This document shows positions 1-64,000 of a stretch of 64,000 nucleotides of DNA, piece by piece (position 1 is the stretch's first letter; every line of letters begins with the position of its first letter). The notes under the pieces were generated by a model. That model was given only the letters and a program-made list of their open reading frames with translations. It was not told where the DNA came from and did no database searches. Both the position numbers and the translations under genes were made by a program. Origin of the DNA: Candidatus Fermentibacterota bacterium (GTDB taxonomy: Bacteria > Fermentibacterota > Fermentibacteria > Fermentibacterales > JCC-6); contig JAUVIR010000002.1 in assembly GCA_030592645.1 (NCBI GenBank), positions 8,065 to 72,064 of the forward strand, given 5' to 3'.

Positions 1-55
1 AGCAACAGGACGCCGTCCCGTTTTTCTCAGAAGGGTCTGCTGTCATGAAGCCCTT

Positions 56-1123
56 GTGAATTCAGCCATGCTTGAACTGCTCCCCCCGGATTGTCCGGGG
101 GCGGATTATGGGGCAGGTATCATCAGGGAAGGAGTTGTTTTCGATTTTGAAAGCCTGTTCCCGCCGGAACCGCATATTCTGGACGAAGCATGCTCGAACG
201 CAACTGACCTGGCCTTTTCTTCGGGAGTTACCGCATTATGTACCTTCGAACCTCTGGTAACCACTGAAGTACTTCTGAAAACCTCCCTTCCTGTAAGGAT
301 GTCCATCTGTCTTTTCGGAAATGATGCGGGCTTCACAGGAGAAGCGCCCGAATCTCTCGAGGGAGTACTTCCCGGGCTTGATGGTCTGAAATTCTTCCTT
401 GATGGATCCCTTGGTGCATCTACAGCAGCTGTTTCGGGGAGCTATGCGGACGGTACGGTTACCGAGCCTCTGCTGTCCGATGAACAGGTTCTGCGCAGCC
501 TGGAATTTGCGGACAGTTTAGGTTTGATGCCTGTATACCATGCTATAGGGGGCAGGGCACTTGCGCAGATTGACCGTGCAGCCCATTATTTTCGCATGAA
601 GCATGACGGGAGAAATCCTCCAGCCATGAGGATAGAGCATGCTGAAGAACTCACCGCAGACTGGCCGGGCAGCTGGGATACTTCGCTCCACACCTTTGTT
701 ATGCAGCCTAATTTTGTGAGCAGATGGCAGATCAAAGGGGGACTGTACGAAGGAAAACTCGGAAAGGAGAGAGCACAGGCTCTTAACCCGTTCAGACTTG
801 TAGTAGATGCGGGTTTCTCTCTTGGTTTCGGCAGCGACTGCATGCCTTTCGGCCCGCTTAAGGGGCTTGGCGGCGCTACAGACCATCCATTAGATTATTT
901 CGCTGTCGATACAGCGCAAGCCCTTAACGCATACACACTTGAAGCGGCAAAGATATGCGGTTTTTATGATCTTTCTGAAGAACTTACAGAAGGCAGGATT
1001 GCAGATATGACTGTCCTTTCTGCCGATCCTTTCCATACGCCCCCGGATGAGATCGAAGTTGTTGCAACGATCATCGGTGGTGAAACCGTTTTCGGACCGG
1101 AAGCTTTTCTGAAGGAGAAGTGA
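56..1123 (+). CDS. Amidohydrolase-family metal-dependent hydrolase. GTG start at 56; the frame is open back to base 1, so the gene may be 5'-truncated by the window edge.
   Basis: Amidohydro_3-like C-terminal region (GFGSDCMPF, HAEEL) and typical length. No stop codon upstream of 56 in frame. Confidence 0.5.
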   Translation: MNSAMLELLPPDCPGADYGAGIIREGVVFDFESLFPPEPHILDEACSNATDLAFSSGVTALCTFEPLVTTEVLLKTSLPVRMSICLFGNDAGFTGEAPESLEGVLPGLDGLKFFLDGSLGASTAAVSGSYADGTVTEPLLSDEQVLRSLEFADSLGLMPVYHAIGGRALAQIDRAAHYFRMKHDGRNPPAMRIEHAEELTADWPGSWDTSLHTFVMQPNFVSRWQIKGGLYEGKLGKERAQALNPFRLVVDAGFSLGFGSDCMPFGPLKGLGGATDHPLDYFAVDTAQALNAYTLEAAKICGFYDLSEELTEGRIADMTVLSADPFHTPPDEIEVVATIIGGETVFGPEAFLKEK

Positions 1124-2001
1124 TGGATAGAATCGACTGGTCGGATCCCCTGTCAGCTGGAAGGTTCATTGTGCGTAACGCCCTTGCGGAAGACAGAGTG
1201 ATGGATGACGTTACAACCTCTTCACTTTCCGTGCATCCGGGCGATAGCAGTACATGTATCGTTGCAGCCAGGGAAGAACTGATCGTAGCTGGATGGTTTC
1301 TTGTAGAACAGGTATTTTCAGAATTGTCCATTCTGGCGGGGATGAGTATTCAGAGTATTCAGAGCATTATCCCTGATGGGCACACTGCCTCCAAAGGAGA
1401 CAGTATCGGTTGTCTGCAGGGTTCTGCTGATCTGCTTCTGCGAGGTGAGAGAGTAGCTCTTAACCTGCTCTGCCGCCTCTCCGGAATAGCGACTCTTACA
1501 GGGAAATATGTTGAGGCTGCCGCAGGAACAGGTGTCGAAATTCTGGACACCAGAAAAACAACTCCCTGTCTGCGCGCACTGGAGAAATACGCTGTCAGGA
1601 CGGGGGGAGGCGTGAATCATCGTTTCAATCTTGCGGAACTTGCCATGGTGAAGGACAATCATATTGCCGTTGCAGGAGGATCAGGGAAACTGCACAGCGT
1701 AATGCTCCGTATTAAGGAGAAGGGAATTCCAGTTGAAATTGAGGTTGATTCCATCGATCAGCTCAAGAAAGTGCTTGATGAAAAACCGGACAGGATACTG
1801 CTCGACAACATGAACCCCGATACTCTCAGAGCAGCGGTGAGAGTGGCATCAGGCAGCGGTGTTTACCTTGAGGCTTCCGGAGGGATAACGCTGGAGAATT
1901 TAAGAGAAGTGGCAGCTACCGGAGTTGACGGAATATCTTCAGGTGCCCTTACACATTCGGCTCCATCAGCGGATATAGGATTTGACTGGGGGATCATATG
2001 A
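1120..2001 (+). CDS. nadC: Nicotinate-nucleotide pyrophosphorylase (quinolinate phosphoribosyltransferase)
   Basis: Conserved LDTRKTTPCLR...KYAVRTGGGVNHRFNL...VKDNHI QPRTase signature. 293 aa. Overlaps the upstream gene by 4 bp. Confidence 0.85.
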   Translation: MMDRIDWSDPLSAGRFIVRNALAEDRVMDDVTTSSLSVHPGDSSTCIVAAREELIVAGWFLVEQVFSELSILAGMSIQSIQSIIPDGHTASKGDSIGCLQGSADLLLRGERVALNLLCRLSGIATLTGKYVEAAAGTGVEILDTRKTTPCLRALEKYAVRTGGGVNHRFNLAELAMVKDNHIAVAGGSGKLHSVMLRIKEKGIPVEIEVDSIDQLKKVLDEKPDRILLDNMNPDTLRAAVRVASGSGVYLEASGGITLENLREVAATGVDGISSGALTHSAPSADIGFDWGII

Positions 2002-2762
2002 AAAGACTAGTGCTTGATATTGGAAATACAAGAACATCAGCGGGGGTATTCGTAGATGGAAGGCTTGATGTTCAATGGAGGATAACAACCAGACATTGGA
2101 CTGCCGATGACCTCTGGGTTATCCTGGGCTCTCTTCTTAAGGCGGACGATTGTGATCTGCCCGGGGAATTTGCTTACGCATGCGTTGTTCCACAGGTTCG
2201 TCATGCTCTCCTGAATCTCTCGGGAAGGTACATCAAAGCTGATCCGGTTGAAGTAACCGTAGAAACAGCGGGCATAACGATTGATTACGGATTTCCTCAC
2301 GAACTTGGTGCGGATCGCCTGGCAAATACTGCTGCTGTTCTTAGACTTGGGTCTACTCCTGCTATTGTTGTGGATTTCGGAACGGCAACAACATTCGATG
2401 TAATCAGCAGAGAAGGTGTTTACATTGGCGGTGCAATAACGCCTGGAGTGGGTACCGCTGCGGGAGAATTGTTCAAGAAGGCGGAGAAGCTCAATCCTGT
2501 AGACCTTGAGTTCCCTGCGTCCCCTCTTGGGAAGAGTACTGCAGAGGCTGTCTGTTCAGGCGTTCTTTTAGGGGCTGTTGGAGCGGCCGACCATATAATA
2601 GACGAGCTTTGCAAAGTAATTGAAGGAGTTCCCGAAATATGGGCTACTGGAGGCTGGGCACCGGGTATTGCCCGGAAGTGCAGAAACCTGATGAAGGTAT
2701 GCCCTGAACTTACGCTTGTAGGAATAGATTGTATTGCTGAAAGGTATTCAAATGAAAAATAA
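1998..2762 (+). CDS. coaX: Type III pantothenate kinase
   Basis: N-terminal LVLDIGNTRT and DFGTATTFD motifs of CoaX/Bvg accessory factor family. 254 aa. ATGA overlap with nadC. Confidence 0.85.
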   Translation: MKRLVLDIGNTRTSAGVFVDGRLDVQWRITTRHWTADDLWVILGSLLKADDCDLPGEFAYACVVPQVRHALLNLSGRYIKADPVEVTVETAGITIDYGFPHELGADRLANTAAVLRLGSTPAIVVDFGTATTFDVISREGVYIGGAITPGVGTAAGELFKKAEKLNPVDLEFPASPLGKSTAEAVCSGVLLGAVGAADHIIDELCKVIEGVPEIWATGGWAPGIARKCRNLMKVCPELTLVGIDCIAERYSNEK

Positions 2763-3300
2763 AAGGATACTGCTGGGAATCACCGGAAGTGCGGCAGCCT
2801 TCAAAGGAGTGATGCTTGCCTCCATGTTACGAAAGGAGGGCTTCGAAATTGATGGTGTTCTTACTCCCGGAGCTCTGCGTTTCGTTTCCGAGACACAGCT
2901 TGTCTGTGTAACCGGAAGACCTGTTCAGAGTTCGCTTTTTACAATGCAGCCCGGTGATCCAGTTCCTCATATTACACTTACTGATAATATTGATCTCTAT
3001 ATCGTTGTCCCCGCGACGGCCGACTTTATCGGCAAGTCCGCCAATGGATTGGCTGATGACCTGTTATCCTGCGCTTTTCTAGCCTGTTCCTCTCCGGTCA
3101 TCATGGCTCCTTCGATGAATATCAGGATGTGGAACAACAGAGCTACAGCTGCCAATATCGAGACGCTTAAAAGCCGTGGAGTGGTTTTTGCAGGTCCTGT
3201 AAAGGGACCTCTTGCCTGCGGCGCGGAAGGTATGGGCAGAATGATGGAACCAGATGGTATCTTTAAGTTGTGTCTTTCCATTCTGTCGGGCAAATGCTGA
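2750..3300 (+). CDS. coaC: Phosphopantothenoylcysteine decarboxylase (flavoprotein), standalone CoaC without a CoaB domain
   Basis: ILLGITGSAAAFK, PHI.LTDNIDL.IVVPATADFIGKSANGLADDLLS and PSMN..MW, GPLACG..G.GRM.EP motifs of Dfp N-terminal half. ATG at 2750 overlaps the coaX stop. The six-frame ORF starts at 2734. Confidence 0.7.
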
Positions 3301-3301
3301 C

Positions 3302-4351
3302 ATGATTCCTCTTCCTACCATGCAGTGGATGGAGGGTAATCTCCGGCTGCTGGATCAGAGAAAGCTTCCATCCGAAGAAACTTATATAGACTGCAGGGAT
3401 ATCGATTCCCTGGCGGAAGCCATCAGGACCCTAGCCGTCAGAGGGGCACCGGCCATTGGTATTGCAGCAGCTTTTGGCGCTGTAATTGCTGCTTTAACTA
3501 CGGATCCTGGTGAAAAGTTCAATGAAGCTTTTGTTGCGAAGATAGATATACTTGAAGGAACAAGACCTACAGCGGTTAACCTTTTTCATTGTCTCGATAT
3601 CCAGAGACGCATTTTCCGCATGAATCCCGGCAGGGACAGCGCTATCGAAGCCCTTCTGGAATCTGCCCGGGACATGATGCGATCAGATCTTGAAGCCAGC
3701 AGACAAATGGGGCGATTCGGTGCCGATCTGCTGGAAAAAGGCTCGGTAGTTCTGACCCATTGCAATGCAGGGGGATTGGCTACCGCAGGCCTGGGGACTG
3801 CCCTTGCAGTTATATACGAAGCCTGGGAAAGAGGCATACTGGAAAAGGTGTATGCCGATGAAACCCGCCCGCTTCTTCAGGGCGCCAGGCTGACGGCATG
3901 GGAGCTTTCAAGGGCAGGTATTCCGGTCGATGTGCTTCCCGATTCCGCTGCGGCCTCGCTTCTGCAGAAGGGAGAGGTCGATGCTGTTATAGTCGGCAGT
4001 GACAGGATAGCCGCAAATGGAGATGCCGCTAACAAGATAGGGACATATCCACTTGCACTGGCGGCAAAAGAGCATGGAATCCCCTTCTACGTTGTTGCGC
4101 CCCTTTCCACGTTCGATCTATCCACTCCGTGCGGGAGCGGAATTGAAATCGAACAGAGGGGTAGAAATGAGCTTAACTCTCCTGGAGAGCGGAAGCTGCT
4201 TCCAGAATCAGCAGGGGTATGGAACCCGGCATTTGATGTAACACCGGCTACGCTGATTACGGCAATTATCTGTGAGAAAGGTGTACTGTTTTCTCCAGAT
4301 GCCGATTCCCTGCGATTGCTTCTCGGGAAAGACCGGCAATTCAAGAAGTGA
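3302..4351 (+). CDS. mtnA: S-methyl-5-thioribose-1-phosphate isomerase / eIF-2B alpha-beta-delta-like family
   Basis: N-terminal W.EGNLRLLDQRKLP and the eIF2B/MtnA fold signature (GAPAIGIAAA, VGSDRIAANGD.ANKIGTY). Start chosen at MIPLPT, directly after the coaC stop. Confidence 0.7.
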   Translation: MIPLPTMQWMEGNLRLLDQRKLPSEETYIDCRDIDSLAEAIRTLAVRGAPAIGIAAAFGAVIAALTTDPGEKFNEAFVAKIDILEGTRPTAVNLFHCLDIQRRIFRMNPGRDSAIEALLESARDMMRSDLEASRQMGRFGADLLEKGSVVLTHCNAGGLATAGLGTALAVIYEAWERGILEKVYADETRPLLQGARLTAWELSRAGIPVDVLPDSAAASLLQKGEVDAVIVGSDRIAANGDAANKIGTYPLALAAKEHGIPFYVVAPLSTFDLSTPCGSGIEIEQRGRNELNSPGERKLLPESAGVWNPAFDVTPATLITAIICEKGVLFSPDADSLRLLLGKDRQFKK

Positions 4352-4545
4352 ATTCTGAATACTGGAATGACTGAATAATCGAGATTGTATTGATTGTTGT
4401 ATACTGCTGTTTTGATCGTTTATTGAGAGGTTGGAGTTTAAGGTAACTTGCATTATTCTACGGAGTATTAAGTTATCCTGTTCTTCTTATTCTGACTATG
4501 ATGCAGCACTTCAAAATTAGAATAAAGTGCGTTTAAGGAGGAATT

Positions 4546-6408
4546 TTGGGCTGTACAATTGGTATTGACCTGGGAACAACTAATTCTTGCATGTCAATAA
4601 GCGAAGGTGGAAACGCCATTGTTATTCAAACCGGGGAAGGCCCGAGAGTCATGCCTTCCGTTGTTGCATTCACACCTGCAGGGGACAGGCTTGTCGGCAT
4701 TGTCGCCAAGAGACAGGCGATAACTAATCCCAAAGAGACCATAACAAGCGTTAAAAGGCTTATGGGAAGAAAGTACGATGAGCTCAGCAAGGGAATATTC
4801 AATGTATCCTACGACATAGTTCCAAATGATAAAGGAGACGCTGTTGTCAGAATAGGGGACGGCAGAACATTCACCCCGCAGGAGATTTCCTCGATGATCC
4901 TCCAGAAAATGAAATACAGAGCGGAGGAATACCTCGGTGAGGAAGTCACCGATGTCGTTGTTACTGTACCTGCCCATTTCAACGAAGTACAGAGAAAGGC
5001 AACAAAGGACGCATGCACTATTGCCGGGCTGAACGTGAAGCGTGTGCTTAATGAGCCTACCGCTGCCGCGCTTGCCTTTACCGACGCAGTCGAACGGAGA
5101 AAGATAGCCGTCTTTGATTTCGGAGGCGGTACTTTTGATATCAGTGTTCTTCAGGTGGTGAACGGCATATTTGAAGTGAAAGCTACAACTGGAAATACTC
5201 AGCTGGGCGGGGACGATTTCGACGCATTACTGGTTGAATGGATCATGAAAGAGTTCCAGCGGGATAAGGGTATCAACTTAAGAGATGATCCCGTAGCACC
5301 TCAGAGGGTTCGTGAAGCAGCTGAAAGAGCAAAATGCGAACTCTCCGCATCCCTGGAAACTTCAATTAACCTTCCATTCATAGCCTCCAGTGATCAGGGG
5401 CCTGTTCATCTTGAAATGGTTATTACCCGAAGCCTGTTCGAAGGGCTTATCAAGGATCTTATTGAAAGTACACGGCCCCTGTGCGAGCAGGTGTTAAAAG
5501 ATGCCGGTCTTACCCATGAAGACCTCGAGACGGTTGTTCTTGTCGGAGGGTCTACCAGAATTCCCATGCTCAGGACACTTGTCGAGGAAGCCTTCCAGCA
5601 GGAACCTGTTCACAGCGTGAATCCCGATGAGGTTGTTGCCATGGGCGCAGCAATAGCCGGATCCGTAGTTTCAGGTCAGAGGAAGGATCTCGTCCTTCTT
5701 GATGTTACTTCACTTACATTGGGTGTTGAGACTCTCGGCGGTGTAATGGCGCCGATAATTGTGAAGAACAGCCCTCTCCCGATTAAGAGAAGCAAGATGT
5801 TCACCACTGCTGTTGATAACCAGCAGGTAGTTGGAATTCATGTTCTTCAGGGTGAACGGGAACTCACAGAAGATAACAGAAGCCTCGCAAGGTTCGAACT
5901 AGTCGGCATAAGACCTGCGCCAAGGGGTGTTCCAAGGATAGAAGTTGCATTTTCGATCGATGCTAACGGGATACTTTTTGTCAACGCCAAGGATGCGGTT
6001 ACCGGTAAGCATCAGGAACTGAAGGTCAATCCGAGCGGAGGGCTTTCAGATGATGAAGTCCGGCAGCTCATTCGTGATGCAAGGCAGTATAAGGATGCAG
6101 ACCGTGACAGGATCAAGCTGATAGAGGAGCGTAACATTGCCGACCAGTTAATATACGAGGCCTCAAAGCTGCTTAATACAGGCAAGGACAAACTTGACGG
6201 GGATTCACAGATAGAGCTTAAATCAGCCCTCGACGAATTGAGAACTGCCCGTGACAACTCTGACCTGGCTTCCATTGAACGTGCAAAGAAGGATCTTGTC
6301 ATGGTCCTGCATACTGCACGGAATATACTGAATATGTTAGATACCCTTGACTCCAAAGATGGCTCCGGTGGTGCAGAATTGCCGGACCAGAAAGAGGGCA
6401 TGGACTGA
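4546..6408 (+). CDS. dnaK: Molecular chaperone DnaK (Hsp70), TTG start
   Basis: IGIDLGTTNS, DLGGGTFD and VLVGGSTRIP signatures. 620 aa. AAGGAGG Shine-Dalgarno 8 nt upstream of the TTG. Confidence 0.9.
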   Translation: MGCTIGIDLGTTNSCMSISEGGNAIVIQTGEGPRVMPSVVAFTPAGDRLVGIVAKRQAITNPKETITSVKRLMGRKYDELSKGIFNVSYDIVPNDKGDAVVRIGDGRTFTPQEISSMILQKMKYRAEEYLGEEVTDVVVTVPAHFNEVQRKATKDACTIAGLNVKRVLNEPTAAALAFTDAVERRKIAVFDFGGGTFDISVLQVVNGIFEVKATTGNTQLGGDDFDALLVEWIMKEFQRDKGINLRDDPVAPQRVREAAERAKCELSASLETSINLPFIASSDQGPVHLEMVITRSLFEGLIKDLIESTRPLCEQVLKDAGLTHEDLETVVLVGGSTRIPMLRTLVEEAFQQEPVHSVNPDEVVAMGAAIAGSVVSGQRKDLVLLDVTSLTLGVETLGGVMAPIIVKNSPLPIKRSKMFTTAVDNQQVVGIHVLQGERELTEDNRSLARFELVGIRPAPRGVPRIEVAFSIDANGILFVNAKDAVTGKHQELKVNPSGGLSDDEVRQLIRDARQYKDADRDRIKLIEERNIADQLIYEASKLLNTGKDKLDGDSQIELKSALDELRTARDNSDLASIERAKKDLVMVLHTARNILNMLDTLDSKDGSGGAELPDQKEGMD

Positions 6409-6539
6409 CCGCTCGGCTTCCCATGATTTGCAATAGCCATGGATGCTATTTTTCCATCAGCTGCTTTTCCTTACTATATTTCTGCTTCAGAAGAAGCGGA
6501 TGAGAATGTTTTGATGAACCTTATTACGGATGTGATTTC

Positions 6540-7601
6540 ATGAGCAGTAATCCATACGGTGTGCTTGGCGTTGACCGGGACGCTGATCATGCTGCTATCA
6601 AAAGCGCTTACAGGAAGCTTGCACTGAAGTATCACCCGGACAGAAATCCCGGAGACAGGGCTGCCGAGGAGAAATTCAAGGAGATCACCCAGGCTTACGA
6701 AATTCTGAGTGACCCCAGCACGAAAGAGAGATTCGATAGAACAGGTTCGGCGGATGGCATGCCTGATATGTCTGATTTTTTCGGTGGATTTGGAATGGAC
6801 GATGCCCTTCGGGCTTTCCAGGATATTTTCGGATTCGGCCAGTCAAGGGAGTCTTCAGCCGGCGAGGATGCTGTTATTGATATTGAGCTGAGCCTTGAAG
6901 AAGTTGCTATGGGCTGCACCCGTGAGATAAAGGTCGAAAGAAAAGAGCACTGCAGTGTTTGCGATGGAACCGGAGCAGATCCTCAAGAAGGAATGAAACA
7001 GTGTGACACGTGCGGTGGACAGGGGAGGATCAGAACTGTAAGAAGAACTCTCCTCGGTGCTATGCAGTCGGTTTCGATCTGCCCGGCCTGCAGAGGCAGG
7101 GGCAGTATACCCGTGAAACTGTGTTCTTGCTGCCTGGGCTCCAGGCTTGAATCCAGAGAAAGAAAGATATCGGTGGATCTTCCCGCGGGTATTTCCGAGG
7201 GACACTTCGTAAGACTCAGAGGACAGGGGCATTTTCCGGGGAATGATGGTAGCCCCGGCGATCTTATTCTAAGGATAATGAATATTGATTATGGAGAATT
7301 CCTTCGCGAGGATTACGACCTGATCTTCAGAACCAGAATTTCCTTTCCCGATGCGGCACTGGGTACCGAGATCACCATTCCCGCCGTTGAGGAAGGAACC
7401 ATGAATATTACTATTCCACCGGGTGTGCAGCCGGGTGAGAGGCTTGTTCTGAAAAGAAAAGGTATCAGGAAACTCAAGGGTTTCGGCAGGGGTAATATTG
7501 TAGTTATCGCCGATGTATACGTCCCGGAAAGGCTTTCAAGGAAGGAGAAAAAAGTACTGAAGGAGCTTGGTGAATCAGAGCACTTCGTACCCTCATCATA
7601 G
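6540..7601 (+). CDS. dnaJ: Molecular chaperone DnaJ
   Basis: J-domain with HPD (KYHPDRNPGD), Gly/Phe-rich linker, and four CxxCxGxG zinc-finger repeats. Confidence 0.9.
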   Translation: MSSNPYGVLGVDRDADHAAIKSAYRKLALKYHPDRNPGDRAAEEKFKEITQAYEILSDPSTKERFDRTGSADGMPDMSDFFGGFGMDDALRAFQDIFGFGQSRESSAGEDAVIDIELSLEEVAMGCTREIKVERKEHCSVCDGTGADPQEGMKQCDTCGGQGRIRTVRRTLLGAMQSVSICPACRGRGSIPVKLCSCCLGSRLESRERKISVDLPAGISEGHFVRLRGQGHFPGNDGSPGDLILRIMNIDYGEFLREDYDLIFRTRISFPDAALGTEITIPAVEEGTMNITIPPGVQPGERLVLKRKGIRKLKGFGRGNIVVIADVYVPERLSRKEKKVLKELGESEHFVPSS

Positions 7602-7621
7602 TTGCTCCAGGAAATCGTACC

Positions 7622-9952
7622 ATGACCAGTTCCCTTAAGCGATTGGAATTTCGGAAGATTCTTGAAGATATTGCCGCAAGAACGGCAAGCCGTATGGGAA
7701 GCGGCAAGGTCATGTCTCTCACTCCAGGTCTTCATATGGAAGAAGCTCGCGAGCTCAGGCTTGAGACAGAAGCAGCATCGGCTCTTCTCGATAACGATAT
7801 CAGGATTCCTGCAGGTGCTAACGACAGTCTGCATGATGTATGCAGCCTTCTTGATGACGGTGTAATAGTACTTGATCCGCAGCAGTTGAGAACTGTCGGT
7901 TCAATACTTGCCGGTATGGATCGATTCCTGGAATCCTTAGACTCCGTCAGTGAAAACTATAAAGCTCTGGATAAGTATCTTAAACGTATACCGAGGCTTG
8001 CAGAACTGTCGGAAAGGCTCATCAGAATAACTACTCCGGACGGGGAACTCTCCCCGGATGCATCAAGTGAACTCTCCCGATTGTTCAAACAGGTGGACAG
8101 ACTCAAGAGAAAACTGTCAAAGAGGATAGCTAAAATCTCGACTGCGCTTTCGGGCAGGAATCTTCTCAGAGATATCCCGCCTACATTAAGAGATGGAAGG
8201 TATGTTCTGCCGGTTATATCCTCAAGAAAAAGTGATGTCCGGGGAATTGTCCATGACCGGTCCGAGAGCGGAGAGACTATTTTTATAGAGCCTTCGGAAC
8301 TTGTCGAAGACGGCAATGCCATGAGGGAAGCATCACTGGATCTTGATTATGAGAAGAGGAGGATATTAAAGGAGGCTTCACTGGAGGTCAGGGAGCATCT
8401 GAACAGCCTGAAGGAATGCCTTGAAGCCTCAGTTTCTCTTGATGCTGTTTTCGCAAGGGCTTTATTTCATCGAGAGTTAAAAACTTTCTTTCCACCGGAA
8501 GGCAGACTCTCTCTCCGGAACCTCAGGCATCCTCTGATACCCGCTGAAGAAGTAGTCCCTAACACTGTTGAACTACCAGAAGACTGGAGAGTACTTATAG
8601 TGAGCGGCCCGAATGCCGGCGGGAAAAGTGTACTTCTCAAAGCGGTCGGACTGGCCGCCTGTATGGCTCAATCCGGCATTGGTTCGTGCGTGGATGTAGA
8701 TTCAACCATCCCTTTCTTCAGTAGAGTGTACGTTTCGATCGGGGACCAGCAATCGATAGCACATCACCAGAGCACTTATTCCGCACGTCTGCTTGAACAG
8801 CTTGAAATGCTGAGAACACCCGGTGAGAATTCACTTGCCCTGATCGACGAACCGGCTGCCGGGACTGACCCTCTTACCGGAGCTGCTCTTGCTGCTTCTG
8901 TACTTGAGCATCTGGCCGAATCAGGCTGCAGGGTGATTGTTACAACTCACCAGGGACAGCTCAAGAGTTTTGCACATGGAAAAGCGGGATTCATCAATGG
9001 ATGCATGAATTTCCGGAAAGATTCACTAGTGCCGGATTACACTTTCGTCGCTGGAATTCCCGGATCTTCGTTTACCCTTGAAATAGCAAGAAGAATGAAA
9101 TTTCCGGATTCCATTCTATTGAGAGCACAGGAGTTATCCGGTGATTCATTCCGACTGGATAGAATGCTTGAGGAGATCACTGCAACGAGAAAGGAAGTTC
9201 TGCTCCAGCTGGAGGAACTGGGCAGGGAACGCGAAGATGGCATAAAATCGCTGCAGCGGAATGAAGCGGAACTGACAAGGGCAAGAAACGATCTGCTGAT
9301 TCAGAAAGAGAAGATCGAGAAGGATTATCTCGATTTAGAACAGAGCGTTAATTCAAAGGCTGATTCTCTTCTTGCCAGGCTTGCAAGGGCCGATTCCCCT
9401 ATCGATCGGAGAGAGCTCAGATCGAAGATAAGGGAAGTATCAACGCTATCCCGTAATCATAAGGGAATATCATCTGTTGACAGGGAACAGCTCTCAGAGG
9501 ATATCGAACCGGGAGACTGGGTGAATGTGAAGGGATGGAGCGGGTGCGGAAAGGTTGAGGATTCAGGGAAGGATCAGGCCACTGTCATCCTTGGTAATCT
9601 GAAGCTGAGAAAACCACTTTGCGACCTGCAGAAGGTAGAGCCGCCGGACGAGAAGCCTTCTTCTGCAGGGTGGAGCATTCCGATAACCGCTGAAACAGAG
9701 CTGGATCTCAGAGGCATGTCTTCAGAAGAAGCTCTTGCCGAGCTTGACCGTGCTGTTGATGATGGGATAGTCGCTGGTATTCCCTTTATAAATGTCATAC
9801 ACGGTAAGGGAAAAGGCATATTGATGAAGGCTGTTGTCGATACTGTACGGGCAGACAGGAGAATAGCTTCCTTCAGGCAGGGAAAACCCTTCGAAGGAGG
9901 GACGGGAGTCACTATCGTATTTCTGAACACAGCCGGGAAAAATTCCGTATGA
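7622..9952 (+). CDS. mutS2: Endonuclease MutS2 (MutS domains III-V plus C-terminal Smr domain)
   Basis: Walker A GPNAGGKSVLLK, MutS signature, and C-terminal Smr (LDLRGMSSEEA...NVIHGKGKG). 776 aa. Confidence 0.85.
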   Translation: MTSSLKRLEFRKILEDIAARTASRMGSGKVMSLTPGLHMEEARELRLETEAASALLDNDIRIPAGANDSLHDVCSLLDDGVIVLDPQQLRTVGSILAGMDRFLESLDSVSENYKALDKYLKRIPRLAELSERLIRITTPDGELSPDASSELSRLFKQVDRLKRKLSKRIAKISTALSGRNLLRDIPPTLRDGRYVLPVISSRKSDVRGIVHDRSESGETIFIEPSELVEDGNAMREASLDLDYEKRRILKEASLEVREHLNSLKECLEASVSLDAVFARALFHRELKTFFPPEGRLSLRNLRHPLIPAEEVVPNTVELPEDWRVLIVSGPNAGGKSVLLKAVGLAACMAQSGIGSCVDVDSTIPFFSRVYVSIGDQQSIAHHQSTYSARLLEQLEMLRTPGENSLALIDEPAAGTDPLTGAALAASVLEHLAESGCRVIVTTHQGQLKSFAHGKAGFINGCMNFRKDSLVPDYTFVAGIPGSSFTLEIARRMKFPDSILLRAQELSGDSFRLDRMLEEITATRKEVLLQLEELGREREDGIKSLQRNEAELTRARNDLLIQKEKIEKDYLDLEQSVNSKADSLLARLARADSPIDRRELRSKIREVSTLSRNHKGISSVDREQLSEDIEPGDWVNVKGWSGCGKVEDSGKDQATVILGNLKLRKPLCDLQKVEPPDEKPSSAGWSIPITAETELDLRGMSSEEALAELDRAVDDGIVAGIPFINVIHGKGKGILMKAVVDTVRADRRIASFRQGKPFEGGTGVTIVFLNTAGKNSV

Positions 9953-11682
9953 GCGGGAAAGGCGGCTATTTCTCAAACGAGTCAGTCGAGCGGGTCAGGA
10001 CATCGAGTGATATCGTTACCGTGATCGGCAGGTACGTCAGCCTCAAGAGATCAGGAAGAAGCATAAAAGGTTTGTGTCCCTTTCACCGGGAGAAGACACC
10101 ATCGTTCTTCGTTTCTCCGGACAGGCAGATGTATCACTGTTTCGGGTGCGGGGCAGGAGGAGATATATTCTCATTTCTCATGAACTACCTCAGCTTCTCA
10201 TTTACAGAAGCGGTGGAGGAACTGGCAACCGAAGCCGGCATTAAACTTGAAAGAACCGGAAGAGATACAACCAGAACCGACATATTCAGAGAGATTCTTG
10301 CCGAGGCTCAAAAGTATTACAGGAAGCAGTTTTCGGGTAAGGCTGGAGCTGTTGCGATGAAGTATCTCGAAGGACGAAAACTATCCCGGCAGACCATCGA
10401 AAAGCTCGGTATCGGATGGGCGCCCGATGAGGGTGAGCTCTCCTCCCACCTGCGCGGGAAAGGATATTCGGAAAGCCAGCTTATCGAATCAGGTGTAGCT
10501 ATTCAATCCACAAGGGGCAGCGGAATATACGATAGATTCAGGGGCAGAATACTGTTCCCTATCTCAGATAGACGGGGCAGAGTGATCAGTTTCGGCGGCA
10601 GATTGATCAGGGAATCCGCAACTGGTGCTCCGAAATATGTTAACGGTCCCGATTCGCCGATTTATAGAAAGGGTGATTACCTCTACGGTTACAGAGATGC
10701 CTCAAGGGCATCAAGGGACCTGGATATGATCATTCTCGTCGAGGGTTACTTCGATCATGCGCGATTTGTCGACGCTGGATTCGAATGTGTTGTGGCAACG
10801 TGCGGAACGGCCATTACATCCCCCCAGGCCCGTCAGATGGGAGCTCTTGCGTCAGTCTACATCTGCTACGATGGTGACAGAGCCGGACAGAGGGCATCTG
10901 TAAGGGCTGCTGAAGCCGTTCTTGAGCAGGGATACCTCCCCGGAATAATCGCTATTCCAGGTGGACAGGATCCGGATGATTACATACTCGAGAATGGAAG
11001 AGAATCGGTGCTTGAGCTGATTTCCGCTGCTGATGATCCGATCAGATATGCGCTTGAGCTGCTTGGCGGCTGGTCTTCGGTGAAGGGTTCGGAAAGAAAA
11101 GTAAAAGTTGTTAAAAGACTTGTCGAGATCGCTTCTGCCGCCACAGAGCCTGTTATCAGAGAGACCATGATAAGAGAAATATCTGAACAGACAGGCTATT
11201 CCATGAGAACACTGGAACTTGAGATCGAAGAAGGGGAGAGTAAATCAAGGAAGCCGGGTAAGGAGAAACTCAGGGAGACGGAATTGAACAGGTGGGACAG
11301 CAGGATTATAGGTTCAATTCTCCTGTCGCCTTCCGGGCTTGCGGGCACACTCATAGATTTTGTCGAGGAGGATGACCTCCGCAGTGTATCCGGATGCGGG
11401 ATACTCAGAGAGATTAAAAAGCAGGCTGATTCCGGAATGGAAAAATTTCAGATTTCACGTCTTGAAGACGATAAAAGTTCAGTATGCACCAGACTCATGT
11501 TAGACTATCCAGAACAGACCGGGCCGGTTGACGTTGATAGTGTGATGAGAATCTTGAAAAAGGACAGGCTTCAGAGAGAGTGTAAACTGCTGAAGCTGCA
11601 GTTGAATTCCGGGGAGGATGAAGGGCGTCAGGAGCTGCAGCGAAAGATCATCGAAATCGAGAAGAAGCTTATAAACATGTAA
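9949..11682 (+). CDS. dnaG: DNA primase
   Basis: CHC2 zinc finger (CPFHREKTPSF...HCFGCGAGGD) and Toprim domain (EGY.D). 4-bp overlap with mutS2. Confidence 0.9.
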   Translation: MSGKGGYFSNESVERVRTSSDIVTVIGRYVSLKRSGRSIKGLCPFHREKTPSFFVSPDRQMYHCFGCGAGGDIFSFLMNYLSFSFTEAVEELATEAGIKLERTGRDTTRTDIFREILAEAQKYYRKQFSGKAGAVAMKYLEGRKLSRQTIEKLGIGWAPDEGELSSHLRGKGYSESQLIESGVAIQSTRGSGIYDRFRGRILFPISDRRGRVISFGGRLIRESATGAPKYVNGPDSPIYRKGDYLYGYRDASRASRDLDMIILVEGYFDHARFVDAGFECVVATCGTAITSPQARQMGALASVYICYDGDRAGQRASVRAAEAVLEQGYLPGIIAIPGGQDPDDYILENGRESVLELISAADDPIRYALELLGGWSSVKGSERKVKVVKRLVEIASAATEPVIRETMIREISEQTGYSMRTLELEIEEGESKSRKPGKEKLRETELNRWDSRIIGSILLSPSGLAGTLIDFVEEDDLRSVSGCGILREIKKQADSGMEKFQISRLEDDKSSVCTRLMLDYPEQTGPVDVDSVMRILKKDRLQRECKLLKLQLNSGEDEGRQELQRKIIEIEKKLINM

Positions 11683-11766
11683 GGGGTCTCTATTTCCGGT
11701 TACCAAAAAAATCGTGATTGCTCATCAAGAACTATTTTCTTCCGAGAGCTTGACGTAGTTTCTCCA

Positions 11767-13080
11767 ATGTCAGCGGAGGAGGAGAATGACCTGATCACAG
11801 AGCAGGAAAAGATAAGATGCAATATGCTTGAATCCATCCTTTCCATTAAGCTTGGCAGTGATCAGTTCTTCGGACCGCTCTGCAAACTGCTGAATGGAGA
11901 AATCCCCGACAGGAGAATTATCGATGAGTCCTTCTGGGGTATGGTCAGCGGTCGTCTGCCCGATTCGAGGAGAAACGAACTGAGGGACATTCTCGGTAAC
12001 ATGAAAAGCCGTTACCTTAACCGCGATTCAGTGCGTGCTCTTCATCTTCTGTGGCATACAGTTGAGAACATGGGAAATGAACTCTTTGAAGGGATCGAAA
12101 GCTGCAGAAAGCTGCTGAACCGGCGCATGAGCCTGATGAATATTCTGGAAGGTGATACGATTCCCCCCGACAGGAAAGCTCTCGCTCATGAATCACTTCT
12201 AAAACCTTCCGATCAGAACAGTTATCGAGCCTGGGAGCTGCATCCTCTCTTTTCATCCATCGAGAACGAACTGGATCTTATGGAGGTTGCGAGAGGCTCA
12301 AGTATTCACGAGTATTCCGTCGCCGCTAAACGTTTCCGCGAAGCCTTTCTGAAAAATGCAGATATCCTTGAACGATTCGTTGAAGCGAATCTCAGGCTGG
12401 TGGTTTCCATGGTACGGAAGTACTATCCATGCAGTATAATGGAAGAGATGGACCTTGTTCAGGAAGGATGCGGGGGTCTTATGGAGGCTGTCAGGCGTTT
12501 TGATTACCGGCGGGGATGCAAACTGTCTACTTTCGCGGTCTGGTGGATAAGACAATACATAATAAAAGCCATCCTCCACCATTCAAGGCTGGTCAGGCTC
12601 CCGGTATCAGTGCTGATAGAGGATTCCTCAATAAACAGTGCGATCGATGAATTTATACTGCAGAACGGTCGAAAGCCAACTCTGGATGAGCTTTCCGAAT
12701 ACATGGGTAGAAACAGGGATGAGATAGAACAGGTGTACATTTCTACAGCGCCCCTGCTCTCACTTGACCATACAGATGGCGAGCATGATGCAACTATCGC
12801 CGATTTTCTGGTGAGCCGTCTTCAGCAGCCTGATGCGGAGGCAGAGCATAACGATACAAGAGAGCGTATCAATGCTGCCCTTGCTTCTCTTTCGGACAGG
12901 GAGAAGACTATAATCACACTGCGTTTCGGACTTCTGGATGATATGCCGTGTACACTGCAGGAACTCGGAAGAATATTCGGTATCAGCAGGGAGAGAGTCA
13001 GACAGCTTGAGTTAAGAGCTCTTAAGAAGCTCAAGGGGCATGGGCTGCTTTCGACACTTTCGCAGAATGGATCGTTATGA
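11767..13080 (+). CDS. rpoD: RNA polymerase sigma-70 family factor (primary-like, lacks long region 1.1)
   Basis: Regions 2-4 present (EANLRLVVSMVRKY, DLVQEG..GLM.AV.RFDY, helix-turn-helix TLQELGRIFGISRERVRQLELRALKKL). Canonical position downstream of dnaG. Confidence 0.75.
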   Translation: MSAEEENDLITEQEKIRCNMLESILSIKLGSDQFFGPLCKLLNGEIPDRRIIDESFWGMVSGRLPDSRRNELRDILGNMKSRYLNRDSVRALHLLWHTVENMGNELFEGIESCRKLLNRRMSLMNILEGDTIPPDRKALAHESLLKPSDQNSYRAWELHPLFSSIENELDLMEVARGSSIHEYSVAAKRFREAFLKNADILERFVEANLRLVVSMVRKYYPCSIMEEMDLVQEGCGGLMEAVRRFDYRRGCKLSTFAVWWIRQYIIKAILHHSRLVRLPVSVLIEDSSINSAIDEFILQNGRKPTLDELSEYMGRNRDEIEQVYISTAPLLSLDHTDGEHDATIADFLVSRLQQPDAEAEHNDTRERINAALASLSDREKTIITLRFGLLDDMPCTLQELGRIFGISRERVRQLELRALKKLKGHGLLSTLSQNGSL

Positions 13081-13904
13081 AAAGCTGGTTCTTTCTCCTT
13101 CTGTCATTCGTTCTCTTATGCTCATGTTCGGGCGTAAGCAGCGACAGCCGGGAGGATAACAGATTTGTGGTTCTCGGACCGTCTCTTGTTGAGCTGATGT
13201 ACGTATCTGGTCTGGGCTCTCGAATAGTCGGTGTCGACCGATACTCTGATTGGCCCGAGGAGACCGGGAGCCTGCCGCAGGTTGGCGGTTATATAGACCC
13301 CTCGCTGGAGCAGATAGCTTCACTGAACCCAACTTCAATCCACATTTCAGGTGAGAGTCCGATGCTCAGAGAACTTGCTGAAACCCTGGGAATACCCTGC
13401 TATACTTACCGGTTCGATACTCTGGCGGATGTTTTCGACTCCGTTGATTCACTGGACGCAAGGTACGGCGCACAGGCGTCTGATTTCAGGGATGAGCTGA
13501 ATGAGAAACTGGATTCGCTTGCAGCTGAAATGGAGAGCATCGCTCCCGTTTCGGTCATGATCGTGATTTACCACGAAAGAGGTTCGTCCAGCATGACCAT
13601 AGCGGGAAGGAGCACGTTTTTTGCAGATCTTCTCTCCTCTGTAAACTGCGTCATATCCGCTCCGGGAACCGGTTCCTGGCCTCTTATATCCGCAGAAGGA
13701 GTTATTTCTCTTTCTCCTGATCATATTGTCTGTCTTTATCCGGGGAAAACGGATACGCTGGAGATCATGTCCTCCGAAAAGAACCACTGGATGGAGCTGG
13801 GATTCGAATCCGACCGGGTACACTGTCTTTTCGAGCCCTACATCATGATTCCCGGCGGAAGAATAGGTTTGATAGCCCAGAGGATATGCTCGTGTCTGCT
13901 CTGA
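13077..13904 (+). CDS. ABC transporter periplasmic substrate-binding lipoprotein, BtuF/FecB class (cobalamin/iron-siderophore/heme type)
   Basis: Lipoprotein signal (LLLSFVLLCSCSG). RFVVLGPSLVELMY...IVGVDRYSDWPEE is typical of the PBP class 8 N-lobe. ATGA overlap with the rpoD stop. Confidence 0.7.
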   Translation: MKSWFFLLLSFVLLCSCSGVSSDSREDNRFVVLGPSLVELMYVSGLGSRIVGVDRYSDWPEETGSLPQVGGYIDPSLEQIASLNPTSIHISGESPMLRELAETLGIPCYTYRFDTLADVFDSVDSLDARYGAQASDFRDELNEKLDSLAAEMESIAPVSVMIVIYHERGSSSMTIAGRSTFFADLLSSVNCVISAPGTGSWPLISAEGVISLSPDHIVCLYPGKTDTLEIMSSEKNHWMELGFESDRVHCLFEPYIMIPGGRIGLIAQRICSCLL

Positions 13905-14671
13905 GTATCATCAATCTGAATGCAGGTTACGGGCGTAACCTGGTTCTTTCGGATATAAACCTTTCTATCGTGCCGGGTGAGATATGCGGACTGATAGGTC
14001 CGAACGGCGTCGGGAAAAGCACCCTTCTGCGGAGCATTCTTCAGATCGGAGTTGATTATTCCGGTGAAATATCCATCTGCGGCAGCAGGCTCTCCTCACT
14101 TTCGGGCAATCAGAAGGCCAGAATGGTATCCTACCTTCCTCAGAACTTCAACCCACATTCCCGATTGACCGTTGCCCAGACCGTTCTGCTCGGCAGGCAT
14201 CCATACAGAAGCGGATGGGCTATGGATTCTGGGGATGATCTGGAAATTGCAGAGAAATGTATGCTTGAAACGGATACATGGGATCTGCGGAACAGAGTGT
14301 TTTCAAACCTTTCAGGCGGAGAGAAGAGGCTGGTTCTGCTCGCCTCGGCACTTGCACAGGAACCTGAACTCCTCCTTCTTGATGAACCTGGGTCATCACT
14401 GGACTTCAGGCATCAGCTCAATATGTGGCTGCTGCTCAAAAAACTCTCAAGCAGAGGAATTGCAGTTCTAGTCAGCACACACGAAGTCGCGCTGTCCGGA
14501 AGGTACCTTGATTCGGTGCTTATCCTTTCGGATGGAAGATCCAGAGCTTTCGGCAGCCCCTCAGATGTTTATACAACTGAGATCCTGTCAGAAGTATTCA
14601 ATGTTAATCTTCTTGTATCGCAGGACAGTGCAACCCGCTCCTGGGTTATCGTGCCCGAAATGAAACAATGA
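13886..14671 (+). CDS. ABC transporter ATP-binding protein (FecE/BtuD-like)
   Basis: Walker A GPNGVGKSTLL, ABC signature LSGGEKRLVLLA, Walker B LLLLDEP. Confidence 0.8.
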   Translation: MLVSALSIINLNAGYGRNLVLSDINLSIVPGEICGLIGPNGVGKSTLLRSILQIGVDYSGEISICGSRLSSLSGNQKARMVSYLPQNFNPHSRLTVAQTVLLGRHPYRSGWAMDSGDDLEIAEKCMLETDTWDLRNRVFSNLSGGEKRLVLLASALAQEPELLLLDEPGSSLDFRHQLNMWLLLKKLSSRGIAVLVSTHEVALSGRYLDSVLILSDGRSRAFGSPSDVYTTEILSEVFNVNLLVSQDSATRSWVIVPEMKQ

Positions 14672-15642
14672 AAAACGGAGTTGTCTCAAGGCCGTCATCA
14701 GGATTCTGGATCCTTCTGGTACTGTCCGTGATCCTTGCCGGTGCTCTTTCACTTCTTGCAGGTCCCATGGATCATCCTCCGGAATGGGTTATCATGAGAC
14801 TCAGGCTGCCCAGGCTTGTGCTTGCCCTGCTTGCCGGAAGCGCGCTCTCCATCTCGGGTTCTGTTCTTCAGTCACTGCTCAGGAATGATCTTGCAACACC
14901 CTACACTCTGGGCATATCCGCGGGAGCCGGACTGGTGGCCGGTTCGGTGATCGTGTCCGGGATGATCGTACCGGTTATTGGCCTTGTCGCTGCCGGAACG
15001 GCGGGAGCCCTGCTCGCGGTTCTTCTGGTGTACGCCCTGGCTTACCGGAGCAGGAGGGGTAATTACGGTCCAACGCTCCTGCTGGCCGGGATCACAATGA
15101 ATCTTGTAGGCGCATCGATACTGCTCCTGTTCGAGTATTTCAGTGATGCCTCCAGGATTATGGAGATAGTACGATGGATGATGGGCGATATGGCGGTTAT
15201 CGGATGGGACAAACCTCTCTTCCTCCTGCCTCCTGTGATTCTGGGAATAGCTGTAGCACTTACAAGAACCGGGGTTCTGAACCAGATATCACAGGGCGAT
15301 GACATTGCCCATACCAGAGGTGTTTCGGTAAACTGGGAGCGGAATCTGCTGCTTGCTGTTGCAGCCCTTCTTGCAGGGTCAACCGTCGGGGTAGTGGGTC
15401 CGGTTGGTTTTGTGGGGCTTATGGTGCCCCACATCATGAGGAGATTCGTTGGATCCGATTACAGATACCTTGTTCCGGCATCGGCGCTCGGAGGTATGCT
15501 GCTTGTTATTCTTGCGGATTCTCTTTCAAGGGTGATCATAAGCCCGGCCGAGCTTCCTATCGGCATAGTGATGTCACTTATAGGGGGCCCGTTTTTCCTG
15601 GTTCTTCTCCTTGCGGGAGGGAAGCAGAAAAGAAAAGGATAA
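14668..15642 (+). CDS. ABC transporter permease, FecCD/BtuC family
   Basis: Polytopic membrane protein with the FecCD-family LPRL..ALL.G..LS.SG...Q motif. 324 aa. Confidence 0.8.
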   Translation: MKNGVVSRPSSGFWILLVLSVILAGALSLLAGPMDHPPEWVIMRLRLPRLVLALLAGSALSISGSVLQSLLRNDLATPYTLGISAGAGLVAGSVIVSGMIVPVIGLVAAGTAGALLAVLLVYALAYRSRRGNYGPTLLLAGITMNLVGASILLLFEYFSDASRIMEIVRWMMGDMAVIGWDKPLFLLPPVILGIAVALTRTGVLNQISQGDDIAHTRGVSVNWERNLLLAVAALLAGSTVGVVGPVGFVGLMVPHIMRRFVGSDYRYLVPASALGGMLLVILADSLSRVIISPAELPIGIVMSLIGGPFFLVLLLAGGKQKRKG

Positions 15643-15648
15643 TCCCGG

Positions 15649-16347
15649 CTAATTCTTAATGAAAGGGTCGAACAGGTACTTTATGTAATCAAGGGAATCC
15701 TCTATCAGAAAGGGAATAGCCTTGGCGTAAGTATCCAATATGACGATAGCATTTACCGGAGAATCTGCCTCACTTGCTGCCCTGAGACGCTGGGCAACCG
15801 CGTAATTCACCTCCTGAATATCATCGTATATCTTTTTCAGCCCTTTAAGCTGAAAATCAGCCTCCCTGCCCTCCCTCTGAATAAAATACTGTGCAAGAAG
15901 ATACGTTGATACAGCCCGGTAGACGGTTTCGTCTCTGCTGGCAAGCGGAAGGTGAAAACGAGCCATCGGCTTGAAATACTCCGTATGCGGACATCCGGAA
16001 GCTGCTATCAGAAGTCCCATCAGTGAACTCAGACCCTGCTGTGCTGAGGTCTGCTGAGAGATGTGTCTGTCTTCTGCATGAACATCGAGATGTATCCTGT
16101 CGTAGGAAAGCACATGATCGAAATGCTCAACGATATCAAGTATGCTCAATGCGAGAGGGCAGTACCTGTGGTTCGCAGTCTCCAGCGAGCAGTTGGGGCA
16201 CTGATGAAAACCGAGTTCCGTCCACAATGGAGGGTTCTCAGGGATTGCAGTCATCAGGTTGAGCGTTAGAGGATCCAGCTCAACGCGGAACTCCTCGATC
16301 TTATCATCTGACAACCTGAAACGGTATTCGATAACTACACTGTCCAT
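15649..16347 (-). CDS. Hypothetical protein of unknown function with a CPNC...C cysteine cluster
   Basis: Open frame. Start assigned at internal MDSVVIEY (the ORF-track start at 16443 overlaps the ppiD-like gene). No family recognised. Confidence 0.35.
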   Translation of the reverse strand: MDSVVIEYRFRLSDDKIEEFRVELDPLTLNLMTAIPENPPLWTELGFHQCPNCSLETANHRYCPLALSILDIVEHFDHVLSYDRIHLDVHAEDRHISQQTSAQQGLSSLMGLLIAASGCPHTEYFKPMARFHLPLASRDETVYRAVSTYLLAQYFIQREGREADFQLKGLKKIYDDIQEVNYAVAQRLRAASEADSPVNAIVILDTYAKAIPFLIEDSLDYIKYLFDPFIKN

Positions 16348-16390
16348 AATTCCCGATCTGGTGCATGAATCCTGTGCCGGGTGCTTTGTA

Positions 16391-18313
16391 CTACTCCTCC
16401 AGCTGCTCCTGCTCGGCTGCCAGGGAATCCTCGACGATCTCAAGGTACTCGGACCATTCTTCCCTCAGATCATGAATATTGCTGGTTTCTCTGAGGTTCC
16501 TGATGATGTACTGGGATCCGAGCATTTCATGACCGTACTGGGCTGAAATGTAAGTCAATGCCTGCATGTTCTGATCCTCGGCGGAGACCTGTCTTGAAAG
16601 TATTTCAGCGATAACACAGCTGGTTCCGGTCATGAAAGGTCCGATAACCTGGAATTCGGGGGCAATAAGTGCAGCTTCAGCGAATTCGCCGGAATAGAGA
16701 ATTCCGCCTGCAGCTTCCGGATCCATTCTAGCGTTAAGCCTGATCTGTGCTGTTGTAAATGAGGGAAGCGAATGAACCTGCAGTGATTCAATGGAAGCGT
16801 ACGCTGCCAGATTGATACCACTTGAGTGGATATCATCGATAATCTCCTGAGCTTTACCCCGTGCAGCTTCCCTTCTGAGTGTATACATTGCTGTTTCGAA
16901 CAGAAAACCGGAATCAAGGGCATCTTCATAGATTGTAGTATCAGGCGGGAAAAATTCCAGTCTACGAACCATGGTGAACGCCGGGTAACCGCCCATGTAG
17001 GAAGGATTGAAGAATAGAGGACCTATTTCATCTCTCCAGAGAGTGTCCGAAGCGAACGCTAAAAGCTCTTCGGATATGAGTCCTGAGAGAGGAGTGTCTT
17101 CCTCAACCAGCATTTCCCCGAAATCAACAATAACCAGGGAATCAGGAACCGCTGGAATGTGTTCTGCGAGCATGTCCTCCATGCTCAGTTCCAGATCCCA
17201 CATAATCCTTCTTACCGTTGAATACTGTGGAAGAATAGGTATTTCCCAGCTCTGCAGGAAGAGGGTGTCATCCTGACTAACCGCCGAATCAAGCGCAAAA
17301 GTAACAGTGGATTCGTGGAGTGAGTCAAGAAGCAGGACATGATAGCTTCTAATGGATGGATTTCCCGAGAATACGCTGAGGAAAGGTTCAGTTCTTTCTC
17401 CAGTTTCAATTCTGATGCTGTCCCCGAACACTTCGGCGATCTGAGACCTGGTGGCAATTATCCGTTCACCGGGAGTTGAATAAACGAGGGAATCGATTCT
17501 GTTCATGGTGAATTCCAGATCCGAGTCCACGGGCAGTACCTGAATCGTGATATACCTTAGAAGGGAACCTGCAGGTTTGCTGAAGAATTCCGATCTGGTT
17601 TCGTAGATTTCCATCAGATACTCTTCATCGGGCAGGGGAGGTGCAGCATTGATGACTATGTACCTTGCGGTGATCTGCCCGCGAGTATCAAGGATCAGGT
17701 AATCTACCTCTTCAAGGCTGGCCATACTGACCATCCCCGAAGCGAGAGGGAACCTGAGGGCACTGGCGCTCATGTATGTCTGGTAGAGGTACTGCTGGTA
17801 AACTCCGGGCTGCTCTGATTTAATCATATCGAGGTATTCTCTTGCTGTCATTTCACCCAGGTTCTGCATACCGATCTGTGCGATAAGCAGTTCCTCAGCC
17901 TGTTCCGCAGTGAAATCCAGCCAGTTGTGCTTCTTCATGTATATTCCCTGCAGCTTCTGATCGATAAGACCCTGAAAAGCCTCCTCTGATATCTGAGCGC
18001 TCATGAGAAGCATCATGGATTCGGGATCAGGATTGCCGCTTCGCTCAAGCATTGAACGGTACTGCTGGCTCCAGGATTGAAGGGCCTGCTGGTATTCATC
18101 AGGTAGAATATCTTTTCCATCGACCGTTGCTATGGGACGCTGATAAGGGTTTTTGGGAGTGTTGTCTCCTTCTCCCATACCCCATCTCAGAAAGATAAGG
18201 GCAACGAATATGACAATTGTAGCGATCAGGAATATCTTAGCGTTATCTCTTAACCAGGTTAACATCATTCTCCCCCGAAATTGGATTGGTTTTTTGAAGA
18301 AGCAAAAATACAC
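16391..18313 (-). CDS. Periplasmic chaperone with SurA N-terminal-like domain (PpiD-like)
   Basis: N-terminal single transmembrane helix (MMLTWLRDNAKIFLIATIVIFVALIFL) like PpiD, followed by a long acidic periplasmic region. No clear parvulin motif seen. True start is probably the internal MM near 18268. Confidence 0.45.
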   Translation of the reverse strand: MYFCFFKKPIQFRGRMMLTWLRDNAKIFLIATIVIFVALIFLRWGMGEGDNTPKNPYQRPIATVDGKDILPDEYQQALQSWSQQYRSMLERSGNPDPESMMLLMSAQISEEAFQGLIDQKLQGIYMKKHNWLDFTAEQAEELLIAQIGMQNLGEMTAREYLDMIKSEQPGVYQQYLYQTYMSASALRFPLASGMVSMASLEEVDYLILDTRGQITARYIVINAAPPLPDEEYLMEIYETRSEFFSKPAGSLLRYITIQVLPVDSDLEFTMNRIDSLVYSTPGERIIATRSQIAEVFGDSIRIETGERTEPFLSVFSGNPSIRSYHVLLLDSLHESTVTFALDSAVSQDDTLFLQSWEIPILPQYSTVRRIMWDLELSMEDMLAEHIPAVPDSLVIVDFGEMLVEEDTPLSGLISEELLAFASDTLWRDEIGPLFFNPSYMGGYPAFTMVRRLEFFPPDTTIYEDALDSGFLFETAMYTLRREAARGKAQEIIDDIHSSGINLAAYASIESLQVHSLPSFTTAQIRLNARMDPEAAGGILYSGEFAEAALIAPEFQVIGPFMTGTSCVIAEILSRQVSAEDQNMQALTYISAQYGHEMLGSQYIIRNLRETSNIHDLREEWSEYLEIVEDSLAAEQEQLEE

Positions 18314-18327
18314 ACCTTCAATGCATT

Positions 18328-19368
18328 ATGCAAGGTCTGGTAAGATACGCTAATGCAGAAAATGGCAATATGAAGATCAAGAAATACAGTGAGATGCACA
18401 ATATGGTCACAGCTGCTGACGGAGGAGCTGTACTTGTGGTTGCGGGACCTGACCTCTACCAGTCAGGGCGGCTTCAGAGTACAATTATTAATAAATTCCG
18501 CCAGGAGCTGGATTACGAAATATTCAGATTCGATGCTGATGAGCTCAAAGAGGGCGATCTGAAAAGACATCTCCTTGAGAACTCACTCTTCTCCGCGGGT
18601 AAGCTGATAGTGATATCGAATATTCACAAGCTCTGTAAAGCTGCAGAACCTGAAATGTTTGATGCAATCAAAAACGGGCTCAGTGATTCAGCTCTTTTCA
18701 TGTCATCCACGAAGGTTCCAAGAGAATCCGCGATTCTGAGGAAACTGGAGAAAGCAGTGCCTGTCTATATATGCTACGAACCTTTCTACAGGGATATGAC
18801 CGCCTGGGCTTCAAAACTGGCTGCCGAGGAGAACATCAGGTTAACGCGGGATACTGTCCAGCTTCTTATAGAGTATTCGGGAAGAAGCCTCGGAAGATTG
18901 GCGGATGCCGTATCAAAACTTGCCCTTTACCATGGTCCGGAAACTCAGATCGACAGAGACAGAATGATAGAGGTCATCTCTGGAAAGGGCGGGGCTGATG
19001 TTTTCCATCTTGGAGATATGATATTTTATGACAGAAGGGGGGAAGCGGTTGATGCCGCGTGGTCACTTCTGCAGTACGGAGTGGAACCTCTTTCGATCAT
19101 CGCATACCTTTTCAGTTCATGGCAGAAGGTTATCCGGGCAATCGAAATAGTTGAGGGGGGTGGAGACGTTCAGAAAGTATCAAAGGAAACGGGAGCGAGG
19201 TATCCACTTCTTGATAAGCTCATGAAATTCACAAAATCCGCCTGCAAGGTTGATACAGCCGTCGCTGCAGAGGCGTTCGCGGAGGCTGACTATGGGGTAA
19301 AATCAGGTGTTGACCACCTTCTGGTTTTCTCGAGGTTGATCTTCACCTTGACAAGCGGACATTTATAA
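18328..19368 (+). CDS. holA: DNA polymerase III delta subunit-like
   Basis: Length and clamp-loader delta-like architecture (AVLVVAGPDLY...LFSAGKLIVI...LADAVSKLALY). Weak similarity only. Confidence 0.5.
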   Translation: MQGLVRYANAENGNMKIKKYSEMHNMVTAADGGAVLVVAGPDLYQSGRLQSTIINKFRQELDYEIFRFDADELKEGDLKRHLLENSLFSAGKLIVISNIHKLCKAAEPEMFDAIKNGLSDSALFMSSTKVPRESAILRKLEKAVPVYICYEPFYRDMTAWASKLAAEENIRLTRDTVQLLIEYSGRSLGRLADAVSKLALYHGPETQIDRDRMIEVISGKGGADVFHLGDMIFYDRRGEAVDAAWSLLQYGVEPLSIIAYLFSSWQKVIRAIEIVEGGGDVQKVSKETGARYPLLDKLMKFTKSACKVDTAVAAEAFAEADYGVKSGVDHLLVFSRLIFTLTSGHL

Positions 19369-19435
19369 ACGACAATTGAGCTTGTATTAAAAATTTTAGT
19401 GAAAACAAATAGATAATCCATCCTAGGAGGAGAGC

Positions 19436-20176
19436 ATGGCAGAGGTACTCGAAAAAAAGATTCTGGACTTGCTTGATCGCAGGGAAGAATATGTCGGTCG
19501 CCTGAATAACCTGGAGACCATGAAACCGGATACTAATACCAGAGTGTACGAGAAGATCCGACAGGATTACAGTACCAAGCTTCAGAATGTGCTCGAGAAA
19601 ATAAACGAGCAGAGAGGCTCCCTCGAGAAGAAGGCAAAAGAGCTTACATCTCAGATCAGCCAGCAGGAGAAAACATTCACCGAACAGTCGGATCAGGTTG
19701 ACGAACTTCAGATAAGAGCCAAACTTGGAGAATTCAATAATGACAATGATGACTTCAAGAATGAACTCCACCAGTCCGAATCAGATCGTGATCAGACTTC
19801 AATGTCCCTCGACAAGCTCCGGAAGGAACTGAGTGATCTCAACGGTGTGCTCAGTGACGTAGATCACGCGACTTCCGCAGGAGTTCCCGGCGTGGATGCA
19901 TCGGTAAAACCAAGGGCGGATACAAGCGTCTCTGATGATGTCATCGATATAGAAGATGATGAACTTATTGAAGATGTCCAGGAGATCGGAGGCGATGATC
20001 TAGACGTAGATAGCGACGATATCTCCAGCGGATCTGATGAGAACAAGTGTTCCAGCTGCGGGCACGTCAATCCTCCTCATCTTGTGGTCTGTGAAGAGTG
20101 CAATGCTGAACTTGAAGACCTTAGCCAGGATCTGGATGACGAGTTCGATTTTGACGATATGGACGTTGACATCTAA
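19436..20176 (+). CDS. Hypothetical coiled-coil protein with an extremely acidic C-terminus containing a zinc-ribbon (CSSCGHVN...CEECNAE)
   Basis: AGGAGG Shine-Dalgarno sequence upstream. Heptad-like N-terminal region. Final ~80 aa are D/E-rich around a CxxC-x13-CxxC motif. Followed by an intrinsic terminator. Confidence 0.5.
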   Translation: MAEVLEKKILDLLDRREEYVGRLNNLETMKPDTNTRVYEKIRQDYSTKLQNVLEKINEQRGSLEKKAKELTSQISQQEKTFTEQSDQVDELQIRAKLGEFNNDNDDFKNELHQSESDRDQTSMSLDKLRKELSDLNGVLSDVDHATSAGVPGVDASVKPRADTSVSDDVIDIEDDELIEDVQEIGGDDLDVDSDDISSGSDENKCSSCGHVNPPHLVVCEECNAELEDLSQDLDDEFDFDDMDVDI

Positions 20177-20203
20177 ACTGTTCGATAACGATTCAAAGAT
20201 ATG

Positions 20204-20238
20204 AGGCTGCCGGGTAATCGGCAGCCTTATTTTTTTGG
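20204..20238 (+). terminator. Rho-independent terminator
   Basis: 9-bp GC stem AGGCTGCCG/CGGCAGCCT with a 6-nt loop, followed by TATTTTTTTGG. Confidence 0.6.
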
Positions 20239-20441
20239 TTCTTCAGAAGAATTTGTGCAGCTAAAGGTGTTGAAGTATATTCCATCATGTAATATATCAA
20301 CAAGATATGATCACGAAGGGGCCGTAATTGACAGTCTTGTCTTACTTGATAACAGTTACAGATAATCACTGTCTCGTATTGATGATCTCTTATCATTCGT
20401 GATGTCCAATATCTGCTTCCAGAGCGGAATCTATAACAGGA

Positions 20442-21347
20442 ATGCCATTATCGTACATAGCCTTCAGGTACTATCGAAAGAATGCTAAAGACTCATACTT
20501 ATGCACAGATTCTTGTGAGGAACCCGATGTTATTTCCGCCGGGTGTTCGGTTGTTGAGGAGTTTTCAGGAGCGAGGGTTTTGACAAGGATTCTTCAAGCA
20601 TCCGGGATGCAGGCATCTGAACCGGAGATAACGGAAGAATCATCTCATGCCGAGATAACATCAGTACATGAGAGAACGGCTGAAACCCTGCCAACAGTAA
20701 CAGATTATGCCGTTCCTTCGAGAGGTAATCCCGGTTGCCTGACAGATGGTTCAGTAGAAGTATGTTACTCACCATCGTCTGGAGCTGATGCAATAGTCAT
20801 TGACCTCGGTGAGGAATGTAATGTAACGTCTGTTTTGCATGAGAAAGTGTTAGATATTTCTCTTGAAAGTACATGGACGGATGAATCCGTTCGAACTCTT
20901 GAAACAGCCGCTGAAGTTGAACCTTATCTGTTAATCGAAGTGGCAGGCTCTGACAGGGAGTTCTATCCATTCTTTGAGGAGTCACGGAGCAGTACCGATG
21001 CCGTTCGTTACATACGGATACGAGGAGCTTCGGGTCTTACCGAGATCAGTGTTTATGGCAGCAGAGGAGTTGTAGATACAGTCTCATCCGTTGAGATCAC
21101 CCGAAGCGCTGAGAACGAAGGATGGATGTTCGCAATTCCTGTTGCTGAGCGCAGCGAAGAAGCTGAGATAAGGATTTACGATGTTTCCGGCCGTATGATC
21201 TGGAGCGGTTATGCTGAATCGGGAAGCGTTCTTCACTGGGACGGTTTCACCGAGAACGGAACAGTTGTTCCCAATGGAGTATACCTTCTTCAATGCAGCA
21301 TCGGTTCAGAGATCAGTACCGGCAGCTTCGTTGTGATGAGGGAGTAA
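20442..21347 (+). CDS. Hypothetical protein with a C-terminal FlgD-Ig-like / T9SS-type sorting domain
   Basis: C-terminal ~70 aa (AEIRIYDVSGRMIWSG...NGVYLLQCSIGSEISTGSFVVM) match the Por/T9SS C-terminal-domain pattern. No N-terminal signal peptide in the called frame. Confidence 0.45.
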   Translation: MPLSYIAFRYYRKNAKDSYLCTDSCEEPDVISAGCSVVEEFSGARVLTRILQASGMQASEPEITEESSHAEITSVHERTAETLPTVTDYAVPSRGNPGCLTDGSVEVCYSPSSGADAIVIDLGEECNVTSVLHEKVLDISLESTWTDESVRTLETAAEVEPYLLIEVAGSDREFYPFFEESRSSTDAVRYIRIRGASGLTEISVYGSRGVVDTVSSVEITRSAENEGWMFAIPVAERSEEAEIRIYDVSGRMIWSGYAESGSVLHWDGFTENGTVVPNGVYLLQCSIGSEISTGSFVVMRE

Positions 21348-21361
21348 CAATTTGAAGAACG

Positions 21362-21391
21362 GGGAGAATAGTTCGAAACTATTCTCCCCGT
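21362..21391. terminator. Bidirectional terminator-like hairpin between convergent genes
   Basis: 13-bp perfect stem GGGGAGAATAGTT / AACTATTCTCCCC with a CGAA loop. No strong T-tract. Confidence 0.4.
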
Positions 21392-21415
21392 CGCTTACTC
21401 AGGGATAATCAAGGA

Positions 21416-22387
21416 TTATTGTTTTGTAATGCGAAGGTATTCTTCAGCAATCTGCACTGCGTTAAGTGCAGCGCCTTTTCTCAGGTTGTCAGCAAGTACC
21501 CAGAACTGAAGAACTGAGGAGTCTCGCGGATTGTTGCGAATTCTGTCCACAGTAACGATATCGGTATTTTCTGCGTCAAGAGGTGAAGAGCCGAATTCCG
21601 AAACGGCAACTCCCGGAGATTCTGACAGTATTCTTGCGGCCTCATCACTCCGGACAATATTATCGAATTTCACAACTACCGCTTCTGTGTGCCCCGTTCT
21701 TACAGGAACCCTTGCGGTTGCAGCGAATACCGGGAAATCCGTTCCCATTATCTTGCAGGTCTCATTCATCAGCTTGACCTCTTCGCTGCAGAAGCCGCCT
21801 TCATCAGGGGGACCGATACTGGTGATGATATTCTCATGGATACTGTCGGCGGCATTTGCAGGCAGGGTTCCATTCTGCTGCCTTTTCAACTCCTCAAGGG
21901 CGGGTGTTCCTGCGCCCGAAACCGCCTGGTATGTTGACACGGAAACCCATTCAATGTTCCCCAGCTGACGCAGAGGGCTAAGAGCCACCGCAAGCTGGAT
22001 GGTTGAGCAGTTGGGATTTGCAATGATATTCTCTTCTCCCGTGATAAGGTGTCCGTTCACCTCAGGCACTGCAAGCAGAACATCCGGGTCCATTCTATAG
22101 GCAGAGGAATTGTCGATTACCAGCGCTCCTGCTGCAATGCTCATCGGTACACAATTTTTTGCTATATTTGCAGAAGTGGCACCAAAGAGTATCATTCCCT
22201 TATTGATTGTATCCGGTGTTAATACTTTTACCGCGTATTCAGTGTTTCTATACCGGACCATCTTCCCCTCTGACCTGTCTGAGGCAAAGGGATGAAACGA
22301 CACTGAAGGAAAGGAACGATCCTGAAGCACCTTGATAATAGTTTCGCCAACAAGCCCTGTCGCTCCGACAACACCACAGGTAATCAT
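21416..22387 (-). CDS. asd: Aspartate-semialdehyde dehydrogenase
   Basis: N-terminal GVVGATGLVG Rossmann motif and active-site region (QAVSGAG, CST). 323 aa. Confidence 0.9.
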   Translation of the reverse strand: MITCGVVGATGLVGETIIKVLQDRSFPSVSFHPFASDRSEGKMVRYRNTEYAVKVLTPDTINKGMILFGATSANIAKNCVPMSIAAGALVIDNSSAYRMDPDVLLAVPEVNGHLITGEENIIANPNCSTIQLAVALSPLRQLGNIEWVSVSTYQAVSGAGTPALEELKRQQNGTLPANAADSIHENIITSIGPPDEGGFCSEEVKLMNETCKIMGTDFPVFAATARVPVRTGHTEAVVVKFDNIVRSDEAARILSESPGVAVSEFGSSPLDAENTDIVTVDRIRNNPRDSSVLQFWVLADNLRKGAALNAVQIAEEYLRITKQ

Positions 22388-22531
22388 TGTTTCACCTCCA
22401 AATACAATAACCGATACATATCTGCAGCAATCCTGTGGTCAACCCTCACGATATTATCATGCTCAGGAACACGTATCAGCTCCCTTGATCATCGCAGCAC
22501 GGATTCAGCGCCGCTGGTAACCCGGAATCAG

Positions 22532-23845
22532 ATGGTCCTCCCGGTTCTCCAGGGGGGAGCAACTGGATACAGCGAGGTATCTTCAACGGACATACCTGCT
22601 TCTCTGGCAGCCAGCAGTGATATCCAGTACAGACCCGAACGTTTTCCAGGCAGGGGAGACATTAAAGAGCTTGTTGAGCGGATTCTCAGAAGCGAAGGAG
22701 TTCCCCGCGAGATAGGTGCGCTTGTCTGGATCGAAAGTGATTTCACTGTGGGTTGCTACTCCAGAGTTGGAGCCGCAGGCCCCTGGCAGCTGATGCCCAC
22801 AACAGGACGCGAACTTGGTTTAAAGATAGATGAATACATTGATGAACGATATTCCTGGGTTGCTTCCACAAGAGCAGCAGCTCGGTATCTCACACACCTG
22901 CACAACATATTCGATGACTGGTCTCTGGCGATTGCAGCATACAATTGCGGTCCGGGAAGGGTGCAGGCAGGACTTCGGCAGGGGGGCAGCACTTTCGGTG
23001 AAATTGATCTTCCAGGAGAAACGGACGCATTCGTCCCGCGGTTCGCTTCTGCCGCTGAGGCTTACGTTCAGGTAGAGCTTGATTCGGATAAGCTTGCTGT
23101 CGTCTGGATCCCTTCCGGTTTTGATCTTCGATTGCTTGCCGCTGAGACCAACCTTGATATAGATGTACTTATGGAGCTCAATAGATCGTACCTTGTGGAA
23201 AAAACACCGGCAGAGGGAGAAGCCTGGGAAATAGTCGTGCCTGCTGCATATGCCGGAGAAGTGTTCAATACTTCCTGGGCTATCGATCCTGAGAGGTACA
23301 TCGTGAAGGAGGGGGACAGCTGGAGCCGGATAGCTTCTGCGCTGGGCGTGTCATCGGAAGTTCTTATGGGACTGAATCCGGCAGGATCGCTTCAGCCGGG
23401 TATGTACATCGACATTCCGGAAAGCCAGCGCCAGCCAGTGAATGCTGGATACGTTGAAAACCCTCAGTTCATAAGGTATACCGTTCGCATGGGCGACACA
23501 CTGGGTGAGATCGCAGCAGGTGTAGGTGTGAGTTCAAGGGAAGTGGCCCTGTGGAACGAAATGTCACCTGGTGATACCATATTCCCAGGGGATGTCCTTC
23601 TGCTCCGCCGTTCCGGCAGTTCACAGGATCAGGAACAGAGCGAACCCAGACCCGCCCTTCCCGCTGGAGATGAAATAGATATAGTATCAGGTGGAGGAAG
23701 AGTTGAGCATACAGTTATTGAGGGAGATACACTCTGGGATCTGGCGATAAGATATGGGGTTTCCATAGAACAGATTATGTTCCTCAATTCGCTGGAGAAT
23801 AATGTACTCTCTTTAGGAAACATTCTTGTAATTATACCTGAGTAG
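22532..23845 (+). CDS. mltD: Membrane-bound lytic murein transglycosylase D-like protein (SLT domain plus three LysM repeats)
   Basis: SLT catalytic core (ESDFTV...AAGPWQLMPTTG) and LysM repeats (YIVKEGDSWSRIA, YTVRMGDTLGEIA, HTVIEGDTLWDLA). Confidence 0.75.
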   Translation: MVLPVLQGGATGYSEVSSTDIPASLAASSDIQYRPERFPGRGDIKELVERILRSEGVPREIGALVWIESDFTVGCYSRVGAAGPWQLMPTTGRELGLKIDEYIDERYSWVASTRAAARYLTHLHNIFDDWSLAIAAYNCGPGRVQAGLRQGGSTFGEIDLPGETDAFVPRFASAAEAYVQVELDSDKLAVVWIPSGFDLRLLAAETNLDIDVLMELNRSYLVEKTPAEGEAWEIVVPAAYAGEVFNTSWAIDPERYIVKEGDSWSRIASALGVSSEVLMGLNPAGSLQPGMYIDIPESQRQPVNAGYVENPQFIRYTVRMGDTLGEIAAGVGVSSREVALWNEMSPGDTIFPGDVLLLRRSGSSQDQEQSEPRPALPAGDEIDIVSGGGRVEHTVIEGDTLWDLAIRYGVSIEQIMFLNSLENNVLSLGNILVIIPE

Positions 23846-23849
23846 GTGA

Positions 23850-26800
23850 GTGAGAATAATGGCATTGTTTGAATCGGGATCCAGAAAGATACTGAAGAAG
23901 ATCAGAAAATTCGCCACTGAAGGCAGTGTAAACAGGGTTGCCTCTACAGTTAAAGAGGAAAAGAGTGTTCTCCTTGAAGAAAGCACTGTCGCATTGGAAC
24001 TGGTTGAACTCCTGCTTGACATAGGTCATCCGAATCTTGCTGCCAGTGTAGGCGAAGAAGTCATGCACCGTCACAGACAGATAGCTAAGGAAGTTCGGAA
24101 TCTTTTCATCGGCAGATTGAATGAATTCTCCAGATCCACAGACCTTTTGAGGGTGATCTGGAAAAGCTACATTGATATACATGATTACAGGGGCGCAATA
24201 AGTATTCTCCGTCAGGCTGATGAGATAACCGTTACAAGTCTTTTCGAAGTTATCAAAGAGAAAATGCATAGTTCAATGCGGTTTGATGGTACTGTTCACC
24301 CTGAAGCCGATCAGGACTCACTGGTCGAGTGGGGGTTGGCTCTGCATCGAGAGATCAGGTCGGGCGAGGCAATAGATTTTCTCTGGAAAGTGTGCAGGGA
24401 GGTTGAGTTTCCTCACCGTGATATATCCCTTCTGGCATTCTGGATGGGTAATCAGATAAAGAATCTGGACAGCAGCTACTTGATCTCACTTATGGGTATT
24501 GCAGCGGTCTCAGGTAAAATGGACAGGGCTCTGGAGTTTGCAAGCAAGCTGTCGGACAGTGAACCATCCCCCGATGAAGCTGTGGATGCCGCGAACGTTA
24601 TTGAAAAATGGATGGTACCTGCTGACCGTTCTGGTAAATCAGCATCATTTCTTGCCGAGATGTATACTGCAGCCGGTAAGACTGAGGCTGCATCAAAAAC
24701 TCTGGAGGGCATATACAGTCAAAGCCTGGACAGAGAGGAGCTGGAATCAGCAATTGAAGACCTTGTAGCCCATCCCGAAAGCGGCGCAGCTCCCCTTCTG
24801 CTTTCAGCCCAGATCAACCTGGAAAAGGGAAGAATTCCCGAAGCTTCAGAAGCTCTCGAGAGAGCATTTGAAGCGGGGGGTGCCGATAGCCGGAAACTGA
24901 TCGATATCTGCCGTGATATTCTTAACGAAACCGGTGACAATACAGGTACATTAGCAGTTAAACTCGCAAGTTACCTTGTTGAAAGCGGAGATATCAAGGA
25001 TGCTGTTTTTGCTTTACTTCCGATAATTGACGCGGATTCGGCGTTTGTTTTTGAACACGTGGAAAAGCTGATCATCAGAGACAGTAATAACTCTTACGTC
25101 CTTTCTTTGCTTGCCGCGGTACTCTTTGAAACGGGAAAGAGGAGTGAGGCTTCCGCCACTCTTCAGTATCTGTCAAAAAGAACGGAAAAAAAGTTCTGCA
25201 GCGAGGCAGCAGCTGTATTTGATGTACTGGAGAGTCAGATTGAAAAATATCCCGAGCTTAGAGAAGCAAGAGCCCTTTTCAGGTTTCATTCAGAGAGGGA
25301 GCAGGATGCAGCTGAAGACTGGTTCAAGCTTCTGCTTAAGGGTAGAAACCCTTCACAGGAAGGCCAGGAATTACTGAGGAAAGATAAAATTTCTGTTGGA
25401 TCAGTACAGCAGATCACAGATGCCGGTTTCAGCCCGAATACTCCATGGCAGGCGTTGGTGGTAGCACTGATCTGTTTGCGGGAGAGTAATATGGAGCATG
25501 TGGGCAAACACCTTGTCAGGGCGATGGAAACCCCTGAGCTTCAGGAAGTCGTTATCGACAGAATCGCAAAACTGCCGGATGATCTTCGCGATCAGCTTGA
25601 CCTGCAGTTGATATTCACGAAAATAACCCCCGGAAGGGCTGCTGAATCACTCGCATCGATTCTTGAGACGATTGAGGGAGGCGAAGACTGGAAGATCGCT
25701 CTTGCAACGGAACTCAAGTGGGATAATCCCGCAGAGGAGGCTCAATTCAAATTCAAGTATCTGCTTTCGCGGAACAGGGTTGTTCTTGCAGGATCATCCT
25801 ACATAGAAGGTAGTATTGGCGAACCTCTTATCGATTCTGTTGCACAGGCTTGCTCTGAAACGCTGAGGGACAGGTACAATGAGGCTCTGGATCTTCTTGC
25901 AAAACCTGTGAAAAGATCCTGGTCAAGCATACTGGCCAGAACCGTATTGGAATTCATACTGCCGAAAGCACCCGCTCTGGGTCTTCAGATCAGAAAGCTT
26001 ATCGCTGAATCATACAAGACTGAAAAAAGCTTCGGTGATGTGTCAGCCATATTGGCCCCTGTATTAAGTGAAGATGGCGTACTGGAATTACTTGAGAGTA
26101 TGGTCGAAGACCATCCTGGAGAGTACGACCTTCTGGATTCACTTACACGAACTGCCGCATCAAGGGGGGACTTTCAAAGATTTCATGAATATTCTGCCGT
26201 TATGCTCGATATTGATTCGGGCATAGCTGAAGAACTTGTAAATATGGCCCTTTCCATGGCAGCTGAAAGTGAGTCCGGCAGAGCATATCTATATGCCGCA
26301 AGATTAGCTTCCCGCTACAGGATCGATGCCGATACCGATGATCTGATCACGAAGGCAGTACTTATTCTTCCCGAGCTCTCTGAAGAAGGGATAGTCGAGG
26401 AGTTTCACAATAAGATAGGATCTGCTTCAGGAGCTTTATGCGCCGCAGCGTCTGGAAACGCATCTGCCTTCAGCAGTATCTGCAGAAATAATCCCGGCAT
26501 CAGCATTCCTCTGAATGAAACGATTATTGATATAGCTTCGCTTGACTGGACCCCCGAAGAGAATGCGGAAGCTCTTCTTGATCTGGCCGGACAGGCTCTA
26601 ACCGCTGGATTTCCACAGAAAGCGGAGAGTATACTGTGTGATCTTGCTTTGAAGAGCGATCCTCCATGGAATATAGAGGCGTCAAGGAAGATGCTCGCTG
26701 AGGTCGTAGCCGGAAAAGTAGACAGGATCAGATTCTGGGAATCAGTCAAAGCTGATGCTGTTGTTGCAGAAGCACTTGATAAACTCTTCCCCGAAGGATT

Positions 26801-27527
26801 CGGGAAAATAAGCACTGATGAGGCTAGAGTTATTGCCCCGGCAGTGCTCAACTCCGGTCAGGGAATCAGAAGACTGTTCAAGCTTGCGAATGATGAACTG
26901 TTCTTTCCTCCGGACGATCTTCCGCTCCGAAAGAAACTGGCTGAAACCTGCATGAGCAGCCTTGATGAAATGACGGATGAAGATACTCTTTCACCTGGTG
27001 AAACCGGAGAGCTACTGGAAATACTATTTTCGGCCGGCATGGTTGCCGATGCTGTTTCGGTTGCCAGACAGAACGGTTCGAACGAATTACTCTCCAGATT
27101 GAGAGATGGTCTGGCTGAAGCCAGAAAAGATTCAACAGGTGAGAGTAATGCTTTCAACATGGTTGTTTCCGGTAGATCCGATGAAGCCCTTAAAACTCTG
27201 GATGAGGCGGAAGATGAATCCTCCCGGGCTATGGATACCCGGGCTCTCGCTCTTTGGAATCTTGGATTCAGAGATCGGGCTATTTCAGCATGGATGAACG
27301 AATACAGAAGAACGGAAGACGCTGCTCCCCTGAAGAGGCTTTTCTGGGCTCTTGAACAGGCAGGTGCTCCCATGGAAAGAATAGCCCTGCGCAGATTCAT
27401 TGCCGGGAAATTTCCCGTACTTGCAGGAGTGCTTAAGCAGGAGGGTTCTGCCTACAAACCGGATCAGATGGAATTAATATCAGGACTTCGTATCGAGACG
27501 AAAACAAAGAAGGTGAAAAATGGCTGA
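23850..27527 (+). CDS. Large (1225 aa) predominantly alpha-helical protein of unknown function
   Basis: Long open frame with GTG start 5 nt after the mltD stop. No P-loop or catalytic motif recognised. Repeated LxxALxxxG helical-repeat-like segments. ATGGCTGA overlap with the next gene. Confidence 0.5.
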   Translation: MRIMALFESGSRKILKKIRKFATEGSVNRVASTVKEEKSVLLEESTVALELVELLLDIGHPNLAASVGEEVMHRHRQIAKEVRNLFIGRLNEFSRSTDLLRVIWKSYIDIHDYRGAISILRQADEITVTSLFEVIKEKMHSSMRFDGTVHPEADQDSLVEWGLALHREIRSGEAIDFLWKVCREVEFPHRDISLLAFWMGNQIKNLDSSYLISLMGIAAVSGKMDRALEFASKLSDSEPSPDEAVDAANVIEKWMVPADRSGKSASFLAEMYTAAGKTEAASKTLEGIYSQSLDREELESAIEDLVAHPESGAAPLLLSAQINLEKGRIPEASEALERAFEAGGADSRKLIDICRDILNETGDNTGTLAVKLASYLVESGDIKDAVFALLPIIDADSAFVFEHVEKLIIRDSNNSYVLSLLAAVLFETGKRSEASATLQYLSKRTEKKFCSEAAAVFDVLESQIEKYPELREARALFRFHSEREQDAAEDWFKLLLKGRNPSQEGQELLRKDKISVGSVQQITDAGFSPNTPWQALVVALICLRESNMEHVGKHLVRAMETPELQEVVIDRIAKLPDDLRDQLDLQLIFTKITPGRAAESLASILETIEGGEDWKIALATELKWDNPAEEAQFKFKYLLSRNRVVLAGSSYIEGSIGEPLIDSVAQACSETLRDRYNEALDLLAKPVKRSWSSILARTVLEFILPKAPALGLQIRKLIAESYKTEKSFGDVSAILAPVLSEDGVLELLESMVEDHPGEYDLLDSLTRTAASRGDFQRFHEYSAVMLDIDSGIAEELVNMALSMAAESESGRAYLYAARLASRYRIDADTDDLITKAVLILPELSEEGIVEEFHNKIGSASGALCAAASGNASAFSSICRNNPGISIPLNETIIDIASLDWTPEENAEALLDLAGQALTAGFPQKAESILCDLALKSDPPWNIEASRKMLAEVVAGKVDRIRFWESVKADAVVAEALDKLFPEGFGKISTDEARVIAPAVLNSGQGIRRLFKLANDELFFPPDDLPLRKKLAETCMSSLDEMTDEDTLSPGETGELLEILFSAGMVADAVSVARQNGSNELLSRLRDGLAEARKDSTGESNAFNMVVSGRSDEALKTLDEAEDESSRAMDTRALALWNLGFRDRAISAWMNEYRRTEDAAPLKRLFWALEQAGAPMERIALRRFIAGKFPVLAGVLKQEGSAYKPDQMELISGLRIETKTKKVKNG

Positions 27528-28605
27528 CAAACCGGAAGTTGAGAACACTGATAATACTATGGAGGAACTGATTACCGGGATCGGGAAACTTGTTTACAAG
27601 CTTAATGAATCCGTGGTGAACATTGATACTCGTATAGAAAAGCTTGAAACAGGAGTTTCATCTCTGCTCACGGAGAAGTTTGAAAGCCTGACAGCAGAGC
27701 TGGTAAAGTCCAACGAGTTCCTTGCCGGTATCCGGGAAGACCTCGGTACTGCACAGGAGAAACTTCTGCAGACTCTGGCTGCAGGACCTGAGGATTCCGT
27801 CAATAAGGAACTGTTCTCAAAGGAACTTAGTGAAGTGTCCCTTCTGATCACTGAGTCTGCTTCATCCATCGAGAAGACTGTTACCGAAGTGATTGGTCAA
27901 TCCAATGAGAACAGAGGGGTTATATTTTCGGAAAACATCAAGATCATCTCCGATGGAATGGGCGAAATAACATCGAAAATGGATCAGGCCAAAGACAGCA
28001 TACAGGAGAAGCTGGTGGAGGTACAAGCTTCAACAGCCAAGGAAGTAACATCAATATCAAGCAGCATCAAGGATAGCACCGATGCTCAGAAGGAGCAGCT
28101 AGAACAGATGAAGGGTCTACTGACACTGCATTCTGTTGAAGTTAAGGATAACAGGGTAAAAAATCTGAACCGTTCCGCAATAGTGCATTTTAACAATGCC
28201 GAGTTGGGTCAGGCCTGCTCGGATCTGAAAGAAGCTATTGAACTGAGTCCCGAGAGTTCCGAGCTGCTTGCGAACATGGCTCACATTGAGGCATCACAGG
28301 GGAAACTGAAGGAGGCGGAAGAACACTTCAGAAAAGCTCTCGAAATCGATCCCGAACTTGAGCCAGCCATCTCCGGTTTAGGAACAGTGCTCCTGGTAAC
28401 CGGAAGATCCGCTGATACAATCGATTTTCTTCAGAAATATCTGAATGAGGATTCTGAGGCATCTGCCGGCATTATGATTGCCTTGAGCAGAGCTTACGTT
28501 TCCCAGGGCGACCATGCAAAAGCTCTGGCAGTACTGGAGAAGGCAGATAAGATCGCTCCCGGACACCCTGAGCTGGAACAGGAACTTGCCAAATACAGGG
28601 ACTAG
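27520..28605 (+). CDS. Coiled-coil plus TPR-repeat protein (CpoB/YbgF-like architecture)
   Basis: N-terminal ~220 aa coiled coil and C-terminal three TPR units (AIELSPESSELLANMAHIEASQGKLKEAEEHFRKALEIDPE...). Translationally coupled to the upstream giant ORF. Confidence 0.45.
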   Translation: MADKPEVENTDNTMEELITGIGKLVYKLNESVVNIDTRIEKLETGVSSLLTEKFESLTAELVKSNEFLAGIREDLGTAQEKLLQTLAAGPEDSVNKELFSKELSEVSLLITESASSIEKTVTEVIGQSNENRGVIFSENIKIISDGMGEITSKMDQAKDSIQEKLVEVQASTAKEVTSISSSIKDSTDAQKEQLEQMKGLLTLHSVEVKDNRVKNLNRSAIVHFNNAELGQACSDLKEAIELSPESSELLANMAHIEASQGKLKEAEEHFRKALEIDPELEPAISGLGTVLLVTGRSADTIDFLQKYLNEDSEASAGIMIALSRAYVSQGDHAKALAVLEKADKIAPGHPELEQELAKYRD

Positions 28606-30808
28606 AGCATTTGTATTAATACCTGTAATCGCAGTGCTGCTCATCGGATGCAGGATACTTCAGCCGGATGAAAACCTCTCATGCCTGCAGAGAAGCATCC
28701 TCGCTGAAGCCAGCGGAGATTCCCTGCTTCGGGAAGGGCTGGAAGAGCAGGCCAGGGAAGCTTACATCAGGGCTGCTCTTTTAAGGTTACCAGATGACAG
28801 TCTGAGACTTGATCTTGCCTGGAAAGCTGCCGGATCTTCTGATACTCCCAGTATAATCACAGCCCAGCTGCTTCTCGAGAGACCGGATTCCCTTGCTTCT
28901 TACAGAGCAATCGAGCTTGGAGGTGCCGGGGTCGGCATGGAACTTCTTTCCAGCCTCTCCCAAAATGATTGCGTAATGCCGGAATACCTTCGGCTGGTAC
29001 TTGCCGACTCACTTATAGAGGCCGACCTGGCCGATCTTGCTTTGCGGGCACTCAGAGGAGTTCCGGGCGACCTCCCCGAACGGGCTCTGCGGAGCAGAAA
29101 CGTACTTTTCTACAGGGGATACCTGGAAACCGGTCAGCTCACTTCAGCGGATTCTCTTTTAAATGAAGCTGAACTTTCAAGCGGGGATGAACTGCTGTCG
29201 CTTCTGTATCATTACAGGGGTATCTGGATGCTGCAGAATGGTCATTCGGGATACAGAAGCATTCTTCTGCACTCCTTTGAACTATGGCCTGCCGCTCCGG
29301 TTCATGCTGATGCATTCGATGAAATAAGGATGGAATTGCTGAATGACAGAGATTTCGCCGCTTCGGTTGCTGATCCATTCTACAGTGGAGGTCTATGGAA
29401 CGAATTGTATGACATAGCCATTAATTCCGCTGATCCTGATCCTCAGCTTTGGTATCTTGCTGCTCGTACAAGGGATAGATTGGGTTTCTACGATGCAGCG
29501 GTCAGCATGCTTGATGAGTATCTTGTCAGATGGCCCGCCTCAGAGGGTGCAGCGAATGCGATGATCTATCTGGGGAGGGATCTTGGACGCTCTGGTAACT
29601 GGCAGAGGGGACTTGCGGTTCTGAAGCAGTACGGAGAGGTGTATCCGGAGCATTACAGGATAGGTAACCTCCCATGGTACATCGGTGATCTGCTGGTTGA
29701 GAACAGGCTCTGGCAGCAGGCTATCCCATGGTTCCGCATAACACTTGAACGTTACCCGAACAATGTTACTGCAGACGATGCCCATTTCTATCTCTGCTTC
29801 TCACTCCTCAAATCCGGAATGATTCCCGATGCTCTGAGCGAGCTGCAAACATTCATCTCCAGATGGTCAGGCAGTGTATACCTTTCATCCGCCAAGTACT
29901 GGCTTGGTAAACTCCTCCTGGCAGAGGGTAATCCTGCGGGCGCAGTTATACTTGAGAACCTGATCCAGTCTTTTCCCGCTAGCCTTCCGGCTTACTTTGC
30001 AAGAGAACTTCTGGGGCAACCGGCCTGGGAGCCTGAGTTCACCGAAGAACCCCTGGCTGAATGGATGGCGAGGCATGGACACGCTCCTTCCCCGCCGCCT
30101 GCAGCCGCGCTTAGAGGGTTGTTCCTTCAGGAGGCCGGTCTGAGGCATTTTGCAGATGGTGAGTTCCGGATGGCGGAAGAGATCGTCGGTGGACCCGACT
30201 ACCTTGCTCCTTTTTATCTCGAAAATGATGTATGGGAACGCAGACCGATATCGGGATACAATATGTGGAACCTCTCAGACAGTGACAGCGACAGGCCAAA
30301 GGAACTGTGGATGCTTCGCTACCAGATGGCATGGCCGGAGCTTGTTGTCCCGGCAGGTGAGAAATACGGATTGGATTCCCTCTTCGCATGGGCGATAATC
30401 AGGAACGAAAGCATGTTCCAGCCGACCTGCTACTCGGTTGCCGGTGCAAGAGGTCTTATTCAGATGATCCCGAGCACCTCTGAATATGTTGCGATTGAAC
30501 AGGGATGGAACGATTATTCTCCGGACAGGCTTTACGATCCTGCTGTTTCCATAGAATACGGGATCAGCTACATCTCGGGAGTTAACCGGGATTTAGGAGG
30601 AGACCCTGTGTTCACCGCAGCCGCATACAACGGGGGGCCGCATAACGCTGTTCACTGGGGTGCTGAGGATATGGAGCCGGACGAGTTCTTCTCGCTTATA
30701 ACTTACAATGAAACGAAAAGCTATACGCAGAATGTTCATCACGCTTATATGATCTATAAGGCGTTGTATCTGGGGCCGGGCGTCACTTCTGGTCACTTGC
30801 AAAGGTAA
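28514..30808 (+). CDS. slt: Soluble lytic transglycosylase Slt70-like (superhelical N-domain plus C-terminal SLT domain). Start uncertain.
   Basis: C-terminal SLT core (AWAIIRNESMFQP...GARGLIQMIPST, AAYNGGPHNA). Internal lipobox-like LLIGC about 40 aa into the called frame. The 3' end runs into palindromic element 30772-30833. Confidence 0.7.
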   Translation: MQKLWQYWRRQIRSLPDTLSWNRNLPNTGTRAFVLIPVIAVLLIGCRILQPDENLSCLQRSILAEASGDSLLREGLEEQAREAYIRAALLRLPDDSLRLDLAWKAAGSSDTPSIITAQLLLERPDSLASYRAIELGGAGVGMELLSSLSQNDCVMPEYLRLVLADSLIEADLADLALRALRGVPGDLPERALRSRNVLFYRGYLETGQLTSADSLLNEAELSSGDELLSLLYHYRGIWMLQNGHSGYRSILLHSFELWPAAPVHADAFDEIRMELLNDRDFAASVADPFYSGGLWNELYDIAINSADPDPQLWYLAARTRDRLGFYDAAVSMLDEYLVRWPASEGAANAMIYLGRDLGRSGNWQRGLAVLKQYGEVYPEHYRIGNLPWYIGDLLVENRLWQQAIPWFRITLERYPNNVTADDAHFYLCFSLLKSGMIPDALSELQTFISRWSGSVYLSSAKYWLGKLLLAEGNPAGAVILENLIQSFPASLPAYFARELLGQPAWEPEFTEEPLAEWMARHGHAPSPPPAAALRGLFLQEAGLRHFADGEFRMAEEIVGGPDYLAPFYLENDVWERRPISGYNMWNLSDSDSDRPKELWMLRYQMAWPELVVPAGEKYGLDSLFAWAIIRNESMFQPTCYSVAGARGLIQMIPSTSEYVAIEQGWNDYSPDRLYDPAVSIEYGISYISGVNRDLGGDPVFTAAAYNGGPHNAVHWGAEDMEPDEFFSLITYNETKSYTQNVHHAYMIYKALYLGPGVTSGHLQR

Positions 30809-30833
30809 GTGACCAGAAGTGACGCCCGGCCCC
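30772..30833. repeat. Palindromic element, copy 1: 27-bp perfect inverted repeat with 8-nt loop (GGGGCCGGGCGTCACTTCTGGTCACTT ... AAGTGACCAGAAGTGACGCCCGGCCCC)
   Basis: Read directly: arms 30772-30798 and 30807-30833 are exact reverse complements. Sits between the convergent slt-like and TolB-like genes. The slt stop codon lies in its loop/arm. Confidence 0.85.
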
Positions 30834-30838
30834 GAAGA

Positions 30839-31852
30839 TTAGATAAATTCTTCGGTAGTGAACACTCTCAGTACTTCACCATCCTGCACCAGCTCTATCC
30901 AGGCCAGGTATTTGCCATCCGGTGACAGGACAGGCTGAGTTGCCCATTCCCCCTGCCGGGATGCCTGAGTGAGATAATCGGATTCCCTGTTCATTATCCA
31001 TACCGTTGTTGGATCTTCCCATGAACGTCCGAAGTCCGCTACCGGGAAAGGATCTTTCCTGCAGAATGCCAGTAACTGTCCATCCAGAACAGCGGAAACC
31101 TGGCTTGCGTTATCCATGAATACTTTGTCGATGCCAGATTCAATGTTGAGAAATCTCAATTCCCAATCTCCCCATCCGCCTATCTGGAACAGAAGCACCC
31201 TGTCGGTTATCCACACAGGGTTGGATTCATGCCAGTCCCACCTGTAGAAAGTCGTATCGGCTCTGGCCCTTCTTCCCGAAGGCGCGGAGGCACCGATGAT
31301 ATACAGCTCCTCATACCAGGTTGGATTCATTGCAAAATTCATGCATGCGATATTAGTTCCATCAGGTGATATCACAGGAGCGTTGACCCTGGCTTCCGAA
31401 TACTCTGGGAGGAGAAGGAAGACATCATCAGAAAACAGACCTGTCACGAAAATATCACTGCCAAGGAACCGGGTAGTAAAACAGAGGACCGGATCACGGT
31501 AATGTCCCCGTGGATCGAATGTGCAGGCAACTGCTTCACCGATATGTAAAGGCTGCCTGCAGGTCTGAGGGTCGTCCGCCTGGAAGTAGCGCACAGTTCC
31601 GTCAAGAACGAAAGCGACCCAGGAGCCGTCGGGGGTAAACGCGGGAGAGGCCGCGTTGCCTTCTATAACGGTTATCTGCCCTTTCTCACGTGTCCATATA
31701 ACAAGCCTGTCATCAAGGGCTGCCACAAGCATATCTCCGGTCGGTGACCAGGCGAGATCGGGAGGGTAGTCGTCGTACCCGTTCCCGAACACATCCGGCA
31801 GAACGGTGAGGGTGGTCATAACAGCAACAATACACAGCATGCCTCTTATCAT
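30839..31852 (-). CDS. Periplasmic WD40-like beta-propeller (TolB-like PD40 repeat) protein
   Basis: Signal peptide (MIRGMLCIVAVMTTLTVLP) and repeated SPDG/TPDG PD40 motifs (AFTPDGSWVAF, VISPDGTNIAC, VLSPDGKYLAW). Start placed at MIRGM because the longer ORF N-terminus is encoded by palindromic element 2. Confidence 0.6.
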   Translation of the reverse strand: MIRGMLCIVAVMTTLTVLPDVFGNGYDDYPPDLAWSPTGDMLVAALDDRLVIWTREKGQITVIEGNAASPAFTPDGSWVAFVLDGTVRYFQADDPQTCRQPLHIGEAVACTFDPRGHYRDPVLCFTTRFLGSDIFVTGLFSDDVFLLLPEYSEARVNAPVISPDGTNIACMNFAMNPTWYEELYIIGASAPSGRRARADTTFYRWDWHESNPVWITDRVLLFQIGGWGDWELRFLNIESGIDKVFMDNASQVSAVLDGQLLAFCRKDPFPVADFGRSWEDPTTVWIMNRESDYLTQASRQGEWATQPVLSPDGKYLAWIELVQDGEVLRVFTTEEFI

Positions 31853-31882
31853 CAGCGTTCCTCTCTTCGGGGCAGTCTCTTC

Positions 31883-31943
31883 GGGGCCGGACGTCACTTG
31901 CGACACTTACGAAACGCAAGTGTCGCAAGTGACGTCCGGCCCC
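31883..31943. repeat. Palindromic element, copy 2: 26-bp perfect inverted repeat with 9-nt loop (GGGGCCGGACGTCACTTGCGACACTT ... AAGTGTCGCAAGTGACGTCCGGCCCC)
   Basis: Arms 31883-31908 and 31918-31943 are exact reverse complements. Shares GGGGCCGG(G/A)CGTCACTT with copy 1. Preceded by an 11-bp direct repeat TCTCTTCGGGG x2 (31862-31886). Confidence 0.85.
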
Positions 31944-31953
31944 ATCTATATAG

Positions 31954-32602
31954 GTGGAGATTCATATGCTGTCAACGGTTGACAAATTATGTAAACAATT
32001 GATAATATGGGAGTTACAGAAGTGTCAATTTAAGGCGGGAGATTATATGAGAAGAGAAACCCTGGAATACCTTGTATGCCCTGAATGCAAATCAGAACTG
32101 GAAGCAGAAATTGTCAGTAGCTGGAAAGGTGATATCCGATCAGGTCTTCCTCAATACAGGATTGGAGCAGACACTGTCTGTTGAACGGGATCTGAAATGT
32201 CTCGGGAATATTCAGTACCGTTTCAGGTATGCGGGCCGAAGCCGAACTTCTGAAGCGGTTGGCGGTGATGTTAAACGGCTTCCGATAAAAACAGAGTGTA
32301 TTGATACCGTCATGATGCTCAATGCCCTTTCTGAAATTAACGGCATTTCAGTTATGCTGAAAGAAGCGTATCGTGCACTAAAGGAGGGAGGGCATTTCAT
32401 CATAAAGGTTTCAGAGCTTCCGTTTACCGGAGATTTGATTTCTCTGTCTGAGTTTGTACGGTTTGCCGAGGGAATTGATCAATACTCCGGATATGAGAGA
32501 TTTCAATCGGATGCGGAAGAAAGAGGTTTTATCATTCTCAAGTCAGAAAGATTAGTGGAGAAAACCGGGAAGTATTCCCGGCTGATCTCATTCAGAAAGT
32601 GA
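31954..32602 (+). pseudogene. Probable degraded SAM-dependent methyltransferase: Trm112-like zinc-ribbon fragment (31954-32184) plus out-of-frame methyltransferase C-terminal fragment (32072-32602)
   Basis: Frame-1 ORF carries the LEYLVCPECKSELE zinc ribbon. Overlapping frame-2 ORF carries post-motif-I methyltransferase segments (DTVMMLNALSEI, LKEGGHFII) but no GxGxG motif I. The two halves are in different frames. Confidence 0.35.
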
Positions 32603-32711
32603 CACCTGATTCTCAACTAAATCCGCTTAATTTGGTATGAATTTGCTACACGAAGAGTATGTGTGTCTCAAAACAAGCTGTAAAAGTGCTTCTCAATTCC
32701 TATTGTTCTTT

Positions 32712-32741
32712 TTGTAACTAGTTATTTGATAATAGTATAAT
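32712..32741 (+). promoter_or_regulatory. Putative sigma-70-type promoter (TTGTAA-N18-TATAAT) in the AT-rich leader of the hydrogenase operon
   Basis: Hexamers read directly at 32712-32717 and 32736-32741. About 80 nt upstream of the first operon gene. Confidence 0.25.
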
Positions 32742-32818
32742 TATAGTTGTCAGAATGAATGAATTTTGTTCTTTTAAACCCCTTGACAAACGCGTTTCAC
32801 CTCTCTATTTCATTGCCT

Positions 32819-33838
32819 ATGCTTTTCATAAAACGGAGCAATTTCGATCAGCTTCTGAAGTCCCTTACCGGGGATTACAAAGTGTACGTTCCTCGCAGTA
32901 TGGGGAACACCACTGGCTATTCTCTTCTGGGCGAATCGGATACTAATTATGAGATTGGCGAGATCAGATCATTTGACCCTCTCAAATCATTCTATTTCCT
33001 GAGTCGGGAGAAGGTCGCCGAAGATTTCAAGCCGGATATCATTCGGGATGATAAACCTCCATGCATTGTAGGAGCCAAGGCATGTGACCTTAAAGGTTTC
33101 AGAGTTCTTGATTTTGTATTCATAGATGATGAATGCGGTGATCCCACTTATATGAAAGCAAGAGAAAAGGGGCTGATCATATCCGCGGACTGCACCGGAT
33201 TTGGCGAAACATGCTTCTGTACAGCGGTAGATATCGATCCCTGGCCTCAATCCGATTTTGATGTTAACCTGTCTCCAGTCGATGACGGTTTCATAGTTAC
33301 TACTGGAAGCGATAAAGGCCTCAATCTTATTGAAAGTAATAAGAGCCTTTTCATTGAAGCAACCGATACTCAGATTGAGTTTATTCAGCAGAATAGAAGC
33401 ACTGTAAAATCCAGTGTAATGAAAAGCGCCAAGGCGCTTCGAATCCCGGTCGCCGACAGACTCAGAAGAGTTATTAAAAAACAGTACGATTCCAATATCT
33501 GGAAAGATGCTTCTGAAGACTGTGTGGAATGCGGAGCCTGCAATACCATATGTCCAACCTGTCACTGCTTCCTGCTGTACGATCAGAAATCCGACGGCAG
33601 GCTTGCAAGGTTCAGAATATGGGATTCATGTATGCTACACGATTTTGCGAGAGTGGCCGGCGGAGATAATCCGCGGGACAGATTATGGATGAGGCTCAGA
33701 AACAGATTCGATAAGAAATTCAATTATTTCCCTGAAGTCCTGAAAGAGATCGGCTGTACCGGTTGCGGCAGATGCATAGCCGCCTGTCCAGGCAAAATAG
33801 ACATTAGAGAAGTTCTGGCAAGGCTGGAAGTAACATGA
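32819..33838 (+). CDS. Iron-sulfur subunit related to anaerobic sulfite reductase AsrA / sulfhydrogenase HydB (2 x [4Fe-4S])
   Basis: CVECGACNTICPTCHC and CTGCGRCIAACPG ferredoxin-type motifs. N-terminus (MLFIKRSNFDQLLKSL...YKVYVP) matches the AsrA family start. The ORF-track start at 32759 is likely too long. Confidence 0.65.
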   Translation: MLFIKRSNFDQLLKSLTGDYKVYVPRSMGNTTGYSLLGESDTNYEIGEIRSFDPLKSFYFLSREKVAEDFKPDIIRDDKPPCIVGAKACDLKGFRVLDFVFIDDECGDPTYMKAREKGLIISADCTGFGETCFCTAVDIDPWPQSDFDVNLSPVDDGFIVTTGSDKGLNLIESNKSLFIEATDTQIEFIQQNRSTVKSSVMKSAKALRIPVADRLRRVIKKQYDSNIWKDASEDCVECGACNTICPTCHCFLLYDQKSDGRLARFRIWDSCMLHDFARVAGGDNPRDRLWMRLRNRFDKKFNYFPEVLKEIGCTGCGRCIAACPGKIDIREVLARLEVT

Positions 33839-34650
33839 AGAATCCATACAGTTCAATTGAGGCAGAGGTACTTAAGGTAACAACCGAAACACCTTCAATA
33901 AAAACATTCCTTCTGAAACCAAAGGAAGAACTCACTTTCAAACCCGGGCAGTTCATGGAATTCTCGGTTCCCGGATCAGGTGAAGCTCCCTTTACACCAT
34001 CATCAGACTCACAGATCAAGGACACGATGGAAATAACCATCGTGAAAGTTGGGAAAGTTACCGATGCCATACACGAATTGAAACCCGGTGATACAGTCGG
34101 TCTGAGAGGACCATTGGGCAAGGGATATCCACTCACAAAATTCATAGGCCAGGATATACTGGTTATCGGTGGCGGTGTGGGGCTTGCCCCTGTCAGGACC
34201 CTTATGTACGGTCTTTTCCACATGAGAGATCAGCTTTCAGGGCTTGTCTACAGAGGCGGATGCAGAAATCCGGAAGAGTTTCTCTACCGCAAGGAGCTTG
34301 AGGAGTGGATGAAACGGGACGATATAGACATGAAACTTACCGTTGATCAGGGAGACGATTCATGGGACGGCCCTGTAGGAGTGGTTACGACTATCATGGA
34401 TGATATCGATGTTAATTTTGAAAGGGCAAAAGCTATCGTATGCGGCCCGCCAATCATGATGAAGTTTGCAACATTCAAACTGCAGGAACTCGGGGTTAAG
34501 GACAGAAATATTTATCTCTCCATGGAGAAGAATATGTCCTGCGGTTTCGGCAAGTGCGGACATTGCAGAATTGGCCCTTATTACTGCTGCAAGGATGGCC
34601 CTGTCTTTACTTACGATATGATCCGGGAATACCCCGGAATCTGGGAGTAG
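33835..34650 (+). CDS. FAD/NAD(P)-binding [2Fe-2S] subunit related to AsrB / sulfhydrogenase HydG / PyrK family
   Basis: FNR-like flavin and NAD(P) binding segments plus C-terminal CGFGKCGHC..G..YC 2Fe-2S motif. ATGA overlap with the upstream gene. Confidence 0.7.
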   Translation: MKNPYSSIEAEVLKVTTETPSIKTFLLKPKEELTFKPGQFMEFSVPGSGEAPFTPSSDSQIKDTMEITIVKVGKVTDAIHELKPGDTVGLRGPLGKGYPLTKFIGQDILVIGGGVGLAPVRTLMYGLFHMRDQLSGLVYRGGCRNPEEFLYRKELEEWMKRDDIDMKLTVDQGDDSWDGPVGVVTTIMDDIDVNFERAKAIVCGPPIMMKFATFKLQELGVKDRNIYLSMEKNMSCGFGKCGHCRIGPYYCCKDGPVFTYDMIREYPGIWE

Positions 34651-34657
34651 GATACCG

Positions 34658-35203
34658 ATGGAGATGAACAAAACAACATTTGATCAGCTTCACGGTAGAA
34701 TCGATGCTGTTGAGAAGAAAAAAGGCGGAAAGAAGCTTTTTATTGATCTGGATATCTGCAATTCCGATCAATGCGAGAAATGCGTTATAGAATGCAGCTA
34801 TTTCTATCATCATATCAACAACGGAATTATTTCTCTCATTGAACTTGCAACCTATGCCCTTATCTGTAGACAGTGCGAAGAACCGCATTGTGTAAACGCC
34901 TGCCCCAGAGACGCTCTTGAGAAGATAGAAGGCGGCGATATGCTCGTAAGGTATACTGCTCTTTGCGTTAACTGCCGTTCCTGCTCACATGCCTGTCCAT
35001 ACGGAACCATATATCCTGAAATCGTACCGTATCTTGCCAATATCTGTGATTATTGTGAAGACAGAGGGAATTATACCTGCATTCCAACCTGTCCATACGG
35101 TGCCCTGTCATCGGTCAAAGGAAAAGTTGAGGGAGAGAACGTATTCGAACTTGGTAATCGTCTTGTAGTACACTCCACTCACTGGGACAGGAGCAACGCA
35201 TGA
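34658..35203 (+). CDS. Multi-cluster 4Fe-4S ferredoxin (HycB/HyfA-like electron-transfer subunit)
   Basis: Four Cys clusters (CEKCVIEC, CRQCEEPHCVNACP, CVNCRSCSHACPYG, CDYCED...CIPTCPYG). Confidence 0.65.
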   Translation: MEMNKTTFDQLHGRIDAVEKKKGGKKLFIDLDICNSDQCEKCVIECSYFYHHINNGIISLIELATYALICRQCEEPHCVNACPRDALEKIEGGDMLVRYTALCVNCRSCSHACPYGTIYPEIVPYLANICDYCEDRGNYTCIPTCPYGALSSVKGKVEGENVFELGNRLVVHSTHWDRSNA

Positions 35204-36114
35204 CGTTCGTCTACCTGCTTGTGTTCGGTTTTGCAGCTACAGCAGTGCTGGGTCTGATCACCAGCTGGATAGACAGAAAAGTTACAGCAAGGGTTCAGTA
35301 TAGAGTAGGTCCTCCTTTCCTTCAGCCTTTCATCGATATAGTGAAACTTCTGGGCAAAGAAACCGTCATACCGGAAGGGGCTTCAAAGGTAACTTTCCTT
35401 ATTGCCCCGGTTATCGGGATCTCCGGTGTAATTGCAGTTGCAACACTGTTCTGGGTCAACCAGTTCTTTTCCGAGGGTTTTGTGGGAGACTGGATTGTTG
35501 CGATCTACCTCCTTGCAATTCCCTCACTCAGCATTATTCTCGGCGGATTTGCTTCAAGAAATCCTTTAGCCAGCCTTGGATCCTCCAGGGAGATGAAGCT
35601 TGTTATTGCTTACGAGCTTCCCTTCATTCTTGCGGCTCTTGTCCCGGTAATCGCTGCTGGCGGTTCCATTCGCTTGAGCGATATCATCAATGCGCAGGCA
35701 GGGGGAGTTTTTGCCGGCAACATTTCCGGAATACTGGCACTGATAGTTGCCATTATGTGCGTTCAGGCAAAGCTTGCGCTGGTTCCTTTTGATATCCCCG
35801 AAGCTGAAACGGAAATTGTCGGCGGTGCGCTTTTAGAATACTCCGGTCCGGGACTTGCCATATTCAGACTCATGAAGAACATGCTTTTCTTCACCCTGCC
35901 GTTCTTCCTGATAATACTTTTCTTCGGCGGGCTGCGATTGAACGGGATAAACATCCTCTGGACGATCCTTGAATACGTGGGAATTGTAGCGATAATAACA
36001 GTCATCCGTAATACCAACCCCAGGGTACGGATAGATCAGGCTGTCAGGTTTTTCTGGGGTCCAATGACATTGCTCGCTGTTGCTGCTGTTGTACTGGCAT
36101 TAAAAGGTTTATAG
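35200..36114 (+). CDS. Membrane subunit of group-4 [NiFe] hydrogenase, NuoH/HycD/MbhM family
   Basis: N-terminal R.Q.RVGPPFLQPFIDIVKLLGKE signature of complex I subunit 1 homologues. About 8 transmembrane helices. Confidence 0.8.
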   Translation: MTFVYLLVFGFAATAVLGLITSWIDRKVTARVQYRVGPPFLQPFIDIVKLLGKETVIPEGASKVTFLIAPVIGISGVIAVATLFWVNQFFSEGFVGDWIVAIYLLAIPSLSIILGGFASRNPLASLGSSREMKLVIAYELPFILAALVPVIAAGGSIRLSDIINAQAGGVFAGNISGILALIVAIMCVQAKLALVPFDIPEAETEIVGGALLEYSGPGLAIFRLMKNMLFFTLPFFLIILFFGGLRLNGINILWTILEYVGIVAIITVIRNTNPRVRIDQAVRFFWGPMTLLAVAAVVLALKGL

Positions 36115-36135
36115 AAGGGTAAGGCTACAACTGTA

Positions 36136-36558
36136 ATGAGCCTGAAATTGAAAGCACTCTTGAAATCGCCGTGGGTTTTTCATCTGTCCACCGGCAGCTG
36201 CAATAACTGTGATATAGAAATACTGGATTGTCTTACCCCCAGGTTCGATATCGAACGTTTCGGTATGCTGCTGATCGGAAGCATAAAGCATGCTGATGTC
36301 CTGCTTGTTACAGGCTCCTGTAACAGAATGTCCGTAGAGAGGCTGAAAGTCCTTTACGAGCAGGTTCCGAAGCCGTGCCTGGTTGTTGCCATCGGAACGT
36401 GTGCCGGATCCAGGGGAATTTTCAAGGACAGTTACAACTGCCCGGTACCGCTTGATAAGATAATACCTGTCGATGTTTACATACCCGGCTGCCCACCAAA
36501 ACCCGAAGCGATGATCGCAGGTGTGGTAAAACTGATTGAGAAAGTTGGCGGCGCCTAA
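36136..36558 (+). CDS. [NiFe] hydrogenase small subunit, NuoB/HycG/MbhJ family
   Basis: Conserved Cys pattern (GSCNNCDIE, GTCAGS, IPGCPPKPE) ligating the proximal 4Fe-4S cluster. Confidence 0.85.
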   Translation: MSLKLKALLKSPWVFHLSTGSCNNCDIEILDCLTPRFDIERFGMLLIGSIKHADVLLVTGSCNRMSVERLKVLYEQVPKPCLVVAIGTCAGSRGIFKDSYNCPVPLDKIIPVDVYIPGCPPKPEAMIAGVVKLIEKVGGA

Positions 36559-37031
36559 TGATAAGAGAAGAAATACTTCTGGATTTCACCAGCCGTTTTC
36601 ATGCGGATATTCTTGATCTGGAGGACAAGTCCAATACCCGGGTATATGTGGAAATCACCCCGGAATCCCTAGTGAGAATTGGAACTTATCTGTTCAGAAA
36701 TATCGGCGCCAGGTTCAATATCGCCACAGCCACTGACCTACCCCCGAAAATCGAGATACTCTACCATTTCCTTGTAGAGGATATCAATCTGCTTATCTCA
36801 CTTAGGGTTTTCCTTGACGGAGAAAAACCTGAGATCGAATCCCTTGCGAAAGAAATAGAGGCTTTCAACTGGATAGAGAGAGAGATGAGCGAACTTCTTG
36901 GTATTACCTTCATCGGACATCCCGATCCCCGGAGGCTTCTCCTGGCCGACAACTGGCCCGAAGGAGTCTGCCCCCTGAGGCAGGATTATGAGGAGTGGGA
37001 TGAAACAGTCGACAGGACGAGAGGTGTATAA
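36558..37031 (+). CDS. NuoC / 30-kDa subunit homologue (MbhK-like)
   Basis: Complex I 30-kDa family fold. Position between the small and large subunit genes. Confidence 0.7.
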   Translation: MIREEILLDFTSRFHADILDLEDKSNTRVYVEITPESLVRIGTYLFRNIGARFNIATATDLPPKIEILYHFLVEDINLLISLRVFLDGEKPEIESLAKEIEAFNWIEREMSELLGITFIGHPDPRRLLLADNWPEGVCPLRQDYEEWDETVDRTRGV

Positions 37032-38215
37032 TGGGTAAAACGATAATACCTATTGGTCCTTATCACCCTTTGCAGGAAGAGCCGGAATTCTTCACTCTTA
37101 CCGTTGAGGGCGAGACTGTTGTTGATATTGATGTAAGAATAGGATACAACCACAGAGGTATTGAGAAGCTGTCGGAGATGAAAACCTTCGAGAACAGCAC
37201 CTTCGTGGTGGAGAGAATTTGCGGTATCTGTTCCACAAGCCATCCGTACGCATATACGAGAGCTGTTGAAGATATCTTTCCCATGGAAGTATCCATGAGA
37301 TCAAAATACATCAGGACGATCATTGCCGAGGGGGAAAGAATTCATTCCCATCTTCTCTGGCTTGGTCTTGCCGGTCATTTCCTGGGTTACAACACAGTTT
37401 ATATGTGGGCCTGGAAACTCCGCGAGGAAATACTTGATGTCATGGAGATACTGTCCGGAAACCGAAACAATTACGCCATGTTCAAACCGGGCGGAGTCCG
37501 CAGAGACATTAATGCTGAGGATATTCCGATATGCATCAAGAAGATCGATTCCATTCTCCCCACACTTAATATGCTGAAGAAAGCCGTTCTTGATGATCCT
37601 GTGCTTCATGCAAGACTCAAGGGTGTCGGCGTTCTGAGCTATCAGGATGCCATTGATTTCAGTGCGCTGGGGCCAACATCCAGAGCTTCCGGTGTAGCCC
37701 GTGACGTCAGGAAGGATTCTCCCTACGGAGCATACCAGGAGATGGAATGGGACATGATCGTAACAAAGAACGGTGATGTTTTCGATAAAGCTGTTGTTCG
37801 CATACTTGAGATGTTTGAAACGGCAAAGATAATGAAGTACTGTCTCAATAATCTCCCGGACGGCGAGATAGACGCTAAGATAAAGGATATTCCTCCCGGT
37901 GAGGGGATAGGCCACATAGAGGCTCCAAGAGGAGAGACTTTCCACTACGTGAAAAGCGATGGGACGAACAGACCTATGCGGCACAAGGTGCGGGCTCCGA
38001 CATTCATGAACTTTCCCACCTACAAGGCAACCGTGAAGGGGCAGACTATTTCAGATGCAACTATAATCCTTGCCGCAATCGATCCCTGTTACTGCTGTAC
38101 TGAAAGAATAGCCGTGAAGGATGTTAAGGGCAGGATGCTCTATGACGGACAGGATCTTATCAGGCTCAGCCGCGAGAAGACCGAGAAGATGAAACAGAGG
38201 ATGGGGGTCAGATGA
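37031..38215 (+). CDS. [NiFe] hydrogenase large (catalytic) subunit, NuoD/HycE/MbhL family
   Basis: N-terminal RICGICSTSH (RxCGxCxxxH) and C-terminal DPCYCCTER (DPCxxCxxR) NiFe-ligand motifs both present. Confidence 0.85.
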   Translation: MGKTIIPIGPYHPLQEEPEFFTLTVEGETVVDIDVRIGYNHRGIEKLSEMKTFENSTFVVERICGICSTSHPYAYTRAVEDIFPMEVSMRSKYIRTIIAEGERIHSHLLWLGLAGHFLGYNTVYMWAWKLREEILDVMEILSGNRNNYAMFKPGGVRRDINAEDIPICIKKIDSILPTLNMLKKAVLDDPVLHARLKGVGVLSYQDAIDFSALGPTSRASGVARDVRKDSPYGAYQEMEWDMIVTKNGDVFDKAVVRILEMFETAKIMKYCLNNLPDGEIDAKIKDIPPGEGIGHIEAPRGETFHYVKSDGTNRPMRHKVRAPTFMNFPTYKATVKGQTISDATIILAAIDPCYCCTERIAVKDVKGRMLYDGQDLIRLSREKTEKMKQRMGVR

Positions 38216-39915
38216 GCTTTAATCTGATAATAGACGCCCTTAAGAACCCGAACGGCTTTTTCGCCAGTAATCCTTTGTCGCTTCTCTGTGCGGCATTTGC
38301 TACACTTTTCTTTGTCCTGATCGTAGTTTATTCTCTGAAACACATGAAAGGCCGCAAGGGTGTATGGCGCTATTACATATACACCATCGCAACATATGTC
38401 AGCTCCCTCGGTGTGCTGTTCGCGGCTAATTTCCTGATTCTGCTGATATTCTGGGGATTGCTTGGTCTTCTTCTTTACCTGTTGATAGCATTCGGGCGTA
38501 AGGAGGGTACTCCGGCGACTGCAAGGAAGGCTCTGATAATTGTTGGCGCTACAGATGTCCTGCTGCTCTTCGGTATTGTTCTTGTCTGGAAAATAACTGC
38601 AGGTTCTTCAGGATTACAGGGTCTTTTTCATATGCCGATCACTGGAATGGGTATACCGCTTTCGGGAACTGCATCGATTATCGCGTACCTCTGTTTCGCT
38701 TCGGCGGCGTTTGCCAAAGCCGGAGCCATGCCGTTCCATACATGGGTTCCAGATACTGCTGAGAACGCTCCAACTCCGGTGACTGCTTTTCTCCCCGCTT
38801 CGCTGGATAAACTCCTTGGAATCTATTTACTAGCAAGAGTCACCCTTGATGTTTTCCAGATGACCCCGACGATGAACACGATACTTATGGCTATAGGCAG
38901 CATCACTATTGTTGCTGCAGTTATGATGGCTCTTATTCAGCATGATCTGAAGAGACTGCTTGGTTATCATGCTGTAAGTCAGGTTGGTTACATGGTTCTG
39001 GGGATAGGTACTGGAAACCCCATAGGAATAGCTGGCGGTCTTTTTCATATGTTCAACCACTCCATCTACAAATCCTGCCTTTTCCTTGCAGGAGGAGCTG
39101 CAGAAAGGAAAGCCGGTACCGGTAATCTGGCACAGATGGGGGGACTTGTTAAAGCGATTCCTCTCGTATTTGTGACATTCCTTATCGCTTCACTGGCGAT
39201 TTCAGGAGTACCTCCGATGAATGGCTTTGCTTCGAAATGGCTCATATATCAAGGCGTTATAACATCTGGCGATTCGTTATGGGTTCTCTGGCTCATCGCT
39301 GCCATGCTGGGCAGCGCCCTGACTCTTGCCAGTTTTATGAAACTTATCCATGCAGTTTTCCTTGGGCAGCCTTCCGAAGGTGTGAAGAAAATTCTTGCTG
39401 ACAAGAAAGGAAAGAGAACAGCTTTATCAACCGCAATCCCGCTTGTTGTCCTTTCCACTCTGTGTGTTGGTATTGGTGTGTTTGCCTGGAAGATTCCATT
39501 TGGTCAGCTGTTCCGTCCTGAGTTAAGCGGTCCGGTTGATTCACCAGGTATCTGGCAATCCGGAACAGCAACACTCATGCTTATTGCGGGGCTGGTAATC
39601 GGTTATCTCATATACCTTGCAGGAACCTTGAAGAAAGCCAGAGTAGTGGCGCCTTTTGTGGGCGGTGAAACTCTGGAAGATAACCCGGACATGAGGGTAT
39701 CAGGTGTGAATTTCTACATGACCATCAAGGAGCTGGGCCTTCTCAAGGGTATCTACCGCTGGGCAGAAAAGAAATTATTCGACCTGTATGTTGTTGCCGG
39801 AAAGATATTTGCCGGTTTCGGTATACTTTTCTCTTTCATGCATAACGGCATATTGTCCAGATATTTCCTCTGGTTTATTGTCGGGCTTGTCGTACTATGC
39901 ATAGTGCTGATCTGA
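38212..39915 (+). CDS. MrpA/NuoL-like proton-pumping antiporter subunit
   Basis: Polytopic membrane protein with NuoL/MrpA-family motifs (WVPDTAENAPTPV, HMFNHSIYKS). Confidence 0.75.
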   Translation: MSFNLIIDALKNPNGFFASNPLSLLCAAFATLFFVLIVVYSLKHMKGRKGVWRYYIYTIATYVSSLGVLFAANFLILLIFWGLLGLLLYLLIAFGRKEGTPATARKALIIVGATDVLLLFGIVLVWKITAGSSGLQGLFHMPITGMGIPLSGTASIIAYLCFASAAFAKAGAMPFHTWVPDTAENAPTPVTAFLPASLDKLLGIYLLARVTLDVFQMTPTMNTILMAIGSITIVAAVMMALIQHDLKRLLGYHAVSQVGYMVLGIGTGNPIGIAGGLFHMFNHSIYKSCLFLAGGAAERKAGTGNLAQMGGLVKAIPLVFVTFLIASLAISGVPPMNGFASKWLIYQGVITSGDSLWVLWLIAAMLGSALTLASFMKLIHAVFLGQPSEGVKKILADKKGKRTALSTAIPLVVLSTLCVGIGVFAWKIPFGQLFRPELSGPVDSPGIWQSGTATLMLIAGLVIGYLIYLAGTLKKARVVAPFVGGETLEDNPDMRVSGVNFYMTIKELGLLKGIYRWAEKKLFDLYVVAGKIFAGFGILFSFMHNGILSRYFLWFIVGLVVLCIVLI

Positions 39916-39928
39916 TTGGGCTGAGAAT

Positions 39929-40477
39929 ATGATTGAATTATACGTACTTCTGGGTCTGATGATCGCTGGAGCGATAATAGCGATAGAGGTCAGGAACCTT
40001 CTGTCAGCCGTTGTAGCCGTAGGTATCGTAGGGCTCGCACTATCCATCATTTTCCTCCTTCTGAAAGCACCGGATGTGGCCCTTACCCAGATCGTTGTCG
40101 AAATAGTCGCAGTAATTTTGCTGATAAGAGCGACCTTGCACAGGGAGATAGCTCAGAAATCCTGTGGAACCCGGCCTTTCGGAGCTTTCATGGGAATTCT
40201 TTTCCTGGGACTTGCCGTTGTAGCGGCGATTGTAACTTTCAGCAGCGGTCTTTCTCCCTTCGGAGAACCTCTCATGACCGTTTCACGGTTCTATCCACTG
40301 AATGCCATAGCGGGAACCGGGGCTACGAATGTCGTGTCCTCCATCATTCTCGATTATCGCGCCTATGATACCCTTGGAGAGGCTACTGTTCTATTCACCG
40401 CTGTAATTGGCGTACTGACAGTGATGCGAAGTGTAGGGAAGAAAAAAGAGGAAGATTTGCAGGAGAACCATGAGTAA
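39929..40477 (+). CDS. MrpA C-terminal-domain-like (DUF4040 / MbhD-like) membrane subunit
   Basis: Small hydrophobic protein at the position and with the hydrophobicity of the MrpA C-terminal region. Confidence 0.55.
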   Translation: MIELYVLLGLMIAGAIIAIEVRNLLSAVVAVGIVGLALSIIFLLLKAPDVALTQIVVEIVAVILLIRATLHREIAQKSCGTRPFGAFMGILFLGLAVVAAIVTFSSGLSPFGEPLMTVSRFYPLNAIAGTGATNVVSSIILDYRAYDTLGEATVLFTAVIGVLTVMRSVGKKKEEDLQENHE

Positions 40478-40925
40478 AGAACACGATCGCGGAATGTCTG
40501 TCATAGTAAAAACGGTCACGAGGCTTACCGTTGGTCTGATACTTCTTTATGGGATCTACATTATTCTGCATGGGCATCTTACACCGGGCGGCGGATTCGC
40601 TGGAGGGGTTATCATAGCCCTGGCTTTTATAAATCTTGACCTGGCTTTCGGAGGCAGCGCTGCAGCGAAGATATTCTCAAAGAGAAACACTGGTCTTGTC
40701 GAGGCGCTGGGAGCTGTAATGTTCCTTACTCTGGCTCTATTAGGTATGAAATACGGAGGGTTCTTCGATAACTTCCTCCATCCGGATGGAAATCCGGGAC
40801 AGCTTGTCAGTGCCGGAATAATTCCTCTCGAAAACATCGCCATCAGCCTTAAAGTGGGTGCCGGTCTGTTTGGAATATTCCTTACCCTGATAGTTCTTCA
40901 GAAATTTGAATCGGAGAAGAAGTGA
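40470..40925 (+). CDS. MrpB/MnhB-like antiporter subunit
   Basis: GHLTPGGGFAGGVI motif typical of MnhB. Confidence 0.65.
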   Translation: MSKEHDRGMSVIVKTVTRLTVGLILLYGIYIILHGHLTPGGGFAGGVIIALAFINLDLAFGGSAAAKIFSKRNTGLVEALGAVMFLTLALLGMKYGGFFDNFLHPDGNPGQLVSAGIIPLENIAISLKVGAGLFGIFLTLIVLQKFESEKK

Positions 40926-41278
40926 TGAATGCGTATATGCCCTATGTACTCTGCATGATACTCTTCAGCATCGGTATCTACGCGATCCTTTCAAAACGGA
41001 ACATAATTAAGATCATACTGGGAGTAGTGATAGCGGAGTACGCTGTGAACCTTTTTCTTGTTCTTGTTGCCTACAAGGTTGGAGGGAGATCGGCAATTTT
41101 CTCTGAAACACAGGTTATTCTTCCCGAATCGATGGTTGATCCGCTTCCACACGCTCTTGTACTTACATCAATTGTGATCGGGCTCGCCACTACGGCTTTT
41201 CTTATCGCACTTGCAATAAGACTGTACGGTAAATATGGAACCTTTGACATAACAAGAATGCGGGAGTTAAGAGGATGA
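40922..41278 (+). CDS. MrpC/MnhC / NuoK-like subunit
   Basis: 118-aa three-helix membrane protein. NuoK/MnhC-like. Confidence 0.65.
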   Translation: MMNAYMPYVLCMILFSIGIYAILSKRNIIKIILGVVIAEYAVNLFLVLVAYKVGGRSAIFSETQVILPESMVDPLPHALVLTSIVIGLATTAFLIALAIRLYGKYGTFDITRMRELRG

Positions 41279-42774
41279 TAAGTGCAGGCATTGTACCGCT
41301 TTTTGTAGCGATCCCGCTTGCGGGGGCTTTCTTGATCGCTCTGTTTAAGAAAATAAAGGGAATTCCTGATATATTCGGGGTTTTTGCTTCCGGAAGCATG
41401 TTTATCCTTTCCATTCTCTTCCTACTGAAGATGGAGATCACTCAGAGGATAGTCTATAACATCGGCAACTGGGGCGGATTCAACGAAGTACTCGGAAAAA
41501 TTGTGGGAATTCAGCTCGTGATCGATGGGCTGACCATATTCATGCTCCTGATAGTGAATTTTGTCGCATTCATTGTTGCTGTGTATTCGGTTAATTACAT
41601 GACCAGATACACTCAGAAATGGCAGTTCTACTGCCTGTTCCTCCTCATGCTTGCCGGGATGAATGGTGTTTTGATCACCGGTGATCTGTTCAACCTTTTT
41701 GTATTCGTTGAGATAGCATCCCTTGCAAGCTATGCGCTGGTTGCATTCGGTACCGAGAAACGTGAACTCGAAGCCTCATTCAAGTACGCTGTTATGGGTG
41801 GCGTAGCTTCACTCCTGATCCTGATGGGAGTGGTATTCCTGTACAGCTATACCGGCACACTGAATATGGCCAATATGGCAGAAATCATGTCTGGTTCGGA
41901 GCAGCCTGCCCTGATATATCTTGTATTCGGGCTCTTCCTGACAGGGTTCGGGCTGAAAGCCGCTATGGTTCCGTTCCATGCCTGGCTTCCTGATGCTCAT
42001 CCTTCAGCTCCGGCTCCGATTTCGGCAATGCTGTCCGGTGTATTGATTAAAACCCTGGGAGTGTATGCAATAGCCAGGGTATTCTTCACCATTTTCGGAT
42101 TTCCCCATCAGATCTCGATCATCCTGATGACACTCGGAGCCATGTCAATGGGGGTAGGTGCCCTTGTAGCACTGAGGCAGTGGGATATGAAGAGGCTGCT
42201 TGCCTACAGCTCGATAAGCCAGATAGGTTACATAATGCTCGGATTGGGCATCGGTACACCTCTTGGAATACTGGGAGCCCTGTTTCACCTGTTCAACCAT
42301 TCAATATTCAAATCCCTTCTATTTCTTGATTCGGGAGCCGTTGAATACGCCGCCGGAACAAGGGATTTAAAAGAAATGGGCGGGCTTTCAAGAAAACTTC
42401 CGGTAACCAGCGGGTCCACACTTGCCGGAGCCATGTCACTGGCCGGTATTCCTCCATTCGCGGGTTTCTGGAGCAAACTGATCATCATAATTGCCGCTGT
42501 AGAAGCGAACCACATGAAACTCGCCGCGTGGGCAGTCCTCATGAGCATTGTAACGATTGCCTACATTCTCAAGGTAACAAGATTCGCGTTTCTTGGTGCC
42601 CTCAAAGATAGATTCGTGAATATCAAAGAGGTACCTGTACTCATGAGGATATCACTTGTATTGCTTGCTCTGATCTGCATATTCGGCGGGTTGCTTCTCA
42701 TTCCCGAAGCGAGGGCTGCATTCCTGGAGCCCGCAGTCAGAGTGCTGATTTCCGGAATGGGCGGGGGGGTGTAG
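41275..42774 (+). CDS. MrpD / NuoM-NuoN-like second antiporter subunit
   Basis: HAWLPDAHPSAPAPISA and HLFNHSIFKS motifs of the proton-translocating NuoL/M/N superfamily. 499 aa. Confidence 0.75.
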   Translation: MISAGIVPLFVAIPLAGAFLIALFKKIKGIPDIFGVFASGSMFILSILFLLKMEITQRIVYNIGNWGGFNEVLGKIVGIQLVIDGLTIFMLLIVNFVAFIVAVYSVNYMTRYTQKWQFYCLFLLMLAGMNGVLITGDLFNLFVFVEIASLASYALVAFGTEKRELEASFKYAVMGGVASLLILMGVVFLYSYTGTLNMANMAEIMSGSEQPALIYLVFGLFLTGFGLKAAMVPFHAWLPDAHPSAPAPISAMLSGVLIKTLGVYAIARVFFTIFGFPHQISIILMTLGAMSMGVGALVALRQWDMKRLLAYSSISQIGYIMLGLGIGTPLGILGALFHLFNHSIFKSLLFLDSGAVEYAAGTRDLKEMGGLSRKLPVTSGSTLAGAMSLAGIPPFAGFWSKLIIIIAAVEANHMKLAAWAVLMSIVTIAYILKVTRFAFLGALKDRFVNIKEVPVLMRISLVLLALICIFGGLLLIPEARAAFLEPAVRVLISGMGGGV

Positions 42775-42777
42775 GTC

Positions 42778-43290
42778 ATGAAGAGTAGAATCCTGATGTT
42801 CACATTCGCTTTCGCAGTATGGTGCATTCTCTGCTGGGTGCCGGACACGCAGCATCTGATAGCCGGAGCCGTAGTAGCGCTGATAGTCGCTGCCATTATG
42901 GGTTCGATGTTCGTCACCAGGCCGCATATGCTTTTCAATCCTATCAGGGTTTTCTATTTCCTGTTCTGGTACATTCCGATCTTCATCTGGGAGCTTATTA
43001 GAGCCAATTTCGATGTTGCTTACCGTGTGATTCATCCATCTATGCCCATCAAGCCCGGTATTGTAAGGCTGAAAACTGAACTTAAATCCGACACGGGGCT
43101 CACTTTTCTGGCAAACTCCATAACACTGACCCCCGGTACACTTACGGTTGATATAAATAAGGACGACGGTATTCTGTACATACACTGGATCAATGTTGTG
43201 GGGTCAGACCCCGAGACAACATACCGGGAGATCGGCAGCAGATTCGAACCGATGTTGAAGAAGATTTTCGAAGAAGATGTGGTAAAATAA
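42778..43290 (+). CDS. MrpE/MnhE-like subunit
   Basis: Size, two N-terminal transmembrane helices and position after mrpD. Confidence 0.55.
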   Translation: MKSRILMFTFAFAVWCILCWVPDTQHLIAGAVVALIVAAIMGSMFVTRPHMLFNPIRVFYFLFWYIPIFIWELIRANFDVAYRVIHPSMPIKPGIVRLKTELKSDTGLTFLANSITLTPGTLTVDINKDDGILYIHWINVVGSDPETTYREIGSRFEPMLKKIFEEDVVK

Positions 43291-43661
43291 TGAAGTTAGT
43301 GAGATGGATTTCTGGAACAGTAGTACTGCTTGCAATTATTATCCTTATTATCGTGCTTCCATTCAGAAGTATGTTTTTCTCGCAGGATGCAGCGCATATC
43401 GGTTTTGTCGGCAGGGTTATATACATACTGATACTCTCTTCGGTACTGATCCTGTTCAGGGTTTTAAAAGGCCCGACTGCCGCAGACAGGATTGTTGCCA
43501 TTGACATTTTCGGCATACTGATCGTTGGTCTCTGCGCGGTACTCGGCATTGCAACAGGCCGTTCATGGTACATTGACATCGGCATCGCCTGGGGGCTTCA
43601 GAGCTTCATCGGCACACTGGCTCTTGCCAAGTATCTGGAGGGAAGAAGCTTCGATGATTGA
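43290..43661 (+). CDS. MrpF/MnhF-like subunit
   Basis: Small 3-helix membrane protein between the mrpE-like and mrpG-like genes. Confidence 0.5.
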   Translation: MKLVRWISGTVVLLAIIILIIVLPFRSMFFSQDAAHIGFVGRVIYILILSSVLILFRVLKGPTAADRIVAIDIFGILIVGLCAVLGIATGRSWYIDIGIAWGLQSFIGTLALAKYLEGRSFDD

Positions 43662-43992
43662 TATAATCGGAATGATATTCGTTGGAACAGGGTTGGCATT
43701 TGATGTTCTTGGCTGTCTAGGTCTTGTAAGGCTTCCGGATGTCTACAACAGGCTGCAGGCCGCTACGAAATGTGTAACCCTCGGTACGTGCAGTATTCTT
43801 TTCGGGACGTTCCTGATGTCCGGCGGATTTACCCCGACAGGTTTTAAAGCTCTGATAGCAATAGTATTCCTTGTTCTCGCATCACCTGTAGCGGCACACG
43901 CCATTTCGCGCGGGGCGCACAGAGCTGGTATCAAACTCTGGGACAAGAGTGTAGTGGACAGTTATGCAGAAGATAGAGAAGGAGAAGCTTAA
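43654..43992 (+). CDS. MrpG/MnhG-like subunit
   Basis: MIDIIGMIFVGTGLAFDVLGCLGLVRLPDVYNRLQAATK matches MnhG/PhaG. ATGATTGA overlap with the upstream gene. The ORF-track start at 43525 is too long. Confidence 0.65.
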   Translation: MIDIIGMIFVGTGLAFDVLGCLGLVRLPDVYNRLQAATKCVTLGTCSILFGTFLMSGGFTPTGFKALIAIVFLVLASPVAAHAISRGAHRAGIKLWDKSVVDSYAEDREGEA

Positions 43993-44001
43993 AATAGCGG
44001 G

Positions 44002-44646
44002 TTGCGCAAGCGATACGTTACGGATGGAAATATGAAATATCCAAAGATCAGAGAAATTGTAGAAGCAGTCAAAGCAGTTGTCAAGGGACCATACACATCT
44101 AAATTCCCTGCGGAACCGCATATAGCGCACCCAAATTTCAGAGGGCAGCCGGTATTCGACCAGGATAAGTGTCTTGGATGCCTTGCCTGCGAGGAGTGCT
44201 GTCCTTCGGAAGCCATTACACATGAAGACATCCTTGAAGGCCCCGGTGCTCCGAAAAGAGTGATGATCCATCATACGGATGACTGCATCTATTGCGGGGT
44301 CTGCGTTGATGCCTGCATAAGAGAGACCGGTGATACCGGAATAGTGCAGACCAACGACTGGAATCTGGCATACTTCGACCGCAGCAAGGCTTTCGAGACT
44401 ATAGAGAAAGATCTGCAGCTCTGCGAGGTATGCGGTGTCATTATCGGTACGAAAGATCATCTGGTATGGATCGCTGAAAAATTGGGCGAGCTCTCGTTCT
44501 CAAATCCTACGCTTTACCTCTCAAGGCTTAGAAAACTCGGCCTTGCGGATGATAACATTCAGGCTGTACTGGAAGACAACGGCCGCTCCGACAGGGTTAA
44601 GATCCTCTGCGCTGAATGCAGGCGCAAAACCACCCTCTACGAGTAG
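44002..44646 (+). CDS. NuoI/MbhN-like 2 x [4Fe-4S] ferredoxin subunit
   Basis: CLGCLACEECCP and CIYCGVCVDAC motifs. A second CEVCG...C cluster region near the C-terminus. Confidence 0.7.
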   Translation: MRKRYVTDGNMKYPKIREIVEAVKAVVKGPYTSKFPAEPHIAHPNFRGQPVFDQDKCLGCLACEECCPSEAITHEDILEGPGAPKRVMIHHTDDCIYCGVCVDACIRETGDTGIVQTNDWNLAYFDRSKAFETIEKDLQLCEVCGVIIGTKDHLVWIAEKLGELSFSNPTLYLSRLRKLGLADDNIQAVLEDNGRSDRVKILCAECRRKTTLYE

Positions 44647-44661
44647 AAGCCTAAGCAAATT

Positions 44662-44735
44662 GGGGCCGGGCCTAACATCTAAACATTCATTACCAGTTTA
44701 TCAAAAAGAAATGTTTAGATGTTAGGCCCGGCCCC
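44662..44735. repeat. Palindromic element, copy 3: 26-bp perfect inverted repeat with 22-nt loop (GGGGCCGGGCCTAACATCTAAACATT ... AATGTTTAGATGTTAGGCCCGGCCCC)
   Basis: Arms 44662-44687 and 44710-44735 are exact reverse complements. Same GGGGCCGGGC base as copies 1 and 2. Lies in the 124-bp gap between the NuoI-like gene and hycI. Confidence 0.85.
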
Positions 44736-44770
44736 TGATTCATTATGCCAAAATTCAAGATACGACCCCA

Positions 44771-45229
44771 ATGACACTTAAAGATAAACTGGCTTCTTGC
44801 TTAGAGGGCAAAGTGGTTTACATGGGTATCGGTAATATTCTCAGGGGGGATGACGGTATCGGTCCCGAACTGGTGGCCAGATTGTCCGAGAAAGGTCTGT
44901 GCACAGTGGACGCCGGAACGGCTCCGGAGAATTATATACGTCCGGTCGCCAGGTTCGAACCTGACACGATAGTCATAGTTGATGCTGTTCATCTGGACAG
45001 GGAACCCGGATCTGTTGAACTGCTTGACCGCAGTGAGATATTGGAAAATACGGGTTTTACGACCCATACCCTCTCACCAGTGCTTGTCATGGAAAGACTT
45101 GAGGATGAAACAGGGGCCAGGGTGGTCATGCTTGCAATTCAACCCGGGACTCTTGAGTTCGGCGCGTCATTGTCTCCCGAAGTAGACCGCCTGCTTGATA
45201 TACTGCCGGATCTGCTGACCCTGGAGTAA
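44771..45229 (+). CDS. hycI: Hydrogenase maturation endopeptidase (HycI/HybD family)
   Basis: VYMGIGNILRGDDGIGPELV and downstream His region of the aspartic endopeptidase family. 152 aa. Confidence 0.8.
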   Translation: MTLKDKLASCLEGKVVYMGIGNILRGDDGIGPELVARLSEKGLCTVDAGTAPENYIRPVARFEPDTIVIVDAVHLDREPGSVELLDRSEILENTGFTTHTLSPVLVMERLEDETGARVVMLAIQPGTLEFGASLSPEVDRLLDILPDLLTLE

Positions 45230-45230
45230 T

Positions 45231-46832
45231 GTGAGCACAGGCATGAGACAGAAATCGGGAAATTCCTCCGGGGGAGAGATGGCAATCCTTTTTCTGATGA
45301 TTGCCGTTGTTGTTTCCATATTCCTTCTGATCAGCAATTTCGGTGTTCAGCTTGTTGATGACGGCTATTACTATCTGGAAATTGCCCGGAACATCGCAAG
45401 CGGAAACGGTTTTACCTTTGACGGATTGAATCCGACGAACGGTTTTCATCCGCTGTGGCAGATCATGCTTGTTCCGATATTTCTTCTAACCCGGAGCAGA
45501 GCTCTTGCTGCCATTGCTGTAACCATGCTGCAGGTCCTGCTTTTCGCTGGAACCGGTTTTATGGTCTACAGGATTCTGATCGAAAATACGAAGAAAATCA
45601 GCCTTTCTATCGCTGGCGCTGCCTTCTGGCTTTTTAATCTCTGGTTCTGGAGCAAGGGCGCGCTCTCCGGAATGGAGACCGGGCTTCTGACATTATGTTT
45701 CGGGACGAGTCTTCTTCTTTTTATCCGTTCACTATCCGGATCGTGCAGCACATGGCTGCTATCAGTTTCTCTTATCGTAACCTGCATGGCAAGGCTTGAT
45801 TCAATTGCCCTGGTCATCGCGATCTGTCTGATATTCCTCCTTCTTAAAAGGTTCCGTGATGCTGCTCGCACCGGGCTTCCGGTGATACTTTACCTGGCAC
45901 TCTACATGATAACCAGCAAGCTGGTCTTCGGGGGAATGCTCCCTGTTTCCGGATACATTAAATCCGCTACCGGCAGAGAACTGCTGGGACAGTTATTCGC
46001 AACTGGAAATATGAGGTTTGCTCAGCATGGAGTAACTAATATCTTAAGTTTTGTCACTATTGGAGGACGAGTTCCACTTTTACTATCCCTTGCGGCTATC
46101 GCTGGAATCATCTGGGCAGTACTTCATATCCTCAGAACCGCGGTTACTCCGATCAGAGAAGTGGTTGGCGTATGCTGCATTTACACAGTCTGTCTTTTAC
46201 TCTATTACTCATTTATGTACGAATCGCTTCTCGATATCTACACCTACTACTGGTTTCCGGTGATTCTCGGAATCATTATTTCAATATTTCTTCTACTGTC
46301 GCGAATACAGTACAGGTTACTCAGATCGGGCATTATCTGGATACTTCTCGCTGGACTTATCGGTTTTAATTATGTGTATGCACATGATCGGCTGCAGAGT
46401 TACTCATTTGTGATACCTGATTCGGACAGGCCTGAGCGGAATGGGGTTGAATTCCTGAACACACTTGATGACGGAACAGTGATCGGATCCTGGGACGCGG
46501 GATATGTGGGTTACTACTGCAGGCACAGAGTCGTTAATCTGGATGGTCTTGTAAATAACTATGAATATCAGGTCATCCTGCGTGAACAGGGGCTTGCAGA
46601 ATACCTTGATACGCAGAACATTACATGTATTGCAAACATCGATCACTTCACAGGTCAGAAAGATTTCATGGAACGTATGACCGGATGGTATCTGGCTTTT
46701 GAGGATTCGAGCGCATTCCCCAATCCTGTTTCACTGTTCTCAGTATCAGCGGGAGGCAGCCTGTATGCGTCTCGTCAATCCAGAATATTTTTCGTGTATT
46801 GCAGGTCGGACTCTGTTGATCTTGATAAATGA
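45231..46832 (+). CDS. GT-C fold membrane glycosyltransferase (ArnT/PMT-like family 39/83-like)
   Basis: DDGYYYLEIARNIASGNGF acidic loop motif after the first transmembrane helix and GFHPLW. About 12 transmembrane helices. 533 aa. Confidence 0.5.
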   Translation: MSTGMRQKSGNSSGGEMAILFLMIAVVVSIFLLISNFGVQLVDDGYYYLEIARNIASGNGFTFDGLNPTNGFHPLWQIMLVPIFLLTRSRALAAIAVTMLQVLLFAGTGFMVYRILIENTKKISLSIAGAAFWLFNLWFWSKGALSGMETGLLTLCFGTSLLLFIRSLSGSCSTWLLSVSLIVTCMARLDSIALVIAICLIFLLLKRFRDAARTGLPVILYLALYMITSKLVFGGMLPVSGYIKSATGRELLGQLFATGNMRFAQHGVTNILSFVTIGGRVPLLLSLAAIAGIIWAVLHILRTAVTPIREVVGVCCIYTVCLLLYYSFMYESLLDIYTYYWFPVILGIIISIFLLLSRIQYRLLRSGIIWILLAGLIGFNYVYAHDRLQSYSFVIPDSDRPERNGVEFLNTLDDGTVIGSWDAGYVGYYCRHRVVNLDGLVNNYEYQVILREQGLAEYLDTQNITCIANIDHFTGQKDFMERMTGWYLAFEDSSAFPNPVSLFSVSAGGSLYASRQSRIFFVYCRSDSVDLDK

Positions 46833-46839
46833 CTTCCAG

Positions 46840-47163
46840 CTAACGTAACAATCTACGTTCCAGAAGATCCTGAAGGTCTCTTCTTCCGTCAAGAACACAA
46901 TGAACGAATACCTTCTTACCTTCGATCTCGTAAATTACGCGATAAGGTTTGAAATGGAGTTCCAGATAGTTACTGACACTGATCCGCCTTAGTTCTGGAG
47001 GGATGTGACCACGTTCTGGAAGCTGATCGAGGGTATTACAGATTTCTTCAAGTTTGCCAAGGACGTAGTCTGCCTTGCGATCAGAATCATGTTCAAGAAT
47101 ATAGCGATAGATATCAAAAAGATCTTCTTGGACGTCGTGAATGATAATTACCTGATATGTCAC
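46840..47163 (-). CDS. parE: Type II toxin, RelE/ParE family
   Basis: 107 aa. ParE-like pattern (...SNYLELHFKPYRVIYEIEGKKVFVHCVLDGRRD). 4-bp overlap with the upstream antitoxin gene. Confidence 0.75.
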   Translation of the reverse strand: MTYQVIIIHDVQEDLFDIYRYILEHDSDRKADYVLGKLEEICNTLDQLPERGHIPPELRRISVSNYLELHFKPYRVIYEIEGKKVFVHCVLDGRRDLQDLLERRLLR

Positions 47164-47447
47164 TTGAGATTCTTGATTCGAGAACGAATACTATTAAAGG
47201 ATTGCTTTGCAGTCCTGTAGTTTCCTTCTCGTTTACTTTTTGAACTCTGGGCCAGCATTTTCAATAGTGCCAGACTTTCCTGTGTCTGCTCATATGATTC
47301 CAGATCCTGAACAATCACCTTCGCCTCGCCGTTCTGGGTTATAATAAAAGTCTTGTGTTCATCTGAAATTTCACGCAGCAATTCAGATGCATGTGCTTTC
47401 AAATAACTGATTGATTTAACAGAATCACTCAATTTCATGACAATCAC
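47160..47447 (-). CDS. Type II antitoxin, Phd/YefM family
   Basis: KTFIITQNGEAKVIVQDLESYEQTQESLALLK is the classic Phd/YefM core. True start is probably MKLSD at 47438. Confidence 0.7.
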   Translation of the reverse strand: MIVMKLSDSVKSISYLKAHASELLREISDEHKTFIITQNGEAKVIVQDLESYEQTQESLALLKMLAQSSKSKREGNYRTAKQSFNSIRSRIKNLK

Positions 47448-47647
47448 CTCAGACCATATATAGTTCGAATATAGGTCATGTCAAGATTTCTCAACTTGCG
47501 GGATTAACAATTGATTTATTTATGAATAAGCTTATCACTTTCATCGAGCTTAAAGCTTGCGCATTCAGATGGAGATCTTGATCTGGCTGATAGACTGGGA
47601 AATATCTTTATGAATACGACAATCAATCTGGGCATCTCTTTGGTTTA

Positions 47648-47839
47648 GTGAATCTTCAGGTATTTGACCTATCCGGGAGACTTATTTCTGAGCTTGATGC
47701 TGTTTCCTGTGAAGGGAAGGCTGTATTTCATTGGAATGGAGAAACATCTTCAGGAGTTGAACTCCCGTCAGGTATCTATACAGCAAGGCTATATTCGGGG
47801 CGTACAGTTATCACCGCAACGCTGTTAAAGCTTGAGTAG
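47648..47839 (+). pseudogene. Remnant of a T9SS/FlgD-Ig-type C-terminal sorting domain (63 aa, no upstream coding body)
   Basis: NLQVFDLSGRLISELDAV...LPSGIYTARLYSGRTVITATLLKLE closely parallels the C-terminal domain of the protein at 20442-21347. In-frame stops lie immediately upstream. Confidence 0.45.
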
Positions 47840-47934
47840 TAAGCTGTCCCGAGGCGATATGAACCATTGAACGTCAAATCACAAGACCATCATGGGGGCT
47901 CAGAAAGTAATACTTTTGAGAACTGGCACGGTTC

Positions 47935-48627
47935 CTAACTGTAATTGGATTCCACGAAATCGCAGAATTCTTCCATACCTTCGCCGGTCTTCGCCGAGAC
48001 GGTGAATACAAGAACGTCAGGATTGAGGCTTCTGCATTCCTCGATGGCCCTGTCCACGTCAAAATCAAGATGGGGGAGAAGATCCATCTTGTTAATTACC
48101 AGTACGTTGATAGTGCTGAAAAGACTGGGGTACTTGAGTATTTTGTCGTCACCCTCGGGTACCGAAAGAAGACCAATTCTCAGGTTTTCACCCAGATCGT
48201 AACCGCTTGGACAAATCAGATTCCCAACATTCTCGATCGCCAGTAACTCCAGTATGTCCGAATCCAGCTCCATCTGATCCATTGCATGTTTTACAGCATG
48301 GGCATCAAGATGGCAGGCGCCTCCGGTTTCTATCTGCCAGGCCTGGCATCCGGCTTTCTCTATCCTCTCAGCATCTCTTCTAGTTTGAATATCACCCTCT
48401 ATGACGGCCATTCTGGAACCGAAATAGTGTGCCATGGATTCCAATACGGTAGTTTTACCGGCACCGGGAGAGCTTATCAGATTAAGAGTGTAGATACCTT
48501 TTCCTTTCAGAAATCCTCTGTTCTCCGCGGCAAAGAGGTCATTTTTATTCATGACTGAAGTAGTTATGTCAATTTTCTGTTCAATTATCTCATCACACAT
48601 ATCAATCCTCTCCTTCTTCCAGTTCAA
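47935..48627 (-). CDS. hypB: Hydrogenase nickel incorporation GTPase HypB
   Basis: SPGAGKTT P-loop, CxxC-containing N-terminus, G-domain motifs. 230 aa. Confidence 0.9.
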   Translation of the reverse strand: MNWKKERIDMCDEIIEQKIDITTSVMNKNDLFAAENRGFLKGKGIYTLNLISSPGAGKTTVLESMAHYFGSRMAVIEGDIQTRRDAERIEKAGCQAWQIETGGACHLDAHAVKHAMDQMELDSDILELLAIENVGNLICPSGYDLGENLRIGLLSVPEGDDKILKYPSLFSTINVLVINKMDLLPHLDFDVDRAIEECRSLNPDVLVFTVSAKTGEGMEEFCDFVESNYS

Positions 48628-48949
48628 CGCTGTCCACAGTGAATTCCCTGCCTGAGAGAATTTTCCTGCTTAACGAACCGCAGTCCGGACAGCCCTGATA
48701 GAAATCCTCTGCTTCATATTCAGTATCGCAATCAAGACAGATAAGCTTTGCCCTGGTTTGATTTATGACCAACTCCGGCTCTCCGAACCCTTCGATCTTT
48801 GCAATTTCTGTAAAGCAGAATCTCAGTGATTCAGGGCTGATCCCCGAAAGGGGACCTACAGTGATATTGACCCGGTCCAGGTGAACTTTCCTTCCCAGAA
48901 CGTTACCTATGATCCTGGTCATGTCGTGGGCAAGAGATAGTTCATGCAT
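48602..48949 (-). CDS. hypA: Hydrogenase nickel insertion protein HypA
   Basis: MHELSLA start and CLDCDTEYE...CPDCGS zinc finger. 115 aa. Confidence 0.85.
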   Translation of the reverse strand: MHELSLAHDMTRIIGNVLGRKVHLDRVNITVGPLSGISPESLRFCFTEIAKIEGFGEPELVINQTRAKLICLDCDTEYEAEDFYQGCPDCGSLSRKILSGREFTVDSVELEEGED

Positions 48950-49005
48950 AGTATAGCCGCCATTCAGTTCAGGGAGGAAACACTGTGGTTAAAACCTTTT
49001 CAGAA

Positions 49006-49014
49006 TGGTAGAAT
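49006..49014 (+). promoter_or_regulatory. Possible extended -10 element (TGgTAGAAT) in the hypA/hypF divergent region
   Basis: Read directly. About 55 nt upstream of the hypF ATG. No convincing -35. Confidence 0.2.
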
Positions 49015-49067
49015 ATAACCTGTATTCAATATGTCAATGAGGATTATTCTATTCTGGAAGATCGGGT

Positions 49068-51335
49068 ATGCAGAGACTGAGGCTTGAGATAAGCGGAGCG
49101 GTTCAGGGAGTAGGTTTCAGACCTTTTGTGTATCGCCTCGCCCATCGCTACGGCCTTGCCGGCTGGGTATCCAACACATCTAAGGGTGTGGTCATCGAAG
49201 TTGACGGTGATACCGAAGTCCTCGCGCAGTTCGCCCAGGCTGTGCTGAATGAAAAACCGTCGGTATCCATCGTACAGAACATAAGCAGCAAGTATCTTCT
49301 TGCGGCGGGATATTCGAGCTTTAAGATACTCAAGAGCACCGGGGGAAAGAGGGAGGCATTCGTGCTTCCGGATCTGGCCACCTGTGGAGATTGTATGCTC
49401 GAGATACTTGACCCGGAGAACAGGAGGTATCGATATCCATTCACGAACTGCACGAACTGCGGTCCAAGATATTCAATAATCAATGCAATTCCCTACGACA
49501 GGCCGCAAACGACAATGTCCAGGTTCAGAATGTGTAGTAAATGCAGGGATGAGTACGAGGATCCTTATGACAGAAGATTCCATGCCCAGCCCAATGCCTG
49601 CCCCCAATGCGGCCCTCATCTTGAACTCTGGGATTCTGAAGGTATTATCCTGGCAAAGAGGGATGATGCCCTCATAAGAGCTTCGGAAGAGATACTTGAG
49701 GGGAAAATAATTGCGGTTAAAGGGCTCGGAGGCTTTCATCTTATTACTCTTGCCAGCTCTGATGAAGCTGTCCGAACACTCCGTTCCCGCAAGGGAAGGA
49801 AGATGAAGCCGTTTGCGCTTATGTTTCCATCGATTTCCCTTGTTTCCGAATTCTGTATGCTGTCCCACGGGGAAAGAGAGTCCCTTCAGTCGCCCCGTTC
49901 GCCCATCGTTCTTCTTAAAAAACGCGATGATCAGGATTCAGGCATGTGCATCTCTAAACTGGTATCCCCCTCCAACCCTGAATACGGGGTGATGCTGCCG
50001 TACACACCGCTTCATATCCTGCTTATGAAGGAGATCGGAGAGCCGGTGATTGCTACAAGCGGAAACCTCAGCGATGAACCCATCTGCACCGATGAAATCG
50101 AGGCCCTTCATCGCCTGGAAGGTATAGCGGATCTCCTTCTTGTTCATAACCGTCCGATAGCCCGTCATGTTGATGATTCCATTGTAAGAATATTTGATAA
50201 GAAAGAAATGATTCTGAGAAGGGCAAGGGGCTATGCACCGCTGCCTTTGAGTATGGATGAGAAAGCTGTATCCGTCTTAGCAACAGGAGGACATCTGAAG
50301 AATACACTGGCTCTGTCTATCGGGAAGAACGTTTTCACCAGTCAGCATATCGGGGATCTTGAGACCGTACAGGCCCTGGAGGCTTTCGATGAGGTCTGGA
50401 GCAGCATAGAAGCCCTTTACAACGCCGATCCCGAAATTATCGCATACGATATGCATCCGGACTACATCTCCTCGCAGCGTGCAAGAGAATCGCAGATCAG
50501 GAGTATTCCGGTTCAGCATCACATTGCTCATATATATTCCTGCATGCTTGACAGCGGGGTCAGGCCGCCTTTGCTTGGTATTGCTTGGGATGGAACAGGT
50601 TACGGTACCGATGGTACGGTATGGGGGGGGGAATTCTTCCATTTAACAGGCGGAACCGTGAGCAGGATTGCTCATCTGAGGTGCTTCCCCCTGCCGGGCG
50701 GAGAGAAAGCTGCCCGGGAGCCGAGAAGGTCAGCACTCGGTCTTCTCTCCGAGCTGTTCGATGATCCCGGGCAGCACCTTCCTTCGGGCGCGATTATTCC
50801 AGCGGAGATGGCTATCATGAAAAAGATGATATCCTCGAAGCTTAATTCACCTATCACTTCAAGTGCCGGAAGACTGTTCGATGCGGTTGCCTCGATCCTT
50901 GATCTTCATCAGACAATCGAGTTCGAGGGGCAGGCGGCGATGGCCCTTGAGCACGCGATTGGGGATACGGAGACCGATGAATCCTATCCGATCGAAATTC
51001 TTGAACTTGCAGAGAAACCGATGGTCATCGACTGGGCGCCTTTGATCCATGGTATTATCATCGATGCCTCGAACGGGATAGATACCGGCATTATTTCTGC
51101 TAAGTTCCACAATACACTTGCCGAAGGTATTGCTGCAGTTGCCAGGAGAGTTGGAGAGAAAAAGGTTGTTCTCAGCGGCGGCTGTTTTCAGAATGTCTAT
51201 CTTCTGAAGAGGGTTGTGCAAATACTCGAAAAGATTGGTTACAAGGCGTTCATCCACAGAAATCTTCCTCCGAACGATGGAGGTATCGCTCCGGGGCAGG
51301 TTATGGCAGCGCTTATGATGAATTCAGAAAAATGA
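49068..51335 (+). CDS. hypF: Carbamoyltransferase HypF
   Basis: Acylphosphatase domain (VQGVGFRPFV), two CxxC...CxxC zinc fingers (TNCTNCGPRYSI, PNACPQCGP), YrdC and Kae1-like domains. 755 aa. Confidence 0.9.
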   Translation: MQRLRLEISGAVQGVGFRPFVYRLAHRYGLAGWVSNTSKGVVIEVDGDTEVLAQFAQAVLNEKPSVSIVQNISSKYLLAAGYSSFKILKSTGGKREAFVLPDLATCGDCMLEILDPENRRYRYPFTNCTNCGPRYSIINAIPYDRPQTTMSRFRMCSKCRDEYEDPYDRRFHAQPNACPQCGPHLELWDSEGIILAKRDDALIRASEEILEGKIIAVKGLGGFHLITLASSDEAVRTLRSRKGRKMKPFALMFPSISLVSEFCMLSHGERESLQSPRSPIVLLKKRDDQDSGMCISKLVSPSNPEYGVMLPYTPLHILLMKEIGEPVIATSGNLSDEPICTDEIEALHRLEGIADLLLVHNRPIARHVDDSIVRIFDKKEMILRRARGYAPLPLSMDEKAVSVLATGGHLKNTLALSIGKNVFTSQHIGDLETVQALEAFDEVWSSIEALYNADPEIIAYDMHPDYISSQRARESQIRSIPVQHHIAHIYSCMLDSGVRPPLLGIAWDGTGYGTDGTVWGGEFFHLTGGTVSRIAHLRCFPLPGGEKAAREPRRSALGLLSELFDDPGQHLPSGAIIPAEMAIMKKMISSKLNSPITSSAGRLFDAVASILDLHQTIEFEGQAAMALEHAIGDTETDESYPIEILELAEKPMVIDWAPLIHGIIIDASNGIDTGIISAKFHNTLAEGIAAVARRVGEKKVVLSGGCFQNVYLLKRVVQILEKIGYKAFIHRNLPPNDGGIAPGQVMAALMMNSEK

Positions 51336-51348
51336 CAGGAGTATACTG

Positions 51349-51645
51349 ATGTGTCTTGGAGTTCCCGGAAGGATAGAGGAGATATCTGAGAATGATGATC
51401 CTCTCTTTGTAACCGGTAAAGTAAATTTCAGTGGTGTACTGAGGGAGGTCATCCTTGCAGGCATAAAAGATGCGAAGATCGGCGACTGGGTGATCGTTCA
51501 CGCTGGTTTTGCTCTTAACAAACTGAAGGAAGAGGAAGCCTCGGAAGTATTTGAATATCTTAGACAGATATCCGAATTCGGTCAGGACGAGCTTGAGGAC
51601 AGCGAAGGTATCTCAGATCAGAATGAAGAGGCTGGAATAGATTGA
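51349..51645 (+). CDS. hypC: Hydrogenase assembly chaperone HypC/HupF
   Basis: [10 protein letters not shown]-terminus. Confidence 0.85.
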
Positions 51646-52736
51646 AATATGTTTCGGAATACAGGGACAGAGAATCGGCGATTGCGTATGCCGACCTCAT
51701 CAGAAAACTGGTTACACGGGAATGGAGTATCATGGAAGTCTGCGGCGGGCAGACCCATTCTATTGTTAAATACGGTATAGATCAGCTAATTCCCAATTCC
51801 GTAACCCTTATTCACGGACCGGGATGCCCTGTGTGCGTAACTCCAATTGAGCTTATCGATCAGGCCGCAGAGATCGCCGGGTTTGAAAATGTCATCTTCT
51901 GTTCATTTGGAGATATGCTGCGGGTGCCCGGAAGCATAACCGACCTTTTAGGAGTCAAGGCTTCCGGGGGAGATGTGAGAATGGTTTATTCTCCTGTTGA
52001 TGCAGTCCGTATCGCTGCTGCTAATCCGGACAGGGAGATCGTCTTCTTTGCGGTCGGTTTTGAAACCACTGCCCCTGTTACTGCCGCCGCTGTACTCCAG
52101 GCTGAACATCTCGGCCTGAATAATTTTTCACTGCTTGTTTCTCATGTACTTGTTCCTCCGGCGATCGAGGCTGTTCTATCCGGTGAGGACTGTGCTGTAC
52201 AGGGTTTTCTTGCCGCAGGGCATGTCTGCAGCGTGATGGGATATACAGAATACGAACCGATTGCGGAGAAGTATGGTGTACCTATTGTTGTGACCGGTTT
52301 TGAACCGCTTGATATTCTCGAGGGTATTCATATGTGTTTAAAACAGCTCGAAGAGGGCAGAGCGGATGTGGAGAACCAGTACCTGCGGGCGGTTTCGAGG
52401 GATGGAAACAGGGCTGCCATAGAAATAATGCGAAGCGTATTTGAGATAACAGACCGCAAATGGCGGGGTATCGGAAGAATCCCGGACAGCGGATTTTCAC
52501 TGAGGGAACGATTCGCGGGGTTCGATGCCGGAAAGAGATTCGAAGTTGGCAGCCATGAAGTGGACGAACCGGAGATCTGTATTTCCGGGGAGGTTCTAAG
52601 GGGTAACAAGAAGCCTTTTGAATGTGAAGCATTCGGAAAAGAGTGTACTCCCGAGCGTCCCCTCGGAGCACCAATGGTATCATCCGAAGGAGCCTGTGCA
52701 GCTTATTATCGCTACAGGCTGTCAAGGAAAAGATGA
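51642..52736 (+). CDS. hypD: Hydrogenase expression/formation protein HypD (TTG start)
   Basis: MKYVSEYRD start, [10 protein letters not shown] and FEC..C motifs. 364 aa. Confidence 0.9.
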
Positions 52737-53791
52737 TGGATACAAGAAAAATAACTGAGATTACATGTCCGATTTCCATTTCGGATTACCCCGAGATCAC
52801 AATGGCCCATGGGGGCGGCGGAAGGCTGATGAACGATCTTATCGGGAAGATCATGCTGAGGGTTTTCTCAAATCCCATTCTGGATGCAAGGCATGACGGT
52901 GCAGTTATTGCAGTGGGGGAGGGCAGACTGGCTTTTGCAACGGATTCACACGTTATTACTCCTTTGTTCTTTCCCGGCGGTGATATCGGTGCTCTTTCAG
53001 TATACGGAACTGTTAACGATCTGGCCATGTGCGGAGCGCATGCAAAGTGGCTAAGTGCCGGTTTCATAATAGAGGAAGGGTTTTCCATGGAGACCCTCTG
53101 GAGGATAGTTCTCTCGATGGCCGAAGCATCAATGAAAACCGGTGTATCGATAGTTACCGGAGATACAAAGGTGGTTGACAGGGGCAAGGGAGACGGCATC
53201 TACATTAATACGGCTGGAATAGGCATCATTCCCCCGGGGATCGACATCGATCCTTCAAGAATTACAGAAGGTGATGCAGTGGTTCTAAGCGGTGATATCG
53301 GAAGGCATGGCATGGCTGTAATGGCCATCCGGGAAGGGATAGAACTGGAGAGTACTATCCGGAGTGATCTGGCCCCCCTTGATTCAATGGTCAGGGATCT
53401 TCTGAGGGAGGAGCTGGATATACACTGCATGAGGGATCTCACCAGGGGAGGTCTTGCCAGCGGATTGAATGAGATAGCTTCCATGGTCGATTCATCAATA
53501 AGGATCGAAGAGAATCTGATACCTGTTCAGGATGAGGTTCAGGGCGCATGCGAGATCCTCGGTTTCGATCCTCTTTACGTGGCGAATGAGGGAAGATTCG
53601 TGGTCATCCTTCCGCGGGAAAACGCTGAGAGGGCTGTGGAAATCCTCAGGCAGCACGATAGCGGGCGTCAGGCTGAGATAATCGGCTTTGTGGAGAAACC
53701 GCAGTACGCCGATGTATTAATGACCAGCAGTATAGGCTCTGAGAGAATTGTCGATATGATGAGTGGTGAACAGCTGCCTCGGATATGCTGA
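52733..53791 (+). CDS. hypE: Carbamoyl dehydratase HypE
   Basis: MAHGGGG motif, PurM-like fold, C-terminal ...PRIC cysteine. ATGA overlap with hypD. The ORF-track start at 52643 is too long. Confidence 0.9.
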
Positions 53792-55263
53792 TACAGATGA
53801 ACATCAATAAGATATCGATGAGAACATGGATGCTGGGTGGTTTTGTTCTGGCAGCAGGATTTCTCCTTTTATCCTACAGCTCTGTATTGTCTCAGTATTT
53901 CTGGGATGAGGACGATTTCGCGTACGTTTCTAATGCTATTAATGAGAATTCCCCTGCCTATATTTTAAACAGTGAATTCTATGTACGGTAGTTTCCCAGA
54001 CCAATTGTACACCTTTACTGCTGGCTAATAGCACTATTCTCGGGTACGGTTATCTGGCCCTATTTTCTTTCAAATCTGCTTCTCTATGCTGCTAGCTCAG
54101 TTCTACTATTCAGACTGGTTCACAGGATGTCAGGAAATCTCACAGCCGGGCTTATCGCTGGAGTATTCTACCTTATCTCTCCCTGTGCAACTGATAGCCT
54201 GTACTGGCTGGCTGCCGGAGCAACAGGTTTCCTTTCAGGTTTCTTTATACTTCTTACAGCCAATATTTACATACAGGCCAGGAGAAGCACCGGCCGTAGA
54301 CTTTGTATCTTTGCGTGGTTCACAGCTGTGCTGGCGATGGGATCCAAAGAGTCCGCTTTATCACTGCCGCTTCTTCTCACCCTTCTGGAATTCTCCGAAA
54401 GCGAATCCAGGAAGGGATGGTTTCGAAGACTGCTTCCATTCTACTTGATTGCATTCCTCTTTGTTCTGAATGTAGCTCTTATTCAGCTGTCTTATCCGAA
54501 TGATGGTAATTTCTCAAGGTACGGGCTCAGTTGGATGATTCCCAGGAATTTGCTTCACTACTTCATCTACCCGCTCGCAGGAGCTATGCCTCCAAATATT
54601 GGAGAATACACACTGATCAAATTGATTGTCTATCCGGTAATGTGGATCCTGCCTCTGTTTTTAGGATCAGAGAGGGCGAAGAAACTTACTCTACTGGGAT
54701 TTGGATGGATCGGAATATCATCCTTACCTTTCCTTTCATGGATTATGGATTTTGAAGGGTTTCTCCCGAGGGTTTGTGATATACCTTCACGCTACTTCAA
54801 CATTCCATCCATGGGGGCTTCTATGGTTGTTTGCGGATTCTGTTTAATGCTGCACGATAGATTCAGAAAAACCATCTCGATTATCACCGCTGTTCTTATT
54901 CTTGTTTTCATGGTGTTCACGAGTGTTCAGTGGACCCATAAGAAGGTGCAGCCCATTGTTCATTCTGCTGAAACGGAAGCCTGTCTGGTGGATATTGCCC
55001 TATCATCATGGAATGGTGCAAATTGCTTATATATCGGTGCTTTCGGACTAAGTGAGTTCCGTATTGATTGCTATAACAAAATGTATTTTCACGGAAGCCT
55101 GATACAGGTAGATCCTTTTCCGTTAGATGCTCCAGCAGGTGCTCGAATGCTCTGCGGTCCAGCAGCCACACCAAGGCTTTACATATTTGATGGAAACAGA
55201 TGGAGTGTTGAAAGGTCTTTTGATAGTTGTGCCCGAACCACGGAAATCATCGAGGATAGGTAG
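53785..55263 (+). pseudogene. GT-C fold membrane glycosyltransferase (PMT/ArnT-like) interrupted by a single in-frame TAG at 53989-53991
   Basis: ORFs 53785-53991 and 54127-55263 are in the same frame. The 135 nt between them have no other stop and encode ...FPRPIVHLYCWLIALFSG... (GT-C loop motif). The N-terminus has the WDEDDFAY acidic motif. Confidence 0.5.
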
Positions 55264-55281
55264 ATTCCTGTTTGTACCGGT

Positions 55282-56490
55282 TTATTTCGGGAAGTAGCCC
55301 CTTGACTGAACTTCGTCCTTTGGAACCCTGAGAACGGGTCTTATCAGAGGACCTTCATCTTTCGGACAGATGTTGATATCGAAACCGAAGATACTGCCTT
55401 TTCCCGGCTCACTGATAACGTAGACCCTTCCTCCATGCATGTCGACAATACGTTTGGCTATAGAAAGCCCAAGTCCGATTCCAGCGACTTTCTGACCCGA
55501 AACATCGTTGTTCTTGATCCTTACGAACTCCCTGAAGAGTTTCTTCTGATTATCCTCTGAGATACCGATACCGTTGTCTTCCACTTCCACAGACACCACG
55601 CACCTGCCCATGGTTCTGCTTCGGACTACGATACTGCCATTTTCCGGAGAGTATTTAATAGCGTTTGTGACGAGATTTGTAATCACCTCACGGAGGAGCC
55701 GTTCAACGCCTCCAACAGTAGGCAGATCAGCATCAAGGTCAGATGTCAGCTTGTGATATTTGTGATGCGCAAGATCCTGATTCGCCCGGACAACATCACT
55801 GATAAGTTCGTTAAGGTTGATCTCCTTCGCCTGTTTCTTCAGCTGAGTTGGATCCTCCAGCTGCGCGAAAAGCTGGAAATCGCGCAGAAATGATGCTGCT
55901 TCGTCCAGTCTTGCATGCATCCTGTCGATAAGATGTTCCTGTTTCACTGAGAGAGAATCTCCAAGAAGGGTCTGGAGACTATGAAGCAGCATGGTCGTAG
56001 CCGAAACCGGAGACTTCATGTCATGTATGGCGATGTGAAGGAATGCCTTCCTGAGCTTTGCGAATTCCCTGAGTGAAGAATTGGTTTTTCTGAGTCTCTC
56101 GCTCCGTTCACGCAGCGCTTTGTGTGTCTTCTTCAGTTCAATACTGAGCTCTCCAATAACCAGGGCTACAATAATGAAAGAGAGAACACGAAGTGTATTC
56201 GCCCAGAGGGGGCATCCGCATTGGGCAAGAAGGCTGAAGAAAAACACATCTACCCCGAGTATAACAGCCACGAAGATGGCTTTCCTGCCCCACCAGAAAC
56301 CGGCGAAAATAATGGGTATATAGGCGAAATGAGTGTATCCGATACCCTCGCTACGATCCAGATGGAAATATGCGGTGACTGCTGTAAAAGCAATCATAAG
56401 AACAGAAATGATAACGAATCTGTTAGCAGCGCTTGGGACGCTGTCCTGCATAATTCCAGGCTGCTTCAATCTAGTTTTACCTTCTGTCAT
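55282..56490 (-). CDS. Sensor histidine kinase (polytopic N-terminal membrane domain, HisKA, HATPase_c), no adjacent response regulator
   Basis: H-box (FLHIAIHDMKSP), N-box (NLVTNAIKYS), G-boxes (DNGIGI, GIGLGLSI). Confidence 0.8.
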   Translation of the reverse strand: MTEGKTRLKQPGIMQDSVPSAANRFVIISVLMIAFTAVTAYFHLDRSEGIGYTHFAYIPIIFAGFWWGRKAIFVAVILGVDVFFFSLLAQCGCPLWANTLRVLSFIIVALVIGELSIELKKTHKALRERSERLRKTNSSLREFAKLRKAFLHIAIHDMKSPVSATTMLLHSLQTLLGDSLSVKQEHLIDRMHARLDEAASFLRDFQLFAQLEDPTQLKKQAKEINLNELISDVVRANQDLAHHKYHKLTSDLDADLPTVGGVERLLREVITNLVTNAIKYSPENGSIVVRSRTMGRCVVSVEVEDNGIGISEDNQKKLFREFVRIKNNDVSGQKVAGIGLGLSIAKRIVDMHGGRVYVISEPGKGSIFGFDINICPKDEGPLIRPVLRVPKDEVQSRGYFPK

Positions 56491-56555
56491 TTCGTCGCTT
56501 TCCTGTATGAATTTTAAGTAAGATAAGATAGTCTGAAACAGGTATACTTGTCCAG

Positions 56556-57992
56556 TTAGTTAATTATCCACAGAGCAACCGAATCCTCGCCGCATATAAC
56601 GTTTCTATCACTTCTGTAACCCATTAGGAAATCGAGCGATTCTCCGGCTTCCAGAATGAGATTTGAATACTGTTCGGGGAACGCCAGCAGGTAATCCGAC
56701 CTCTCCTTTATCCATTGCCAGCCTTCTCTATAAGACCCTGGAAGTCTCTGCGAAGTAACAAGACCATCAAGGTCCAGGATTTCCATGCCGGTTATCCATT
56801 TTACAGCTCCGATATCGGCTGCTGCAACAGTTTGCCCGGTGGATACGATAGAGGATAAGTACTGTGCCGGCCTTACATCTATGGAGTATACATCGCCCGA
56901 AGCGTCCGCTCTCCTTCCGGCGAAGATAAAAAGACCCGGCAGCATGGAAACGGCAAGGATAAAAACGTTCAGTTTTCTTCTTCGGATCCCTCCAAGCCAG
57001 TGACTGGTAGCAAGAACTGCTGCAGTAAGGGCTGGTACGTAATACCGCATCTGAAAGAAACTATTCGGCTGAAGGTAAAGAGATGAAGCAAAAAGCAGCA
57101 GCGGGATAAGCGCAAGCGATACTTCAGACCGTCTTTTTACACTGCTCCTTAACAATCCTGCGATAGCGGCAACAGTCGTGAAAAGCAGAAGTGGGGATGT
57201 AAGGAGAAGTCCTTTGAGAAGGCCGGGCATACCTGAAGCTGCAGAAGTGAACCATGAGACCGGCTGCTTGGCGTAAAATGTGGAAGGGAGCGGTAGACCC
57301 ATGGAATGGATATTCCATAACAGCCAGAGAAGGCCGGCGATCAGAGATGGGGCCGCAAGGCGAAGTATATTTACACGAGTTCTCTCTTTAAGGGAGAGGC
57401 CAAGAGGTATGGCAAGCAGAGCAAGTTCGGGTCTGGCAAGGAATGCTCCCATAAGAATGAAGGATGTAACTGTAATTCCTGTTCCGTCCCGTGCGCATCT
57501 CCATACCGCTACTACAGCCAGACATGAGAGGGCAGTTTCCATTCCGCTTGCAGCATGGAAGAAGAACGGACCGGTCATAAGAAGAAGTATTCCTGCAAAG
57601 GGAGGAAGCATGAAGAGAGCTGTGCCTGCTGCCAGCAGAGAAAAAAGCATCAGTACAGCAGGAGCCCATCCGGTTCCGGCAAGAGAAGCAATTGCAGATG
57701 GAAGGAGCCATAGAGGGCTTGTGAATCCAGATGATGGTTCTGCATCGTTGAAACAGAGCGGTGCGGATGTGAAGAGACTTCTGCCGTAGACCAGATGAAT
57801 ATAGGTGTCATCCATGGGAGGGATGTGAACATTGTCCCCGATTATTATCAGTAGAATCACTCCACCGAGCAGTAGCAGCGGAACAGTGAAGTGAACGGAT
57901 TTCTTTCTTTTTACGGGCTTTTTCATACTGATTCTATCACCCTCATTCCGCTCATCGTCAAGGGCGGCAGGGTATCCTTTTGCAGTGGACAA
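56556..57992 (-). CDS. GT-C fold membrane glycosyltransferase (ArnT/PMT-like), paralogue of 45231-46832
   Basis: DDTYIHLVYGRSL acidic loop motif and GFTSPLW, shared with the 45231 ORF. About 12 transmembrane helices. 478 aa. Confidence 0.5.
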   Translation of the reverse strand: MSTAKGYPAALDDERNEGDRISMKKPVKRKKSVHFTVPLLLLGGVILLIIIGDNVHIPPMDDTYIHLVYGRSLFTSAPLCFNDAEPSSGFTSPLWLLPSAIASLAGTGWAPAVLMLFSLLAAGTALFMLPPFAGILLLMTGPFFFHAASGMETALSCLAVVAVWRCARDGTGITVTSFILMGAFLARPELALLAIPLGLSLKERTRVNILRLAAPSLIAGLLWLLWNIHSMGLPLPSTFYAKQPVSWFTSAASGMPGLLKGLLLTSPLLLFTTVAAIAGLLRSSVKRRSEVSLALIPLLLFASSLYLQPNSFFQMRYYVPALTAAVLATSHWLGGIRRRKLNVFILAVSMLPGLFIFAGRRADASGDVYSIDVRPAQYLSSIVSTGQTVAAADIGAVKWITGMEILDLDGLVTSQRLPGSYREGWQWIKERSDYLLAFPEQYSNLILEAGESLDFLMGYRSDRNVICGEDSVALWIIN

Positions 57993-58061
57993 AGACCCTC
58001 AATCGTGTTAAAATTATGGTATATGTGCAACTGATTACAGAACTACCCGGGAGACTGTTTA

Positions 58062-58433
58062 TTGAGAATTATCGGTGTTGGAATAGATATAGTTGACATC
58101 GGTATTTTCAAGAGCCGTCTTGATGATGGAATGATAGCAGAGCTGTTTCTTCCGGGGGAAATTGAATACTGTTCATCCAGGGCGCGTCCATGGGAGAGCT
58201 ATGCGGCCAGATTTTCCGCGAAGGAAGCATCCTTCAAAGCGCTTGGTGTCGGGTTATCTTCGGGACTGCGCTGGAAAAATGTCGAAATAATCAAAGAGGA
58301 GTCCGGTGCAGTATCCGTGAAGCTAAGCGGGAAAGCGCTGGAACAGGCAGGGAATTTAAAGGTAAAGCAGATACGTCTTTCCATCAGTCATTCCGGTGAA
58401 AGCGCCATAGCTGTTGTCACTATGGAGGGCTGA
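58062..58433 (+). CDS. acpS: Holo-[acyl-carrier-protein] synthase (TTG start)
   Basis: IGVGIDIVDI N-terminal motif and FSAKEA...K ACPS family core. 123 aa. Confidence 0.75.
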   Translation: MRIIGVGIDIVDIGIFKSRLDDGMIAELFLPGEIEYCSSRARPWESYAARFSAKEASFKALGVGLSSGLRWKNVEIIKEESGAVSVKLSGKALEQAGNLKVKQIRLSISHSGESAIAVVTMEG

Positions 58434-58462
58434 AGGAGAATCGAAGGATTGGAGGAGTCAAC

Positions 58463-60211
58463 TTGAGTAATATCGGGTCTTACAACGATGGAATGAAGGA
58501 TTTCAACTGGGATATAGCAAAGGATATTCTTGACTGGAAGGAAGGAGAAATCCTCAACATTGGAGCCATCTGCTCGGACAGGATCTGCAGCAGAGGTGAT
58601 GGGAATAAAACAGCCCTTATATGGGAAGGTTTCGGTGATAAGAGCGCCAGGTATACTTTCGACGATCTAAGAGTTTACTCGAACGGATTCGCTGATTTTC
58701 TAAGCAAGCAGGGTATTCAGCCTGGTGACAGGGTCTGTATTTTTATGGATAAGATCCCGAGTCTCTATTTCTCTTTCCTCGGCATTCTCAAACTTGGCGC
58801 AATCGCGCAGCCGCTTTTCTCAGCATTTGGTGATGAGTCTCTGGAAGTGAGGCTTGCCAGTGCGGGAACCAGGGCGATTATCACAACTCGCAAGCATGCC
58901 CGGAAAGTCCGGAAGATCAAGGACAGGTTGCCGGATCTGGAGAAGATCATAGTTGTAGAGGGAAACCCTGAAAAGCTGAAGGAAGGGGAGATATTCTTCG
59001 ATGTGGAGAAGAGCCCCAGAGTTGAGAAATTCGATGTCTACCATTCCACGCCGGAAACCCCTTCTGTTCTTCATTACACCTCCGGGACAACAGGTCAGCC
59101 TAAGGGTGCCCTTCATGTTCACAATTCCATCTGGGGCCAGGCACTTACAACCAGCTGGGTTCTTGATCTGCAGGATGATGATATATACTGGTGTACAGCG
59201 GATCCCGGATGGGTTACCGGAACAAGCTACGGTATTATCGGACCTTGGGCACTGGGCGCAACACAATGTGTTCTGGATTCAGGCTTCACATCTTCAAGAT
59301 GGTATAAGTTCATTCAGGATAACCGGATAACCGTGTGGTATTCAGCCCCTACAGCTATCAGGGCATTGATGAAGGATGGTAATGAGTTAGTCAGTTCCTT
59401 TGATCTTTTATCGCTTCGGCACCTTGCTTCAGTTGGCGAGCCGCTGAATGCAGAGGCGGTTATATGGAGCGGGGAAGTATTCAGAGGGCTCAAATTCCAC
59501 GATACTTTCTGGCAGACGGAAACCGGTGCCATGATGATTACGAACTTCCCTGGAATGGAAATACGACCTGGTTCAATGGGCAAGCCTTTTCCAGGGATAA
59601 AGGCCGCTGTCCTTGACCTTGATACTCACGAACCCCTGGATGAGTCCGGAAAGGTAGGGCTGATAGCTTTCCGTCCCGGATGGCCGTCGATGTTCAGGCA
59701 GTACTGGAAGCAGCTTGATACTTACAGGAGCAAGTTCGTTGGAGCTGCTGAGAATGCCATGCCTGATGAACTCAGGACCAATCCCGATCTCTGGTACGTC
59801 TCTGGAGATAGAGCAAGCATCGATAAGGATGGATACTACTGGTTCGTGGGCAGGGACGATGATGTAATAAACACAGGAGGACATCTCGTGGGGCCCTTCG
59901 AAATCGAATCAGCTCTTGTCGAGCATGAAGCCATTGCAGAGGCTGCTGCGGTTGGCAAACCGGACAAAGTTAATATGGAAGTTGTGAAGGCATTCGTTAC
60001 ATTGAAACCGGGTTACGAGCCTTCTGATGAACTTGAGCTGGATATCATGAACTTCATAAGGAAAAGGCTTTCTCCGCTGGCGATGCCTCAGGAGATTGAG
60101 TATCGTGATAAACTGCCGAAAACACGTTCGGGCAAGATCGTCAGAAGATATCTCAGAGCAATTGAATGGGGAGAAGAGGTTGGCGATATGTCATCCTTTT
60201 CCGACGAATAG
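58463..60211 (+). CDS. AMP-forming acetyl-CoA synthetase-like ligase (short ACS family form; TTG start)
   Basis: YTSGTTGQPKG AMP-binding motif. C-terminal region (WYVSGD...DGYYWFVGRDDDVIN..GH, LPKTRSGKIVRR) closely parallels E. coli Acs. 582 aa. Confidence 0.8.
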   Translation: MSNIGSYNDGMKDFNWDIAKDILDWKEGEILNIGAICSDRICSRGDGNKTALIWEGFGDKSARYTFDDLRVYSNGFADFLSKQGIQPGDRVCIFMDKIPSLYFSFLGILKLGAIAQPLFSAFGDESLEVRLASAGTRAIITTRKHARKVRKIKDRLPDLEKIIVVEGNPEKLKEGEIFFDVEKSPRVEKFDVYHSTPETPSVLHYTSGTTGQPKGALHVHNSIWGQALTTSWVLDLQDDDIYWCTADPGWVTGTSYGIIGPWALGATQCVLDSGFTSSRWYKFIQDNRITVWYSAPTAIRALMKDGNELVSSFDLLSLRHLASVGEPLNAEAVIWSGEVFRGLKFHDTFWQTETGAMMITNFPGMEIRPGSMGKPFPGIKAAVLDLDTHEPLDESGKVGLIAFRPGWPSMFRQYWKQLDTYRSKFVGAAENAMPDELRTNPDLWYVSGDRASIDKDGYYWFVGRDDDVINTGGHLVGPFEIESALVEHEAIAEAAAVGKPDKVNMEVVKAFVTLKPGYEPSDELELDIMNFIRKRLSPLAMPQEIEYRDKLPKTRSGKIVRRYLRAIEWGEEVGDMSSFSDE

Positions 60212-60231
60212 GTAACAGAAAGGAGCTGAAC

Positions 60232-60480
60232 ATGGATGAGATGAAGAAAACCGTACTGGAGTACATAGCCGATGAGTACCTTGATGAGGATGATGAGGAC
60301 GAAGTTTCCTATGATTCTCCTCTGATCTCTTCTGGAATCGTAGACAGTTTCTCAATGGTATCCCTGAAAAGATTCCTTGAGACAAAGTACAGCATTAAAC
60401 TCTCCGATGAAGAAGCTACGCCGGAAGCTTTTGATACAGTGAACTCAATCTGCACTCTGGTTAACAAACATCTGGGATAA
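60232..60480 (+). CDS. Acyl/peptidyl carrier protein-like (PP-binding) small acidic protein
   Basis: 83 aa. Conserved-serine context LISSGIVDSFSMVSL (DS motif of phosphopantetheine attachment). Very acidic N-terminus. Confidence 0.55.
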   Translation: MDEMKKTVLEYIADEYLDEDDEDEVSYDSPLISSGIVDSFSMVSLKRFLETKYSIKLSDEEATPEAFDTVNSICTLVNKHLG

Positions 60481-60496
60481 ACGGAGGTAGGATCGT

Positions 60497-61744
60497 ATGG
60501 CGTTTTCAGATAGTACTAGAGGCCTGTTTACAGATGAGATAGAAAAAATCAAGGAAGACGGTCTCTTCAAAGAAAAAAGATTCATCTGCTCCGAGCAGGA
60601 CGCGGAAATTGAAGTGGAGTATCCCGAGGGCGCGCCCCATGCGAAAGTCCTTAATTTCTGCGCGAATAATTATCTGGGGCTCTCAAGTCACCCTGATGTG
60701 ATAAAAGCGGCCCACGAAGGTCTTGATACCCGGGGTTACGGAATGAGTTCAGTCCGGTTCATCTGCGGTACACAGGACATTCACAGGGAATTGCAGGATA
60801 AAGTGTCTGTCTTTCTGGGTATGGAAGATACACTTCTGTTCCCCTCCTGCATGGATGCCAATTCCGGTGTTTTCGAGGCGATACTGGGGCAGGAGGATGT
60901 GATCATAGCCGACAGGCTCATCCACGCCTCCCTTGTGGACGGTATACGTCTCTGTTCTGCAGAGTATGATACTTTCAAGCACATGAACATGAAACATCTG
61001 AAGAAAAAACTCGAGCTTCACCAGGACAAGAGAACCAGGCTGGTGGTAACCGATGGCGTATTCTCTATGGATGGCGATCTGGCACCACTGGATGAAATGG
61101 TAGATCTCTGCAATCAGTACGATGCAATGCTGCTGGTGGATGATTCCCATGCTTCAGGTTTTATAGGTAAGACCGGCAGGGGAACCCATGAGCATTTTGG
61201 CGTTATCGACGGTATTGATATCATCACAACTACTTTCGGAAAGGGACTGGGAGGAGCTTCCGGCGGTTGCGTATCCGGCAGGAGTGAACTTATTGAACTC
61301 TGCCGCCAGAAGGCCAGGCCATACCTTTTCAGTAATTCCCTTGCACCTCCTATTGTCAACGGATCCATAAAAGTCATTGATCTAATCTCAAGTTCAACGG
61401 AGCGTCGGGATAAGCTTGAATGGAATACGAAGTACTTCCGTGATAAGATGGAGCAAGCCGGGCTCGATATGCGTCCAGGCGAGACACCGATCGTTCCTGT
61501 CATGTTGTACAATGCAAAGCTGGCTAACGATATGGCCAGGGATATGTATGCTGAGGGAATTTATGTTATCGGGTTCTGTTTCCCGGTTGTCCCTGCTGGA
61601 AAAGCCAGAATACGTGTGCAGCTTTCAGCCGCTCATGAGAAGGAACACCTTGATAAGTGTGTCGGGGCTTTCAGGAAGATCGGCAAAAAATATGGAATAC
61701 TTGGTCTTGGCAAGAACGAGATAATCGAGAAATACGGAAGATAG
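60497..61744 (+). CDS. kbl: Glycine C-acetyltransferase / 2-amino-3-ketobutyrate CoA ligase (alpha-oxoamine synthase family)
   Basis: Long collinear identity with E. coli Kbl (VLNFCANNYLGL, VRFICGTQD, DDSHA.GF.G..GRG.HE, RPYLFSNSLAP, IPVML). PLP lysine context TFGKGLGG. Confidence 0.85.
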   Translation: MAFSDSTRGLFTDEIEKIKEDGLFKEKRFICSEQDAEIEVEYPEGAPHAKVLNFCANNYLGLSSHPDVIKAAHEGLDTRGYGMSSVRFICGTQDIHRELQDKVSVFLGMEDTLLFPSCMDANSGVFEAILGQEDVIIADRLIHASLVDGIRLCSAEYDTFKHMNMKHLKKKLELHQDKRTRLVVTDGVFSMDGDLAPLDEMVDLCNQYDAMLLVDDSHASGFIGKTGRGTHEHFGVIDGIDIITTTFGKGLGGASGGCVSGRSELIELCRQKARPYLFSNSLAPPIVNGSIKVIDLISSSTERRDKLEWNTKYFRDKMEQAGLDMRPGETPIVPVMLYNAKLANDMARDMYAEGIYVIGFCFPVVPAGKARIRVQLSAAHEKEHLDKCVGAFRKIGKKYGILGLGKNEIIEKYGR

Positions 61745-61754
61745 TCAAAACCGG

Positions 61755-61790
61755 AAGGGGACCCGCAGGAGTTGCGTGTCCCCTTTTAAT
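61755..61790 (+). terminator. Rho-independent terminator downstream of kbl
   Basis: AAGGGGAC...GTCCCCTT stem with internal CGCA/TGCG pairing, followed by TTAATT. Confidence 0.5.
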
Positions 61791-61814
61791 TAAAGCTTTC
61801 AATGTATAAGAATC

Positions 61815-61843
61815 GTTGACATGGCGCATCCATAGTGCTATCG
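61815..61843 (+). promoter_or_regulatory. Putative promoter (TTGACA-N17-TATCGT) for yjcH-actP
   Basis: Consensus -35 hexamer read directly. Weak -10. Confidence 0.2.
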
Positions 61844-61921
61844 TGCAGCCTTATATATATGACCGGCAGGGACCCCCCGATCGCCGAATTTTCGATAAAC
61901 ATACCTGAACAGGAGTGCATT

Positions 61922-62224
61922 ATGGACCATGGACCTGCCGTAGAATACCATGAGTGCGAAGAACTATTGAAGTACAAACAGAAGGCAGGCTTACGTCTCT
62001 TCTTTATTTACTCGGGCATATACGGTGTATTTGTGCTCCTTAACACCGTTTTCCCGAGTATGATGGAGTCCGTCATATTCTTCGGTCTTAACCTCGCAAT
62101 AGTCTACGGGATAGGTCTGATACTCATCGCTATCATCCTCGGGCTGCTATATAACCATCAGTGCACTAAAATGGAGAAGCGTCTCGACACCAGCAGTAGT
62201 AAGTCCCAGGGAGTCTCCGAATGA
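61922..62224 (+). CDS. yjcH: DUF485 small inner-membrane protein (YjcH-like), partner of ActP
   Basis: About 100 aa, two transmembrane helices. LKYKQKAGLRLFFIYSGIYGVFVLL resembles the YjcH family. Stop overlaps the actP start (ATGA). Confidence 0.6.
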   Translation: MDHGPAVEYHECEELLKYKQKAGLRLFFIYSGIYGVFVLLNTVFPSMMESVIFFGLNLAIVYGIGLILIAIILGLLYNHQCTKMEKRLDTSSSKSQGVSE

Positions 62225-64000
62225 TATACACTGCATCGCCTCTCGCTGTCGGGATCTTTTTCGCGGTCGTAGCCACAGTTCTGGGCATCTCCTTCTACTT
62301 CGGCAGGAAAACTACATCTGCCAAGGGATACTTCGCTGCAGGCGGAACGATCCACTGGTCCGTGAACGGTATCGCTTTCGCGGGTGACTATCTATCCGCT
62401 GCTTCCTTCCTCGGAATCTGCGGCATGATAGCTTTCTCCGGTTTCGACGGTTTCCTCTACTCAATCGGCTACCTGGCTGGGTGGGTTGTGGCTCTTTTTG
62501 TTGTTGCAGAGCCACTGAAGCGCCTGGGCAAGTTCACTTTCGCCGATGCCCTGGACTCCAAGTTCAACTCCAAAGGCATCCGTCTGATGGCAGCAATCAG
62601 CACTCTCGTCGTGTCAATCTTCTACCTTATACCCCAGATGGTCGGCGCGGGTGCCCTGGTTACACCTCTTCTTGGGCTTCCTCACTGGGTGGGCGTAACT
62701 CTTGTGGGCGGAATAGTTATCTTCATAGTGACCACAGCAGGTATGAAGTCCACTACATACGTACAGTTCCTGAAGGGGGGACTCCTTATAGTTTTCTCCA
62801 TCATCCTTGTTTTTATGGTTGTCGACAGGGGTGTTCAGGACGTACCTTACGAGGGATACCATGACTTCATTACCCTGGAGGCGGAACTGACCGAAGGCTC
62901 CGTTACATCCGTGAGTGATCCGGCCTATACCGTTGCGGGTGAATACACGGAGAACGGTCTCCATTTCGTGAAGCTTCAGAGGGACGGCATCAACAACTGG
63001 TGGAACCTCGAATCCGGCACAGGTACCCTTACCGAAGCTCTCACCATAGTTACTCTGGACGATGGATCAGTGCTTTTCAACGGTGCCCCCAGGGAGGACC
63101 AGCTGTTTTATTCCGTGGGCAACATGCACAGGATCATGGTCGATGGTGAACAGGTTGAAGAGGTCCACGGTCTCAATGTCATAAGCTTCCTGGCTGTAAT
63201 CCAGGAGAGCGAGGTTGTCAGGTTCGTGGCCGATGTCTTTACATCCGGTGACGAGAAGGTTCGCATATGGTATCAGAAAGTCACCCCCGGCAACGAGATA
63301 CTCAGCCCCGGTCTCAAGTTCCACATAGATGAGGGCTCCAGTTTCGCAGACAAGATGAATTTTATCTCCCTTATGCTGGCACTTTTCTTCGGGACCGCAG
63401 CCCTGCCTCATGTACTCATCAGATACTACACTGTTCCTACTCCGGCCGCCGCAAGGAAGTCTACTATTGTCGCTATAGCGGCTATAGGATTCTTCTACAT
63501 TCTTACCCTTTACATGGGGCTGGGGGCAATGATAAGCGGGGTTCTGGACGTGGAGAGCTCCAATATGTCCGCTCCGCTTCTTGCACAGTCGTTCGGCACC
63601 CTCATGTTCGCTATTATATCCGCCATCGCTTTCGCGACAGTACTCGGGACCGTCAGCGGTCTCATCGTTGCATCTTCGGGTGCTGTAGCCCATGACTTCA
63701 TAGACAATTTCCTTGGCAGGAAGCTCACCGATCACAAGAAGGTCGTTGCCGGCAAACTTGCTGCCGTAGGAACCGGCATTATCGCCATCCTGCTCGGAAT
63801 TGCTTTCAAGGGCATGAACGTGGCTTTCCTGGTGGGGCTCGCCTTCGCTATTGCAGCTTCCGCTAATCTGCCATCAATACTGATGGTACTTTTCTGGAAG
63901 AAGACCACTGCAAAAGGCATTGCAGCCTCAATAACCACTGGTATCATCTCGGCGCTCGGCATCATCATGCTTTCACCGAGTATGTACACCAGATACGGGC
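62221..64000 (+). CDS. actP: Cation/acetate symporter ActP (sodium:solute symporter family), 3'-partial at window end. Not present in the supplied ORF track.
   Basis: Manual translation from the ATG at 62221 gives AAGGTIHWSVNGIAFAGDYLSAASFLGI, KRLGKFTFADA, ALPHVLIRYYTV, VGLAFAIAAS. All are collinear with E. coli ActP. The frame stays open to base 64000. Confidence 0.85.
   Translation, partial: MIYTASPLAVGIFFAVVATVLGISFYFGRKTTSAKGYFAAGGTIHWSVNGIAFAGDYLSAASFLGICGMIAFSGFDGFLYSIGYLAGWVVALFVVAEPLKRLGKFTFADALDSKFNSKGIRLMAAISTLVVSIFYLIPQMVGAGALVTPLLGLPHWVGVTLVGGIVIFIVTTAGMKSTTYVQFLKGGLLIVFSIILVFMVVDRGVQDVPYEGYHDFITLEAELTEGSVTSVSDPAYTVAGEYTENGLHFVKLQRDGINNWWNLESGTGTLTEALTIVTLDDGSVLFNGAPREDQLFYSVGNMHRIMVDGEQVEEVHGLNVISFLAVIQESEVVRFVADVFTSGDEKVRIWYQKVTPGNEILSPGLKFHIDEGSSFADKMNFISLMLALFFGTAALPHVLIRYYTVPTPAAARKSTIVAIAAIGFFYILTLYMGLGAMISGVLDVESSNMSAPLLAQSFGTLMFAIISAIAFATVLGTVSGLIVASSGAVAHDFIDNFLGRKLTDHKKVVAGKLAAVGTGIIAILLGIAFKGMNVAFLVGLAFAIAASANLPSILMVLFWKKTTAKGIAASITTGIISALGIIMLSPSMYTRYG

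Follow-up and report, generated by a model that had tools for sequence, protein, structure and literature searches.

How bacteria restrain and position the potentially lethal enzymes that cut their cell wall is poorly understood. To our knowledge, the known TPR adaptors NlpI, LbcA and CpoB all act in the periplasm. LbcA is a lipoprotein that acts in this compartment. NlpI, too, is a lipoprotein, located in the outer membrane (PMC7049810), and both are TPR proteins tied functionally to cell-wall hydrolases (PMC7049810, PMC12569750). CpoB (YbgF), the Tol-Pal-associated coordinator of PBP1B, is encoded in or beside the tol-pal operon (PMC4458516). Of the cutting enzymes themselves, the lipoprotein MltD of E. 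coli and P. aeruginosa (PDB 8rhe) carries an SLT domain with an I-E-S motif followed by peptidoglycan-binding LysM repeats. The Slt70/Slt family (PDB 1qsa, 5ohu, 6fbt, 5mpq) comprises soluble enzymes, in which a long superhelical N-terminal region of helical repeats precedes a C-terminal SLT domain with E-S and AYNxG motifs. Arrays of helical hairpins exceeding 1,000 residues are known from the giant eukaryotic TPR solenoids IFT139/TTC21B, Ski3 and Ctr9, which are non-catalytic assembly platforms.

Here we describe four consecutive genes, g1 to g4, from a 64,000-nucleotide stretch of DNA of a Fermentibacterota bacterium (the window), in which two predicted lipoprotein transglycosylases enclose a pair of helical, TPR-like proteins that have no recognisable export signal. 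We found no description of this cluster in the literature.

Results

The initial annotation had described the four genes as apparently co-transcribed, with gaps or overlaps of 4-8 bp. The tight packing on the plus strand was confirmed, a uniform spacing of this size was not. Because the starts of g1, g2 and g4 were corrected (Table 1), the junctions become a 13-nt gap between g1 and g2, an 8-nt overlap between g2 and g3 and a 20-nt overlap between g3 and g4. Promoter- or terminator-like sites across g1-g4 showed no excess over shuffled sequence, and asd runs divergent from the four genes.

Table 1. Coordinates of the four genes, of their ORFs as first called and of the downstream gene.
Feature	Position	Strand	Basis
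Four ORFs as first called	22532-23845, 23850-27527, 27520-28605, 28514-30808	+	ORF calls
g1 (probable start), MltD-type lytic transglycosylase lipoprotein, SLT and three LysM domains	22418..23845	+	Pfam; conserved upstream lipobox
g1 predicted lipoprotein signal peptide, M/I-SAAILWSTLTILS-C	22418..22462	+	Cys codon 22460-22462
g2 (most likely start), 1,222-aa all-alpha TPR-like solenoid	23859..27527	+	all homologues begin MALFESG
g3, 361 aa, N-terminal long helices (aa 14-204), C-terminal canonical TPR domain (aa 211-360)	27520..28605	+	Pfam TPR; AF2
g4 (most likely start), Slt70-type lytic transglycosylase lipoprotein	28586..30808	+	lipobox VLLIGC; ~570-aa superhelical TPR-like N-region; C-terminal SLT
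PD40-repeat beta-propeller protein, N-terminal hydrophobic anchor or signal; outside the conserved block	30839..31906	-	Pfam PD40 1.6e-14

Both outer genes encode lytic transglycosylases with intact E-S motifs. Membership of the Pfam SLT family (PF01464) was judged by the cut-off of 21.3 bits together with the presence of the catalytic Glu in the E-S motif; g1 scored 72.2 bits and g4 74.9 bits, with the catalytic motifs WIESDF and RNESMF, respectively. The earlier placement of the two enzymes in different classes was therefore overstated, since this SLT domain is common to both; what differs is the subtype and architecture (MltD-like versus Slt70-like).

By its architecture, the g1 product (Pfam SLT 3.4e-20, LysM 2.7e-31) appears to be MltD-like. 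Its best PDB match is 8rhe, with the catalytic I-E-S motif aligned, and, as in MltD, LysM repeats follow the SLT domain and a lipoprotein signal is present once the start is corrected. It differs from MltD in its three LysM domains, in its apparent ATA start and in its score against the NCBIfam MltD equivalog model (NF008050), which is 129 bits and below the cut-off of 508, though the SLT plus LysM architecture and the lipobox are both present. The lipoprotein signal, ending in ILWSTLTILSC and followed by SG, was found in frame upstream of the ATG originally called, and its motif, xLWS(T/S)Lxxx(S/A)C(S)G, is kept in all loci examined. In tblastn searches with the extended protein the alignment ran from residue 1 in 15 loci, and in other species the position of ATA 22418 is taken by an ATG or TTG start codon. 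Translation of g1 thus probably begins at ATA 22418, which would make 22532 an internal ATG and the ORF as first called a truncated one. The same non-canonical ATA is the apparent g1 start in most Aegiribacteria.

The g4 product (Pfam SLT 4.8e-21, plus TPR_16/14/6) resembles the Slt70 family in its C-terminal SLT domain, which has an AYNxG motif in addition to E-S, and in its long superhelical N-terminal region. Its PDB matches were P. aeruginosa Slt, E. coli Slt70, further soluble lytic transglycosylase entries and a Cj0843-type enzyme, and some orthologues have precomputed matches to Pfam SLT_superhelical. The N-terminal region holds recognisable TPR, YbgF-like and BamD-like repeats, and CpoB/tol_pal_ybgF models match the protein at aa 430-478. 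TTG 28586 is the most likely start codon and yields MPNTGTRAFVLIPVIAVLLIGC, which contains a lipobox; in one related locus (L004) the corresponding start is the one already called, the N-terminus is hydrophobic (KD 2.35) and the lipobox was found in all g4 orthologues. Because of this lipobox, g4 is predicted to be membrane-anchored rather than soluble, in contrast to Slt70, and it scores 78 bits against the NCBIfam Slt equivalog model (PRK11619, NF008631; cut-off 536). Its best NCBIfam match was the flagellar-assembly transglycosylase BB0259 (NF047373). A BB0259-type flagellar function was nevertheless rejected: the score of 94 bits is below the cut-off of 234, and the phylum lacks flagellar genes, with no flagellar proteins encoded in Hyd24-12 genomes (PMC5030696). 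Distant Slt70-like homologues from outside the phylum (L036 and L037) had no g2- or g3-like neighbours.

The start of g2 is most likely ATG 23859 and not 23850, because all its homologues begin with the same residues (Table 1). This ATG has an AGGTGA Shine-Dalgarno sequence 9 nt ahead of it, an in-frame TGA (23847-49) precedes the ORF, and another in-frame TGA lies immediately upstream of the g3 ATG. These stops exclude a missed N-terminus for both g2 and g3. The description of g2 as an uncharacterised giant all-helical protein that has no catalytic motif was borne out: the AF2 model is all-helical, with ~75 helices (pLDDT 83.5, pTM only 0.39), and remote-homology and structure checks gave no unrelated known family. 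On the strength of the model, we are confident in predicting the fold class as a TPR/alpha-solenoid, made of tandem helical hairpins with no catalytic domain. A sequence profile of g2 gave zero matches in the PDB, PADLOC returned nothing meaningful, and Pfam and NCBIfam yielded only faint TPR matches and weak LapB-like ones (30 bits against a cut-off of 363). Foldseek returned solenoid scaffolds only, all generic. The best of these structural matches were IFT139/TTC21B, Ski3 and Ctr9, at TM 0.08-0.17 and 8-13% identity, indicating a shared fold class and no sign of homology.

We found no catalytic signature in g2. The positions that never vary within the phylum mostly hold structural residues (L, A, W, G, P), and although Aegiribacteria show no variation in the motifs RFDGxxHPxADQ and FLWK, the divergent orthologue P0050 does not keep them. 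A cryptic active site was rejected on these grounds. No signal peptide or membrane helix was detected (maximum 19-residue hydropathy 1.47). The N-terminal helix, aa 9-19, is basic and amphipathic, has the highest muH within g2 (0.94) and is conserved phylum-wide.

When 1.84 billion representative proteins were searched with a g2 profile, only 24 matched. Two weak matches (P0064 and P0065) aside, all those with genomic loci examined lay in a syntenic context of the Fermentibacterota type, and g2 appears, from its sequence relatives, to be an orphan family restricted to Fermentibacterota. P0064 was rejected as a relative, its similarity being that of generic TPRs (hhalign probability 52% over 145 columns). 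LysM and alanine-racemase genes lie in the neighbourhood of P0064.

The N-terminal helices of g3 vary in length across lineages, and the AF2 model gives the N-terminal half at low confidence. Homologues of the N-terminal domain (306-361 aa proteins) were found only in Fermentibacterota-named records, with equivalents of 462-641 aa in divergent lineages; neither g2 nor this domain was found outside Fermentibacterota-type contexts. The Shine-Dalgarno sequence of g3 is GAAGGTGA, and the g2-g3 overlap has the sequence ATGGCTGA. With a longer N-terminus ruled out by the upstream TGA, g3 has no hydrophobic N-terminal segment (maximum KD 1.03), and no signal peptide was found in any lineage.

The initial annotation had given g3 the architecture of CpoB. 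The two proteins share only a coarse layout, an N-terminal helical or coiled-coil part followed by TPRs, and the helical region of g3 differs in being ~190 aa long and variable in length. The CpoB/YbgF models (NF008068, TIGR02795) were absent among the 24 families matching g3 at E ≤ 0.01, and neither the 60 listed PDB sequence matches nor the top 50 fold matches included CpoB; Foldseek returned consensus TPR, OGT, MamA and PilF. No TolQ, TolR, TolA, TolB or Pal annotation occurred among the flanking genes scanned in the window and the listed related loci. The models, the missing signal peptide and a gene context devoid of tol-pal together rule out that g3 is CpoB. The TPR domain of g3 does match LbcA (PA4667) at 5.6e-9, as one among many TPR proteins; the similarity is that of generic TPRs, and g2 and g3 differ from NlpI and LbcA in having no export signal. 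Weak matches were also seen to PilW, Tgl, GltE and FlcA TPR models, all far below curated cut-offs. PilW, Tgl and PorW-type TPR proteins are outer-membrane lipoproteins, whereas g2 and g3 carry no signal.

The gene downstream of g4 had been read as a TolB-like beta-propeller on the other strand. Its PD40 repeats and minus-strand orientation were confirmed, whereas TolB identity was ruled out by a score of 26.6 bits against the TolB equivalog model (TIGR02800; cut-off 343.15) and by non-conservation. Of the loci that extend beyond g4, only that of the closest relative (L012) has the gene, and the MLS_C locus (L004/L005/L019) retains a remnant of 64 residues, as befits a variable, lineage-specific insertion.

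The order g1-g2-g3-g4 was found in every sufficiently long locus, including those of Fermentibacter and Sabulitectum and locus L006, where g2 identity is 26%. The linkage is thus kept in all relatives found, and the loss of linkage that the initial annotation had named as an argument against a functional unit was not seen. In each of the 20 loci scored from the Aegiribacteria clade, the start of g3 lies within the end of g2, with an overlap of 4, 8 or 17 nt, whereas divergent lineages have a gap of 13-25 nt instead. Gene content past g4 on one side and before ppiD on the other differs from lineage to lineage, yet g1-g4 are never separated. However, the upstream stretch ppiD(-)-holA-cc-asd(-), comprising a ppiD-like gene, holA, a coiled-coil/zinc-ribbon gene (cc) and asd, is as conserved as g1-g4. 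Because these adjacent housekeeping genes are equally syntenic, the synteny of g1-g4 is weak as functional evidence.

Discussion

The reading we favour, with a probability of about 45%, is that g2 and g3 form a cytoplasmic scaffold which is co-expressed with two periplasmic lipoprotein transglycosylases and serves one envelope process with them. As lipoproteins, g1 and g4 would cut the glycan strands of peptidoglycan in the periplasm. The g2 and g3 products, predicted to be cytoplasmic because they have no export signal, would stay in the cytoplasm as a non-enzymatic complex for protein-protein interactions, kept at a fixed proportion by translational coupling. The basic amphipathic helix at the N-terminus of g2 may dock this scaffold on the cytoplasmic side of the inner membrane. 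Scaffold and enzymes might then act together when the sacculus grows or divides, or when an envelope-spanning machine is inserted; it is co-transcription that suggests one shared process, and we infer the link of g2 to cell-wall remodelling from gene order alone. The block encodes no membrane-spanning partner, and from the cytoplasm a scaffold could not reach periplasmic lipoproteins directly. Partners encoded elsewhere would have to connect the two sides of the inner membrane.

This differs from the initial proposal of g2 as a scaffold of a septal or peptidoglycan-remodelling complex. The sequences do not predict a direct periplasmic role and, because g2 and g3 have no export signals, coupling to the lipoprotein enzymes would need to cross the inner membrane. 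A more ambitious version, in which a membrane-attached, phylum-specific g2-g3 scaffold, with g3 as the coiled-coil/TPR partner, positions or regulates both transglycosylases across the inner membrane, seems unlikely to us. If this holds, peptidoglycan cleavage in the lineage would be controlled by a trans-envelope module of its own, for which model bacteria have no counterpart.

It is also quite possible that the genes are adjacent and share no function. The g2-g3 pair would then act in the cytoplasm as a TPR scaffold or adaptor of some unrelated process (for example proteostasis, regulation or LapB-like control of envelope precursors), caught in a frozen syntenic region between housekeeping transglycosylase genes. 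Such a view accommodates the difference in predicted compartment between g2-g3 and g1-g4, the family-level matches of g2, which are only generic TPRs and the weak LapB-like ones, and the preservation of the whole ppiD(-)-holA-cc-asd(-)-g1-g4 stretch, which mixes replication, amino-acid biosynthesis and chaperone genes that have no common function. It sits less easily with the arrangement of g1-g4 themselves, which share one strand, overlap or are at most 13 nt apart, show no enrichment of promoter- or terminator-like sites and stand next to a divergent asd, and which are never split although the flanks beyond g4 and ppiD vary by lineage.

We consider it improbable that g2 and g3 reach the periplasm by an unrecognised export route and, as scaffolds or regulators of the CpoB, NlpI or LbcA kind, directly arrange g1 and g4 at the septum. 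Neither g2 nor g3 has, in any lineage, a membrane helix or a signal of the Sec, Tat or lipoprotein type, whereas the lipoboxes of g1 and g4 are clear, and the upstream in-frame stops exclude a missed N-terminus; the missing signal peptide is, admittedly, a prediction, and a non-classical route is conceivable. There are well-studied periplasmic TPR adaptors that work with peptidoglycan enzymes, namely NlpI (PMC7049810), CpoB (PMC4458516) and LbcA (PMC12569750), two transglycosylases are apparently co-transcribed with g2 and g3, and g3 matches LbcA, but only among many TPR proteins; CpoB/YbgF models do not match g3, tol-pal context is lacking and the PD40 gene is variable.

Least probable of all is that the four proteins serve the assembly of an envelope-spanning machine (flagellum, type IV pilus or type IX secretion system), with g4 making space as BB0259 does for the Borrelia flagellum: the phylum is reported to have type IV pili (PMC5030696), genes nearby encode proteins that bear type IX secretion tails and g3 and g4 weakly match models of this kind, but all these matches are far below curated cut-offs, flagellar proteins are absent from Hyd24-12 genomes, g2 and g3 have no signal, and no locus has pilus or secretion structural genes in or adjoining the block.

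If the block is not a functional unit, what the analysis provides is corrected starts for two ordinary transglycosylases, a new TPR-solenoid family and the removal of the CpoB and TolB labels. If it is functional, a translationally coupled pair of signal-less TPR proteins, kept throughout the phylum between two lipoprotein transglycosylases, would represent a different, cytoplasm-anchored arrangement, and a large orphan family of this uncultured phylum would gain a role.

Results

A compact and conserved gene block

Judged by the organisms named for homologues of the giant protein g2, the window belongs to Candidatus Aegiribacteria / Fermentibacteria, also named Hyd24-12, an uncultured lineage of the FCB group. 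The window (GC ~48%) is ordinary chromosomal sequence, with DnaK/DnaJ, MutS2, DnaG and a sigma-70 factor encoded upstream of the block, and with HypF and a ferredoxin/complex-I-like/[NiFe]-hydrogenase cluster downstream. As the initial annotation had it, four tightly packed plus-strand genes, the outer g1 and g4 for transglycosylases and the inner g2 and g3 for helical-repeat proteins, form one compact block, in which a scan found no promoter- or terminator-like site that stood out. In all 20 Aegiribacteria-clade loci scored, g3 begins before g2 ends, with an overlap of 4, 8 or 17 nt; in divergent lineages 13-25 nt separate the two genes. The overlap of g3 with g4 is 20 nt in the window. Antisense ORFs of 80-180 aa inside g2, g3 and g4 were regarded as spurious shadows of the long genes on the other strand.

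Coordinates of the features discussed (window numbering; g1-g4 as first called)
Feature	Position	Strand	Remarks
Coiled-coil/zinc-ribbon gene	19436-20176	+	246 aa; between holA and asd
Type IX secretion cargo gene	20442-21347	+	301 aa; C-terminal sorting domain, weak CHU_C / Por_Secre_tail matches
Region holding the predicted g1 lipoprotein signal peptide	22388-22531		upstream of first canonical start codon
g1	22532-23845	+	MltD-type transglycosylase
g2	23850-27527	+	giant solenoid protein
Antisense ORF in block (example)	26858-27400	-	180 aa
g2/g3 junction	27490-27527		
g3	27520-28605	+	long-helix and TPR protein
g4	28514-30808	+	Slt70-type transglycosylase
PD40 beta-propeller gene	30839-31906	-	N-terminal hydrophobic anchor; between g4 and ferredoxin/hydrogenase cluster
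Downstream cluster	32759-42774	+	Fer4_22 protein, FAD/NAD-binding protein, ferredoxin, NADH-dehydrogenase subunit-1-like, 30-kDa and 49-kDa/NiFe large-subunit-like, Mrp-type antiporter subunits

The order ppiD-like (minus strand), holA, coiled-coil/zinc-ribbon gene, asd (minus strand), g1, g2, g3, g4 was the same in every sufficiently long locus, including those of Candidatus Fermentibacter, Candidatus Sabulitectum and L006, a locus with only 26% identity in g2; the linkage of the four genes is thus conserved and does not speak against the unit first proposed. Beyond ppiD and beyond g4 the sequence varies between lineages. The housekeeping neighbours, however, are equally conserved and show this stretch of the chromosome to be simply stable, which limits what synteny can prove. 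That g1-g4 are adjacent without sharing a function is a substantial alternative, if short of even odds, against which stands that the four genes stay together while the sequence further out changes.

The coiled-coil/zinc-ribbon product has a coiled coil at its N-terminus (weak EzrA/SMC-like matches), a zinc ribbon at its C-terminus (CSSCGH…CEEC) and a tail that is very acidic. Conserved phylum-wide at 41-85% identity, it could not be assigned to a family; it might act in division or in association with the chromosome. The cargo gene between it and asd occurs only in close relatives (L009, L011), and the related locus L002 has another cargo there, a metallophosphatase with Por_Secre_tail; the spot looks like a variable insertion site. 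The downstream cluster encodes a membrane-bound module of the group-4 [NiFe]-hydrogenase / complex-I-like kind. Its first two genes, the ones compared between loci, keep their place in many relatives, though not in all.

The supposed TolB-like neighbour did not hold up: with the TolB model (cut-off 343) the PD40 protein reaches 26.6 bits. Among loci reaching past g4, its gene is present only in the closest relative, L012 (C-terminal end 96% identical; the contig ends there), while the MLS_C locus (L004/L005/L019) keeps a remnant of 64 residues (41% identity) at the same position. The PD40 gene is a lineage-specific insertion outside the conserved unit.

The outer genes

Pfam finds an SLT domain in g1 at 72 bits, together with three LysM domains that score 108 bits. 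Its closest NCBIfam family is MltD (129 bits, under the 508-bit equivalog cut-off) and its best solved relative is 8rhe, with which the catalytic I-E-S motif aligns. Read from the called ATG at 22532, the protein has no signal peptide; in frame upstream, the window encodes a lipoprotein signal (…ILWSTLTILSC|SG) that all related loci share. L001 has ATG at the start position and L020-L027 have TTG; the window, like at least 16 further loci, has ATA, in a conserved CGATACATA context. Because this ATA aligns with the ATG and TTG starts, and tblastn alignments of the extended protein begin at residue 1 in 15 loci, g1 probably begins at 22418, which suggests that a potentially autolytic enzyme is translated from a conserved, non-canonical and probably weak initiation codon. 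Gene calling cut g1 short at the N-terminus in L002, L004 and the window. Just 30 nt separate the inferred g1 start from the start codon of the divergent asd.

The g4 product consists of ~570 residues of TPR-like repeats followed by a C-terminal SLT domain (75 bits, Pfam); its matches include the catalytic domains of Slt (P. aeruginosa), Slt70 (E. coli) and related soluble enzymes. A TTG at 28586, the most likely start, yields MPNTGTRAFVLIPVIAVLLIGC, a lipobox signal; L004 was called with the homologous start, and the lipobox is found in every g4 orthologue. The outer genes had been assigned to different classes of peptidoglycan lytic transglycosylase. The enzyme assignment stands and the class distinction is overstated: both belong to family 1 (SLT-domain) and differ in subtype, both are predicted lipoproteins, and as transglycosylases they are ordinary. 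Nothing resembling g2 or g3 lies beside two distant Slt70-like genes from outside the phylum. A flagellar role for g4, whose best NCBIfam match is BB0259, was ruled out, as Hyd24-12 genomes encode zero flagellar proteins (PMC5030696).

The inner genes

All g2 homologues begin MALFESG, so the true start is most likely ATG 23859 (product 1,222 aa), preceded at 9 nt by a Shine-Dalgarno AGGTGA; a TGA in the same frame lies at 23847-49. We found no hydrophobic segment in g2 (maximum 19-residue hydropathy 1.47). Pfam and NCBIfam gave only faint TPR and LapB-like matches around aa 350-495, and the family profile had zero matches in the PDB. The AlphaFold2 model (9-sequence alignment; mean pLDDT 83.5) has ~75 helices in two halves joined by a low-confidence linker (590-607); its pTM of 0.39 leaves the overall shape uncertain. 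Foldseek retrieved giant TPR solenoid scaffolds alone (IFT139/TTC21B, Ski3, Ctr9, clathrin, mTOR; TM 0.08-0.17), a likeness of fold class and not homology. No unrelated known family emerged, and the description of g2 as a giant all-helical protein lacking a recognisable catalytic motif is upheld. A cryptic active site was considered and rejected: the RFDGxxHPxADQ and FLWK motifs, striking in Aegiribacteria, are lost in the divergent orthologue P0050, and L, A, W, G and P make up most of the residues invariant phylum-wide.

Searching 1.84 billion representative proteins with the g2 profile gave 24 matches, ~10 of them full-length (1,162-1,234 aa) and the rest fragments, plus two weak TPR proteins, one of which was checked and showed generic similarity. 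The g2 protein represents an orphan family, new though structurally of a familiar class, that appears confined to Fermentibacterota. The weak match checked, P0064 (in L008, region 5272-10707; unknown phylum; 1,243-aa TPR protein; hhalign probability 52%), has alanine racemase, a LysM/FlgT_C-like protein and a cNMP-binding protein encoded upstream of it; its similarity to g2 is generic, so this cell-wall-flavoured neighbourhood may be coincidence. Locally, g2 has a single distinctive feature: residues 9-19 (RKILKKIRKFA) form a basic amphipathic helix with the highest hydrophobic moment in the protein (0.94), whose net positive charge is conserved phylum-wide; the remainder of g2 is acidic.

The first 204 residues of g3 are modelled, at low confidence, as three long helices, and residues 211-360, confidently, as a canonical TPR domain with consensus TPRs, OGT, MamA and PilF as structural neighbours. 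Orthologues are 306-361 aa long in the protein search and 462-641 aa in divergent lineages, a spread that traces to the highly variable N-terminal helical region; homologues of this region came only from Fermentibacterota-named records. The earlier comparison with CpoB fails. CpoB is periplasmic and encoded last in the tol-pal operon (PMC4458516), whereas g3 has no signal peptide (an in-frame TGA directly precedes its ATG) and no tol-pal genes were found near the block. The CpoB and tol_pal_ybgF models did not match g3, while 24 other families, mostly TPR-containing, did; both models match g4 instead (aa 430-478). The g3 product is a lineage-specific TPR protein. At the g2/g3 junction, the conserved g2 C-terminal EKVKNG coincides with the g3 Shine-Dalgarno GAAGGTGA and start codon; the conserved tail may reflect this overlapping translation signal, not protein function.

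Discussion

The block joins two predicted-lipoprotein lytic transglycosylases to two signal-less helical-repeat proteins, with g2 and g3 translationally coupled. What links it to a function is gene order alone. Our tentative reading (probability about 0.45) is that g2 and g3 would form a cytoplasmic, non-enzymatic scaffold, possibly tethered to the membrane through the g2 N-terminal helix, and that scaffold and enzymes would serve the same envelope process via inner-membrane partners encoded elsewhere. Placing g2 and g3 in the periplasm, beside the two enzymes, would call for an unrecognised export route and is unlikely; hydrophobic segments were not found in divergent g3 orthologues either. 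Hyd24-12 are diderm rods that have mreBCD/mrdAB and type IV pili (PMC5030696). That the block serves a pilus or secretion machine is very improbable.

A literature search found no description of the g1-g4 arrangement. The arrangement is best seen as a variant among TPR scaffolds associated with cell-wall hydrolases, unusual in having TPR proteins with a predicted place in the cytoplasm.

Follow-up and report, generated by a model that had tools for sequence, protein, structure and literature searches.

Three long hairpins, each with 26 to 27 perfect base pairs, lie within a single 64-kb window (the whole stretch of 64,000 nucleotides that was analysed) from the uncultured phylum Fermentibacterota. 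The question they raise is whether such structures terminate the transcripts of the genes they adjoin, serve as recognition sites for a protein, or are copies of a repeat that moves around the genome. We argue that the three (hp1 to hp3) are lineage-restricted extragenic palindromic elements of Candidatus Aegiribacteria/Fermentibacterota, REP/REPIN-like and non-autonomous, for which we infer an effect at the level of RNA. We put the probability of this reading at roughly 0.58.

All three exact inverted repeats reported by the first-pass annotation were recovered. The first, hp1 (type A, 30772-30833), has 27 perfect pairs around an 8-nt loop at 30799-30806 (arms 30772-30798 and 30807-30833, GGGGCCGGGC GTCACTTCTGGTCACTT). 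The second, hp2 (type A', 31883-31943), has 26 perfect pairs and a 9-nt loop (arms 31883-31908 and 31918-31943, GGGGCCGGAC GTCACTTGCGACACTT), and an alternative pairing joins 28/29 positions around a 3-nt loop. The third, hp3 (type B, 44662-44735), has 26 perfect pairs and a 22-nt loop (arms 44662-44687 and 44710-44735, GGGGCCGGGC CTAACATCTAAACATT). Folding energies range from -50 to -67 kcal/mol as RNA and from -31 to -39 as DNA, with z-scores of -10 to -13.5, and none of 200 shuffled sequences (0/200) folds equally well. Besides these three, the window holds no inverted repeat of more than 15 perfect pairs. Taken by itself, an arm has no advantage in folding over its shuffled versions, which shows that the arms are not themselves palindromes. 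A search against Rfam gave 0 matches at the gathering threshold, and at relaxed thresholds nothing but generic models of eukaryotic miRNA hairpins matched, all below threshold; a tRNA/tmRNA scan of the window found none.

The arms share a G+C-rich clamp. Its exact form, GGGGCCGG(G/A)C or GGGGCCGGRC, occurs six times in the 64 kb of the window, always as an arm of hp1 to hp3; with one mismatch allowed there are 11 matches against 5.2 expected. One detail of the earlier description needs mending: the 3' clamp of hp2 reads GTCCGGCCCC rather than GCCCGGCCCC and is complementary to GGGGCCGGAC of the same hairpin. In hp1 to hp3 each arm does have the tandem CA(C/T)TT-like motifs described for it, and they recur in members that were found without the search pattern (type E ATAACATCGTGCACTT, type F TTCATTTGTGACACTTAG).

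The idea of a dispersed repeat family, as opposed to three coincidences within one region, is borne out by the public data: the same or nearly the same hairpins occur in unrelated contexts in several Fermentibacteria/Aegiribacteria assemblies. A pattern of approximately 50 bits yielded 12 loci among 185,579 species genomes, 11 of them in Fermentibacteria/Aegiribacteria-type MAGs, and with that pattern JGI metagenomes yielded 11 loci. Overall, the public scans place the hairpins almost only in Candidatus Fermentibacteria/Aegiribacteria MAGs and in metagenome contigs. In nine loci (L002, L004-L007, L009-L011 and L013) BLAST likeness to the window is limited to the hairpin itself. One of these carries a 62/62 copy of hp1 in an unrelated context (L009), and two contigs of one MAG (L006 and L011) carry identical 73-nt copies with different flanks. 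A clamp-only pattern gave 40 matches in IMG/VR and no genuine member, the matches being chance hits on high-GC contigs with stems of at most 18 bp; neither plasmids, queried with hp3, nor phages, queried with hp1, gave a BLAST match. The family as counted here does not include types C and D (L054, L064), nor the L012 and L057 hairpins, because their taxonomy is foreign or unassigned and their shared clamp possibly reflects chance. A literature search on Fermentibacterota returned no description of such repeat elements.

Copies that match the strict pattern number one or two per MAG, which is far below typical REP/REPIN populations, though clamp variants (types E, F and A'') escape this pattern and are not in the count. 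Beyond the three sites, neither the remainder of the window nor the syntenic loci L065-L076 yielded another family hairpin. The copies adjoin housekeeping genes that have no relation to one another (PFK, shikimate kinase, glycosyltransferases, ClpB, XdhC and others), and we rejected the idea of a regulon since these neighbours are functionally unrelated. A module of hairpin plus methyltransferase, considered for hp2 in the window and for L002, was likewise rejected: the kinship of the two methyltransferases is no more than generic, with 32% identity over 53 aa.

At orthologous sites, compared among genomes whose flanking genes are 66-93% identical, turnover is rapid. Site 1 holds type A in the window, L055 and L003, type E in L065 and L067, and type F beside a leftover type A clamp in L066; it is reduced to a decayed half-hairpin in L068 and lacks any hairpin in L069. 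Site 2 is occupied by A' in the window and L065, by A in L066 and by A'' in L067, and is empty in four relatives (L003, L055, L068 and L069). Between the window and L065 the loop of hp2 is exactly inverted (gcgtttcgt against acgaaacgc) while the flanks are collinear. At site 3, a 12-nt clamp footprint (GGGCCCGGCCCC or GGGCTCGGCCCC) stands between flanks like those of the window in L070-L072, and the hairpin has decayed in L073.

At the junctions, the hairpin end and its flank are repeatedly found in partial tandem duplication. Next to hp2 the unit TCTCTTCGGGGC occurs twice (31862-31873 and 31876-31887, separated by AG; the whole duplication spans 31862-31887), its second unit overlapping the first 5 nt of the hairpin. 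Read on the PD40 strand, this means that the clamp end together with the ribosome-binding-site region is present twice (CCCCGAAGAGA in two copies). Similar duplications of clamp end plus 4-9 nt of flank are seen in L003, L005, L013, L055, L061, L065 and L066, longer ones in L004, L007 and L067, and a looser repeat of the same kind (GCGGGGCCGG) in L002. They are one-sided, tandem and variable in length. No target-site duplication or direct repeats bracketing the hairpins were found, and the flanks of about 19 copies share no conserved motif or tetranucleotide.

That copies at orthologous sites may be present or absent, replaced or inverted speaks for mobility or recombination. Where one member has replaced another, homologous recombination between co-occurring strains might also be the cause; one sample (ERZ25074835) is the origin of L065-L067, L070 and L071. 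Taken together, the occurrence of the same hairpin at non-homologous sites and the series of empty, filled, swapped, footprint, part-duplicated and loop-flipped states amount to behaviour like that of non-autonomous mobile DNA of the REP/REPIN type.

Members of the family measure 60-83 nt and form 26-29 nearly perfect pairs. Their clamp, 10 bp of G+C-rich sequence (consensus RGGRYCGGRY), is followed by T at position 12, A at position 14 and a variable, A/T-richer part that ends in CAYTT; the loop measures 8-27 nt. Covariation of the arms, which had been suggested as a check, is overwhelming: pairing is kept across 21 copies, nearly all mirrored positions pair, and 18 of the 26 stem positions use at least two Watson-Crick pair types. 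Loops diverge faster than stems, and stems are better conserved than the flanking coding DNA. For instance, hp3 and its counterpart in the syntenic locus L008 are 74/74 identical between flanks that are 90% identical (chance of approximately 4e-4).

Such conservation raises the possibility that a protein peculiar to the lineage, either an RNase or one that binds nucleic acids, recognises the hairpins as cis-regulatory motifs in RNA or DNA, retained by selection at a few loci rather than spread selfishly; having few copies would then mirror how few transcripts are regulated. This would fit the invariant stem positions (G2, C6, G7, G8, T12 and A14), the apical CAYTT, present also in members that came to light by routes other than the search pattern, the tandem half-site-like motifs about one helical turn apart, stems conserved beyond the coding DNA around them, and a copy number that appears low. 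However, the neighbouring genes have no function in common, and close relatives with otherwise identical operons have a footprint or nothing at the site. Moreover, the spacing of the half-sites (8-10 nt) and the length of the loop are both variable, and a copying mechanism would still be needed to bring the same sequence to non-homologous sites. We therefore consider recognition sites under selection an unlikely explanation.

The position of the copies relative to genes brings up ordinary terminators. The first hairpin lies between convergent genes: the 3' end of an SLT-domain/TPR lytic transglycosylase gene (28514-30808, forward strand) runs into it from one side, and a PD40 beta-propeller gene (30839-31852, reverse strand) has it at its 3' side. 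As the first-pass annotation had noted, hp1 supplies 11 sense codons and the stop of the SLT-domain ORF and adjoins the antisense PD40 stop (30839-30841, 5 nt past the hairpin). In relatives whose SLT protein stops short of the hairpin, it ends in ...KALYE* or ...KALYLR*. The third hairpin is intercistronic, located between the final Fe-S subunit gene of a membrane-bound hydrogenase operon (a 4Fe-4S subunit, 44002-44646, forward strand, the last structural gene before hp3) and the hydrogenase maturation protease gene hycI downstream (44771-45229, forward strand). Among 13 independent sites, 11 adjoin at least one stop codon and two lie in divergent leaders; by intergenic class about five are convergent, four to six tandem and two divergent. 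This distribution is close to that of any extragenic insertion and so is by itself no proof of a function at 3' ends.

It might nevertheless be held that the hairpins are factor-independent, possibly bidirectional, terminators that evolved in place, with the clamp simply a G+C-rich stem base. The very stable stems with such a base, the location of most copies within 0-40 nt of a stop codon and the several copies between convergent genes are what one would expect. Yet a U-tract is missing after every copy on both strands, which weakens the suggestion that hp1 acts as a bidirectional terminator, whereas the same window does hold a canonical terminator (a 19-bp hairpin followed by a T-run, 20194-20237). 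Arms of 26-27 nt are identical at non-homologous sites and across species, members replace one another at one site, and close relatives do without a hairpin altogether. Two copies, hp2 and that of L056, lie between divergent genes, hp2 being located in a 5' leader and not at a 3' end. All this makes terminators evolved in place quite improbable.

The surroundings of hp2 deserve a closer description. It lies about 30 nt upstream of the PD40 start codon (ATG, 31852-31850), in the 5' leader of that gene. A promoter-like element read from the sequence (TTGACA-17 nt-TATATA, 31947-31975, reverse strand) stops 3 nt before hp2 and is kept in L068 and L069, which both lack hp2; a consensus scan missed it because the sixth base of its -10 hexamer is A. 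If functional, this element would have the PD40 mRNA begin with hp2 at its very 5' end.

With hp1 on one side and hp2 on the other, a single gene (PD40) is bracketed by two hairpins, as a gene cassette would be if they were attC sites of the integron type. The core consensus of attC sites is RYYYAAC/GTTRRRY, and type B arms do contain a fitting GCCTAAC ... GTTAGGC. This pair, however, is internal to the clamp rather than terminal, and types A, A', E and F lack it; pairing in the stems is perfect and leaves no base extrahelical, and neither an array nor an integrase was found in the window or the loci. We rejected PD40 as a cassette because the gene is present at the same place in all relatives, including the hairpin-free L069 and L068, whose only hairpin remnant is the decayed half-hairpin at site 1. 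The attC explanation is largely refuted and retains very little probability. Assembly or amplification artefacts such as fold-back chimeras have next to none: one excluded case with a similar clamp (L012) does fold back at the end of its contig, with 40 nt of palindromic flank around the hairpin, but the family hairpins are internal to long contigs, have non-palindromic flanks and recur at orthologous positions in independent assemblies (NCBI, ENA, JGI and Logan).

We thus return to mobile, REP/REPIN-like elements as the preferred reading. Here the hairpin would extrude in single-stranded DNA and then be copied or excised by some enzyme, for which an HUH/Y1 protein of the IS200/RAYT type is the obvious candidate. 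No RAYT, IS200, TnpB, recombinase or any transposase was found in the 64-kb window or among the hairpin-flanking genes of the fetched loci, nor a Y1_Tnp domain in the window or any hairpin locus. Movement might alternatively result from slippage during host replication, template switching or gene conversion between copies, and complementarity of the stem may be upheld by arm-to-arm templated correction or by structural selection. A bolder version, which strikes us as rather doubtful, is that an undescribed enzyme of this lineage, other than a RAYT, recognises RGGRYCGGRY in extruded DNA and brings about site-directed insertion beside existing copies, excision that leaves a clamp footprint, and inversion of the loop. 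If true, transcript ends would be rewired by a hairpin-homing system, and the recurrent one-sided duplications of clamp end and flank would be the mechanistic scar of that enzyme.

As to the RNA, all copies appear to be in transcribed DNA immediately next to ORFs; most are 0-40 nt away from a stop codon, and two are in 5' leaders. Once transcribed, they would fold into hairpins of -50 to -67 kcal/mol that have no U-tract. By analogy with the REPs of E. coli, such stable hairpins at untranslated transcript ends probably block decay or weakly attenuate transcription; each might serve as a barrier to 3' exonucleases, as a weak or factor-dependent attenuator, or as an RNase III substrate. For hp2 the corresponding role would be that of a 5'-terminal stabilising stem-loop, and hp3 would shift the balance towards the hydrogenase structural genes, at the expense of hycI and the genes after it.

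On present evidence no new mechanism is revealed; what is added for the uncultured Fermentibacterota is a new family of an already known kind of element. For a small palindrome the dataset is unusually clean: co-occurring relatives between them show the three sites filled, empty, reduced to a footprint, swapped and flipped. The family therefore offers a convenient natural system for studying small palindromes. It can serve the question of how these get copied and removed, and that of whether they adjust expression where operons end, here that of a membrane-bound hydrogenase. In practice the hairpins may be used as a marker for strain typing and to explain assembly breaks in Aegiribacteria MAGs.

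Compared with known systems, the family is outside the strict definitions of REP, REPIN, MITE, attC and intrinsic terminator. The earlier label of REP/BIME- or MITE-like holds for dispersal and for turnover at orthologous sites, but not for strict REP, REPIN or MITE membership, because the arms are not themselves palindromic. Intrinsic terminators across phyla are defined by a hairpin together with U-tract and bubble-edge signals (bioRxiv 10.64898/2026.05.29.728758). The family resembles them in its stable, G+C-rich-based hairpins just past stop codons, but its stems are two to three times longer than needed, lack the U-tract, are identical at unrelated loci and in some copies stand in 5' leaders. 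MITEs mobilised by DDE enzymes have terminal inverted repeats and differ through their fixed-length target-site duplication, in contrast to the one-sided, tandem, variable duplications seen here. In IS200/IS605 elements and their miniature derivatives, the subterminal hairpins pair imperfectly, contain recognition bulges and go with a defined tetranucleotide for cleavage and target. The family shares with them the lack of target duplication and would share the handling of its hairpins as single-stranded DNA and possibly an HUH/Y1 enzyme, whereas its hairpins show no bulges or tetranucleotide and have no TnpA or TnpB nearby.

REPs are imperfect palindromes of approximately 35-40 nt whose copies number in the hundreds; they have a conserved 5' tetranucleotide (GTAG-like) and a cognate RAYT. 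The present family differs from the REP/BIME elements of Enterobacteria and Pseudomonas in consisting of one near-perfect hairpin of 60-83 nt with a 10-bp G+C clamp, in its few strict-pattern copies per genome, and in showing no conserved flank and no RAYT in the window or the hairpin loci. It is like them in that the palindromes are short, lie outside genes but in transcribed DNA, and often separate convergent genes or stand within operons, with a lineage-specific sequence, a presence that varies among close relatives and no target-site duplication; the expected effects on RNA, a barrier to decay and partial attenuation, are also alike. For E. coli, REPs are described both as stabilisers in the 3'UTR and as terminators of partial effect (bioRxiv 10.64898/2026.03.23.713779). 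In the REPIN-RAYT system (Bertels and Rainey, PMC3337134, PMC3116915) each arm is an imperfect REP palindrome, unlike the arms described here, which fold like shuffled sequence, and tens to hundreds of REPINs flank a single-copy RAYT, neither of which was observed for this family in the window or the loci compared. Nonetheless, REPINs are hairpin-forming doublets with spacers less conserved than their arms and leave palindromic footprints after excision (PMC3337134). The present family likewise combines a hairpin of conserved arms and faster-evolving spacer with several sequence groups in one genome, short palindromic footprints on excision and mostly vertical inheritance within its lineage.

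Three hairpins lie in the window exactly where the first-pass annotation had placed them: hp1 (30772-30833; 27 perfect pairs closing an 8-nt loop), hp2 (31883-31943; 26 perfect pairs, while a longer stem reaching to a 3-nt loop pairs 28 of 29 positions) and hp3 (44662-44735; 26 perfect pairs, loop of 22 nt). The 3' end of hp2, first reported as GCCCGGCCCC, is actually GTCCGGCCCC. The 10-bp G+C-rich stem base (the clamp) occurs in its exact form GGGGCCGGRC six times in the 64 kb, once in each hairpin arm; outside the three hairpins, the inverted repeats of the window reach at most 15 perfect pairs. Predicted stabilities range from -50 to -67 kcal/mol as RNA and from -31 to -39 kcal/mol as DNA, and none of 200 shuffles folds as well. 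As had also been noted, hp1 supplies the final 11 codons and the stop of the ORF with the lytic transglycosylase (SLT) domain; the antisense stop of PD40 (the beta-propeller gene between hp1 and hp2) lies 5 nt past hp1. The hairpins are real, not due to chance, and members of a family.

The extent of this family was assessed with a strict pattern consisting of the clamp and NTNAC on both arms (approximately 50 bits of information). Among 185,579 species, represented by one genome each, it yields 12 loci, 11 of which are in Fermentibacteria/Aegiribacteria-type MAGs; a further 11 loci are found in JGI metagenomes. In IMG/VR the clamp-only pattern returns only chance matches in high-GC contigs, and no match is found to hp3 in a plasmid collection or to hp1 in a phage collection. 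Strict matches number one or two per MAG, an apparently low copy number, with variant clamps escaping the strict clamp. Besides the three sites, no family hairpin is present in the remaining window or in the syntenic loci. There are two main recurrent types: type A (GTCACTTCTGGTCACTT, loop of about 8 nt), to which hp1 belongs, and type B (CTAACATCTAAACATT, loop of about 22 nt), represented by hp3. Hairpins in which the GGGGCCGGGC clamp is followed by ATTAC or TTTAC were also seen outside the recognised lineage, at L012 7063-7200 (the contig end of a Thermoplasmata MAG, a fold-back chimera), L057 5778-5838 (a contig with 71% GC), and L054 2455-2540 and L064 607-662 (taxon not established); either chance or a wider family could account for them.

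At most loci the similarity to the window is restricted to the hairpin itself, which is flanked by unrelated genes with housekeeping roles, among them PFK, shikimate kinase, glycosyltransferases, ClpB and XdhC. Near-identical hairpins in unrelated contexts bear out the earlier proposal of a dispersed family. Dispersal is indicated by identical 73-nt copies with different flanks on two contigs of one MAG (L006 and L011), by a copy of hp1 in a foreign context (62/62 identical, L009), and by the site 2 arms of the relative L066, which equal those of hp1. Moreover, subfamily derived characters, such as a mismatch (A·A or T·T) at position 20 of the stem together with a particular loop type, are common to non-homologous sites, which points to copying rather than independent origin.

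The most informative result is the turnover at orthologous sites in syntenic loci, which were retrieved through PD40 and HycI homologues. At site 1, type A is found in the window, L055 and L003, type E (clamp AGGGTCGGAC, arm ATAACATCGTGCACTT) in L065 and L067, and type F (clamp GGGACCGGAC, 27-nt loop) in L066, where a residual type A clamp GCCCGGCCCC and window-like flank come directly after it; L068 has a decayed half-hairpin and L069 nothing. Site 2 holds type A' in the window (hp2) and L065, type A in L066 and type A'' (clamp GGGGTCGGAT) in L067, and is empty in L003, L055, L068 and L069. In L065 the 9-nt loop is the exact reverse complement of that of hp2 in the window, with both arms and both flanks collinear: a flip-flop inversion. 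Site 3 has an intact hairpin in the window and L008 and a decayed one in L073; L070 carries GGGCCCGGCCCC and L071 and L072 carry GGGCTCGGCCCC instead of the hairpin, between flanks identical to those of the window: a clamp-sized footprint. In L069 (10995-11030), the syntenic relative at the greatest distance, PD40 overlaps the SLT gene without a hairpin; its PD40 coding sequence contains GGGGCCGGGGG (...VSGPGEFI* against ...VFTTEEFI* in other relatives), perhaps by coincidence or perhaps as the remnant of an absorbed clamp.

Across 21 copies, Watson-Crick pairing is kept at nearly every mirrored position, with at least two pair types used at 18 of the 26 stem positions. G2, C6, G7, G8, T12 and A14 are invariant, also in members found via synteny rather than the pattern. 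Loops evolve faster than stems. The orthologue of hp3 in L008 is identical over 74/74 positions at a flank identity of only 90% (chance about 4e-4). Eight or more copies carry a tandem duplication on one side only, whose unit joins the final 4-8 nt of the clamp to 4-9 nt of flank: TCTCTTCGGGGC occurs twice in the window (31862-31887), and short duplications are also seen at L003, L005, L013, L055, L061, L065 and L066, those of L013 and L061 being of independent origin at the same PFK-side junction. Longer partial duplications in L004, L007 and L067 take in an arm. Such duplications might stem from replication slippage stalled by the hairpin, or from the loss of a palindrome after tandem copies had formed.

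The window is ordinary chromosomal DNA with dnaK/dnaJ, mutS2, dnaG and rpoD, an ABC transporter, TPR and SLT envelope genes, a 13-gene operon for a membrane-bound, Mrp-type [NiFe] hydrogenase, hycI, hyp maturation genes and a ParE/Phd toxin-antitoxin pair; near-identical cluster members of its proteins carry the name Candidatus Aegiribacteria sp. (phylum Fermentibacterota). Transposase, integrase and RAYT are absent among the window genes, as are tRNA genes and Rfam families at gathering threshold from the window. The ParE/Phd pair (46840-47447, minus strand) lies within a 1.1-kb stretch (46835-47950) that syntenic L008 lacks and that has no counterpart in the gene order of L070 and L073, and looks like a recent insertion between a 533-aa hyc-associated gene and hypB. 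In L071 a glycyl-radical enzyme and its activase (12115-15375) are inserted at the same spot, which may be a local insertion hotspot.

A conserved TTGACA-17-TATATA element ends 3 nt upstream of hp2, which probably places hp2 at the 5' terminus of the PD40 mRNA. This element is part of a divergent pair of promoter-like elements (31947-32008) with a common palindromic -35 region TGTCAACGGTTGACA: TTGACA-17-TATATA points toward PD40 on the minus strand and TTGACA-16-GATAAT toward a methyltransferase remnant on the plus strand, an arrangement kept in relatives without hp2. The remnant (ORF 32072-32602, 176 aa) is truncated from a 340-aa Trm112p-like plus Methyltransf_11 gene. L068 and L069 retain the whole gene, L003 has a degraded version and L055 and L065-L067 have a deletion of it, a case of ongoing gene decay beside hp2.

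Hp1 had been regarded as a probable bidirectional terminator, a reading that is weak for these hairpins. The ordinary model of a 3' end in this genome is given by a canonical terminator at 20194-20237 (19-bp stem, then TTTTTTT) and a terminator-like hairpin of 15 perfect pairs between convergent genes at 21359-21391. No T-run follows hp1, hp2 or hp3 on either strand. Since the definition of an intrinsic terminator includes a U-tract (bioRxiv 10.64898/2026.05.29.728758), the family hairpins are not canonical intrinsic terminators. Their distribution over convergent, tandem and divergent spacers is about that of any extragenic insertion, so location alone does not prove a 3'-end function. A perfect helix of at least 26 bp is a plausible RNase III substrate. 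By analogy with REPs of E. coli, which stabilise upstream mRNA and partially terminate transcription (bioRxiv 10.64898/2026.03.23.713779), the RNA hairpins are probably decay barriers or weak attenuators.

A DDE-type MITE is ruled out because target-site duplication is absent. An attC site is also rejected: GCCTAAC/GTTAGGC is internal and confined to type B, without extrahelical bases, array or integrase. Recurrence in independent assemblies rules out an assembly artefact.

A REP/REPIN-like non-autonomous palindromic element fits best. The hairpin would be the whole element, spreading without target-site duplication, leaving footprints when lost and residing in the untranslated ends of transcripts. 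The initial REP- or MITE-like reading was right in spirit, any enzyme behind the family being hypothetical. The family is neither a strict REP, a REPIN nor a DDE-type MITE. Strict REPs are marked off by being shorter and imperfect, with a conserved flanking tetranucleotide, and they are high-copy. In REPINs the arms are themselves palindromes and the repeats flank a RAYT (PMC3337134), whereas single arms of this family, when tested, are not palindromic. The family adds to the known kind of small dispersed extragenic palindromes, and its turnover is unusually well evidenced.

Follow-up and report, generated by a model that had tools for sequence, protein, structure and literature searches.

REP, BIME and REPIN elements of Enterobacteria and Pseudomonas are dispersed extragenic palindromes without coding capacity. 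They are mobilised by RAYT Y1 transposases, the RAYT gene typically being flanked by REP repeats, and REP copy number runs from tens to hundreds per genome. They produce no target-site duplication, are concentrated past stop codons and between convergent genes, where their 3' stem-loops are expected to protect upstream mRNA, and form lineage-specific subfamilies with presence/absence polymorphism at orthologous sites. In their dispersal, their lack of coding capacity and of target-site duplications, their placement, their expected protective role, their lineage-specific subfamilies and their polymorphism, the palindromes described here resemble these elements. They were found in a 64,000-nt stretch of DNA (the window) from a member of Candidatus Fermentibacterota, to our knowledge a candidate phylum without cultured members, where two of them, designated c1 and c2, bracket a single minus-strand gene. 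A sequence-only reading had taken this arrangement for a cassette-like unit or for a transcriptionally insulated gene.

Results

The gene between the hairpins

The features of the locus, together with a third hairpin of the same family, were as follows.

28514 to 30808, plus strand: gene for a TPR and SLT lytic transglycosylase, whose last 12 codons (GPGVTSGHLQR) and TAA stop come from c1
30772 to 30833: hairpin c1, a 62-bp perfect palindrome with 27-bp arms and an 8-nt loop, GCAAAGGT, between the convergent SLT (plus) and PD40 (minus) genes
30839 to 31852, minus strand: PD40-repeat beta-propeller gene, 337 aa with a signal peptide, restricted to the lineage and with synteny kept in all relatives
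31859 to 31866, minus strand: PD40 ribosome-binding site (AGAGAGGAA region), unpaired in the predicted leader fold
31862 to 31889, minus strand: 14-nt tandem junction duplication, on the gene strand CGGCCCCGAAGAGA / CTGCCCCGAAGAGA, made of 7 nt of stem base and 7 nt of flank
31883 to 31943: hairpin c2, a 61-bp palindrome with 29-bp arms (one mismatch) and a 3-nt loop, in the PD40 5' leader
31947 to 31975, minus strand: putative PD40 promoter, TTGACA (31975-31970), 17-nt spacer, TATATA (31952-31947)
31979 to 32006, plus strand: divergent promoter of the decayed methyltransferase gene, TTGACA, 16 nt, GATAAT
32047 to 32602, plus strand: remnant of a Trm112-Zn-ribbon/Methyltransf_11 gene with an internal deletion of ~145 codons and a frameshift, the divergent neighbour of the PD40 gene
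44662 to 44735: hairpin c3, 74 bp, of the most widespread subfamily (GGGGCCGGRCCTAACATCTAAACATT, conserved 22-nt loop)

The only domain matches in the 30839-31852 protein were PD40/WD40 repeats, and a signal peptide was present. The product had previously been described as a TolB-like beta-propeller. The propeller, of PD40/WD40 type, held up. TolB proteins, encoded in tol-pal operons, join an N-terminal TolB domain to a C-terminal six-bladed PD40 propeller, and TolB was rejected because this N-terminal domain (TolB_N) is absent; in addition, the protein has only 337 aa and the neighbours encode SLT, TPR and LysM proteins, not tolQRA-pal. The gene is, as had been stated, the only one on the minus strand, a description that is true between 22.5 and 46.8 kb. 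Its GC content is 0.520 and its GC3 0.547; the suggested comparison of GC and codon usage with the neighbours was run, and the values match the SLT gene and lie inside the spread of the window, so that the composition is native.

The start codon, ATG at 31852-31850, is preceded by the AGAGAGGAA ribosome-binding site. In five genomes, with the hairpin present or absent, the promoter elements CGTTGACAG and CTATATA were invariant and the sequence of the 17-nt spacer was variable. The -10 box TATATA matches the consensus at 4/6 positions and was not called by a consensus promoter scan, because the scan demands T at position 6 of the box.

Structure and placement of c1 and c2

Hairpin c1 is separated from the PD40 TAA by 5 nt (GAAGA), and c2 begins 30 nt upstream of the PD40 ATG, both in agreement with the distances first read from the sequence; the start of c2 lies 3 nt past the conserved -10 box. 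The shared core already recognised, GGGGCCGGRCGTCACTT, occurs four times, in both arms of c1 and of c2. Six matches to it were found compared with 0.14 expected by chance, a number reached in 0/100 shuffles. Within the arms of both hairpins, 7-mers are paired 10 bp apart (e.g., GTCACTT ctg GTCACTT). The stability of the hairpins as RNA was -63 to -69 kcal/mol, with z = -10 to -14 against shuffled sequences.

The placement of c1 is typical of its repeat family, being a hairpin common to both convergent 3' ends, whereas that of c2 is atypical, as it is not at the 3' end of any gene. Intrinsic (Rho-independent) terminators were considered for both and rejected: the stem is present, but neither strand of c1 or c2 has a U-tract, and c2 is not downstream of any gene. 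In the terminator scan, no stem with a T-run behind it was scored at c1, c2 or c3. The single call within c1 was a 7-bp sub-stem with a T-poor tail inside the hairpin, and a canonical terminator with a T7 run was found at 20194-20237 of the same window.

At its other side, c1 replaced the native stop codon of the SLT gene. The native protein ends in ..YKALYE in L001 and in ..YKALYLR in L003, and in the window the ORF stays open as far as the TAA in the c1 loop. Spurious VTSG extensions had been suspected in both flanking ORFs. Both exist, and the N-terminal one of PD40 (GTG at 31906) is indeed spurious, but the C-terminal one of SLT is real, since there is no earlier stop.

The junction duplication

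The 11-bp direct repeat noticed earlier beside c2, TCTCTTCGGGG, is present at 31862-31872 and 31876-31886. It belongs to a 14-nt tandem duplication (31862-31875 / 31876-31889) with 13/14 positions matching, which widens the distance between the stem and the PD40 ribosome-binding site from 16 to 30 nt. Comparable tandem duplications were present on 11/62 sides of family elements versus 0.13% of random junctions. In about one third of the elements, stem base and adjoining flank are tandemly duplicated on one side, over a variable length (10 to 17 nt, comprising 4 to 8 nt of stem base and 5 to 9 nt of flank). Flanking direct repeats, that is, target-site duplications, were absent around the 31 elements checked. 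What had been called an insertion scar is thus a true hallmark of the element family and not a target-site duplication; it is one-sided and tandem, and arises repeatedly in place.

Conservation of the locus in relatives

The order SLT, PD40 (opposite strand), [methyltransferase], Fer4_22-hydrogenase was kept in L001, L002, L007, L008, L009, L003, L004, L005 and L006. These nine relatives span 91 to 55% amino acid identity, and the PD40 gene was at the same site and in the same orientation in 9/9. The hairpins varied: three relatives had them intact on both sides (L001, L002 and L007), one more had a decayed copy on the upstream side, three had the downstream hairpin only (L008, L004 and L006), one had a degenerate remnant, and one, L003, was hairpin-free at this locus. 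Orthologues of c1 type were found in L008 and L021, and a remnant in L002. At the c2 site, the sequence was identical in L001, had c1-type arms in L002, was a variant in L007 and had decayed in L021; c2 was absent from L008, L009, L003, L004 and L006. Some hairpin was present at the convergent SLT/PD40 junction in 8/9 relatives, those in L004 and L006 being unrelated, and the one in L006 short as well. Hairpin presence and type were discordant with the PD40 tree; L001, L002 and L007 share one metagenome sample, and assembly chimerism could contribute to apparent hairpin swaps. The sequence downstream of c2 could not be aligned with that of hairpin-free relatives, which indicates a replacement of the leader rather than a clean insertion.

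Judged from this comparison of sequences, the PD40 gene is an old, vertically inherited resident of this site in Ca. Aegiribacteria (Fermentibacterota) and was not delivered with the hairpins. The proposal that it arrived as a cassette-like unit fails the comparison with related genomes that was suggested along with it, as the gene is in place in all nine relatives and the hairpins vary independently and also occur elsewhere without the gene.

A family of dispersed palindromes

A third member within the window, c3 at 44662-44735, was missing from the earlier description. It lies 16 nt past the stop of an Fe-S protein gene, upstream of hycI. At the orthologous site L016 has the element, L037/L038 retain no more of it than GGGCTCGGCCCC, and in L039 its loop contains a second, nested element. 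The c3 subfamily, with 26-nt arms and a homologous 22-nt loop, is common to about seven distinct loci. For c1, a 62/62 identical copy was found in L017 at an unrelated locus with unrelated flanks.

A genome scan gave 11 loci, at least 8 of them in Fermentibacteria/Aegiribacteria MAGs, 2 in one other MAG and 1 in an Acidobacteriota MAG; a metagenome scan gave 16 loci. Fermentibacterota accounted for about ten distinct loci, and relatives occurred in Acidobacteriota-like contigs. The genes flanking the other copies are unrelated housekeeping genes, including PFK, glycosyltransferase, methyltransferase, esterase and cupin genes. Nearly all of 21 further elements overlap a stop codon or lie 2 to 31 nt past one, and at least 7 of the 21 are between convergent genes.

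Family elements measure 55 to 93 bp. Their outermost 8 stem base pairs are near-invariant (GGGGCCGG), mostly followed by RC, and the 12-nt stem-base sequence GGGGCCGGGCGT is near-identical in Fermentibacterota and in Acidobacteriota-like soil bacteria; consensus positions 12 to 17 of the arm were partly imposed by the pattern used in the two scans. The inner arms are variable, changes in one arm being compensated in the other, and the loops are homologous within subfamilies. Among 27 elements, 13/22 first stem positions showed at least two Watson-Crick pair types with almost no mismatches.

Turnover was evident at several sites. In L002, what is left of c1 adjoins a new hairpin, the c1/T-type copy of L009 is half-degenerate, and c2 has decayed in L021. 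Loss of c3 in L037/L038 was near-precise, with identical flanks, and nesting of one element in the loop of another was observed in two independent cases (L022 and L039).

The window contains 3 copies, strict-pattern matches number 1 to 2 per MAG, and no further copies were found elsewhere in ~150 kb of flanks of the PD40 loci. Because copy number appears modest, c1 and c2 within 1.1 kb represent a real local enrichment. For several copies, the end of the contig or locus is no more than a few hundred bases away, suggesting that the repeats break MAG assemblies, and fragmentation at the repeats probably hides copies. An enzyme that might mobilise the repeats, a transposase or other, was not found. 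No RAYT gene was present among the window ORFs scanned or the ORFs adjoining other copies, no autonomous parent sharing their terminal inverted repeats in the loci inspected, and no similar sequence in plasmid, phage or viral collections. As far as such comparisons reach, this is a previously undescribed, lineage-specific family of dispersed extragenic palindromes of REP/ERIC-like character.

Discussion

The reading that we favor, at a probability of roughly 0.7, is that dispersed palindromes colonised a very old native junction, where the resident PD40 gene converges on the SLT gene and diverges from the hydrogenase operon. Hairpin c2, a close relative of c1, was most likely copied locally from c1, since L002 has c1-type arms at that site, and local copying would be the only explanation given for two copies so close together. 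Between convergent genes a bidirectional 3'-end structure is expected, and this is the position of c1; c2 separates the ribosome-binding site from a conserved promoter. On the RNA, c1 would serve both convergent transcripts as a 3'-end structure, hindering 3' exonucleases and possibly terminating transcription despite the lack of a U-tract, like E. coli REP elements. Having landed just past the -10 box, c2 probably places a 29-bp stem at the very beginning of the PD40 mRNA; with ~25 to 29 bp fully paired from the 5' terminus and the ribosome-binding site left free, the transcript would be expected to gain stability in the way that ompA mRNA does from a 5' stem-loop. Plus-strand transcripts that read through toward the hydrogenase operon, antisense to PD40, may also be blocked by c2, and insulation of the PD40 gene from the flanking operons, as first proposed, is plausible. 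We infer the PD40 transcription start, termination and the stabilising effects alike from sequence. The elements themselves would spread and turn over by a mechanism that is probably trans-acting and leaves no target-site duplication.

Several other explanations were weighed against this one. A mobile or cassette-like unit made up of the PD40 gene and both hairpins, whether an integron-type cassette or a composite element, would account for two related palindromes bracketing a single oppositely oriented gene, for the repeat at one junction and for the recurrence of both flanking hairpins in three relatives. It deserves almost no credence, as the gene occupies the same site in every relative with hairpins or without them, has a conserved promoter of its own that predates the hairpin and is native in composition. 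In addition, no integrase or transposase was found among the 48 window ORFs scanned, c1 and c2 contain neither GTTRRRY/RYYYAAC cores nor bulged bases, and about ten other loci carry hairpins of the family but no PD40 gene. It is also extremely unlikely that the palindromes are ordinary terminators that evolved locally at each site and are alike by convergence. The 3'-end positions, often between convergent genes, the quick turnover for which terminator sequences are known and the unrelated short hairpin at the same junction in L006 fit such an origin, but they leave unexplained the identical c1 copy at an unrelated locus, the c3 arms and loop repeated at about seven loci, the nesting of elements within one another, the position of c2 and the missing T-run in a window where a canonical T-run terminator exists. 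Double-stranded DNA sites for a regulator or nucleoid protein that co-regulates PD40 with other genes would fit the direct repeat of 10-bp period within the arms, the conserved stem base and the overlap of c2 with the sequence that directly follows the -10 box, a frequent repressor position. Yet the inner arms that bear the 7-mers differ between subfamilies, with only the stem base conserved, most copies lie past stop codons and not at promoters, and perfect arm complementarity over 26 to 29 bp far exceeds the need of a protein site, so that this explanation, too, is very unlikely.

Closer to the favored reading is the view that the hairpins are selfish or neutral repeats tolerated at transcript ends, with no meaningful effect on the expression of the PD40, SLT or hydrogenase genes. 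Gain and loss among close relatives leave gene order unchanged, c2 is decaying in L021 and the c1/T-type copy is degenerate in L009, the SLT protein tolerates a hairpin-encoded 12-residue tail, and positions after stop codons could merely mark harmless insertion spots. We nevertheless consider the absence of any effect unlikely. Hairpins of some kind at the SLT/PD40 junction in 8/9 relatives, unrelated ones included, suggest that a structure is needed there, the stems stay perfect through many compensated changes, and a stem of -63 kcal/mol at the extreme 5' end of an mRNA would hardly be without effect. More speculatively, the GGGGCCGGRC-based palindromes may be active non-autonomous mobile elements that use a mechanism new for bacterial repeats, though this is rather improbable. 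It would draw together the lack of target-site duplication, near-precise excision, the recurrent one-sided duplications and a preference for landing in or beside existing hairpins, of which two loop nestings and one replacement next to an old remnant were seen. If so, the shared GGGGCCGGGCGT would be the mark by which a conserved trans-acting nuclease or transposase, common to the phyla, recognises the elements; only the recurrent one-sided duplications and this cross-phylum stem-base sequence might lead to a new mechanism.

With a gene cassette removed from consideration at the PD40 locus, what emerges is a REP/ERIC-like repeat family, not described before, from a candidate phylum. For annotation, the repeats generate false N-terminal extensions and false start codons (L039 and L009) as well as real C-terminal ORF tails, and an influence on the mRNA ends of these organisms is probable.

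Comparison with known systems

In contrast to REPs, which are imperfect, 20 to 40 nt long and often arranged as doublets, the family described here forms one long near-perfect stem of 26 to 30 bp that begins with GGGGCCGG. It has no GTAG-type head, its arms are not themselves palindromic, and its apparent copy number is low; we know of no one-sided tandem duplication of stem base and flank as a REP feature. ERIC/IRU elements of enterobacteria and RUP/BOX elements of pneumococcus are similarly imperfect-to-perfect palindromes (~60 to 130 bp) in transcribed intergenic regions, at both 5' leaders and 3' ends, with site occupancy differing between close relatives, but there is no sequence relationship, and the present elements are shorter and have a much stronger GC clamp at the stem base. 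MITEs such as the Neisseria Correia elements are likewise small non-autonomous repeats with terminal inverted repeats, which change where transcripts end and can bring in promoters or terminators, whereas here no fixed-length target-site duplication was seen (~30 elements), the whole element is palindromic and no parent IS is known. As with Rickettsia palindromic elements, a repeat has become part of an ORF, c1 supplying the end of the SLT gene, but the Rickettsia elements insert in frame inside genes; in the present family the gene is touched no further than its extreme 3' end, and the copies are mostly intergenic.

Integron cassettes are promoterless genes in an array next to intI/attI, gained or lost as one block with an attC site that has R''-L''/L'-R' boxes, a GTTRRRY core at the cassette boundary and extrahelical bases. 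They share the single gene bounded by imperfect palindromes, and the c3 subfamily even contains GCCTAAC...GTTAGGC. This motif, however, sits inside the conserved GGGGCCGG stem base, which would fall outside the recombination point; the conserved part is outside the would-be R boxes, and there are no bulged bases or unpaired spacer. The PD40 gene also differs from a cassette in having its own TTGACA-17-TATATA promoter, no integrase among the window ORFs scanned, no array, a fixed position and housekeeping neighbours. For c2 there is a parallel with 5' stabilising stem-loops (E. coli ompA; B. subtilis aprE/ermC), as it would pair the first nucleotides of the PD40 mRNA and leave the ribosome-binding site free; its stem is far longer and repeat-derived, and the role suggested for it follows from the position of the promoter.

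Anatomy of the PD40 locus

The arrangement described from the sequence alone, a minus-strand gene placed between two related palindromes, was borne out by reading of positions 30600-32100 and by repeat scans. The features concerned are the following.

28514-30808, plus strand: SLT gene (TPR+SLT lytic transglycosylase)
30772-30833: hairpin c1, 27-bp perfect arms, 8-nt loop (sequence reading and repeat scans)
30839-31852, minus strand: PD40 gene (beta-propeller), ATG start, AGAGAGGAA ribosome-binding site, signal-peptide-like N-terminus
31883-31943: hairpin c2, 29-bp arms with one mismatch, 3-nt loop (sequence reading and repeat scans)
44662-44735: hairpin c3, between a plus-strand Fe-S protein gene and hycI in the hydrogenase operon

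Both c1 and c2 open with GGGGCCGGRCGTCACTT, a pattern for which 0.14 matches were expected by chance and whose observed number was reached by no shuffle. RNA folds of the hairpins gave -63 to -69 kcal/mol (z = -10 to -14). The end of c1 lies 5 nt from the PD40 stop codon and the start of c2 30 nt ahead of the start codon, and the gene is the sole one on the minus strand between 22.5 and 46.8 kb. The third hairpin, c3, shares the stem base of c1 and c2 and had been missed in the sequence-only reading. The product had been called a TolB-like beta-propeller; PD40/WD40 propeller repeats are present, but the TolB N-terminal domain is absent. Similarly, the 11-bp direct repeat reported beside c2 (TCTCTTCGGGG twice) is real but is better seen as a 14-nt unit repeated in tandem (31862-31875 and 31876-31889, 13/14 positions matching) and reaching 7 nt into the hairpin. 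Tandem Repeats Finder was silent on it, two copies being too short.

The PD40 gene is a long-standing resident of its site

Homologues of the PD40 protein were scarce, with 27 matches, the named ones being from Ca. Aegiribacteria or Fermentibacteraceae. Orthologous loci (L001 to L009) were drawn from more distant members of the PD40 cluster; neither the window protein nor the 100% identical representative of its cluster gave a contig. In 9/9 relatives, the position and orientation of the gene were unchanged, convergent with the TPR+SLT gene on one side and divergently oriented to the Fer4_22/hydrogenase operon on the other. When 30839-31852 was checked against its neighbours, GC (0.520), GC3 (0.547) and codon-usage distance were equal to those of the adjacent SLT gene and inside the spread of the window. 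Conserved placement and native composition together indicate an old, vertically inherited resident. The window itself is core chromosome, carrying dnaK, dnaJ, mutS2, dnaG, a sigma-70 gene, asd, an Mbh-type hydrogenase and hyp genes, and the 48 window ORFs scanned included no integrase or transposase.

Upstream of the PD40 gene, an envelope-related block (22532-30808) encoding LysM+SLT, 1,225-aa TPR, 361-aa TPR and TPR+SLT proteins was conserved in all relatives, which suggests that the propeller protein may work with peptidoglycan-remodelling proteins.

The hairpins at the two sites came and went independently of the gene (Table), and their pattern of presence and type departed from the PD40 tree.

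Table. PD40 amino acid identity to the window and hairpins at orthologous loci (locus; identity; upstream site; downstream site)
Window; –; c2; c1-type
L001; 91%; c2, identical to window; different family member, GGGTCGGACATAACATCGTGCACTT...
L002; 85%; hairpin with c1-type arms; third type, GGGACCGGACTTCATTT..., beside c1 remnant (CGCCCGGCCCC) still abutting the original flank
L007; 83%; c2 variant; same member as L001
L008; 80%; absent; c1-type
L009; 80%; absent; half-degenerate copy
L003; 66%; absent; wholly absent, PD40 and SLT genes overlapping by 8 nt
L004, L005; 59%; absent (L004); another type, GGGGTCGTAGC... (L004)
L006; 55%; absent; short unrelated hairpin
L021; –; decayed c2; c1-type

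Both situations that the sequence-only reading had named as arguing against a cassette were seen: the gene without hairpins and hairpins without the gene. The observation of a bracketed gene is confirmed, and its interpretation as a cassette, with gene and hairpins delivered together, is refuted: an ordinary resident gene here has copies of a new repeat family on its two sides. L001, L002 and L007 share one sample, and some of the hairpin swaps among them may stem from exchange between strains living together or from chimeric assembly. In L003 (11000-11029), the PD40 coding sequence holds GGGGCCGGGGG 15 nt ahead of the stop, so that the protein ends ..VSGPGEFI* rather than ..VFTTEEFI*; an element absorbed into the ORF may have left this sequence, or it may be chance.

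A dispersed family of palindromes

A palindromic pattern built from c1 to c3 was run on 185,579 species genomes and matched 11 loci, at least 8 in MAGs named Fermentibacteria or Aegiribacteria, 2 in one further MAG and 1 in an Acidobacteriota MAG. The pattern required GGGGCCGG, and subfamilies starting GGGACCGG or GGGTCGG are therefore known from the PD40 locus only. Sixteen metagenome contigs matched, and the viral, plasmid and phage collections gave no match. Rfam returned only sub-threshold matches to generic miRNA hairpins, leaving the hairpins without a fitting RNA family, and no paper was found that describes repeats of Fermentibacteria, Aegiribacteria or Hyd24-12 or a family of GGGGCCGG palindromes.

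One locus in another MAG (L017) carried a copy identical to c1 (62/62) within unrelated flanks. The c3 subfamily, whose GGGGCCGGRCCTAACATCTAAACATT arms enclose a homologous loop of 22 nt, was represented at approximately seven distinct loci, and other subfamilies begin GGGTCGGAC..., GGGACCGGAC... and GGGGTCGG.... Once orthologous groups were removed, the genes adjoining the elements were unrelated housekeeping genes (PFK, glycosyltransferase, methyltransferase, esterase and cupin). Across 27 elements, stem positions 1 to 8 were almost invariant, and most of positions 9 to 22 varied among subfamilies in both arms together, with almost no mismatches, positions 12 to 17 being partly constrained by the search pattern. 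Hairpins of GC-rich soil contigs (63 to 68% GC) and the Acidobacteriota MAG (L012, L023-L025, L029-L031 and L034-L036) open with the same 12 nt, GGGGCCGGGCGT, and have different inner arms, AATTTCCTG; their palindromic flanks were often extended (GAAAGTC...GACTTTC), and some had the same kind of junction duplication as described below. Outside the three hairpins, the solo stem base CGGCCCC was not enriched in the window (10 seen versus 6.5 expected), and an occurrence near 20318, considered as a solo element, looked like chance.

Position, loss and junction duplications

Nearly all of 21 further elements lay 2 to 31 nt past a stop codon or overlapped one, with at least 7 between convergent genes. 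Because the elements mostly follow stop codons, c1 is typical, and c2, placed in a 5' leader, is the exception. Nesting of one element within the loop of another was seen in two independent cases (L022 and L039). At the c3 site, the element was present in L016 and, with a nested second element, in L039 (9864-10000), where the right arm of the nested hairpin makes a false hycI start codon. L037 (9939-10000) and L038 had identical flanks with only GGGCTCGGCCCC in place of the element, and since the more distant L039 has it, this state represents a near-precise loss. Farther along the window, at 46840-47447 (minus strand) and 47648-47839 (plus strand), RelE/ParE-like toxin and Phd/YefM-like antitoxin ORFs and a fragment like a T9SS C-terminal sorting domain, all recognized by eye, take the place of the pyruvate formate-lyase and activase genes seen in L037 and L039.

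No target-site duplication was found at the boundaries of any element examined. A different kind of duplication was observed on 11/62 element sides, versus 0.13% of random junctions, in which the last 4 to 8 nt of the stem base and 5 to 9 nt of flank are repeated in tandem with a period of 10 to 17 nt, on the side towards the closest gene end. The repeat beside c2 is one instance; this 14-nt duplication recurs in L001, where both units show a G-to-T difference. Of the PD40 3' junctions, that of the window had no duplication, that of L008 one of 12 nt and that of L021 one of 13 nt; at the PFK locus it was absent in L026, 16 nt in L020 and 13 nt in L028. Since duplications differ between lineages at orthologous sites, they arise repeatedly in place. 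A larger version of these duplications follows the downstream hairpin of L007 (8452-8570), where the hairpin's loop and right arm are repeated in tandem together with 8 nt of flank. Strand slippage was considered as the source, and supporting microhomology was not found in the sequences.

Predicted effects of c1 and c2 and the probable origin of c2

The SLT ORF runs 12 codons into the c1 stem and stops in the loop. In this way c1 has overwritten the native SLT stop codon; the native ends are ..YKALYE* (L001) and ..YKALYLR* (L003). A T-run is absent on both strands of c1. A canonical intrinsic terminator, with a GC-rich stem of ∼14 to 19 bp and a T7 run, lies at 20194-20237, and the organism thus uses ordinary terminators alongside giant hairpins free of T-runs. 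REP-type 3' stem-loops of E. coli block 3' exonucleases and may help termination; they would be the nearest functional model for c1, which sits at the place where two convergent transcripts have to end.

At the other end of the gene, an alignment of five genomes showed CGTTGACAG and CTATATA to be invariant around a variable 17-nt spacer, whether the hairpin was present or absent, with a divergent methyltransferase promoter back to back with the PD40 promoter. Because c2 starts 3 nt past the -10 box, PD40 transcription is predicted to begin at one of the first G's of the stem. In the predicted fold, the mRNA would have a fully paired 5' end and a free ribosome-binding site, and by analogy with known 5'-terminal stabilizing stem-loops, c2 should protect the message. 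With the 14-nt duplication, the distance between the stem and the ribosome-binding site grows from 16 to 30 nt; speculatively, this may be why the duplication was retained here. As for the proposed insulation, c1 and c2 could plausibly block plus-strand transcription that leaves the SLT operon, before it crosses PD40 in antisense and enters the hydrogenase operon.

Two side observations concern this region. Together, the two -35 boxes of the back-to-back promoters make up a palindrome, TGTCAACGGTTGACA (31970-31984), whose PD40-facing TTGACA half was invariant in the five genomes and whose other half matched in four, being two bases off in L008; the palindrome may serve as an operator as well. 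At 32047-32602 (plus strand) lies a Trm112-Zn-ribbon/Methyltransf_11 pseudogene, retaining residues 1 to 33 and 178 to 339 of a 340-aa orthologue in two frames. The gene is intact between PD40 and the hydrogenase operon in L003 and L009 and decayed or lost in L001, L002, L007, L008 and L021.

In relatives that lack the hairpin, the leader (∼90 nt) is unrelated; c2 therefore took the place of an old leader rather than being cleanly inserted. Since L002 has c1-type arms at the upstream site, the most likely origin of c2 is local copying from the downstream element, which would account for two related copies around one gene in an otherwise sparse family.

Comparison with known palindromic repeats

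Several classes of element were considered. A MITE in the usual sense was rejected for want of a target-site duplication, as were Tn3-type ends (inverted repeats starting GGGG) for want of the 5-bp duplication; the attC idea for c3 (GCCTAAC/GTTAGGC) was ruled out on architecture, and for the family as a whole, neither an attC site nor a canonical intrinsic terminator fits. In an all-against-all comparison of element-adjoining ORFs, no candidate mobilizing protein recurred, the only recurrences being orthologous loci. No RAYT gene was found among the 48 window ORFs scanned or the element-adjoining ORFs. That the behaviour of the family reflects a mobilization mechanism not yet described is considered doubtful. 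Two traits could be of greater interest: the duplications on one side of the element junctions, and a stem-base sequence common to different phyla.

The family appears to work like REP/BIME/REPIN, ERIC and other extragenic palindromes. It differs from REP in lacking the GTAG head and in forming a single long stem, whereas REP sequences are short imperfect palindromes; its copy number, for this comparison, is uncertain. The family is new and is best filed among the dispersed extragenic palindromic repeats, with its main practical value in the annotation and assembly of Fermentibacterota MAGs.

Follow-up and report, generated by a model that had tools for sequence, protein, structure and literature searches.

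The 74-bp palindrome at positions 44662-44735 of the window, by which the whole 64,000-nt stretch of DNA analysed is meant, is very probably a non-autonomous mobile element of the REPIN kind that is tied to a RAYT, and a tolerated insertion rather than a conserved regulator of the hydrogenase operon in which it lies. The insertion is regarded as tolerated because the repeat is dispersed, lineage-specific and RAYT-linked, and because orthologous operons differ in whether they carry it intact, decayed or not at all. The element would be built of two inverted 26-nt terminal repeats around a short spacer, and the doublet would be mobilised in trans by a RAYT-type Y1 (HUH) tyrosine transposase, presumably the product of a single-copy gene at another place in the genome. 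A tolerated repeat insertion in the gap had been among the proposals of the earlier note, and the dispersal of the repeat in Fermentibacteria, its link to a RAYT and the state of the orthologous gaps all agree with it.

The hairpin and its place in the hydrogenase operon

The hairpin is formed by the two arms of a subfamily-B doublet. The left arm, GGGGCCGGGCCTAACATCTAAACATT (44662-44687, plus strand), and the right arm, AATGTTTAGATGTTAGGCCCGGCCCC (44710-44735, plus strand), are exact inverted repeats, with complementarity at 26 of 26 nucleotides. They enclose a 22-nt A-rich spacer, cattaccagtttatcaaaaaga (44688-44709, plus strand), which forms the loop and contains 10 A, 6 T, 4 C and 2 G. RNA folding of a 121-nt context of the hairpin yields -54.6 kcal/mol (z = -9.0 versus shuffles), and ssDNA folding of the surrounding 88 nt yields -31.6 kcal/mol (z = -10.2). 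The perfect 26-bp stem, the A-rich loop and the high stability described in the earlier note are thus borne out. The 26-mer of the B arm has no second match within the 64-kb window.

The operon encodes a group-4 hydrogenase. The upstream gene (44002-44646, plus strand) follows the Mrp-type antiporter subunits and is the last structural gene of the Mrp/Mbh-type operon; it encodes a 4Fe-4S dicluster protein, as identified by the Pfam Fer4 families and orthologue annotation. Its start is probably at 44032, because the orthologues have 204 aa. The downstream gene (44771-45229, plus strand) encodes the hydrogenase maturation protease HycI (Pfam PF01750, 63.5 bits; homologues). The HycI homologues assign the window to Candidatus Fermentibacteria/Aegiribacteria. 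The gap between the end of the Fer4 gene at 44646 and the hycI start at 44771 measures 124 bp. As the earlier note had stated, it is the sole sizeable gap of the operon: the remaining gaps among the approximately 16 co-directional genes from 32759 to 46832 do not exceed 40 bp. A ParE/Phd toxin-antitoxin pair (46840-47163 and 47160-47438, minus strand) occupies an insertion of ~1.1 kb (~46835-47950), which follows a 533-aa gene in the window and at the related locus L001 and is absent in L086, L002 and L003; in L091, a ParE/Phd-type pair lies immediately after hycI. A search for tRNA and tmRNA genes found none in the 64-kb window.

Repeat-derived sequence in the Fer4-hycI gap reaches past the hairpin on both sides. 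The left spacer, AAGCCTAAGCAAATT (44647-44661, plus strand), includes CTAAGCAAATT (44651-44661), which resembles the motif xTTTGCTwAG; by eye comparison only, this motif adjoins the clamp of other copies (the flanks at L047, L067, L070 and L091). On the right, a single arm of the palindromic family Y, GGGGTCGTATCTTGAATTTTGGCAT on the minus strand (44745-44769), stops 1 nt short of the hycI start codon. Exact copies of this arm form doublets elsewhere, either free-standing or nested within B elements (L061, L062, L067, L070 and L083).

Selection of the hairpin as a cis-regulatory RNA that sets the ratio of structural subunits to HycI, as an attenuator, a Rho-assisted terminator or a 3´-end stabiliser and maybe as an exapted repeat, is improbable. 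The hairpin lies in the operon's one large gap, where it will be transcribed, its stem is very stable, and REP325 of the E. coli yjdMN operon, a repeat hairpin that likewise lies between genes of one operon, has such a dual role (bioRxiv 10.64898/2026.03.23.713779). However, the U-rich tract that an intrinsic (Rho-independent) terminator carries directly 3´ of its stem is absent here. The tail, TGATTCATTAT, has a maximum of 4 T per 8-nt window starting 0-2 nt past the stem. A terminator consensus scan, whose loop limit of 8 would miss a 22-nt loop, called nothing at the hairpin, and no sigma-70-like promoter was predicted in the Fer4-hycI gap. The role of REP325 was demonstrated experimentally, whereas the comparison made here is an analogy and natural alleles that lack the hairpin exist.

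E. coli REPs make the mRNA upstream of them more stable and curb read-through, effects that depend on context and in part on Rho (bioRxiv 10.64898/2026.03.23.713779). By analogy, it is plausible that the hairpin stabilises the upstream mRNA and limits read-through into hycI, and it may thereby raise structural-gene expression relative to hycI. An attenuator, terminator or processing role, as suggested in the earlier note, is possible. In the mRNA, a very stable stem without a U-tract would act at most like an E. coli REP, possibly shielding the upstream message from 3´ exonucleases and reducing read-through. An effect on expression would be dispensable, because the alleles of L002 and L088/L089 have no hairpin, and would be a by-product of the insertion, not the reason why the element exists.

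Palindrome families and their dispersal

The 10-nt clamp GGGGCCGG[G/A]C (GGGGCCGGRC) and its complement also terminate two further palindromes of the window. The first (30772-30833) is a subfamily-A doublet with 27-bp arms and an 8-nt loop, from which the SLT/TPR gene at 28514-30808 takes its final 12 codons and stop codon; the identical 62-bp element recurs at an unrelated locus, L054. The second (31883-31943) is a subfamily-A2 doublet with 26 perfect pairs in the divergent region upstream of a PD40-repeat gene, and is preceded by a degenerate tandem copy of its flank and clamp start (31862-31875). The two copies bracket one minus-strand gene for a secreted PD40/beta-propeller protein (30839-~31853), and a type-A arm adjoins another lipoprotein-like gene in L078. 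The consensus of the subfamily-A arm, to which the first copy belongs, is GGGGCCGGGCGTCACTTCTGGTCACTT; that of subfamily B is the left arm of the hydrogenase-operon hairpin. The arms of copies 1 and 2 are of the GTCACTT type and those of the hydrogenase-operon copy of the CTAACAT type. The A and B arms are regarded as homologous because 20 of 27 aligned positions agree. The earlier description of the hairpin as a third copy of the same palindrome therefore holds for the clamp, which is common to all three, and fails for the subfamily, which is B. In total, the window contains three doublets and one singlet.

A loose pattern (GGGGCCGGRC N30-60 GYCCGGCCCC), run on viral contigs, returned 40 matches, all of which were chance occurrences in GC-rich phage with stems of only 8-18 bp. 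A stricter pattern, the clamp plus NTNAC on both sides, was therefore adopted for the genome scan, which covered 185,579 species with one genome each. This pattern retrieved 12 loci, 11 of which lie in Fermentibacteria/Aegiribacteria MAGs with unrelated flanks; the genome of the window was not among the GTDB species representatives that matched. The twelfth (L057, 7078-7185) is a longer palindrome of 108 bp with an identical clamp and a different interior near the end of a Thermoplasmata MAG contig; it is probably unrelated, and may be an assembly fold-back or come from a mis-binned contig. The 27-nt arm consensus was found at 27 loci in JGI metagenomes and had no match in viral contigs. Megablast of the Fer4-hycI region against plasmids returned no match. 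A search of the whole window with Rfam 15 gave no match at the gathering thresholds; at E ≤ 1, only generic eukaryotic miRNA-hairpin models appeared, with at most 36 bits versus the 65-184 needed.

These distributions bear on whether the palindrome is a product of chance or an artefact, such as an assembly fold-back. The palindrome of L057, if a fold-back, would be a precedent, but an identical or near-identical element is present in independent NCBI, JGI, ENA and Logan assemblies, none of 100 dinucleotide shuffles contained a match to the 26-mer, and the loose clamp pattern gave only short chance stems in phage. Such an origin is hardly credible. Hairpin-templated repair as a source of palindromes with differing interiors was also ruled out, because the interiors are ordinary subfamilies with a conserved consensus.

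The fetched Fermentibacteria DNA contains 68 distinct arm ends. An alignment of 12 B doublets, some of which are orthologous by flank comparison, represents about nine independent, non-orthologous sites. In this alignment, 97.8% of arm cells are paired and 21 of 26 pairs are invariant; pairs 9 and 10 are altered on both sides, and the loops drift. The loop is partly conserved among family members, so the element has an orientation. With the loop as the guide to orientation, the arm variation of the 12 doublets, including the recurrent A20 to T and C18 to T, is nearly confined to the left arm, and the right arm hardly varies. Copying thus seems to take a mismatched doublet as one unit, or constraint seems to differ between the arms. 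Identical 73-bp elements occur at L051 and L056, which belong to the same MAG and differ in their flanks, indicating recent copying.

The related arm families number at least five (A, A2, B, Y, Z and W), and separate transposases belong to A and to B. Arm-bounded units comprise 74-bp doublets, three-arm units of ~92 bp, nested units of ~145 bp, and coding units of ~1.09-1.2 kb. In the ~145-bp units, a family-Y palindrome (GGGGTCGTATCTTGAATTTTGGCAT ... ATGCCAAAATTCAAGATACGACCCC) is nested inside the loop. Families Y, Z and W have a common GGGGTC start, and both Y and Z were observed nested inside B doublets; further Y/Z/W palindromes are located at L061 11761-11832, L083 1178-1289 and 1885-1957, L090 3906-3978, and L091 1357-1430. 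A mini-palindrome made of the clamp only, GGGGCCGGGCCTTTAAAGCCCGGTCCC, is present at L067 2769-2795.

Neighbouring genes often take their last codons and stop codon from the arms. The SLT/TPR gene of the window (arm part 30772-30808) finishes in ...LGPGVTSGHLQR before its stop codon, an SHMT-like gene (L081 3108-3128) in ...GAGPNI and a Fer4 gene (L004 9896-9912) in ...YGGRT, each followed directly by the stop codon. The RAYT gene itself (L081 2038-2066) also ends within arm sequence. The called HycI start codon inside the right arm in L090 and L092 is probably a gene-calling artefact.

The arm-bounded transposases and comparison with known systems

Inverted B arms 1,089 bp apart, with the left-arm sequence of the window's hairpin, surround a 302-aa ORF at four loci (L081, L065, L094 and L095). 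A RAYT-B unit of the 302-aa type at L096 has variant arms, which co-vary to GGTGCC...GGCACC. Inverted A arms surround a 337-aa ORF in L068, which has a homologue in L076. Each of these kilobase-sized units contains one ORF, represented by RAYT-B (302 aa, L081 2057-2965, minus strand) between B arms and RAYT-A (337 aa, L068 171-1184, minus strand) between A arms. Both proteins match Pfam Y1_Tnp (38.5 bits for RAYT-B and 37.6 bits for RAYT-A; cut-off 23). Against NCBIfam NF047646, the REP-associated tyrosine transposase, RAYT-B scores 81.2 bits (cut-off 80) and RAYT-A scores 67.4, below the cut-off. The two proteins share 32% identity. A phmmer search of the PDB with the single RAYT-B sequence gave no match; a profile of 20 homologues matched E. 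coli TnpA-REP (4ER8, E = 6.7e-5) and aligned both the HUH motif and the YxxxNP motif. The homologues number thousands, and many carry the source name RayT. The RAYT-like proteins of L081 and L068 have a C-terminal extension of ~160-200 aa that is missing from E. coli TnpA-REP. Helix-turn-helix signals are weak: L068 is similar to the C-terminal region of DnaA, many homologues match HTH_23/HTH_38, and DeoR is a weak match in the PDB.

The RAYT-B gene is flanked by an SHMT gene and the same 475-aa gene at all five loci (L081, L065, L094, L095 and L096), which span 77-100% protein identity. Judged from sequence context, this arrangement appears to match the single-locus, vertical inheritance described for RAYTs (PMC5581495). 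Tblastn found no RAYT gene within the 64-kb window, so the evidence that ties the RAYT to the genome of the window comes from close relatives and from the same metagenomes. The RAYT would recognise and cut the element, as do the transposases of IS200/IS605 and E. coli TnpA-REP. Mobilisation of the doublet by the RAYT is presumed, and the filled and empty alleles described below support it indirectly.

The long terminal inverted repeats, short interiors and sizes of 74-146 bp would also suit a MITE of a DDE-type insertion sequence or Tn3-like transposon, moved by a DDE transposase, and the termini begin with GGGG like Tn3-like inverted repeats. However, no target-site duplication was found at the junctions of the oriented copies, the arm-bounded coding units at seven loci all encode Y1 HUH transposases, and no DDE transposase was seen beside any arm. 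A DDE origin is therefore very unlikely. No conserved flanking tetranucleotide or target motif was found: TAGC, CTG or AAAA stands before some ends, with no consensus.

Three features characteristic of the REPIN/RAYT system were observed: a short repeat at many mostly extragenic, unrelated sites; an inverted-repeat doublet with a spacer that forms a predicted hairpin; and, at the seven coding loci, a Y1 HUH RAYT gene inside inverted copies of the same repeats. The element resembles the TIRtrons/TIRYTs, which are RAYT-like genes flanked by long GGGG-initiated TIRs whose repeats also occur singly, as dimers and in groups (Di Nocera, De Gregorio and Rocco 2013, PMC3733652). As in these elements, a Y1 HUH gene is bounded by long inverted repeats that start with GGGG and form no hairpin singly (the single arms at the ends of RAYT units fold no better than shuffles, z = -0.96 to +0.40). 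The arms occur elsewhere as singles, dimers and groups, the transposases of 302-337 aa exceed classical RAYTs in length, and the 3´ end of the gene overlaps the TIR in L081 and L068. Long TIRs without self-complementarity are thus combined with a repeat family, as in TIRtrons/TIRYTs. Certain discrepancies exist. The published motif GGGGWSAS applies to some TIRs only; the A and B arms start GGGGCCGG, which leaves W at position 5 unmatched, the start of the W arm, GGGGTCAG, fits, and that of the Y arm, GGGGTCGT, fits partially. Fermentibacteria were outside that survey, and the nesting of families B, Y and Z was not described in it (PMC3733652).

Compared with the REPINs of P. fluorescens SBW25 (Bertels and Rainey 2011, PMC3116915), the element shares the hairpin-forming doublet as its unit, a separate repeat-flanked RAYT for each subfamily, singlets that look like decayed remnants, compensatory changes and, presumably, an asymmetric excision that leaves a few terminal bases of one arm. 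In contrast, the REPs of SBW25 are short palindromes with a GTAG tag, whereas the repeat here, a TIR of 26 nt that carries a GC clamp, is not palindromic, and copy numbers here appear lower. The likeness to the E. coli REP/BIME system with TnpA-REP lies in the homologous transposase (PMC3479197) and in extragenic repeats that often follow stop codons directly and lie within operons. E. coli REPs, however, are imperfect hairpins of ~35 nt with GTAG, and TnpA-REP has 165 aa and no C-terminal extension. The classical definition of a REP, an imperfect palindrome of 20-40 nt with a GTAG/CGTC tag, does not apply, because the single arms do not fold alone and have no GTAG tag; CGTC occurs only inside the stem of the A arm. 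The IS200/IS605 elements (IS608 and ISDra2) share the Pfam Y1_Tnp superfamily, a presumed single-strand, hairpin-guided mechanism and the lack of target duplication, but they are autonomous, multi-copy elements with subterminal imperfect hairpins, whereas here the transposase stays at one conserved locus and the doublets multiply. The element is of the REPIN/TIRtron type, and its organisation and presumed dynamics are those of a REPIN sensu Bertels and Rainey (PMC3116915). No report on repeats in Fermentibacteria was found in the literature.

Orthologous gaps and the re-use of sites

Orthologous Fer4-hycI spacers were fetched from eleven related contigs. L093 (HycI homologue P0019) was left out as non-orthologous, with a different upstream gene. 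The element is intact in three cases. L001, of the same strain, has one G to A SNP that breaks a stem pair; L086 (= L053 = L073) is identical over the whole 124-bp gap, with flanking coding DNA that is ~88-90% identical; and L092 has a compensatory C:G to T:A change at pair 10 and changes at 5 of 22 loop positions. The element of L003 is decayed, with a left arm matching at 26 of 26 positions, a different loop, and a right arm with 5 mismatches. L004-L006 have a half element, a left-arm-like piece only, which is continuous with the final codons and the stop of the Fer4 gene. In L090, the B arms are modified by a third family, Z, nested in the loop, and in L091 the palindrome W, GGGGTCAGGTCTTGCATTCGAGCATT..., replaces the element at the same position, with neither B nor Y. 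In L002 and L088/L089 the element is absent and a 12-bp remnant, aaattGGGC[C/T]CGGCCCCtgatt, is left. A hairpin conserved in all orthologues with compensatory changes, which the earlier note had held up as the mark of a regulatory structure, was not observed: only L092 is compensatory, and the others have the element absent, decayed or of a different family.

The empty allele of L002 and L088/L089 is a clean 62-bp gap in a spacer otherwise identical to that of the window, and its single flank difference is one C/T base in the remnant of L088. The last 9-11 nt of the right arm remain, and the junction reads aaattGGGCCCGGCCCCtgatt. The empty allele is most simply a loss, because the more distant L003, L092 and L090 carry B at this position. 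Replication slippage as the cause of the deletion is less favoured than an excision footprint, because the junction uses only a 2-nt microhomology (GG) although 4-nt GGCC repeats had been available. REPIN excisions in P. fluorescens are asymmetric, and the right REP keeps its terminal ~6 bp (PMC3116915); the empty-allele junction resembles this outcome. An asymmetric excision that spares the last ~10 nt of one arm would produce the 12-bp remnant in these two relatives.

The spacers of the window (44647-44770), L086 (2067-2190), L002 (7265-7326) and L088 (3939-4000) have 2 variable columns in ~134, compared with 6-14 per 50 in the flanking coding DNA, in which the four lineages differ by ~8-19%. 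The control spacer between hypA and hypF (window 48950-49067) has about 12 differences in L086 and 8 in L002 over 118 nt (7-10%). Such conservation is unexpected for neutral DNA, and the identical 124-bp gap in the window and L086 could reflect selection on the spacer instead of neutrality. It would favour a selected regulatory RNA, as would the compensatory change in L092 and the strong palindrome (B, B with nested Z, or W) in most orthologous gaps. However, L002 and L088/L089 retain the spacer and lack the hairpin, the right arm of L003 is mismatched, L004 has half an element, the SNP of L001 breaks the stem, and identical sequence is present at unrelated genomic sites. In coding DNA, L003 and L092 lie at the same distance, yet their spacers are strongly diverged, and L002 and L088 come from the same sample (ERZ25074835) and have the empty allele in common; these observations suggest two alleles of a recently shared haplotype. 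The filled and empty alleles are therefore read as such a haplotype, exchanged by apparent recombination among related populations, and not as long-term constraint.

Conserved arms with drifting loops also occur family-wide. At an unrelated locus, L055 and L056 have flanks of 72-78% identity, arms identical at 50 of 52 positions and divergent loops, which argues against a selected regulatory RNA in the hydrogenase operon. L060, L061 and L050 have three differing versions at one site, and a type-A element (L047) has its right flank in common with a type-B element that contains a nested Y (L067). Site persistence and re-use thus characterise the repeat family as a whole and are not peculiar to the hydrogenase operon, and the Fer4-hycI spacer would be one among many recurrently used landing sites of a REPIN-like insertion. 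A secondary usefulness of the hairpin in the operon is possible.

It is a doubtful, further-reaching proposal that the Fer4-hycI spacer and similar sites act as reusable landing pads, where the hairpin comes and goes and passes between co-occurring populations, as an expression switch at the population level. Asymmetric excision by the RAYT would leave a clamp footprint of ~7-12 nt, at which new doublets, even of sister families, could re-insert by pairing. Perfect tandem duplications precede 8 of the 68 arm ends; each repeats, at a period of 12-17 nt, 5-9 nt of flank together with the 7 nt that open the arm (GGGGCCG). Their locations include L047 62-88, L048 ~1065-1090, L050 ~1766-1790, L058 ~4514-4540, L068 93-185, L074 ~648-672 and L076 ~1124-1150; near-match duplications at window copy 2 (31862-31892) and L080 raise the number to ten. 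The duplication of L068 has a longer unit of 39 nt and stops at arm position 32. The left boundary of the duplications is fixed, and the right boundary falls at the hairpin base or in the loop. The duplications may be a trace of nicking, extension and religation by the transposase. If sites are indeed re-used as landing pads, the duplications would mark the nick or stall positions and provide a first sequence-level handle on the cut-and-paste of TIR-type RAYTs.

For annotation, the assignment of the hydrogenase-operon hairpin to a repeat family removes a tempting false positive, an operon-specific riboregulator, and several adjacent gene ends, as well as some predicted starts in relatives, consist of repeat sequence. 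The uncultured phylum Fermentibacteria is added to the hosts of RAYTs and TIRYTs. The nested elements and the clean filled and empty alleles in natural populations make this an unusually readable case, and experiments on how REPINs move, a mechanism that is yet to be proven, could take the footprint-like duplications as a guide.
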